NCBI GenBank assembly: GCA_002794465.1 | Contig: MTSL01000219.1 | Location: forward strand, 95,322-127,321 | DNA: 32,000 nucleotides | DNA from: Paramicrosporidium saccamoebae KSL3 | Lineage: Eukaryota > Fungi > Cryptomycota | Direction of reading: 5' to 3' | Part shown: positions 1-32,000 of the stretch, piece after piece | Numbering within the stretch: the stretch's first letter is position 1 | Layout of the letters: each line of letters opens with the position of its first letter | Translations under genes and position numbers: made by a program | Notes under the pieces: generated by a model | What the model saw: only the letters and a program-made list of their open reading frames with translations | Told to the model about the DNA's origin: nothing | Database searches by the model: none

Positions 1-1
1 C

Positions 2-1084
2 CTTATGCTCTCTGTACACGACAATGCGGTGTGGCGACTCCGGGGAGAGGCGCATCCCGAGGAATGGGAGCTCGCCCGGGAAGGCATCGAGTATCTCCTA
101 ATGAATCAACTCTACTCAACAGCATTTGCACCCAAGGAGGATCGAGATCGCGACCAAATTGTGGCAAGGAAGATGTCATTGTATGGTGAATGGATGCAAG
201 CCCGGCATTTGGACATTAAGGGTCCGATCTTGGATGACGAATTGTTGTTGGATGAGGCGATTATAGAATTTAGAAAGATTAACGAATATCTGACGCCACG
301 TGACAAACTCATCTGTCTGTTGAATGGCTCTAAAATTATTCAAAGTTCCCACAATGATATCGGCTGACTTGTAGATCTGGTGGAGAGTTGCAGTCCAGAC
401 GCCAGTGCAGACGAAATCATGCCGATCCAGATTCTGGCAATTTTAAAGTCCAAAGTTTCCCACTTTCACTCCAACTTGCAGTATGTTTCGCGATACCGGG
501 ACCAGAGAAAGCTGGCCAGTGATAGTGCCTATCATTTCACCAGTCTCCTGGCCGTGTCATCGTTTATTGAACGGATGGACCAGCAATCATTGGTGATTTC
601 CGACGAAGAATTCAATGAGCGGATGGAGGAAGCAAACAGACAGAATGTAGAGTCTGCTAGTGAATTTGTAGCCGAGCCTCGTCGATCCGATCCTCTTCCC
701 ACTGACAGGCGGCAGGATCAGGGCATGTCCCAGGACCAGTTCAAGGAAGAGGCTACAAAAGTATATATTAGTGTCAAGGAAAAGGTGAAGCTGGGAGCCT
801 CAAAGTCGATTGACTATCTGGGGAAGCTGATGACTGAGGCAGAGGCCAAGATCAAAGCAGCCATCAGTTCCGGCTCGGCCAGTCCCGCTCAAGAAGAACG
901 TGAGCAGATGATGAGGAATGAAGACGAGTTCCAGCTACAACTTGCCATGGCTTTGTCACTTTCTGAACAAGAGTGTCGTGCCAACAATCTGGACAAGTCG
1001 GCAGAGAAAGGACAGCTCATTGAAATCCAGGATCCGGATCATCAGGAACGCGACAGTAAATCCTCCTCCACGGAGCCGTCCTAA
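2..1084 (+). CDS. VPS9: VPS9-domain Rab5 GEF with C-terminal UIM; 5'-partial; exons <2..344 and 375..1084
   Basis: VPS9-domain motifs TPRDKLICLLN, SADEIMP and SNLQYVSRYR. A 30-nt intron at 345..374 (GTTCCC...GCTGAC TTGTAG) joins the two ORFs in frame (KIIQ-N-LVESC). UIM-like EDEFQLQLAMALSLSE at 920..973. The frame is open to the window edge. Confidence 0.85.
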
Positions 1085-1102
1085 TACCATCTATTATGTT
1101 TA

Positions 1103-1858
1103 TTAATAAAGATTGAGGATGACGGCAGCACGACTCCAATTGACACATTTCCAGAAATTTCTAATGTATGCATCGCGATCCAATCCGTAATCCCGGATCC
1201 ATGCATGCTCCCACATATTCAATGCCAAAATGGGCGCAACCACATCAGCTGTCTGCTCCTCCTGCACAGGCGGCTTTGTCATGCCCAACAACGCACTGAA
1301 GCTGCCACCTTCTTCCCTCTTTGGGTTTGCTTGTACTGGCGCTCGCATATTGACAAACATTGGCGATCCTGCATTGTACGTGTTCATTATGGTCAATCTT
1401 CCGTTTTGTCTCTGGACAAGCCACGTCCAGCCTGACGCTGGTATTGCTCCCGCAGACTCTGAAAACATGGTCTCAAACGACTCCCAGCTGCCAAAGTCGC
1501 GCTCAATGGCCTGCACGAGCGCGGGGAGGGGCGGTCGATGGTGCGAAGTGAGGCCCTGAAGCCAGAAATCCATGTTCCAGGCCTGACTGCTGTAGTGGTG
1601 GAGGAGGGCCTGGCTACTATCGCGGTGTGTGCGCTCCACAAGTTGATAGAGATTGAAGGCGGCCAGGTCAGTGCCCTGCACAGTCTTGTTCACGCGGTGC
1701 AAGTAGCTCCGCTGTAACCCTTGGAGAATGTTAAGGGTATCCCGAGACAATAAGGGACGCAAGCCCTCTTCTGAGGTAAAGGGCAGCGTTGCCAAGACGT
1801 GGATTCTGCGATTCATGCACTTGGAACCATTAATGCACCGCACCAGATTGCGAATCAT
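1103..1858 (-). CDS. Fe/Mn-SOD-fold protein lacking metal ligands, probably a mitochondrial small-subunit ribosomal protein (mS42/Rsm26 or mS43/Mrp1 type)
   Basis: SOD-like segments (IERDFGSWESF, SGWTWLV, LALNMWEHAWIRDYG...FWKCVNW). The HHxKH, NH and D ligand positions are replaced. The N-terminus is basic and presequence-like. Confidence 0.75.
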   Translation of the reverse strand: MIRNLVRCINGSKCMNRRIHVLATLPFTSEEGLRPLLSRDTLNILQGLQRSYLHRVNKTVQGTDLAAFNLYQLVERTHRDSSQALLHHYSSQAWNMDFWLQGLTSHHRPPLPALVQAIERDFGSWESFETMFSESAGAIPASGWTWLVQRQNGRLTIMNTYNAGSPMFVNMRAPVQANPKREEGGSFSALLGMTKPPVQEEQTADVVAPILALNMWEHAWIRDYGLDRDAYIRNFWKCVNWSRAAVILNLY

Positions 1859-1983
1859 TAAAGAAATGATTTAATCGACCCCGAGAGCGACAGAATAAAG
1901 TCATGGCCATTGTGAGGCCAGCGCTAATGCAAACTTTCATCAGCTTCAAGTCGTCAGTACCAAAAGTACATTTGTGAAATGTC

Positions 1984-2178
1984 AACGGCTACGAGGCCAC
2001 AGACAGTAAAGATTTATTTTATAGCGGCTATGAGGCCACAGACAATAAAGATCTATTTGATAGCGACTATGAAGTCACAGACACTAAAGACCTATTGTAT
2101 AGCGGCTATGAGATCACAGATAATAAAGGCCTATTTGATAGCAGCTATGAGATCACAGATAATAAAGATCTATTTGAA
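1984..2178. repeat. Tandem repeat, 5 x 39 bp, overlapping the RPC82 stop codon
   Basis: Consensus AGCGGCTATGAG(G/A)(C/T)CACAGA(C/T)AATAAAGATCTATTTGAT. Five contiguous units read directly, with no spacers. Confidence 0.95.
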
Positions 2179-3582
2179 ATGCTCTAGAACTAGGAATTCA
2201 CTCATGACGCAATTAATGTGGTGGGCTAATCGATTCAAAACTTTTCTCAAAACTTTCAGCTGCTTCCTCTCTCCATCATTCAGCAGTTCAGGATTTGCAA
2301 CGACATCAGAGCGTTCCGACTTTAAAATCAGCAATTCGCTCTTTTTTCGTTCTACAGATGCCCGTTCCAAGAGGTTGATGCAGACTTTCAAAGACATTTC
2401 TGCCATTCGAGTAAAAACTATTGGCGTGGGGATGGTCCATAGAAAGAATGTCCGCGACGGTGCATGGTCCAGTGTCTTGGGGACTTCTTGCAAATGCACT
2501 AATCCGCGTTGTAGCATTTGGTACAGACGCTCCCTAGTGTCCTTGGGAGTCATCATGGCAATCTTGGAAATGGTCTTTTCCTCCAACATTTTGCAATCCT
2601 GTAGGATCCTGAAAATTCGGGTGGAGGGTTCACCGAACCGGGCAGATATGTACGCCTCAATATTCTTAATGCGCATGGTATTTGCCGACGCATTCAGGTC
2701 AATGGAATAGGTGCCTCCCGCTCTCGAGTCAATTTTGTTGAAGAATGCAATTTCCTGCGAAAGACAATCGAGGTATTGGGAGAGTGGTGACTTGTCGCCA
2801 ACTCGGCCAGGATTATCCACAAGTAATGGTGTGCCAGAGGGAAGCTTGGTGCTAACCTGGAAGGAGCTAAAAGTTGCTCCATTTCCAGCACATTTAAGAC
2901 ACGATTGCATAACCAATGCCGCCGCATCATTGATACGGTTCCCAACAAAATCAACCATCGTCTCATGCCAAAGTGCCGTTACAAAAGTCTTTACATTGAT
3001 GCGCACAAAATGCACCACGTCGATTTTGGCTCGTTTGGCATCCTTGACGGGACTCTCAGTGACGCGACGCTTGCCAGGAGAATGACTTGCACCAAAGATG
3101 TTAACATGTCCGGCACTTTCCTCGCCCCAAATGCTGGACTCTGGTGTGGCAGCTTCAAGAAAACCCTCCTCTACCATTGTGTCGAATACATCGAGCCCCT
3201 CATTGAGAAGGTTTTTTGATAGTCGCCCATGTTTTGCAACTTCCAAAAACACTTTGAATCCTTCTGCAGCGAAACGTCGTTCTGCAAGACCGGCAAAGAG
3301 GGGATAGGCCAGTCTCAACATGACACGATCCACATCGATGCAATATATGACGGGTCTCGTGACGGCATCCTCGTCTCCAGTGACACGATAGCGGACCAGT
3401 CCATGGTGGATGAGCACGAAAAGTGCCTCCTTGACAGCACGTGCCGGCAGCTTTGCATTTTGTACTAGCACAGGCAAAGACAGTGCCCCCTTTACAGCCA
3501 AAACTGTGCCCACACACTCAACAACATTGCCAAAACAGTCCCTTAGGATAGACTTGAGGAGGTGCAGTTGGACCCGCGACAT
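2170..3582 (-). CDS. RPC82: RNA polymerase III subunit RPC3/RPC82 (POLR3C), 470 aa, intronless
   Basis: N-terminus LLKSILRDCFGNVVECVG...VKEALFVLIHHGLV and C-terminal LQEVPKTLDHAPSRTFFLW match the RPC62/RPC82 family. Confidence 0.92.
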   Translation of the reverse strand: MSRVQLHLLKSILRDCFGNVVECVGTVLAVKGALSLPVLVQNAKLPARAVKEALFVLIHHGLVRYRVTGDEDAVTRPVIYCIDVDRVMLRLAYPLFAGLAERRFAAEGFKVFLEVAKHGRLSKNLLNEGLDVFDTMVEEGFLEAATPESSIWGEESAGHVNIFGASHSPGKRRVTESPVKDAKRAKIDVVHFVRINVKTFVTALWHETMVDFVGNRINDAAALVMQSCLKCAGNGATFSSFQVSTKLPSGTPLLVDNPGRVGDKSPLSQYLDCLSQEIAFFNKIDSRAGGTYSIDLNASANTMRIKNIEAYISARFGEPSTRIFRILQDCKMLEEKTISKIAMMTPKDTRERLYQMLQRGLVHLQEVPKTLDHAPSRTFFLWTIPTPIVFTRMAEMSLKVCINLLERASVERKKSELLILKSERSDVVANPELLNDGERKQLKVLRKVLNRLAHHINCVMSEFLVLEHFK

Positions 3583-3596
3583 CCACGTCCCCGGCC

Positions 3597-4896
3597 ATGT
3601 CCGTTCCCGAGCTGTCCGCCATTGACCGCAAGCGTCTCGATTTTGATTTTGAAAAGATTTGTTGCGTCACTCTCTCGCCAGTCAACGTGTATTCTTGTTT
3701 GACGTGCGGCAAGTTTCTGCAAGGACGGTCGCAGAACAGTCCGGCGCATCAGCATTGTTTGAGCGAGGGACATTCGTTGTATATCAACTTGGACACCAAA
3801 AAGGTCTTTATGCTGCCCGAGAATGAAGAATTGGATGATCCTCAGCTGGAAGATATTAGGGTATCTGGTGGTGGGTGGCTTATAGTTGTAGTATGCACTG
3901 TATCCAACATTTGCAGACACAAGCGTCTTGGATAGGAATATATTGGAGGGAATAGACTTGCATGGAAGAAAATACACGGCCGGCTTTATCGGCCTGAACA
4001 ATATCAAAGCCAACGATTATGCCAACGTCAGTTTGCATGCCCTCCTGCACATTACCCCCATTAGGGACCTCTTTCTGTCAGTCGACTTTTGCAACTCGCC
4101 CTCAGTCCTGCTCCGGAACCTTAGTAGCGCTGCCCGCCGAATCTGGAATCCGACACCATTCAAAGCATTACTTAGTCCGCATGAATTCATGCAGGCCGTA
4201 AACCTGGCCAGCGATCGACGGTACTCGATAAACAAACAGGCGGATGTGTTGGAATTTATGGCCTGGCTGTTGAATACGGTGGGGAGGGATCTTGCCGCTC
4301 ATCATTCAGTGGGATTGGTGACGGAGAGATTACAAGGACGAATTCAAGTGTCCACCAAACAATTGAGGCCGACAGAGATGACAACCATGCTGGATGCGAC
4401 ATTTCAGAGCAAAACGGTCCCGTTCTATTACCTCAGCCTGGACCTGCCTCCCGTGCCGTTATATCAGTCGAGTTCTGGTGAATTTGCCGTTCCCCAGGTG
4501 CCTCTGGAGCAACTGCTCTCCAAATATGACGGAGGACAGTTAAGTCAGCGGGGAGACTTGCTGCAAGCATTTTCATTAGAGGGATTGCCCGAATATCTGA
4601 TCCTTCATTACAAAAGATTTGTAAAGACCCATCTGATATGGGAAAAGAATCGGACGATTGTCTCTCATCCATTAATAGGATTGCCAGTTTTAGACTCGAA
4701 AAAGGACGCACACCACTACGACATTGTCGCCAACATTTGCCATCGTGGAGAGGCGGAGAAGGGACACTTTTTCATCCAACTGCTACATCCAGCCACGGGC
4801 CATTGGTACGAAATTGACGATTTAATGGTGCGCCAGATGCCGGCCGTCAACATTCCCCTCAGCGAGTCGTACATGCAAATCTGGCGACGTAAATAG
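3597..4896 (+). CDS. SAD1: U4/U6.U5 tri-snRNP-associated pseudo-deubiquitinase Sad1/USP39; exons 3597..3860 and 3892..4896 (422 aa)
   Basis: ZnF-UBP LDFDFEKICCVTLSPVNVYSCLTCGKFLQGR. Cys box GLNNIKANDY has Asp in place of the catalytic Cys, as is typical of the family. A 31-nt intron at 3861..3891 (GTATCT...TTGTAG) restores EDIR-YALYPTF. Confidence 0.93.
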
Positions 4897-4953
4897 AAAT
4901 TAGTTATTTTGGGTTTTTTGATCCGTTAAAAGCCATGTTTATATTAAGGACCC

Positions 4954-5060
4954 TCTGTGGATGTGATACTCTCCCAGTCTGTAAATTTCATGCTCTCCTA
5001 GTTTGTAAATGTTATGCTCTCATGGTCTGTACATGTTATGCTCTCATGATCTGTGGATGC
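4954..5060. repeat. Degenerate 24-bp tandem repeat, about 4.4 copies, between SAD1 and the first SDR
   Basis: Units tctgtggatgtgatactctcccag / tctgtaaatttcatgctctcctag / tttgtaaatgttatgctctcatgg / tctgtacatgttatgctctcatga / tctgtggatg. Confidence 0.85.
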
Positions 5061-5124
5061 CATAATCCATCACTCATAATCCCTGGCCCGTAGGTATACT
5101 CTCACACACCTTTACAAGAGCTAA

Positions 5125-5871
5125 ATGAAAACGGCAATTGTCACGGGAGCGTCTCGTGGGATTGGAGCAGCGGTTTGTCGAAACTTGCGGACCAAAGGCA
5201 TTCGAGTTATTGGGGTGGCGCGTTCCGAGGATGCTTTGCGTAAATTGTGTATGGAAAAGATTGGCAGCGGACCTATGGAGTATGTAGTGGGCGACATTAC
5301 AGACCCAAAGACTGTAGAGACGGCCGTAGCACTTGCTACCAAAGACGGGAATCTCGAAATGCTCATCCTCAATGCGGCCATCCTTACACCAATGTCCAAG
5401 ATTGATGTCACAAAGATTGAAGAATTCCAACGGGCCTATGATGTGAATGTATTTTGCAATCTCGTCTGGATCCAGGCTGCACTCCCAGCGCTGCGTGCAG
5501 CCACCAAGGGAACGATCGTCTATGTGACCTCGGGAGCCTCTGATATTGGCGTGGGTGGGTTAGCTGCATACGGAAGCAGCAAGGCGGCTATGAACTCAGT
5601 GATGCGTGTGCTGGCCGAGGAGGAGCCGGAAGTTATCAGTTTGACAGTGAATCCGGGACCCACCGGGACGAAAATGTGGAACGAGTTCCTTGATCTTGCC
5701 CCGACGACAATGGATGCCGCTCAAATGTCTCAGTATGCAAAGATGGGCAAGGATGACGTAAATAAGCCAGAAGACGTGGCCGAGTCGTTTGTAAGGCTTG
5801 CCCTTTCGGCACCCAAAACGAAATCCGGGTCGATCATAGCCTGGGATGAATCCTGGATTCAATCTCTCTAA
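5125..5871 (+). CDS. Classical short-chain dehydrogenase/reductase, probably NADPH-dependent (YIR035C/IRC24-like), 248 aa
   Basis: TGASRGIG cofactor motif, VARS (Arg after beta2), catalytic Ser in YVTSG, YGSSK. Confidence 0.9.
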   Translation: MKTAIVTGASRGIGAAVCRNLRTKGIRVIGVARSEDALRKLCMEKIGSGPMEYVVGDITDPKTVETAVALATKDGNLEMLILNAAILTPMSKIDVTKIEEFQRAYDVNVFCNLVWIQAALPALRAATKGTIVYVTSGASDIGVGGLAAYGSSKAAMNSVMRVLAEEEPEVISLTVNPGPTGTKMWNEFLDLAPTTMDAAQMSQYAKMGKDDVNKPEDVAESFVRLALSAPKTKSGSIIAWDESWIQSL

Positions 5872-5920
5872 TACAAGAGGGGTCGGGCTGTGAATGTAAA
5901 GGTTATTGTTATTATAAACA

Positions 5921-7494
5921 TTACTGTGTGACGGGCTTGCCTGTAAATATACATTTGAGATTGGAGAGATTTGCCAACTTGAGCACAGTGCCCCTGATTG
6001 CATCAATGAGGGGTTCTAATACATTGATCAATGATCTCGGTTGTGTCGACAATACCACATTCTCTGCAATAATATTAATCTGCAGTCCGGCGGCTTGCAT
6101 TTTGGAATTACTCATCCACAAGAAAAGCTCAAACCAGGGCGTTTCGGTCAACACCAACACCATCAACCTGAGCACCAACTCTATTCCCATCCAATATAAC
6201 ATGCTGCCTAGGAACAGCAGATAGTACACCACCACAGTGGGGAAGAGGAATACTAAGCCGGAGAACAGAATTGTGCCCAGTAGCAGCTGGTCCAGGTCAT
6301 AATCTGCCGAGTCTAGACGTTCTCGGAGTACATTCCATTTCCGACCTCGAAACAGGTGGAAGAGACTTGTAAGGATCCGGACCTGCCAGCTATACAATCG
6401 ACAAGAGAGAAAGTAGAACAGACGAACATGCACTGTAGCCAGTCTGAGCACATCAATCCCCGCTGATAACAGCGATGAGAGGCCAAGGATGCCTATCGGA
6501 GCCATGGCCGTCAACAGGAGACTCACCGTTGTAGTACCATGGAAAGATCCCACCGACCATATGCTAATCAGCCAGAGATACATTTCACCCAGAAACTTGT
6601 CCAAACTGCTGTTTAGTTTCAATCCGGCCGGCCAGCCCATCAACCACACAATGTATGCTTCAAGAAAAAGCGCAGTGTTACGGAAAATAAAATCGGTGAA
6701 GCGAACGGCAATCATTTGAGAGTTGTGGAGAATGTATCCTCCACACAGAATACCCAGCGAAATGTCCAGTACGAGTATCCAGCTAAAGTTGTCCAATGCC
6801 AAACGGGATCTCTGCGATTCATGCTCTTTAAAAAGGATCCGAGCGCAATGGTTCTGTTCATGTCCAATCATCGTGCCAAGTTTGGTCCGTATTCGGTGTA
6901 GTTGCTGTATCAGTACAAACCTTGAATTTTCGTTCAAACGGAATCCAGACAGAATTTGGTGAATTGGTCGGAAGCGACTGGTAGTTTTCCTGTCGATGGG
7001 CATCACAAGCACCTTTTGCAAATACCTTGCCACACACAGCTACCAATTAGACACACAATCGGCAGTTGTACTTGTTTGACTAGACTGTTATCGTCAGCGT
7101 CAACCGTCAGCTGCGCATCTAATCCGTCTGACGAGTCGTAATATACCACTTTCACGTTGGCCAATTTGCATCCATCCACAGTGATATCGTGTTCGTGAGA
7201 AATGTGATTTCTTGCATTATTAAAGAGGATTAATTTGGGAGTTAATCCAGCATTGCGATATTCACGCGTCAATGTCTCGCTCTACCGATGAGTGACACAT
7301 ATCTCACACACCTCTGTAGTGATGCCTGCAATAAAAACACTGACATCTGTCCGCCATCCGTAAAAAAGATTGTTCCTTGAATGCTCCGACTTTTCCTCCC
7401 GTCCCACCTGTCCCACCTGTTCTAGCGGTCTCAAATGTCTTGACTTTTTGGAATGACTTTTCAAACAATTCCTTGGCCAATATACCACCACCAT
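5921..7494 (-). CDS. GPI1: GPI-GlcNAc transferase subunit GPI1/PIG-Q; exons 7494..7312, 7281..7072 and 7039..5921 (503 aa)
   Basis: GWPAGLKLNSSLDKFLG and LFRGRKWNVLRERLDSADYDLDQLLLGTILF motifs; MVVVYWP start. Introns 7311..7282 (30 nt, GTGTGT...CTCAT CGGTAG) and 7071..7040 (32 nt, GTACAA...CTAAT TGGTAG) join three ORFs in frame. Confidence 0.9.
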
Positions 7495-7635
7495 ATGTGG
7501 GATAATAAAATCAATATTGTGGGGTTAATAGTAATAAGACCATTTATCAGAGACCCTGGTCCATATGCCATCACAAATATAACCATATTATAGGCTTCAT
7601 AACTATAAATAGACGCATTAGCAAGGGACTAAGGA

Positions 7636-8343
7636 ATGCAGACGGTTATTGTGACGGGTGCATCCAAAGGCATTGGAGCGGCAATCTGCAAGGTTCTGCG
7701 TAGTCGCGGTGTCCGAGTGATTGGGGTGGCTCGTTCGGCCAAATTGCTGCAAGAGGGAGATGTGGCGGGAGACGTTTCTGATCCAGAGACGGCACGACGT
7801 GTAGTCACACAGGCGGGTGATTCTCTGGTGGGACTAGTTCTCAATGCAGGAGTCATTACACCAGTTAGCAAGGTGATTGACACGGACATTGCGCAGTTCA
7901 AGGCCACTTACGAGGTCAATCTGTTCAGCACCTTGTCGTGGATCCAGGCTGCCTTGCCGGCATTGCGCAAGAACAAAGGAAGACTTCTCTATGTGACCAC
8001 AGAACTAGCAGGAATGGCCGGATTTGCCTGCTACGCCTCCAGCAAGGTGGCAATGAACTCGATGATTGCCACGCTGGCCGAGGAAGAGCGGGACGTTGTA
8101 ATGTTGGCCGTGTCACCGGGTGTGGTTGCTACAGACATGTTTGGAGCAGCCTCTGAACTGGGAAAATCGACCCTGAGCAAGGAGCACCAGGAGTTTTTCA
8201 AGGCAATGAAAAAGTCGGATGAAGTTTCACAGCCCGAGACTGTAGCCGAGGTATTTACCAAATTGATTCTGTCTGCCACCCCCGACAAATCCGGATCTTT
8301 CCTTACCTGGAAGAGTCCCTATATCCAAGGACTCCTCAAGTGA
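7636..8343 (+). CDS. Second SDR, paralog of 5125..5871, 235 aa
   Basis: TGASKGIG, VARS, LNAG, YASSK. Clearly alignable to the first SDR along its length. Confidence 0.88.
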   Translation: MQTVIVTGASKGIGAAICKVLRSRGVRVIGVARSAKLLQEGDVAGDVSDPETARRVVTQAGDSLVGLVLNAGVITPVSKVIDTDIAQFKATYEVNLFSTLSWIQAALPALRKNKGRLLYVTTELAGMAGFACYASSKVAMNSMIATLAEEERDVVMLAVSPGVVATDMFGAASELGKSTLSKEHQEFFKAMKKSDEVSQPETVAEVFTKLILSATPDKSGSFLTWKSPYIQGLLK

Positions 8344-8505
8344 CGAATTTCCAAAAAAATGGCGAATAAATAAGTGCGATAACCAGCTTGTAGTCTTGAT
8401 TGCTCGATTGATTGACTGTATTGTTAGTTTGCGTTTGTAAGTCCACAACTCCAGTAACACTTTGAATCCCAATTCTGATAACTAAGATTCAATGTCTCAC
8501 AGTAC

Positions 8506-10453
8506 TCAACGGTCTTGGAGGTGCGTGTCTAGTACTCGGAATAGAACAAAATCAATTTGATTTTGACGGAACACGGCATGCCAATTGCGCTGGGCATCGG
8601 ACAGACGATCGTTGGTACTCTTCACCTCTACCAGTCGGTATGCACTACGGTCTGGTCGATACAATAGTAGATCAGGAAGGCCTGCGGAACTGTGACCATA
8701 ATCTTCTGCCAAAACCCGAAGGAGGGGTGATAAAGCCGGTCCCAACGCGTGGCAAATATCCAATAAGGCATCCAGGGGATATTCTTCCCACAGGACGCCC
8801 AGGGCCTGACAGCCATAAAAAGGATAATATGAATCAACAAGCAGCTGAGGAGCCGCTCCCTCGCCAATCTGCGTCAGACGCGTCTCAATGGCCGTCTTTC
8901 GCACGCGATAAAAAGCATCGGTGCTGAGGTCGAGGGGGGCAGTCTGATAGGGTGTCTGGAACACATCGGGAGTATCTCCATACAATATGTCCCAGAAACA
9001 GAGGGCAAATAACATGCGATAAACACGCGATTCGCAATGAAAACCACGCCAGCCTTGATCCATAAAATGCTCCAGGACTAAATCTTCTACCGAAACAAGA
9101 ACATGCTGTTTGGAGAGATACAATAGCTTACGACCCGTAGTGCGAGTCGTTTCAGGGTCCGCATAAAGGGTCACCGTTTCGGGTGGTTCGTCCAGATCAA
9201 AGGACGTATGAGTAAGCTTACAAAGTCTTCGTTGTAGGGCGATGCGACTACCGGTGCGCACGTGAATGTCTTCCAAGGCCTCTTGACACTTTTTCAATGC
9301 CTCAGTCTTGCCGCCAACATGAGTTGCCAAATTGAGCACAAGTCGCTCCCACCATTTGCCACGATAACCCAGACAATAGACATCCTGACCAAGCAAAATC
9401 TCCAGGATGCGGTTGGCTTCCTTATGGTTTTTGGCCTTTTCCAGGAAACCTACCAACGACGTCAGCATTCGTGTATACACCCAACCCGCAGTATATCGTC
9501 GTAGAAAGTACGAATGCACCGTCTGTCCCGCTGCGTAGCTACTCTTCCAGTTCTCCAATACAGCTGCCAGTAGATCGGGCAGCAGATCGTCTGTCTCATC
9601 GCCTGCCAACATTTCGCTGACCGTCTTTTCGTATCGGATGGCCTCGTCATATGCAATCCAATCCGAACGACTGGAGAACACGGGCCCACTCTTTACCAGA
9701 ACATAGGGCGGATATCTCTTTCTATTGAGGTCCGTCATAATGGCTGTGCTAAGATTGTTCTCTTCCTGTGCGGTCGAATCCAGAAAGAATAGTCCAAAGA
9801 TCCGTCGTAACGATTCAATGGCCATCGGTGGGATGCGCACCACCGGGCCTGCAAGACCTCGACCCAGCTCCATAATGCGTTCCGTCGCTTCATCGGCAAT
9901 GGATTTCCTCGTCGGTCCAAAATTCAGTCGCTTTTGCTTTGATCGTCGGGTGGCCAGGATCTCGTGCCGTATCCGTTCTCTGTTCAATGCCGAGCCCAAT
10001 TGTAATCTCAAGCTTTTGGCCAGACTCCTAAGTTCCTCCAATTGCAGAATATCCAGCATTTCTTCCGGTTCGGTGGGCTCCACTGCATTAATTAGAAAAA
10101 TAGTGGATCTGCTTACGTTCGACCAAATTGGCCTCGGCTAGCACAGAGACGGCAGTGGGACAATTGCCAATGTCCTTGTACTCTAATCTATCCACTCGGA
10201 ACCATCCAATCTTTCGCAAATATAGCCTAAAGAACATGCGTTGTGCATCTCCCTCTAGTCTTTGTATCCTTGCTACCAATCCAAGTTCCTCCTCGAGCAG
10301 AATATTGCCGTATGCATCCTCCACTGCTGTCAATATGGCCAGCAGGCTTTTCTGATAATATGACAATGACGGTTCATATTGTGTGAGTTCACGAGACTCG
10401 TAGAATTCATGAGACTCGATGTGGGATTCACTCTTTTCATGGGGTGTATTCAT
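8506..10453 (-). CDS. FAN1: Fanconi-associated nuclease 1 (VRR-NUC); exons 10453..10117 and 10082..8506 (637 aa)
   Basis: RLYLRKIGWFR, YRGKWWERL, GWRGFHCES, APLDL, and an intact PD-(D/E)xK core GLPDLLL...VEVKSTNDRLSDAQ. A 34-nt intron at 10116..10083 (GTAAGC...CTAAT TAATGCAG). Start set at the first in-frame ATG. Confidence 0.92.
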
Positions 10454-10500
10454 GCTTGCAACCCGCCTATATATACGCAATTATATCCATAAATATACTA

Positions 10501-10604
10501 GTAGTTATCCCGTAACCATCCCCGTAGTTATCCCCCGTGATTATTCCCGTAGTTATCCCCGTAATTATTCCCGTAGTTATCCCCCGTAATTATTCCCGTA
10601 GTTA
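10501..10604. repeat. Tandem repeat of 11-13-nt units with a 24-25-nt higher-order dimer; G-tract-rich on the minus strand
   Basis: GTAGTTATCCCC(C) alternates with GTAATTATTCCC; about 8.5 units. Confidence 0.92.
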
Positions 10605-10691
10605 CGCTCGCTACTCTCCTCATTAATGCACTCATTACTTCACTTATTACTACACTTGCTGATTGTCTACAGTTTATATGATATATGCACA

Positions 10692-10952
10692 TTACACTCC
10701 TCCAAAGCTGTTTCGTCGTTGCAGATTGGCATGGGCCCGAGAAAACAGACCAGGCAACGACTATGCAATTAAAACACGACCGTGGTACAAGGTCCATTTG
10801 GTGGGTCACCAGATTGTTGGCGGTGGCATAAATGACCAAATAGGCCGCCAGGATAATCAGTAGGGCGATTCCCGTGTTCTACGCAGTCACAGTGGTGAGA
10901 GGGGCGGTACCCAATCCATGCTTGTCGACCACTCTTCCGAATCACACCCCAT
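10692..10952 (-). CDS. Hypothetical single-TM microprotein (55-66 aa); exons 10952 or 10919..10911, 10878..10789 and 10760..10692
   Basis: Two intron-shaped segments (10910..10879, 32 nt; 10788..10761, 28 nt; both GTACC...TAG, phase 0) join an open frame containing GIALLIILAAYLVIYATA. No family recognised. Confidence 0.4.
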
Positions 10953-10985
10953 GCGATAAGTAACAACTATCCTCGTCTGTAATGC

Positions 10986-12248
10986 TCACGATTCCAGGAC
11001 ACTGACGGGTTGTATGTTGTCGGGAGGGTATTGGAAATGCGGCCCCAGATTGAGTTGTACACAGGCACCACCATAGACGGAAACTGCCGGATAGTATTTT
11101 GCATGGTATATGGATTTGAAGGCGGAGCCGTATTGTTGACCATTAACGCTGAAACTGATGCTTCCCTGCTCCAAAATGTCCTGTCGCACATGATACTGAC
11201 CAAACTTGAAGGGCGGATATTCTTCTTCAATTTCTGCTCGAAGATGTTCTGCAAATTGCGGCTGTTCGACGGATGGAATATCGAGAAGAACACCAATGAC
11301 GGCACCAGAGAGGATGGGTGCGGCATAAGGTTTGGGACGGCCGCAATGCACAGAAGCTCCGTCTGAGCTGCAGATAGCATAGCCATATTCGTCATAGCCC
11401 ACAGATGCCTGAGTGGCAGCCAGGATCTGAGCCAGTCCTACCCGTACATGGCCATCCTGTGGTGTATGAAATGTAATCTCAAAATACCATCGTCCTCCAC
11501 GATCGATTCCGTGGGTGGTTCGGGCTACACGATAGCCTCCATCACCCCCCACATTCCATTGATCAATGCGCAATTCAGGAGCAGTGTGGGTGGGGAGACG
11601 AGAGATGCTGACGGGACCGGGTGGATTGGGACGATCAAAGTCCAAATTGCTAAACACAAAGGACGCCGCTAGCTGACGCATTTGTTTTCTTAGCCTACGG
11701 GCCTGTGAGGACGCCTCATTGTCCTGTTCTGCCTCTTTGCGACGAGAACTGGCCCGCTGTAGCGGTTTGAGGGTTCCGTCTGGAAGGATTTCGTAATCGG
11801 CCTCCCGCGTCTGAACTGCCTCTACCTCGGACGGTGGCACCTTATCAATGAGCGTCCAAAAGCCGTTGAGAGTACGGCCCAGCTCTTTGCCACTCTGAAA
11901 ACGTGTACCCGAATAAGTGGATAGGGCAGCCACTACGGATGTCTGCCAATTGCCGCTTCGGTCACGGTCCCACAACAGTCCCCAATACTGTTCGATTTCG
12001 TCACAAATGCTGCGCCAATGGAAAAACTTGAGACCTTCAATGCTGTGGGCTGAGGGATGGGCCTCAATCAACTGGTACAGCAACAGGTGCACCACATCCA
12101 CCCAAGTGACATGCAGACGCGCCAAAGTCTCTCCCTCACCACACTCATTGCACGTGTATCGGAGGAATGAGTCACACGGCAAAAGGGCCAACGCACAAAA
12201 CGCACTGTCTTCTGTCACCTTTCCGCATTTGTGACACGTCAATTTCAT
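10986..12248 (-). CDS. ASH2: COMPASS (Set1) subunit Ash2/Bre2: atypical PHD plus winged helix and SPRY, 420 aa as called
   Basis: N-terminal CxxC...CxxC followed by TWVDVVHLLLYQL and NWQTSVVAALS. SPRY motifs GYRVARTTHGI, WYFEI, VGYDEYGY and YYPAVSVY. The 3' end may be extended by splicing (see findings). Confidence 0.88.
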   Translation of the reverse strand: MKLTCHKCGKVTEDSAFCALALLPCDSFLRYTCNECGEGETLARLHVTWVDVVHLLLYQLIEAHPSAHSIEGLKFFHWRSICDEIEQYWGLLWDRDRSGNWQTSVVAALSTYSGTRFQSGKELGRTLNGFWTLIDKVPPSEVEAVQTREADYEILPDGTLKPLQRASSRRKEAEQDNEASSQARRLRKQMRQLAASFVFSNLDFDRPNPPGPVSISRLPTHTAPELRIDQWNVGGDGGYRVARTTHGIDRGGRWYFEITFHTPQDGHVRVGLAQILAATQASVGYDEYGYAICSSDGASVHCGRPKPYAAPILSGAVIGVLLDIPSVEQPQFAEHLRAEIEEEYPPFKFGQYHVRQDILEQGSISFSVNGQQYGSAFKSIYHAKYYPAVSVYGGACVQLNLGPHFQYPPDNIQPVSVLES

Positions 12249-12316
12249 GCGTCTTCCCGTAGTCGCACAGTCATTGGCTCAATATCAGAGGGTATGATTG
12301 GCCGAGGGCAGAACCA

Positions 12317-14319
12317 ATGAAAAGAGAGTCGCAGTCCGATATAGGGCGAATCAGCGGATCGATTGGGGGCTATTGTGGAATGGGATTGTTGCGCTTCATA
12401 GCCATCCCAGTGAGACGACTGCTTCATGACGACACACTTGCAGGCGCGATCCTGGAAAAGGGCACGTCTGCCTCCACATTGTGGGGCGTCTTTTCGGAAC
12501 ACGCCACGGTATGTTCTGATGGGTAATTGTTGATCGATAGGGTGGCTCAGTGTGGACCATTGGAGCAATCGTAGGTGCGGCCCTGGCGTTGGTGGCAATG
12601 CTCGTGGGGTTATCCTTTGTGGTTATCCCGTTTCAGACGCTGCGCAATTGGCAGAAGCGACGCATCGGCGGTGCTGCGCAGACACGTCGATTTCAATTCT
12701 GTTGGCTCGTTCTGTTGGGTGTGGCGGTAGCAGTGACAGCTGACGCGGTATGGAGCAATGTCACAGCATTTGGATTATATGGCGGAGCGGAGCAGACGCT
12801 AAGAATGATTGATACAGTCCATAGCCACGCCGGCGTTCTAACAAAGGCCGCCTTGGCCACGGAACGGTTTGTCACTGGCATCCAAGGCTCTGTGATCAGT
12901 GCTGCCACAGGTGGAAAGGATCTGCAACCCGCCCTCAAACTCGTCGAGGAATATGCCACCGATGTTGATTCATTTGCTAATTTCCTAAAATATAACGTGT
13001 CCTTCCTCACTGAGCGGCTGAGCGACTCCCAGCTGCCGAGTGATAAACTCCAGACGATGCAGCAGATGCTCAAAGATGTGGGCGACAGTGAGGCTCTTGG
13101 AAAGCTTGCAAAACTCTCCGAGGCAATGAAAAATATGCGTGGCGAGACGCTGAATGGTCTCGGAAACCTCGCCAGTTTCTGGCCCGACCTCGAGCCCACG
13201 CGGCTGCACATTGTCGAGTTGGGTGAACGTCTGCAGAGCACCGAGATGGTTCGTTTCCTGTGGGTATTTTTCGTGTTATTCCTCTTTGTCGGAATTGTAG
13301 CCGCAGGACTGCAATTCTTCCGCATGAAGCGTTTCCGTATTGTCATGTGCTGCATGACAGCTGTTGCATTAATGCTGTCCCTAATGTATCTGGGTCATGC
13401 CTTCCATTTGGTCAGCGGCACATTGCTCGGCGCCTTTTGTGATGCATTAACTGGCGATGGCACACAGAAGCCTCTCCTGTTGCCCGTCTCAGATACATTT
13501 TCGCTCGACCTGGCCAAGGTAAATCACATGGCCAGCAGCTGCAGTGCCGGCCATGACATGATGAGTGCTCTACTGAGTGCCTATGCTACTGACGATAAGC
13601 AGCTGCAGAACATTAATCCACTTGTCACATTGGATCCACGGGCACAGGAGGTCATTATCAAGACGCCGTTGGCCACGGTTAACTTTGCCGTCAAGGACCG
13701 ACAGGTAGACTACAAGGCCGCGTTAGACAAGGCAGTTGATGGATTCGTCTCAACCACTGCCGACCAAGTTGGCAAACTCAATGCCACATCCGTCAAGAAG
13801 ATGGTGGAGGGTGCTCAATTGCTGTCCGAGTTGGACTATAGCGGACTCACGGACACTTTGCAAATGCTCAGTCTCCTCCTCGCCACTGCTGACAGTGTGT
13901 CCTCGCCTGTTGATCTGATGCTGAAAAATTTCAAGGTTACTGCCCGTAGTCATATTGACCGGATCAAAGCACTCCTTGCCGCTCTGAAGACCCAATCGGC
14001 GACCATCTATCCTGCCGCCAAGGCTCTCTCTCTCCATCTTGATAATGCACAACAGAATCCCACCGAGTTTCTTGCGGGTCTACAACGTACCTTAAAGGCA
14101 GACGTTGCCCAATTTGTGGCCGACACGTTACAGCCTGCCATGAACTGTCAGAAGACTGGTGCGGTTGTAGAGGGTGCCTTTGGTACTGTCTGCTCCGCAG
14201 CGGGTGCTCTCCAAGCACTCTTTTTGGCCTTTGGGATCCTCATCAATATGGCCATTGCGTTTTGTATTATGCTGCTTATTTGTAGAAAGTTTAGCGATAT
14301 CCATACTGAGGCTGAATAA
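12317..14319 (+). CDS. Five-TM Tweety/prominin-superfamily-like membrane protein; exons 12317..12508 and 12541..14319 (656 aa)
   Basis: A 32-nt intron at 12509..12540 (GTATGT...TTGAT CGATAG). Five hydrophobic helices in 2+2+1 arrangement with two large loops. Motifs EMVRFLW, IVMCC...GAFC and C...C...LQALFL resemble TTYH and prominin. Start codon uncertain. Confidence 0.65.
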
Positions 14320-14450
14320 ACCATCAATTTAGTATATCGTGCTGAAATGTGTAACAAGTTTATGAGAGTATATCCATTGATCATTGATCAAGGTTAAGAC
14401 TCGAGATTCTAATAGTCTTTACCACAATCCCCAATACAAGGGCCTTACTA

Positions 14451-14510
14451 CAAACCCAAACCCAGACCCAGACCCAAATCTAAACCTAAACCTAGACCTA
14501 GACTTAAACC
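14451..14510. repeat. Ten degenerate hexamers (CAAACC/CAGACC/TAAACC/TAGACC) directly after the AFG2B stop
   Basis: caaacc caaacc cagacc cagacc caaatc taaacc taaacc tagacc tagact taaacc. Confidence 0.9.
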
Positions 14511-14513
14511 TCG

Positions 14514-16551
14514 CTAGTAACACAGATCGGAGGGCTCTATCCGATCATGTCCTCGTCCAATGGCACAGAGAGCCGCTTCTTGGATCAGCTGTTTCAAATC
14601 GGCACCCGAAGATCCCACAGTATTATCGGCAATGGCTCCCAAATCGATACTTTTGTCAATGGGGGTGTGCTGGAGGATCTTTTGAAGAATGTCTAACCGA
14701 TCATTGCGTTCTGGGAGGGGAATATGCACCAGTCGGTCAAATCGGCCCGGTCTCAGTAGGGCAGCGTCAATGGCGTTCAATCGGTTAGTGGCTCCCAATA
14801 CCACTACTCCCCGCATCGTCTCAATGCCGTCCATCTCGTTTAGCAGAGTGGAGAGTACTCGTTCTTGTACCATGTCGCCGTGTCCTCTTTTCCCCACTAG
14901 GGCGTCTACTTCGTCAATAAAGATAAGCGATGGGGCCGTTTGACGGGCACTAAGGAACACTTGACGCACCAAACGCTCCGCTTCGCCCACATATGCCGAG
15001 AACACGGCGGCTCCGCTGAGAGAATAGAAGGAAAAGGAGCCGCGACTGGCCAGGATCTTGGCAATGGTCGTTTTGCTGCATCCCGGAGGACCATACAGGA
15101 GTACTCCACGGGGCTGCTGCAGGCCGAGTCTTGAAAAGGCCTCTTTATGTTGCAACGGCCATTCAATGGCTCTCTGAAGCTCCATCTTGATAGTTGCCAT
15201 CCCTCCCAAATCATCCCAATCCAGACCGCCTTCCACTGGCACTCGGTATTCTCTAATCAGAGAGGGAGTCATCCCCGCCAGTGCTTTGTTAGCATCATCT
15301 CCAGTAATCCGTACAGTCCTAGTAGACTCATCTTGACTACCAATTCCTCCACCTTTTCGCTTTACACATTCCAACACAATTGCTCTTGTCAGAGCTGCAA
15401 GATCGGCTGCCACATATCCAATCGTTCTTTTGGCAAGCTCTTCAACAAGCGCAATATCGACTTCAGGAAGCATGTTCAGCAACATGGTTTGTCTCATTTC
15501 TGTATCAGGTGGGTGGATGACAATCTCACGGTCAAATCTACCAGGCCTCCTCAGCGCTGGATCTAGGACATTTGGTCGGTTTGTTGCGCCAATAATAAGC
15601 AAATTACCTCTTCGGCCCTCTGCTCCGTCCATTAGAGTCAACAGCTGCGCGAGCAAACGGACCTGACTCTGATCAGATCCCGAATCTCTTTTGCATCCAA
15701 TAGAGTCCTAAATATTTAGCAAGATGGGGAGTTTACAATCTCATCCAAGAATAAAACACAGCACTTGTGGGCGGCCGCATCTTCAAAAACTTTTCTCAGA
15801 TTGGCTTCGCTTTGTCCCAGTAGGGGAGAGACTATTTCTGGTCCATTCATAACCACCAACGGCACGTTAAACTCTCTGCACAAACATCGTACCAAATGTG
15901 TCTTTCCTACTCCCGGCGGGCCCGACATGAGTACCCCGCGTGGGATATTCCAAACTCCCTTTAGCACTGCCACGAGCATCTCTCTCAACATGGAATATGC
16001 TCCATTATCGCTAACGTTCAACGACTCCCCCTCCTCCTTGATTTGGATTTCTATACATGTTGCTGCATCAATTGCACGCGGCTCCTCTGAATCACACTCT
16101 ACCCTTAGTGCTTCACTCAACTGACAGCCATCCCAAACTAGCCGACCAAGCAAATCCAGACGGTCCACGGTAGAGTTTAGGATAATCTTTGAAATGGCCG
16201 GTGGGGCTTTGCACCATATTCTTCCTACTGCGCAGAGGCCCTCCTGGATTTTATCACCTTTCCTCCCCTCATATGAAGGGCTATGTAGTTGAATAAATGA
16301 CTGGTGCAGACTGACAGCTGGAAACGGGTGCACCATATAGACCTACGTTCAATGAACCCTATTGCCTCGCTTACCTTGTCATTTGTAACTAATTCGATAA
16401 TGCTTCGATTATTAACAAGTTGCTTGCCTAATCTCCACCAGAGAGCCGGTGGCAAATATGCTCTTCCACAATGGGCTATCCCCGAATCATCAAGTACTTG
16501 ATATGGGTAATATTCATCCATTCCTCCATCCTGGTCACTACAACTGCGCAT
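14514..16551 (-). CDS. AFG2B: Double-AAA ATPase of the AFG2 family, SPATA5L1/AFG2B-like; exons 16551..16375, 16342..15737 and 15707..14514 (658 aa)
   Basis: D1 PRGVLMSGPPGVGKTHLVR, D2 GPPGCSKT, and VQERVLSTLLNEMDG resemble SPATA5L1 more than SPATA5. Introns 16374..16343 (32 nt, GTAAGC) and 15736..15708 (29 nt, GTAAAC) restore LFLDEI-DSI. Confidence 0.8.
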
Positions 16552-16689
16552 TTACTAATCCTCGACTGCACAGCAAACCTTTGACTTTACGCCGTAATCT
16601 TTGACACGGTATACATTAAATCTCATTACTATCATGGACCTTCAACCTCAGTGTTGAACACACATGTTTATTAACATTCACAATGAAAA

Positions 16690-17526
16690 TTATAGTGGAG
16701 TGGTTGATTGCGCCTTGTTTGCAATCAAATCATTCACTGCAATGACTGCCCTCGCCAATGCACTCACATACACCATGGCCATTTGGTCATTTGTCTTTAC
16801 AGTCAGCGCCATCTTGGACGTCCGACTGTGCACATCAGGCAACAGGTTAAACATGTCCTGTGCCCCACCCACAATCTCCTGACGAACCGGAAGTCGGCCC
16901 TCCACTACGGCCTGCAAATAGGCATCCAAGTCGCCCAGCTGTGCATCCAATTCTGCCAGACTTTTGATTTTCGTGGAAACGGCATGAGTCAACGAGCCAG
17001 AGGGTCCACGAAGGTCGCGCAACAAATGCTCCACACCTACTGCTTCCGGTTCGTCAGCCTCGAGGAATGAGGGGACATGGGCAAAGGTGGGCGGCTGGGA
17101 CGGATCCTCCTGCAGCGCATGATATGCCTGAACGGGCATTCCTCCGCTGCATTTGGCATCGATAATGCAGAGAACAGGCGACGTACAGTATTCGCGAAGA
17201 GTCGTGTGGATCTTTACATCCGAAGCCCGCAACTTTGGCCCGCTGTGATACCATCCCACCGGACGCTCCTTTGCATTAATCTTCTTGTACAACTCACTCA
17301 TGTTCTCGAGGTAATTATGGTCAAGATACCAGACAGTCGGGTCCGCTTCGTTCTCCTCAAACGGCACGGCATACGAATTGGTAATGTGGACCGTGCGTCC
17401 CGTCCAATTTCCCAGCAGAATCCCAACCACCCGTTTTCCGGGTCCGAGTGCGGCCCTCTGGTAGTGGTCCACCACAGAAAGCAGCACCAGTGGATGGACG
17501 ATAACTTGTTCCGGTGCGACTGCCAT
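16690..17526 (-). CDS. RPN8: 26S proteasome lid subunit Rpn8/PSMD7, 278 aa
   Basis: VIVHPLVLLSVVDHY, RVVGILLG, NSYAVPFEE, VGWYHSGPKL. The charged C-terminal tail is absent. Confidence 0.95.
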   Translation of the reverse strand: MAVAPEQVIVHPLVLLSVVDHYQRAALGPGKRVVGILLGNWTGRTVHITNSYAVPFEENEADPTVWYLDHNYLENMSELYKKINAKERPVGWYHSGPKLRASDVKIHTTLREYCTSPVLCIIDAKCSGGMPVQAYHALQEDPSQPPTFAHVPSFLEADEPEAVGVEHLLRDLRGPSGSLTHAVSTKIKSLAELDAQLGDLDAYLQAVVEGRLPVRQEIVGGAQDMFNLLPDVHSRTSKMALTVKTNDQMAMVYVSALARAVIAVNDLIANKAQSTTPL

Positions 17527-17564
17527 CCGATATGTTTAATACAATTATTCTTTAACCTGATTTA

Positions 17565-18536
17565 TTACGTCTTGAGGGTTTTTTGGTGATCCCGAACAAG
17601 TCGCTTGTAGAATGACTCCAAAACTAACGCCAAAAACACCACTCCCACGCAGAGCCACTGGGACAGTCGCATCCGATGCTGGAACCAGAGCAGACTGAGT
17701 AGGATGGTGAAGAGCTTTCTGGTAACAGTGATGGTCACCAGAGAAAGGGAGCCGAAATGTTCGAGAGTGTAGAAGACGAATACCTGGCCAAGGGCGCCGC
17801 AGAGACCAAAGAGGGCCACATCTCCCCTGACGGTGGGATAGTTGCGGGCAAAGGCAAGGGCCGCTGAGAATTCGTGATTCCACGGATTCAGAAGGAGATA
17901 CAGAAAGAGAAAGATGGACGAGAACAGATGCATGAAGAACATCATCTGCGGACCATACAACCGATGGTCAATAAACATCTTGTCCTGCCAGCTATTTGTT
18001 GCTCCGTCCACCATTAAATTAATCAGCAGCAGGAGTAGTCCGTATAGAGAATTGGCCCCGCCTCGTCCTCCCTCCTTCTCAAAGAGCATGAAGCCAGACA
18101 CACCGGCCGTAATCATGGCTACACTGACATATTTGTACCACTCAAATTTGCGTCGATATACGACAAAGTTCATCAGCATGACGGGGATTAGCTTGCACGA
18201 CTTTCCCAATATCATAGTTGGATAATTGATGTGACGTAGGGCCTCATATCCAAAGGGAGACCCAAGACATCCCGTCAAGGCTACGCGTGCATACTGTTTC
18301 AAGACGGACGGAGAACACGGTCCGAGGGTGCGACGCTGGAGACGGAGAACTGAGTAGGCGACAAAGACGCAGGCAATAGACTGGATGAGGTTGAGAACGA
18401 GGAAGAAACGGAACCGGCCGTGGCTGCCGTCAATGACTGAGACGTAATCAAGAGTGCTGATCCTCTCCTGCAACACTCCCCAAGTCAGGAAGAACAAATA
18501 GATGCCAGCTGCACAGAACAGTAGCTGTCCCACCAT
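17565..18536 (-). CDS. HUT1: UDP-galactose transporter family Hut1/SLC35B1, 323 aa
   Basis: GIYLFFLTWGVLQERI, YEALRHINYPTMILGKSCKLIPVM, DGATNSWQD, GQVFVFYTLEHFGSL, TRKLFT. Start placed at ATG 18536; the ORF-track extension is not family-like. Confidence 0.92.
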   Translation of the reverse strand: MVGQLLFCAAGIYLFFLTWGVLQERISTLDYVSVIDGSHGRFRFFLVLNLIQSIACVFVAYSVLRLQRRTLGPCSPSVLKQYARVALTGCLGSPFGYEALRHINYPTMILGKSCKLIPVMLMNFVVYRRKFEWYKYVSVAMITAGVSGFMLFEKEGGRGGANSLYGLLLLLINLMVDGATNSWQDKMFIDHRLYGPQMMFFMHLFSSIFLFLYLLLNPWNHEFSAALAFARNYPTVRGDVALFGLCGALGQVFVFYTLEHFGSLSLVTITVTRKLFTILLSLLWFQHRMRLSQWLCVGVVFLALVLESFYKRLVRDHQKTLKT

Positions 18537-18640
18537 GGGTGACGTGCGACAGGGGAGGGCGCATGAAGAACTACCGAGTGTTATGTGGATGACTGTGAAA
18601 GAGTGTAATAATGATCCACACATGAAATGCAGTATCCGCC

Positions 18641-18716
18641 TTATCCACTTTATTCACCTTGTTCACATTATCCACATTATCCCACACATTATCCACATTA
18701 TCCCACACATTACACA
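18641..18716. repeat. 9/12-bp tandem repeat whose unit matches TTATCCACA
   Basis: ttatccact ttattcacc ttgttcaca ttatccaca ttatcccacaca ttatccaca ttatcccacaca ttacaca. Confidence 0.9.
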
Positions 18717-18772
18717 AGATTAGTACGCATTTATAAATGATGTACAGTACACGCTTATAGTTATGGTCTATG

Positions 18773-20596
18773 TTACATTGTCCCTTCCGTTGTGATCCTA
18801 TGCGAAAAAGCCTGGTGGACTGAATGACTGTGCAGCTTTTCAGTGTCCAGGTCAATAGCAAAACACACAAAGCTCGCATCCATCGTATCACTAAAGATTC
18901 CTGTGAAGAATCGCAGCACATACCAAGTCAGCAGGGAGAAGAGCATGGCAGCATTGAATCCGTATTGGGACTGCAGTCCATGTGCAACGAAAATGTAACT
19001 GAACAGTCCAGTGATCGCCGCCACTGCCGTAGTGGAAATGGTAAACAATAGCACCGCCAGGGCGTCCGTTGTAAAGGACAACAACATGTTCCGTCGGAAT
19101 ACCTTGAACAGTGTCCTGCCAGCAGACCAGAATCCTTCGCCGGTCAAGGCCACCGTGTACAGTGCCAGATCTGACAAATGCTCCACAAGGCGTTCGACAA
19201 ATCCAAAGAACAGGGTGACACTTCTCAGAACAGTGGAGACTACGCCGCTATCAAATCTGGAGGCGACATAGTGGTAGAATTGGAAGAATAATCTCGCCAT
19301 ACGCACCATGCTAAGGATAAGCGAGGCAATACAAATCTGTCCAAAGAATGTCGTCATGGCTGCATGGAGAGACGACCACACTGAACTAGTTTGTTCCAAC
19401 TCGTCGGGATCGGCGCGGAAAAAGTACCATCGGCCAACTACTCCGCCAATCAAACACTTTTGCACTCCTGAAAAGATGAGCGATGTCCAGACCAGCATGA
19501 AAACGAGGTAGGCCTGCAGGTAGTATGAGAATCTGGAGAGGTGCCAGACGTGATGAGAGGGGTCCACATAGCCCAGCATCAGTGTGTGCACGTAGAACAG
19601 CAGCCAAACGGCAATGAAACACAAGTATGAGACAAATAGTACAAAAGAAGCCACATAAATGCCCGGATTGGAACTCAGCACTTCAGAAGTCATTTTGATA
19701 ATTTCAACTGTATGGCGGACATTTTTGCGATTTGCAACTATAAACATTCCAGAAAGTGCAGCAGCACTCAGTCCGGCCACCGCCGCCAAAAGCAGCCAGA
19801 AACCACCACCCACATCAGCGTGCAGAAATTCAAGTAGGGCCCACCCGCCAGCAGCCAAGGCAGAGAGGGGCGCAAAATACAACATCATTGTGACAATTTC
19901 GGTCGTAAACCAGCGCAATAACAGCGCCCACAACACTGAAACGACACTCCCCACACCGATGGCCGAGACCAAGATCCAACTGGAATCTACAATGGCCCTA
20001 AACATGCTGCTCCCTCGGATAATGTGATCCCTCAATTCGGTCGGATAAACAAAACATAGAAGCAGTCCCGTCGCCATCATTATTGCAAACATTATCCAAA
20101 ACACCATTGCCGCCACTCCGTCCTTCCGACTTACCGGCCCATTCAACGCCGGAAAGAGAGCTGCCTTTCTGCTCGTTGGTAATAGCTCCTCTAACAACGG
20201 CTCCCGAAGTAGCCGTCGTCCAGTGAATTCTTTGCGACGGCCTCGCATGTACGGGTCAATGTCTACCTCGGAGAGCCATTTCTTGGGGAGGGCGGACTGG
20301 GCACGCAGGTGGCCCATGTAGCTCGAATGCGCTGACGTAGTCAACGAGTCGTCATCAAGAAATGTCGTTTCGGTTTCTGAAAGCGGGAGGGATGGCGTGT
20401 TGGCGTTGAATGAGAGATAGCCATGTACGGCGGGGAGTATTGAAGGTCCGGCAGAGTCGTCTTGCCACGGCGAGGGTTCCTCTGGTATTCCTGCGATAGG
20501 CTCAATCAAGTGGGAATGCTCAGTGGCGTCATAGTAGACTGAGTTTTGCGCAGATGGGTTTGTTTCTCCCTCTCTCCGCTTCTCCCCTCCTGCCAT
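18773..20596 (-). CDS. Choline transporter-like (CTL/SLC44) multi-pass membrane protein, 607 aa
   Basis: About 10 hydrophobic helices. GGVVGRWYF, FGQICIASLI, TGEGFWSAGR and DTMDASFVCFAID are typical of the plasma-membrane choline transporter family. Confidence 0.85.
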   Translation of the reverse strand: MAGGEKRREGETNPSAQNSVYYDATEHSHLIEPIAGIPEEPSPWQDDSAGPSILPAVHGYLSFNANTPSLPLSETETTFLDDDSLTTSAHSSYMGHLRAQSALPKKWLSEVDIDPYMRGRRKEFTGRRLLREPLLEELLPTSRKAALFPALNGPVSRKDGVAAMVFWIMFAIMMATGLLLCFVYPTELRDHIIRGSSMFRAIVDSSWILVSAIGVGSVVSVLWALLLRWFTTEIVTMMLYFAPLSALAAGGWALLEFLHADVGGGFWLLLAAVAGLSAAALSGMFIVANRKNVRHTVEIIKMTSEVLSSNPGIYVASFVLFVSYLCFIAVWLLFYVHTLMLGYVDPSHHVWHLSRFSYYLQAYLVFMLVWTSLIFSGVQKCLIGGVVGRWYFFRADPDELEQTSSVWSSLHAAMTTFFGQICIASLILSMVRMARLFFQFYHYVASRFDSGVVSTVLRSVTLFFGFVERLVEHLSDLALYTVALTGEGFWSAGRTLFKVFRRNMLLSFTTDALAVLLFTISTTAVAAITGLFSYIFVAHGLQSQYGFNAAMLFSLLTWYVLRFFTGIFSDTMDASFVCFAIDLDTEKLHSHSVHQAFSHRITTEGTM

Positions 20597-20648
20597 TACC
20601 CGAATCCACCAACCAATTCCAGTCTATATGCCATGCGTGTCCAGCCAA

Positions 20649-20683
20649 TCAACTACCAACTCTTAGCTACTAGTTATCAACTA
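20649..20683. repeat. Short degenerate 7-bp repeat in the CTL/ZFAND spacer
   Basis: tcaacta ccaactc ttagcta ctagtta tcaacta. Confidence 0.5.
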
Positions 20684-20790
20684 TCACAACCATCAACGCC
20701 ACCTTCAACCAATCCTAAGGACAAGCAGTTTATTAGTGCTAAGCAGAGAAAGTGAGTAATTACAGTAGATGTATACAGGACTAGTAGGTG

Positions 20791-21978
20791 CTAGAACTTT
20801 TCCAGTTGCGATTTGAACACCTTTGGGTTACTCTCTTGCAAGCGGGCCCTATCGTGGCTCTGATAGTCAAATTTACATCCATGTTGGTCTCCATATCGAT
20901 GTGTCTGGCAATATGTCCCTTCACAACGGCATTTGAATTGCAAAGCGAGTCTGCATTTTCTCCCACATTGTCCACATCGACCCGGAGCCTTGCTTTCTTC
21001 AGCCACAACGACCGTAGCTACGGGTGCTGCCTTTACGGGTGACTCTGGGTCACTGCAGATTTGCAATGATGAGAGGTTACCAAGAGAACGTAGGGGTTCC
21101 TCACTGCTCTCCTCTGTCTCGGCCAGGTCCTCTACTGAGCGTCCTCGTAGATACGAGTCGAGTACAGGAAATGGCAAGTTTGCTGTGGCTACGGAAGGTG
21201 GCAGGGCAATCCTGACCCGGAACTTTCCAGCCGCATTTTCCTCGTCAGAGTCTGAATTCTCCAGCCCGGCTCCCTGTACAACATCATATACAAGGTACTC
21301 TTCTTCATCTACATCCTCAAATCCCAACATGTTCAGCTGTGAAATGCCCGTCGCAGCCTTGACGGTCAGGTTGAGTGTACACTGAAGAGGAATGGGCAGC
21401 TCGTCCAGAAACTTTTCCTCCTCCTCAAACGGAATGGCAAGTCTAGAGTGACTCAACAATTGCATTTCAGGAACCATTCCAATTTTTGCAAAGATGGCGT
21501 CCTTCAAGTCAAAGATGCTAGAGTCCGAAGTCATTCGTATCTCAAAAGGAGCACCCATAAGAGGCTTGATAGTGAAGACATAGTCTTTGGGGGTTGCTTC
21601 GGTGGGGAAAATGCGAGCAATCGGCGCCGACTTGGGAACCGGCACGGCAACTGGTGCTACAGGCCGAGTCTCTACTAATTCCTTAACCGTGATAAGCTCT
21701 TCAGCCACCGTTGGCAGCTCCTCGACTCTCAGTCCAGTCACAGCCCCCGGTGTTTCCTCTCGCGAGCAAGACTTGTTATCCTCAGTCCTCAACAACTTTC
21801 TTTTTACAAGCTCGCCCTCCAGGCCCTCAACCTGCTTCCGCTTCACCCCAAGGACCTTTCTGTTCACTCGTGCTGGGTCCAGTACCGGAATGTCATGCGT
21901 TTCATCAAAAACAGACGCCGTGTCAGAGTCCTCCACGTTTGGAACGGGCGCTGGTCGGCTCTTCTTACGGAGAGTCAT
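20791..21978 (-). CDS. Ubiquitin-like domain plus C-terminal AN1 zinc finger protein (ZFAND4/ANUBL1-like architecture), 395 aa
   Basis: AN1 finger RCGQCGRKCRLALQFKCRCEGTYCQTHRYGDQHGCKFDY. UBL-like FTIKPLMGAPFEIRMTSDSSIFDLKDAIFAKIG. First in-frame ATG at 21978. Confidence 0.82.
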   Translation of the reverse strand: MTLRKKSRPAPVPNVEDSDTASVFDETHDIPVLDPARVNRKVLGVKRKQVEGLEGELVKRKLLRTEDNKSCSREETPGAVTGLRVEELPTVAEELITVKELVETRPVAPVAVPVPKSAPIARIFPTEATPKDYVFTIKPLMGAPFEIRMTSDSSIFDLKDAIFAKIGMVPEMQLLSHSRLAIPFEEEEKFLDELPIPLQCTLNLTVKAATGISQLNMLGFEDVDEEEYLVYDVVQGAGLENSDSDEENAAGKFRVRIALPPSVATANLPFPVLDSYLRGRSVEDLAETEESSEEPLRSLGNLSSLQICSDPESPVKAAPVATVVVAEESKAPGRCGQCGRKCRLALQFKCRCEGTYCQTHRYGDQHGCKFDYQSHDRARLQESNPKVFKSQLEKF

Positions 21979-22432
21979 CAAACGGAAATGTATTTTCGTT
22001 TCAGGGGATGGAGAGATGAGGCTGCGGTTGTTGACCAGGCTGGCCAATAAAAGGTGTCCAGGCCCGGACGGAAGGCTGATTTTAGTTGGTTCGACACATG
22101 TGAACACTTAGGTATGGTATAATGTGAATGGCGTGGGAGAAGAGTAGTTTTCATCAACGTGTGATGGTATAGGCCCTGTAGTAGCCACTGATTTTTCAAA
22201 TAATAGAGGTATTAACTGATCCTTTGCCGAGAAGGAACGTGATTGCCATCACTCAATTTGGGAATTATTCATATCCTATTTATGAGGCTACAAAATGATA
22301 ATGGCAGAGTGTAGCTGTGGTAATCCCATCACATAACGGGTGTAAAACGACTCGGGTCATTCACTACACGGGCTAATTCGACGTTTCTCTAGTAAGACAC
22401 TCTGTTCACTTGATGCATTTTATGGTACATAA

Positions 22433-24809
22433 TTAGCCTATTGGGAGAATTTCCAGAGGAGGGAATATTAACTTTAATCCACGCAGGATGAGTGTTGGGA
22501 TTCTGGCCACAAATATAATGGACACGGCACCAAGCAGGGCTCCCACCGCTAGGAATTGCCGATTGTTCTGAATGGAAATAAAGTGGCTCCTAGACGATCA
22601 GAACATGGGCGATTTTTACCGAGACTTTACACAGGCATGATCGTAGCAAGTCGATGCGGGTTCGGCAACAAAGCTTGTGTCTAAAATTGGTAGGAACAGA
22701 CTATCAATCTTTTTTGCCAAGGCAGCTACTCTGAATGGTTGTGACACATTCTAGACATTAATACCCACACTGACTATACCGTATGCATTGCCGCTGATTG
22801 CACCTTTCCAGCCGCGACATGTTGGGCCTGACAACTCTTCAACAGCCCATCAGTTGTCCTGGCCACTGTTTTTGTCAGTCCATGGACGCGTCTAAGCAGC
22901 ACTAATATCAGCTTCATATGCCCTCTCCACACTATAATCAGTCCCATGTAGTTGCTATCCAGCTCCTTGAGGGTCTTTAGGATGCCTTTTGCCCAGCTGA
23001 TTAGCTTTGGGACCCTAACAAGTACTTCACGCCACGGGGCAGGGAATTCGAGCTTTGCCTCGTTGGAACACTCGGACGCATGATCTTGAAATGTTTTCAG
23101 TAGGATCCGAAGCTTTTTCCCATGTGTAGCAACATTTTGTAGGGCTTTGGCATGTCCTGTGGCATAAAGCTGTCCAACGTCCGACTGCGGAATCGGCAAT
23201 TCCTCGCCGCTCTTCATTTTGAGCTTCAACATGTCCTTTTCAATGCAAACATTGCCTTTGAATAGTTTTCGACTCTCACCAAACACATGATACAGAGTGG
23301 CAACCATATTTTCGTTTCTCTTGCTAGCCCTCAGCAGATTGCTAATATGACGAGTGGTTATTTTGGTACTTGCAATCTGCAGCAGTTCCATTTCGTTCTT
23401 GCTCTCCTTGTCTTTAATTGCAGCACAGGCAGTCAACAAGTCTTCTGCATAACCTTTGGAGTACTCACTTGCAGCCATTGAAAATACTAGAAGGAACCCA
23501 AACATAAAAATGGATCTAAGTACGTCAGAAAACATGAAAGATTTTTTACAGGGCGCCAACGATGGGATGTCCGATCTGTCTCATGGTGATTGCAAAGATT
23601 GCGGCAAAGACGGAAAGTACTCCGCCAAAGATTTCTTTATATGCAGTCATTTTAAGCTGACTGGCCTGTTTCCTAGCTGCGCCGGCCGTTTCCTCCTTTA
23701 GCTTTAGCATGGATCCCTCGAATTGAATCAAGTCAAATTCCGGGAGCATTCCTTGACTCCCCTCTTTTGCCACTAAACCAATCATTAGTCAGCTACCATC
23801 AGTATACAGCTCTGGACAATGTCCATGTCGATGGCTGATTTAAGTTTCTCCTTGTCAACGTTCTTCTCGGGAAGAAACTTTACAGCTTTCCTTATATACT
23901 TGTCCAATTGATCACAACCAGCCACCAAAGAGCTATTCATCTTTTTCCAGTATGCACCAAACGCGGCATACACATTGACCAATCTTTGCAACGAAATATC
24001 TTTCCTCTTATGTACCTGCGCGCCTTGGGCATCCATCTGTATCCGGAATTGCAAATCATTCATTGTTGCAGCCAAATCTTTGTACTTGGAGTTGACTCGA
24101 GAGAGCTTGGAGGTAAGAGCTGTGGTGTTGTATAGATGGGTAGAGTAGTGATGGGCAGCAGAGACACCTTCTTTACCTAACAAATCCATGTAGCTCTCCA
24201 ATAAAGAGTCATTGATTGAATGCAGTGCGCTGTGGATACCACGACCACGAGTCTCGATTGAATTGACAAGCGAGTCGAGCTGCAAGGCCACCTCATCAAA
24301 GTTGATCCCGAGAGCTGTGCAATCTACGTGAATCTTGATTGAGTAGAGACTATAAAATCCAGCAAATAACAAAAAGTGTACCAAATTATGCCTGATGCAA
24401 CTATGAGAACAGCAGAGGAAATCACAGTAAATATTGAAGCCTTTTCTCTTCCTTTACTCTTGTCACTTCCAAACTTGATACCCCAAGTGGATGGTTTCAA
24501 AAGGTACCTCAGACTATAGAAAAGCCCAAAACACACCAGAATCGCTCCAACTGTGACTAATATTGTCTTGCCCTATAATAGTGAACAAAAATAGGGTTGT
24601 GATACGGGATTCAAAGCAATCCATCCAAGTAGTCTGTACAAGATGCGCAGTACCTTCCACATGATGGCTATCTGTGGCTTCAGCCAGCGCCTATATAGAT
24701 TGTGGCTACTTTGTGGCTGCCTCTCCATATTGTCTTCAGCGATCTTTATCATGAAGTATGGTACTTTCCGCCATAGATTTCTCCAAGCGGAACTATTTTT
24801 GCAAAGCAT
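22433..24809 (-). CDS. Hidden 7-exon, ~727-aa five-TM membrane protein of unknown family; exons 24809..24606, 24572..24382, 24349..23808, 23772..23550, 23515..22780, 22750..22620 and 22589..22433
   Basis: Six GT..TAG introns of 33, 32, 35, 34, 29 and 30 nt, each with the exact phase needed, fuse five track ORFs and two uncalled exons into one 2184-nt frame. The 5' and 3' ends are less certain. Confidence 0.75.
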
Positions 24810-25277
24810 ACACTGGCCTGTACATGACGTTATAAGATAGTGGAATGACCAACTGAGTATTTGTTATTATGCATGTAACGAAATGTGAAAGGAAGAGTCG
24901 GAGATGGGCAACTGAAAGCTTGTCATTTTACCCATGTACCTATGGTTTTGTATCTTCCTCACTACGCGGCAACACTCCCAACTCCCGCCACGCAATAATG
25001 CGAGGCTCTAATCCACAGAAATATCATTATTTCGCCGAACACTGAAAAATTGCTTGGATCCAAAAATCTGTCGGCTTTTACAAACGGTCACTATCAAGGC
25101 CAGTATCAGCTTTTCCAACAGACAAAGGGCAGGCGTTTCGATTAATTTACATGCATTTGCTATTCACCCACATGCAAACCTCTGGACCAGGGATAAAGGA
25201 TTTTTCTATAAACCTCAATCTGTTGCTTATTACAAATCCATCGATTCTTTACAACTGCTCGGCCAGGGCAATAGCCC

Positions 25278-26044
25278 ATGCCGGGTTCCTGTGCTTTGTG
25301 TCGCAGATTCCAAGCTTACTGCGATGGTAAACATCCCTGTAGTCGTTGCATCAAGCATAAACAGACTGAAGAGTGCAGATACGGGCCGATATCCCGCGCA
25401 AACTCCCTGGGCAAGCTCGACTATATTATTACCGCGTGCGAGGAGCGTGAGTATGACTGCGATGCGTCGCTTGCTTATATCCACGAGTATCATAGGAAAA
25501 AGTAGCACAGGTTGAGCGTTCGAATAATGGTAGGTTTTCAGAGCCCAGTATCCAACGCATCTCCGAGGCCATTTATTCCTACATGCCACGCTGTTTGGCG
25601 ATCAAAGATATGATGGGAGAGGAAGGACATGCACAAAGCGAAGGCTTTCTTCAGACTTCTCTTATGGTAGGACGAAGTTTCGGCAAACTAGACAGATAGG
25701 AATACGAGCGGACGATGGCACATTCTAGCGTGCCCTCCTGTGTCATGAGACGTTCTGGAGAGATCTTGAAATGCAACCGAACCTTTCTCCACTTGGTTGG
25801 CCTCACCACAGATAAACTGTTGGACCTGAGGTTCTTTGAGCTGCTCTCCGAGGAGGCCTGCGTTAATTTTTGGGAGCGCATTATTCCATTGTATAGGAAT
25901 ACTGCTGCGGGGGCTCTAGTTACAACGTTAATGTTTCGACGCAACTTGGGAGACCAGGAGATTGAGTGCCTAACTTCCATGTCTGTCAAGCATGATTTTT
26001 ATGAAATGCCAGTGATGGTGGTTGCCACATTCATACCAGTGTAA
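25278..26044 (+). CDS. Zn(II)2Cys6 transcription factor with C-terminal PAS fold (Ert1/AcuK-Rds2-Gsm1 family); exons 25278..25501, 25534..25666 and 25700..26044 (233 aa)
   Basis: CALCRRFQAYCDGKHPCSRCIKHKQTEEC cluster. LQTSLM-EYERTM and PSCVMRRSGEILKCN...VKHDFYEMPVMVVATFIP resemble the Ert1/AcuK C-terminus. Introns 25502..25533 (32 nt) and 25667..25699 (33 nt). An upstream exon is not excluded. Confidence 0.85.
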
Positions 26045-26469
26045 ACTATTATTGTATGCCCGAGTTTGTAATAGGGGCTCTATTAAACAGCGATTTGCGT
26101 TTAAGAGATGATAGTCTCTATTTAGAGCGTGTTAAAGTGAAAGTATAAAGTAGTGAAATGACAGACGATCTTGAACAATAACAGCTCTCGTTAGCGGGTT
26201 CGATAGTAGTTCCATACGTAGGTAGAAGAGTCCCTACGTTACAGACGGTATCTGCTTATTATTGGTCCCAACTCGGTTATCTATCCTACAATCTGGTACG
26301 TTGAGTTGAGTGTGATAGTCCATGTCGATGTCTAGTATATTTCAATGTGTATGTATTATATAACTTGATAAAGAAATATTCTTGCGCACTACAAACTCTT
26401 TACTTGGGTCCGTATATAAGATATGATTTGCTTTCCACACCAGGTACATTTTCTCCATCAACGCAACGT

Positions 26470-27690
26470 TTATACCAAATCGGCCACATTCACGGGCATT
26501 TCGTCAATTTGTGTTGCATAGTATTGCTCAATGTCTCGTAATACATGGACGTCATCCTTGGTTACAAAATTGATGGCAATACCCTTCCGTCCGAACCGAC
26601 CAGAGCGACCGATTCTGTGCAAGTAATTCTCTCTGTTAAATGGCAAATCGTAGTTGAACACGACAGACACCTGCTGCACGTCGATACCTCGGGCCCAGAC
26701 ATCCGTCGTAATGAGCACTCGACTTACTCCTCGACGGAATTCCTGCATGATGGCATCGCGCTCCTTCTGGGGCATCTCGCCGTGCATTGCCGACACTGTA
26801 AAATTTGCCTGCCGCATTTTGTCAGTCAACCAGTCTACTTTGCGTTTCGTGTTGCAAAAAATCACCGACTGAGCAATTGTAATAGTGTCGTAGAGATCAC
26901 AGAGCGTGTCAAATTTCCATTCTTCGCGTTCAACGTCCACAAAGAACTGCTTAATTCCCTCCAAGGTAAGCTCATCACGCTTCACCAGCACCTGGACCGG
27001 CTCTACCATAAATTTGCTGGTTATATCGAGCACTTCCTGTGGCAGGGTGGCAGAGACAATGACAATCTGAGTCTTAGGGGGGAGATATCGGTAAATATCG
27101 TAAATCTGTTCCTTGAACCCGCGACTCAGCATTTCATCAGCCTCGTCCAGCACCAGCATTTTGATGTTTTCAGTACGGAGATTACGGCGACGAATCATGT
27201 CAAAGACACGACCTGGAGTGCCTACTACGACATGCTGTCCATAGTCTAATTTCTTTACATCTTCTCCAACCTTGGTTCCTCCAATACAGGCATGCGCCTG
27301 GACATTCATATAGTCGCCCAGTGCCAGCACAACACTCTGTGTCTGTTGGGCAAGCTCGCGGGTGGGTGCAAGAATGAGAGCCTGTGTTTCCCTCAGTCCA
27401 ATGTCGACACGTTGCAGGACACCAATGCTAAATGTGGCCGTCTTACCTGTACCCGACTGTGCCTGTGCAATAACGTCGCGTCCTCGAATGATAGGGACGA
27501 TGGCACGTTGCTGGATAGCAGAGGGTCGCTCAAACCCATATCCGTAGACACCCCTCAGCAGATCTTCCTTGAGAGCGAGTGCATCAAACGTGGGATACAC
27601 TTCAATCTTTTCACTGGTGCTGAAGCTCATTTTATCCTGGCTGGCATGGTCAATACCGCCTCCCGCCGGGCGTCTACGTACATCCTCCAT
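26470..27690 (-). CDS. FAL1: DEAD-box helicase eIF4AIII (exon junction complex core), 406 aa
   Basis: [27 protein letters not shown]. eIF4AIII-type GGID...[21 protein letters not shown] and [15 protein letters not shown]. Confidence 0.93.
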
Positions 27691-27732
27691 GTATCGCTGA
27701 GTATCTCAGTATTCAGAGACCCTGGTCCTATA

Positions 27733-29213
27733 ATGGACGGGATTTTGGATGTGCAAAGGAGGGAACACGAAGAAGTAGACAGATTGGAGCAGCGGATAGT
27801 GCAGGAACTGATAGACGCAGAATCGACACAAAAGGGACGGCTTATGCAGGAGAGGATGGCCAACGCCTTATTTGACCAAATGCAACGGACGGCTTTGCAC
27901 CTAGGCTCGCTATACGAGGATGTCGAGGGAGAGCGACAGAGGGAAATAGAGTCCATCACCATTACAAACAACGAGTTTGGTGATTTTTACACGCGCTTGA
28001 AAGAGCTAAAGGATGTCCACCGTCGCTTCCCAAGCAACCAGCCCATCGACGATTCTGAATTCGAATCGTTGGTCAATTCATGTCGTGTCACTGAAGAAGC
28101 CTTTGAGGCTTTGTTTTCGGGCGAGGAGATGCATGGGAGATATCTCGACCTGGTGCTTCCATATCAGCGATACGTCAACCTAAAGAATGTCCGCAAACTG
28201 GACTATCTGCAATACTTGGAAGAGTTTGATAACTTTGAAGCCATTCCCATGGCCACGAAAATGGCACATGGATATTCCCGGTATTTGGAAGAGCTAGAGG
28301 CCTATTTTTCTCGCTATTTCCAACTGTCCAAGCCATTATTTAATTTTGATTCAGCCAAGAAGACGCAGCAGCAGGAATTTGAGCGTCTCTGGAAAGAGGC
28401 CAAATTGGTGGGGTGGGAAGAGGCTGCCCAGAAAGAAAGTCTCAACACGGAAAAGCTATATTGTGGTCCTTGCGACAAGGTCTTTACCAACAAATCTGTC
28501 TACCAGGCCCATCTCGGCGGGAAGAAGCACTTAAAGGCCGCTGAATCTCATAACGGGGCCAATATCGAAAGGAATGAACAAGCAAGCGTTGAGGGTAATG
28601 AAAGAATGAGCAATTGTAAATCAATGGCGCTGAATGAATTTTTAATCACCAAGTACGCAGAGATTTTGGGAAATGTGCGTGCAGAGACCCGGATGAATGT
28701 GGAACGCAAGCAATCACGAACCCTTGAGGAACGGGAAGAGGACATTCTTGTAGAGGAGACGGCGCCCATCCTGTCAGAAGACGAGGAAGATGATGACGGT
28801 CGAATATACAATCCATTGAATATTCCGTTAGACTGGGATGGCAAGCCCATCCCGTACTGGCTATGGAAGTTGCATGGACTTGGTGTCCGCTTCTCCTGCG
28901 AAATTTGTGGAAATCACGACTACATGGGCCGCAAGGCCTTTGACCAGCACTTTTTTGAATGGCGTCATAGTAATGGCATGAAGGCGCTCGGCATTCCAAA
29001 TACCAAGCATTTTTTCCAAATCACCCAAGTCGAAGAGGCCCAAGCCTGTAATCCCTCTTGCAGTTGCTAATATTTTTAGTGTGGGACAAGTTGAAGCAGA
29101 CGTCGAGAATGGAAAATTTTCGTCCCGAGGCCATGGAAGAATTTGAGGACCATCTCGGCAATGTCTATAATCGAAAGACGTACGAAGATCTTCGCCGTCA
29201 GGGTCTAATCTAG
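27733..29213 (+). CDS. PRP9: U2 snRNP SF3a subunit Prp9/SF3A3; exons 27733..29047 and 29080..29213 (482 aa)
   Basis: YNPLNIPLDWDGKPIPYWLWKLHGLG and CEICGN...FDQHFFEWRH. A 32-nt intron at 29048..29079 (GTAATC...GCTAAT ATTTTTAG) restores the conserved end EEFEDHLGNVYNRKTYEDLRRQGLI. Confidence 0.95.
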
Positions 29214-29218
29214 AACCT

Positions 29219-29257
29219 GTGCGAGTGCGAGTGTGAGACGGAGACGGAGACTACGAG
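29219..29257. repeat. Degenerate hexamer run directly after the PRP9 stop
   Basis: gtgcga gtgcga gtgtga gacgga gacgga gactac gag. Confidence 0.65.
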
Positions 29258-29610
29258 TAAAGATCTTATTAGGGTTGGGGATATTAGTAAGGGTTTTTGG
29301 TCCACTCTGTGCCAACTTTTAAAGTTTCAAAGATTGTCTCGTCTCGGTAATGTTAATAACAATAAGTATAATGTTTGAGTAAAGGATTGACACTTATATT
29401 TGGCGCTGCACATGATATAGGGATGACTGCATTATCCCCTGTACAATCTTTTATAGCCCTCCAGATTTGGTCATTTTACAAATTACCACCGGCCCGACCC
29501 GACCCTCACACATGCCATCGGTTTTTACATTCCCAACAAACGCACCAATTCGCTACTTCAGAGTCCCTGGCCCTTTATATGCTACTTTACAATATCATTT
29601 TCCCAATTTG

Positions 29611-30067
29611 ATGCGTCTTTTTTCCTTGCGCGTCTTGGTCCGGAGTTACTCCAGCCACCGGAATGGAATATTCAATGGTGGCCATACCATACCTGCATCT
29701 TAACTGTAGTACCTAATTATCCAATCGAGCTGAGCAATACGGAACCCACGACCGAAGCATCCCGTCTGGCACGTTCTGATTACAACAACACTGGCCGTGT
29801 ACGGTGCTACAACTGTGGACAGATGGGTCATCTTAGCTACGATTGCCGGCTGCCGCAGGTAAGGAAGGCGTGTTATTTGTGCGGAAATTCGGGACATGTG
29901 TCGAGAGATTGGTAATTCTTTTCGCCATGCTGATTGGGTGTAGTCCGCAAAGAGTAAAGGTGGTGGCTTGCTATCGATGCCAGAAGACTGGACACATGTC
30001 GTATGAATGCCCCGAAAGAGACAAGTCCGTATCCACTCAAGCAGAGCTCCCTGAAGAGGTTAAATAA
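29611..30067 (+). CDS. Three-CCHC zinc-knuckle protein (CNBP/Gis2-like) with a putative mitochondrial presequence; exons 29611..29677, 29710..29911 and 29944..30067 (130 aa)
   Basis: Knuckles CYNCGQMGHLSYDC, CYLCGNSGHVSRDC (split by an intron) and CYRCQKTGHMSYEC. Two 32-nt introns (29678..29709, branch CTTAAC; 29912..29943, branch GCTGAT). Confidence 0.85.
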
Positions 30068-30410
30068 GTAAAGATTGCGAGATAGTATATATTGGTTAAC
30101 AGTAAATGATTTATTCAAAGGTTATGCCTTTTATAGGTTGCCATCCCCGGTGTGACTCGGATTGCGCGATAGCATAGATATCTGGGCCGGCCCACCAGTC
30201 ATCAGCGGGTACTGTCTAGCAGCACTAATGTGTGATGGAATGATTCGTCTCTAAGGGATGATGATCTTTCTTTATAGCATAATTAGGTGAAATGATCCGG
30301 CCTATCCCACAAAAATAGCTTTTGTCAACCGTCTGCTATAATAGTCCCTGCACATAGATAGAAGAGTTCTTATGCCACAAATCTAATAAAAGGTCTTTAC
30401 TTTAAACTTT

Positions 30411-30470
30411 TTACACCTATTGACACCTATTGACGCTTATTGACGCCTATTTACACCTGTTGACACTTTA
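30411..30470. repeat. Six 10-bp tandem units upstream of RPS0
   Basis: ttacacctat tgacacctat tgacgcttat tgacgcctat ttacacctgt tgacacttta. Confidence 0.9.
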
Positions 30471-30531
30471 CCTCACAATTATAACATGCCCAGTGCACCC
30501 TGGCTCCCTCCCCTGCTTGGTCTAAGCTAGA

Positions 30532-30569
30532 GTACCATCGCCCTGTTATCCATCCATCTAACCTTGTAG
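30532..30569 (+). other. Putative 38-nt 5'-UTR intron of RPS0
   Basis: GTACCA...TCTAAC CTTGTAG: donor, perfect branch point and TAG acceptor, ending 32 nt before the ATG. Confidence 0.55.
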
Positions 30570-30601
30570 AGTGTTTAGCGCATTACAATTCCCTGCTAAA
30601 A

Positions 30602-31408
30602 ATGTCTGCAATCCCAAGAATCCTTGACCCCACTGAGGCCGACATCCAGCTGATGCTGGCTGCCAGCTGCCACCTCGGCTCAAAGAACTGCGAAAAGGCC
30701 ATGGAGCCCTACGTCTGGAAGCGCCGCGCCGACGGTGTGCATCTCATCAACATTGGCAAGACCTGGGAGAAGCTTGTCTTGGCTGCACGCATCATTGCTG
30801 CGGTTGAGAACCCCGCTGACGTTGTTGTCATCTCGGCTCGCCCCTACGGACAACGCGCTGCGTTGAAGTTTGCCAACTTTATTGGTGCCAAGGCCACCGC
30901 GGGTCGTTTCACTCCCGGAACCTTTACCAATTACATCACCCGGACCTTCAAGGAGCCCCGTTTGATCATCTGCACTGACCCCCGCACTGACCACCAGGCT
31001 GTCAGCGAGGCTTCCTATGTGAACATTCCTTGCATCGCCCTGTGCGATACTGACTCTCCCCTGCGCTGTGTCGATGTTGCCATCCCAACCAACAACAAGG
31101 GAAAGCACTCGATCGGTCTGATGTACTGGTTGTTGGCCCGTGAGGTGCTTCGTCTGCGTGGAGCGCTTCCCCGTGAGCAACCATGGGACGTGATGGTGGA
31201 TCTCTTCTTCTACCGTGACCCCGAAGAGGTTGAGAAGGCTGCTGATGAGGAGGAGACTGTTGCCGAGACGGGACGCTCTGCCTGGGAGGAGGGTGATGCT
31301 GAGCCGTCCACTGAATGGTCTGGCGCCGCAAATGAGGAAAACTGGGGTGCTGCCCCCGCTCAAGCTGGCTCCTGGGCCGCCGAGTCTTGGAACGCCAATG
31401 CCGCCTAA
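30602..31408 (+). CDS. RPS0: 40S ribosomal protein uS2 (RPS0/RPSA), 268 aa
   Basis: [70 protein letters not shown]. Confidence 0.98.
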
Positions 31409-31454
31409 GTCGGGAATCTCTTCATAGTATTCCCACAACATACAATACACTATT

Positions 31455-32000
31455 TTAATCTAATACTAACTTGTTATAAACAACATTCCAACCGACTGCA
31501 CTCACCGAACTAGAAAGGGCGCGTACAGCCAAACGAGCCATCGAGCAGGTACTCTTTTTTGCCTCCTGCGGATCCCATTCCTCACAAAGATTACCCCGAA
31601 ATCCTGTCAAAAAGAGTCTGTACATGGAGTCTTTTATCAACCCACTACCTGGCATTGCACTCATGTCAATGCGCTCACCCCTGTCGAGCAAATACGGAAA
31701 CGCCTGGATGTAGATGAAAAACACGCGGAGACTCAGCTGTGGACTCCAACAGAGCCCTCCTGTCGATGCTGTTCGTAGTAAAAGTCCGGTGAAGTGGATG
31801 TATCGCACGAATTGGCAGAGCAGATCTGGTAACATTGTCACAAGTGGGTATCTGAAAGTGATCCGAGTGGGCATGGGAAGGACTGCATTGAGCATCACCT
31901 TTCCTACTGGGTGGTTTTTGACAATCTTGTACAAGTCTCTCAAGGGAATCGAGTCGTCTGCAAGCCAGTGCAGTGTCCAATCTCTTTGGTCTCTGCGAAC
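31455..32000 (-). CDS. 3' end of an unidentified protein-coding gene that enters from the window edge
   Basis: The frame of ORF 31455..31943 stays open to position 32000 and converges on RPS0 with a 46-bp gap. A possible 25-nt intron (GTAGGA...GCTCAAT GCAG) could change the upstream frame. No family recognised. Confidence 0.45.
   Translation of the reverse strand, partial: VRRDQRDWTLHWLADDSIPLRDLYKIVKNHPVGKVMLNAVLPMPTRITFRYPLVTMLPDLLCQFVRYIHFTGLLLRTASTGGLCWSPQLSLRVFFIYIQAFPYLLDRGERIDMSAMPGSGLIKDSMYRLFLTGFRGNLCEEWDPQEAKKSTCSMARLAVRALSSSVSAVGWNVVYNKLVLD

Follow-up and report, generated by a model that had tools for sequence, protein, structure and literature searches.

A seven-exon gene hidden by micro-introns in Paramicrosporidium saccamoebae encodes a predicted five-pass membrane glycoprotein with a Tweety/prominin-like layout

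Results

Gene structure

The 32,000-nt stretch of contig MTSL01000219.1 of Paramicrosporidium saccamoebae analysed here (the window) carries, at 24809..22433 on the minus strand, a locus that GenBank splits into three genes with products of 242, 67 and 234 aa, leaving its last two exons out. Judged from the sequence, it is almost certainly one protein-coding gene, gene B, with seven exons and six micro-introns. Excision of the six introns leaves a single 727-codon open reading frame (ORF) running from ATG 24809 to TAA 22435-22433. The features of gene B, and of gene A with which it is compared below, are as follows.

24606..24809, minus strand: exon 1; ATG 24809 is the start chosen in the first-pass annotation, with further in-frame ATGs at 24752, 24728 (GenBank's choice) and 24662
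24573..24605, minus strand: intron 1, 33 nt, GTATCA…TATAG, phase 0; position and phase common to L009 and L007, the intronless P0008 being colinear
24382..24572, minus strand: exon 2; first transmembrane segment (TM1, 24566-24510), conserved cytosolic loop motif YSLRYLLKPSTWG (24518-24480) and start of TM2
24350..24381, minus strand: intron 2, 32 nt, GTACAC…TATAG, phase 2; lies inside TM2, site and phase matched in L009, P0008 and L007 uninterrupted
23808..24349, minus strand: exon 3; end of TM2 and most of the helical outer loop 1, with the conserved RGRxxHxALxSLNDS and its invariant N-D-S sequon (24213-24205)
23773..23807, minus strand: intron 3, 35 nt, GTATAC…TTTAG, phase 1; splits a Leu codon (T/TG), introns of L007 and L009 in the same codon and phase, P0008 and L008 uninterrupted
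23550..23772, minus strand: exon 4; end of loop 1, TM3 (23638-23582), 6-aa inner loop and start of TM4; in GenBank a separate 67-aa gene
23516..23549, minus strand: intron 4, 34 nt, GTAAAA…CTTAG, phase 2; site and phase matched in L009, P0005/L008, L007 and P0008 uninterrupted
22780..23515, minus strand: exon 5; TM4 and most of outer loop 2, with conserved Cys codons at 23427-23425, 23070-23068 and 22833-22831; in GenBank a 234-aa gene (P0003)
22751..22779, minus strand: intron 5, 29 nt, GTATAG…TCTAG, phase 0; site matched in L009, P0007, P0008 and P0009 uninterrupted
22620..22750, minus strand: exon 6, absent from the GenBank annotation; end of loop 2 with a conserved CxxxxC pair (22648-22631)
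22590..22619, minus strand: intron 6, 30 nt, GTAAAA…TCTAG, phase 2; site and phase matched in L009, P0007 and P0008 uninterrupted and of matching length
22433..22589, minus strand: exon 7, absent from the GenBank annotation; TM5 (22555-22499), conserved C-terminal motif RGLKLIFPPLEIL (22483-22445) and stop TAA 22435-22433
12317..14319, plus strand: gene A (PSACC_03711); exons 12317-12508 and 12541-14319 with a 32-nt GTA…TAG intron, 656 aa, 2+2+1 TM pattern

All six introns of gene B begin with GTA and end with TAG, measure 29-35 nt and interrupt the frame in phases 0, 2, 1, 2, 0 and 2 at junctions 1-6. The 2.4 kb of gene B contain 11 candidate GTA..TAG stretches of 25-40 nt on the coding strand, where a single strand of the window averages ~1.1 per kb, and six of the 11 bridge all breaks in the ORF with correct phase; because of this excess and this fit, the intron set is far beyond chance expectation. 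A 757-aa model from an unconstrained GT..AG path search proved wrong, and it is the GTA…TAG model that the orthologues confirm. The hidden seven-exon gene of ~727 aa proposed in the first-pass annotation could thus be given exact coordinates, and its description as the most intron-rich gene of the window is plausible when judged from annotated spans.

Orthologues and synteny

Positional orthologues of gene B were found in at least four related environmental, uncultured rozellid lineages, in which the order eIF4A … gene B … zf-AN1, choline-transporter-like is kept. One of them, P0008, which occupies the same syntenic place in the metagenomic genome of a relative, is an uninterrupted ORF of 671 aa, and residues 30-726 of the spliced gene B product are colinear with it (tblastn, E 2e-92). 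Another, L009 (Logan DRR438482), carries all six introns at positions and phases identical to those of gene B with unrelated intron sequences, while L007 (ENA) retains introns 1 and 3 and no others, and L008, in which part of the set is likewise kept, has no interruption at junctions 3, 4 and 5. All introns (15/15) are of the GTA…TAG form, and conservation at the protein level extends over exons 6 and 7. For the one-gene model it is this comparison that is decisive, through the colinearity of the intronless orthologue and the conservation of intron sites and phases in relatives.

Gene B is a single-copy syntenic orthologue and not part of an expanded surface-protein family. An exhaustive HMMER search with exon 5 over 1.84 billion representatives gave about six relatives, all from one clade. 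The full spliced protein had no match in a word-indexed search of 5.8 billion proteins, and the alignment of the gene B family, searched in the same manner, returned two GenBank fragments and nothing else. Pattern scans of metagenomes for the gene-A and gene-B families gave no matches, and our literature search found no paper mentioning either locus. A 562-aa gene adjoining the orthologue in L004 was considered and proved to be an unrelated secreted protein.

The orthologues also bear on the start codon. Since codons 1-49 of the 727-codon ORF have a counterpart in no orthologue, and the sole possible ATG of L009 corresponds to M50 of gene B, translation probably begins at ATG 24662-24660 (M50), which would yield a product of ~678 aa with an N-terminal tail of 19 aa; that of P0008 is 13-21 aa long. 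The 727 codons of the first-pass annotation hold as the length of the ORF, whereas its start at ATG 24809 probably does not, the first 49 codons being without counterpart.

Topology and evolutionary rate

Hydropathy analysis resolves five hydrophobic segments in a 2+2+1 pattern, separated by loops of 25, 222, 6 and 286 aa, in agreement with the two large loops of ~225 and ~285 aa described at first pass. The short loops are rich in K and R (7 K+R in the 25 aa after TM1), the N-D-S sequon in loop 1 is invariant among the orthologues, and loop 2 has five Cys conserved in the family where loop 1 has none; the Cys pair that had been noticed ahead of TM5 is a CxxxxC conserved in the orthologues. 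In the AlphaFold model of P0008 the TM helices run on into very long helices. An N-out orientation follows from hydropathy and the distribution of K and R, taken together with the loop-1 sequon and the confinement of conserved Cys to loop 2. It is therefore a well-supported prediction that gene B encodes a glycoprotein integral to the membrane, its five TM helices arranged 2+2+1, and equally well supported that the N terminus and both long loops, which are largely helical and measure 222 and 286 aa, lie outside or in a lumen, with the two short loops and a C-terminal tail of ~20 aa in the cytosol. Loop 2 is predicted to be stapled by the conserved Cys adjoining TM4 and TM5.

Orthologues of gene B share 28-42% identity, compared with 88-94% for eIF4A from the same lineages, so that the gene is fast-evolving relative to its neighbours, as the first-pass annotation had suggested; measured against the same relative, gene A has 49% and gene B 42% identity. 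With syntenic orthologues as low as 28%, loss of detectable similarity to more distant kin is expected. Fast change in the ectodomain, with the cytosolic motifs LRxLLKPSTWG and RGLxLIFPxLE conserved, fits what would be predicted for exposure at the parasite-host interface.

Relationship to gene A

Genes A and B had been paired at first pass by a shared layout with no obvious sequence identity, and both parts of that description stand: each protein is 2+2+1 by hydropathy, and BLASTP of one against the other returns no match. Comparison of the two families with hhalign, using profiles of 2 and 7 sequences, gives a score of 42-45 (probability 32-57%, E 1e-4 to 5e-4) for an alignment in which TM3-TM4 and the Cys after them are in register, whereas the controls reach ≤29 (40 block-shuffled alignments), 22 (reversed alignment) and 14-21 (unrelated TM proteins from the same window). 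It is on the strength of these scores, against both the shuffled and the unrelated controls, that we favour distant paralogy over convergence, and gene B is probably an ancient and strongly diverged paralogue of gene A. The AlphaFold models of the A and B orthologues, both of low confidence, place the same elements in the same order after TM4, namely an extension helix, a small beta insert and a helical stack leading into TM5.

The two genes lie ~8 kb apart on the same contig, evolve at a similar rate, and have in common the short basic inner loops and the restriction of Cys to loop 2. Gene A differs in its shorter loop 1 (164 aa), its four rather than five loop-2 Cys and its one intron rather than six, and the PSTWG, SLNDS and IFPxLE motifs of the gene-B family are all absent from it. 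A duplication of loop 1 and loop 2 within the protein, raised by a MAFFT misalignment, was rejected (hhalign probability 0.6%).

Comparison with Tweety and prominin

Tweety homologues (TTYH) are pentaspan, N-out proteins with a disulfide-stapled extracellular flap (PMC8361169); the structures named for comparison were 7P5J, 7P54, 7P5C and 7RTT. Their TM2-TM5 bundle continues into an extracellular helical bundle (E1/E2 + E5/E6). Like gene B, they combine a 2+2+1, N-out/C-in arrangement with inner loops that are short and basic between TM1 and TM2 and very short between TM3 and TM4, their conserved Cys are absent from loop 1 and confined to the TM4-TM5 loop near the membrane, and both outer loops contribute to a helical ectodomain, which in gene B is predicted. 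The first loop-2 Cys follows TM4 by 15-16 residues and the last precedes TM5 by 13-21 in TTYH1/2, the gene-A orthologue P0002 (the one A-family sequence scored) and the gene-B family alike. The outer loops of TTYH, however, measure 110 and 122 aa against 222 and 286 in gene B, about a twofold difference; TTYH has four conserved loop-2 Cys where gene B has five and a small beta insert, and a long disordered cytosolic tail where gene B has one of ~20 aa.

Prominins are recognised by a 2+2+1 TM arrangement in which both outer loops are large and both inner ones small (<25-30 aa), with loop Cys that form disulfides (Bell et al. 2024, PMC11405016), and carry a nearly invariant Trp in TM5, W795 in human (PMC11405016). 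Gene B shares the 2+2+1 order; its outer loops, at 222 and 286 aa, are similar in length to those of prominins, its inner loops measure 25 and 6 aa, and one of the outer loops carries Cys. Gene B, L009 and L007 lack the TM5 Trp, and P0008 alone has a Trp at the entrance to TM5. Also unlike prominins, gene B lacks a signal peptide and has a very short N-terminal tail.

The Pfam Tweety profile (PF04906) matched none of gene B, gene A, L007, L009 and P0002. A sub-threshold match in P0008 (18.4 bits against a cut-off of 31.8) was set aside: it covers the TM3-TM4 hairpin only, that hairpin matches holins and DUFs equally, and the other orthologues are without it. The Prominin profile (PF05478) matched no family member at E ≤ 10, and the profiles of the gene families retrieved no TTYH from PDB sequences at E ≤ 10. 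Aligned with TTYH1/2/3 by hhalign, the gene-B family scores 21.4, within its shuffled controls (maximum 22.1), while the gene-A family scores 31.4 against controls of ≤25.9, a faint signal.

Structural models of the orthologues are of low confidence, with pLDDT 59 and pTM 0.35 for P0008 and pLDDT 46 and pTM 0.33 for the gene-A orthologue. For the gene-A orthologue, a Foldseek search of 350,542 PDB chains placed TTYH1/2/3 at ranks 1, 2, 4, 5, 9, 30 and 33, at non-significant values (E ≥ 0.03, TM-score ≤ 0.24), while for the gene-B orthologue TTYH is absent from the best 50. Matches overall have E > 0.01 and TM-scores ≤ 0.24 for both models, a consequence of the models' poor quality (pTM 0.33-0.35), and solved prominin structures are not among the matches listed for either. 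Weak matches to the ClyA-type proteins PaxB, XaxA, SmhB and AhlB reflect generic long-helix similarity (TM-score ~0.1-0.2), and a pore-forming reading was dropped. The prominin/Tweety fold put forward in the first-pass annotation is at this stage a proposal: Pfam and PDB sequences give no match, the gene-B family scores as its hhalign controls, and models with a pLDDT of 59 and 46 are too poor to judge a fold by. The Foldseek ranks of TTYH for the gene-A orthologue, the hhalign score of the gene-A family and the matching positions of membrane-proximal Cys are weak hints in its favour.

Discussion

Taken as a layered statement, namely that the locus holds one gene, that it encodes a five-pass glycoprotein, that this is a paralogue of the gene A product, and that the two are of the Tweety/prominin class, our account is on balance probable. 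Its layers differ in strength: the correction of the annotation is solid, and fold, function and kinship with Tweety and prominin are proposals. That genes A and B belong to this pentaspan class by descent is distinctly possible, short of probable. Prominins bind cholesterol, localise to membrane protrusions and take part in the formation of extracellular vesicles. If genes A and B do belong to this class, their products would be dimeric plasma-membrane proteins in which a helical ectodomain bundle, extending from TM2-TM5, acts on membrane lipids and curvature by binding or organising them, and would not act as channels. The most elaborate form of this proposal has the two as ancient paralogues in an unrecognised branch of the Tweety-prominin superfamily restricted to rozellids, which are fungus-like parasites, with ectodomains of prominin size and Tweety-like Cys placement, forming a homo- or heterodimeric complex that would organise lipids or curvature at the surface of this intranuclear parasite; in this full form we consider it rather unlikely.

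Several other readings have to be set against descent from the Tweety/prominin class. It is possible that gene B, as real and as membrane-embedded as described, belongs to a lineage-specific pentaspan family which arrived at the topology by convergence and is not kin of Tweety or prominin; its ectodomain would then have a new fold and a new function (e.g., adhesion or interaction with the host nucleus peculiar to Paramicrosporidium-like parasites). The restriction of the exon 5 search to some six relatives in a single clade among 1.84 billion representatives speaks for this, as do the absence of Pfam and PDB sequence matches, the control-level score of the gene-B family against TTYH, the loops of about twice TTYH length and the five-Cys pattern with its beta insert. 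Against convergence, no PDB family ranks above TTYH for the model of the gene-A orthologue among 350,542 chains, albeit non-significantly, the Cys offsets beside TM4 and TM5 match those of TTYH, the gene-A family scores above controls against TTYH, and 28% identity between orthologues predicts that similarity to distant kin would be lost in any case. The gene model itself has been weighed against the GenBank view of three small genes, with products of 242, 67 and 234 aa, and against a decaying pseudogene whose frames can be joined by accident. To these we give next to no credence, and regard them as effectively refuted: the spliced product aligns colinearly with a 671-aa orthologue that has no introns, introns of different sequence sit at the same positions and in the same phases in relatives, the two unannotated exons are conserved as protein, and TM1 is without a start codon of its own unless exon 1 is joined to it.

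The fungal plasma-membrane fusion protein PRM1 also deserves mention: it crosses the membrane several times, has two large loops outside the cell, and works in the fusion of mating cells as a dimer joined by disulfides (PMC2868043). A divergent PRM1 would suit the size of the proteins (660-730 aa), the fungal lineage of the organism, the two large outer loops and the presence of conserved Cys, and the Pfam result is uninformative here because Pfam holds no PRM1 profile. Yet the function of PRM1 needs a loop-1 Cys, C120, which lies beside a conserved hydrophobic stretch and pairs with a loop-2 Cys (C120-C545 in yeast; PMC2868043). No conserved loop-1 Cys that could serve such an intermolecular disulfide exists in the gene-B family, or in the gene-A family, and the exhaustive exon 5 search of 1.84 billion representatives returned no fungal PRM1. 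The hydrophobic segments of PRM1 are more widely spaced than the tight 2+2+1 hairpins of gene B, with their inner loops of 25 and 6 aa. That gene B is a divergent PRM1 homologue is very improbable.

For the P. saccamoebae reference annotation, the single-gene model replaces three spurious hypothetical proteins with one membrane protein of 678-727 aa. Micro-introns of 29-35 nt with GTA…TAG ends are missed systematically in this genome, annotation errors at neighbouring loci being further cases, and in comparative work on the origin of Microsporidia such omissions inflate counts of orphan genes and deflate those of membrane proteins. What emerges from the corrected locus is an undescribed, clade-restricted and fast-evolving pentaspan protein, predicted to be a glycoprotein, with a probable paralogue nearby, and its sequence makes gene B a plausible candidate for a protein acting where this intranuclear parasite meets its host. 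Should kinship with Tweety and prominin hold, a poorly understood superfamily would reach into the lineage leading to Microsporidia, and sequences this divergent would help to find the essential features of the fold. Should the rozellid branch exist, it would connect the two animal families by way of a lineage deep within the opisthokonts, and would provide a fast-evolving host-interface marker for the clade.

Elsewhere in the window, the ORF at 25054-25515 was considered as the PAS gene of the relatives and rejected; that gene sits at ~25550-26038.

A single seven-exon gene at the gene B locus

Gene B belongs to the genome of Paramicrosporidium saccamoebae (Quandt et al. 2017, PMC5701793), a rozellid that lives as an intranuclear parasite of Saccamoeba and is sister to Microsporidia. 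Among public assemblies the intact eIF4A open reading frame of the window has exactly one match, on contig MTSL01000219.1 of GCA_002794465.1; MTSL is the accession of that genome, and NCBI also names the neighbouring protein PSACC_03711 as one of P. saccamoebae. Between 22300 and 24950, the minus strand of the window (window coordinate x = 32001 minus the L002 coordinate) carries seven stop-free stretches in differing frames, with short GTA…TAG segments between them. Once these six segments (33, 32, 35, 34, 29 and 30 nt) are excised, one open reading frame of 727 codons results, running from the ATG at 24809 to the TAA at 22435-22433, in agreement with the length of about 727 aa in the first-pass annotation. 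Along its coding strand, this 2.4-kb region holds 11 GTA…TAG candidates of 25-40 nt (window mean on each strand about 1.1 per kb), and six of these fall exactly on the six frame breaks. An unrestricted GT..AG intron search led to a different, wrong path, and the GTA…TAG rule therefore matters. GenBank places three genes here (242, 67 and 234 aa) and leaves the last two exons unannotated.

The full spliced protein found no match in a word-indexed protein search. Exon 5 alone (22780-23514, minus strand), searched against 1.84 billion protein representatives, retrieved the GenBank fragment itself and six relatives, among them the 671-aa P0008, with no sign of a paralogue array. These relatives were placed on their own contigs and their genes re-derived. 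P0008 is an uninterrupted open reading frame on three JGI metagenome contigs (L004-L006), where RPSA-SF3A3-eIF4A flanks it at one end and zf-AN1 with a choline-transporter-like gene at the opposite end, which is the neighbourhood of the window. In tblastn the gene B product aligns with it over residues 30-726 in one HSP (28% identity, E 2e-92).

Further orthologues differ in their intron content.

Loci of the intron comparison
L009 (Logan contig, run DRR438482): 3772-5895
L007 (ENA contig): 5016-5873
L008 (SRR26282673, partial contig): ~769-808

The 704-aa L009 orthologue matches gene B at all six introns, each identical in position and phase (0,2,1,2,0,2), with intron sequences unrelated to those of gene B. 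The L007 orthologue, 690 aa once spliced, has only two, one after the 'HP/NP' codon at the site of gene B intron 1 (phase 0) and one within the same Leu codon as intron 3 (phase 1), and reads through the other four junctions. L008 reads through junctions 3, 4 and 5 at 50-68% identity; an apparent lineage-specific intron lies near its codon 518. The 15 introns inspected, namely the six of gene B, the single gene A intron, the six of L009 and the two of L007, are all of the GTA…TAG form, and the two unannotated exons of gene B are conserved at the protein level among orthologues. The junctions are verified by the intron-lacking orthologues, the shared positions and phases and the conservation of the unannotated exons, which bears out the six micro-introns of the first-pass annotation and effectively refutes the three-gene GenBank annotation. 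Its gene B observation is thus confirmed, with a probable correction of the start codon. Intron number ranges from six in P. saccamoebae (29-35 nt) and the same six in the DRR438482 relative (32-44 nt) to two in the ENA relative (53-57 nt) and none in the JGI relative, so that introns have turned over inside one gene among close relatives.

No orthologue has a counterpart of the first 49 codons of the 727-codon model. L009 offers a single possible ATG, with a stop 11 codons upstream; this ATG aligns with M50 of gene B (MWKVLRILY… vs MWEKLYAAW…), and P0008 has a tail of 13-21 aa ahead of the same junction. Judged from these alignments, translation likely starts at the ATG at 24662-24660, giving about 678 aa with a 19-aa N-terminal tail; 24809, 24752 and 24728 (the GenBank choice) are possible alternatives.

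Evolutionary rate and copy number

Of the genes in its neighbourhood gene B evolves fastest; despite this divergence it is a single-copy syntenic orthologue. The fast evolution proposed at first pass is apparent from its 42% and 28% identity to the two relatives vs 94% and 88% for eIF4A (intact open reading frame at 26470-27690, minus strand).

Identity of window proteins to orthologues (DRR438482 relative; JGI relative; a dash marks no match on that contig)
eIF4A: 94%; 88%
RPSA: –; 82%
UAA transporter: 80%; 74%
Choline-transporter-like: 72%; 62%
Gene A: 49%; –
zf-AN1: 46%; 33%
Gene B: 42%; 28%

The divergence of zf-AN1 (20791-22107, minus strand) is nearly that of gene B, and the adjoining transporters lie at 62-80%.

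A pentaspan protein with two large loops

Hydropathy analysis of gene B reveals five segments in a 2+2+1 pattern, and P0008 has the same pattern, so that the five-helix, two-large-loop layout of the first-pass annotation stands.

Layout of the gene B protein (residues of the 727-aa model)
TM1: 71-89
Inner loop TM1-TM2: 25 aa, seven K/R
TM2: 115-133
Outer loop 1: 222 aa
TM3: 358-376
Inner loop TM3-TM4: 6 aa
TM4: 383-401
Outer loop 2: 286 aa
TM5: 688-706
C-terminal tail: ~21 aa

The positive-inside rule predicts that the short loops and the C terminus are cytosolic, while the N terminus and both long loops lie outside. This predicted orientation agrees with a loop 1 N-D-S sequon that all four full-length orthologues share without change, with five conserved cysteines in loop 2 (one past TM4, those in AxxCxxEAxLEFPxxW and LxxxCxAQ, and the pair CxxxxC ahead of TM5) and with the absence of any conserved cysteine from loop 1. 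Conservation is highest in stretches that lie in the cytosol or close to the membrane. These are Y(S/G)LRxLL(K/R)PSTWG, which follows TM1; SIFT, where TM2 begins; RGRxxHxALxSLNDSI(L/M)E, at the loop 1 base; and RG(L/M)xxIFPxLE, at the C terminus. The AlphaFold model of P0008, of low confidence (pLDDT 59, pTM 0.35), is nearly all helix, with very long helices extending TM2, TM3, TM4 and TM5, and with a small β insert 25-85 residues past TM4.

Relation to gene A

Gene A (PSACC_03711, plus strand) has a 32-nt GTA…TAG intron at 12509-12540 and, started at 12317, encodes 656 aa. This intron is validated because the spliced model runs colinear with P0002, an intronless orthologue of 660 aa, while the GenBank model ('partial', 620 aa, start 12404, 53-nt intron) loses seven conserved residues. 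Its helices (74-92, 117-138, 303-321, 331-349 and 626-644) delimit loops of 24, ~164, 9 and ~270 aa, with cysteines in loop 2 only; the layout shared with gene B, five helices and two large loops in each, is as first described. BLASTP finds no match between the two, as the reported lack of obvious sequence identity would have it, though profile comparison gives a signal. Alignment of the two families with hhalign (probability 32-57%, E 1e-4 to 5e-4, score 42-45) brings into register TM3, TM4, the post-TM4 cysteine and the initial 100 residues of loop 2, and a permissive setting extends the alignment end to end. Controls scored at most 29 for 40 column shuffles within TM/loop blocks, 22 for the reversed alignment and 14-21 for three unrelated multi-pass window proteins. 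AlphaFold models of orthologues from both families, both of low confidence, have the same order of elements past TM4. These profile and model comparisons suggest that genes A and B are distant paralogues, a relationship that is probable but unproven.

Comparison with Tweety, prominin and PRM1

The layout of gene B has the topological features by which Bell et al. gathered prominins across eukaryotes, and likewise the pentaspan, N-out topology of the Tweety homologues (TTYH). Sequence comparison speaks differently. No family member matches Pfam Prominin, the gene B family does not conserve the TM5 tryptophan of prominins, and profiles of both families retrieved no TTYH from the PDB sequences. 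Pfam Tweety matches P0008 only (E 9.7e-4, 18.4 bits vs a cut-off of 31.8) and not gene B, L007 or L009; we set this match aside, as it is confined to the TM3-TM4 hairpin, which matches holins and several DUFs equally well. Against an alignment of TTYH1, TTYH2 and TTYH3 sequences from solved PDB chains, the gene B family scored 21.4 in hhalign (shuffled-control maximum 22.1) and the gene A family 31.4 (maximum 25.9). Foldseek with the P0008 model returned matches of a generic long-helix kind (best E 0.058, TM-score ~0.1), with TTYH absent from the best 50. The poorer model of the gene A orthologue (pLDDT 46), searched against 350,542 chains, placed human TTYH3, TTYH1, TTYH3 and TTYH2 at ranks 1, 2, 4 and 5 and further TTYH at ranks 9, 30 and 33, all with E ≥ 0.03 and TM-score ≤ 0.24. 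TTYH1/2, P0002 (scored here in place of gene A itself) and the gene B family are alike in their cysteines: the first one in loop 2 comes 15-16 residues past the TM4 window (in one orthologue 21), 13-21 residues separate the last one from TM5, and none is conserved in loop 1.

We treat these structural and cysteine resemblances as leads, not tests. The first-pass interpretation is partly supported, and the prominin/Tweety fold in it is no more than a possible reading: the layout agrees, the Pfam, PDB-profile and gene B hhalign searches do not, and the Foldseek matches come from low-confidence models. Descent from the Tweety/prominin superfamily is a tentative reading, and a clade-specific family that reached the same topology by convergence is nearly as likely. 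The fungal fusion protein PRM1 also has two large loops, yet its function relies on a conserved loop 1 cysteine that is missing from both families, and this identity is unlikely. A ClyA-type identity, for which matches were weak, and an internal duplication of the loops were considered and then rejected.

We tentatively propose that gene B is a glycoprotein of the plasma membrane or, more generally, of the secretory pathway, whose four core helices would extend into a long, disulfide-stapled helical ectodomain through which it would probably dimerise, as TTYH does. The conserved cytosolic motifs may engage parasite-side partners, and the exposed loops would diverge rapidly, as expected where host meets parasite. 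If what is now held of TTYH and prominin applies by analogy, a role in lipid interaction or membrane shaping seems more likely than one as a channel. The solid result is twofold: the annotation is corrected, and a previously undescribed pentaspan protein is defined that evolves fast, is restricted to this clade and has a probable paralogue close by.

Other observations in the window

An unannotated PAS-domain gene lies at ~25550-26038 (plus strand), where the 154-aa PAS protein of L009 (Pfam PAS_13/PAS) aligns in tblastn (44% identity, E 4e-42); GenBank has only a 76-aa open reading frame on the opposite strand (25651-25881). In L004 and L009 this same small PAS gene is located between eIF4A and the gene B orthologue. 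At 8506-12248 (minus strand) GenBank annotates one 1054-aa gene with 'introns' totalling ~578 nt, combining FAN1-type nuclease domains (VRR_NUC) and a SPRY domain; two long separate open reading frames occupy 8506-10083 and 10986-12248, and the model possibly merges genes wrongly. The window's right end (32000) is the end of contig MTSL01000219.1, so the assembly may have cut its last open reading frames short. The AAA-ATPase, JAB/MPN and UAA-transporter block (14514-18623) is inverted in the JGI relative (L004 15662-19446), while in the DRR438482 relative at least the UAA transporter sits as in P. saccamoebae; the order gene B, zf-AN1, choline-transporter-like gene is retained in both.
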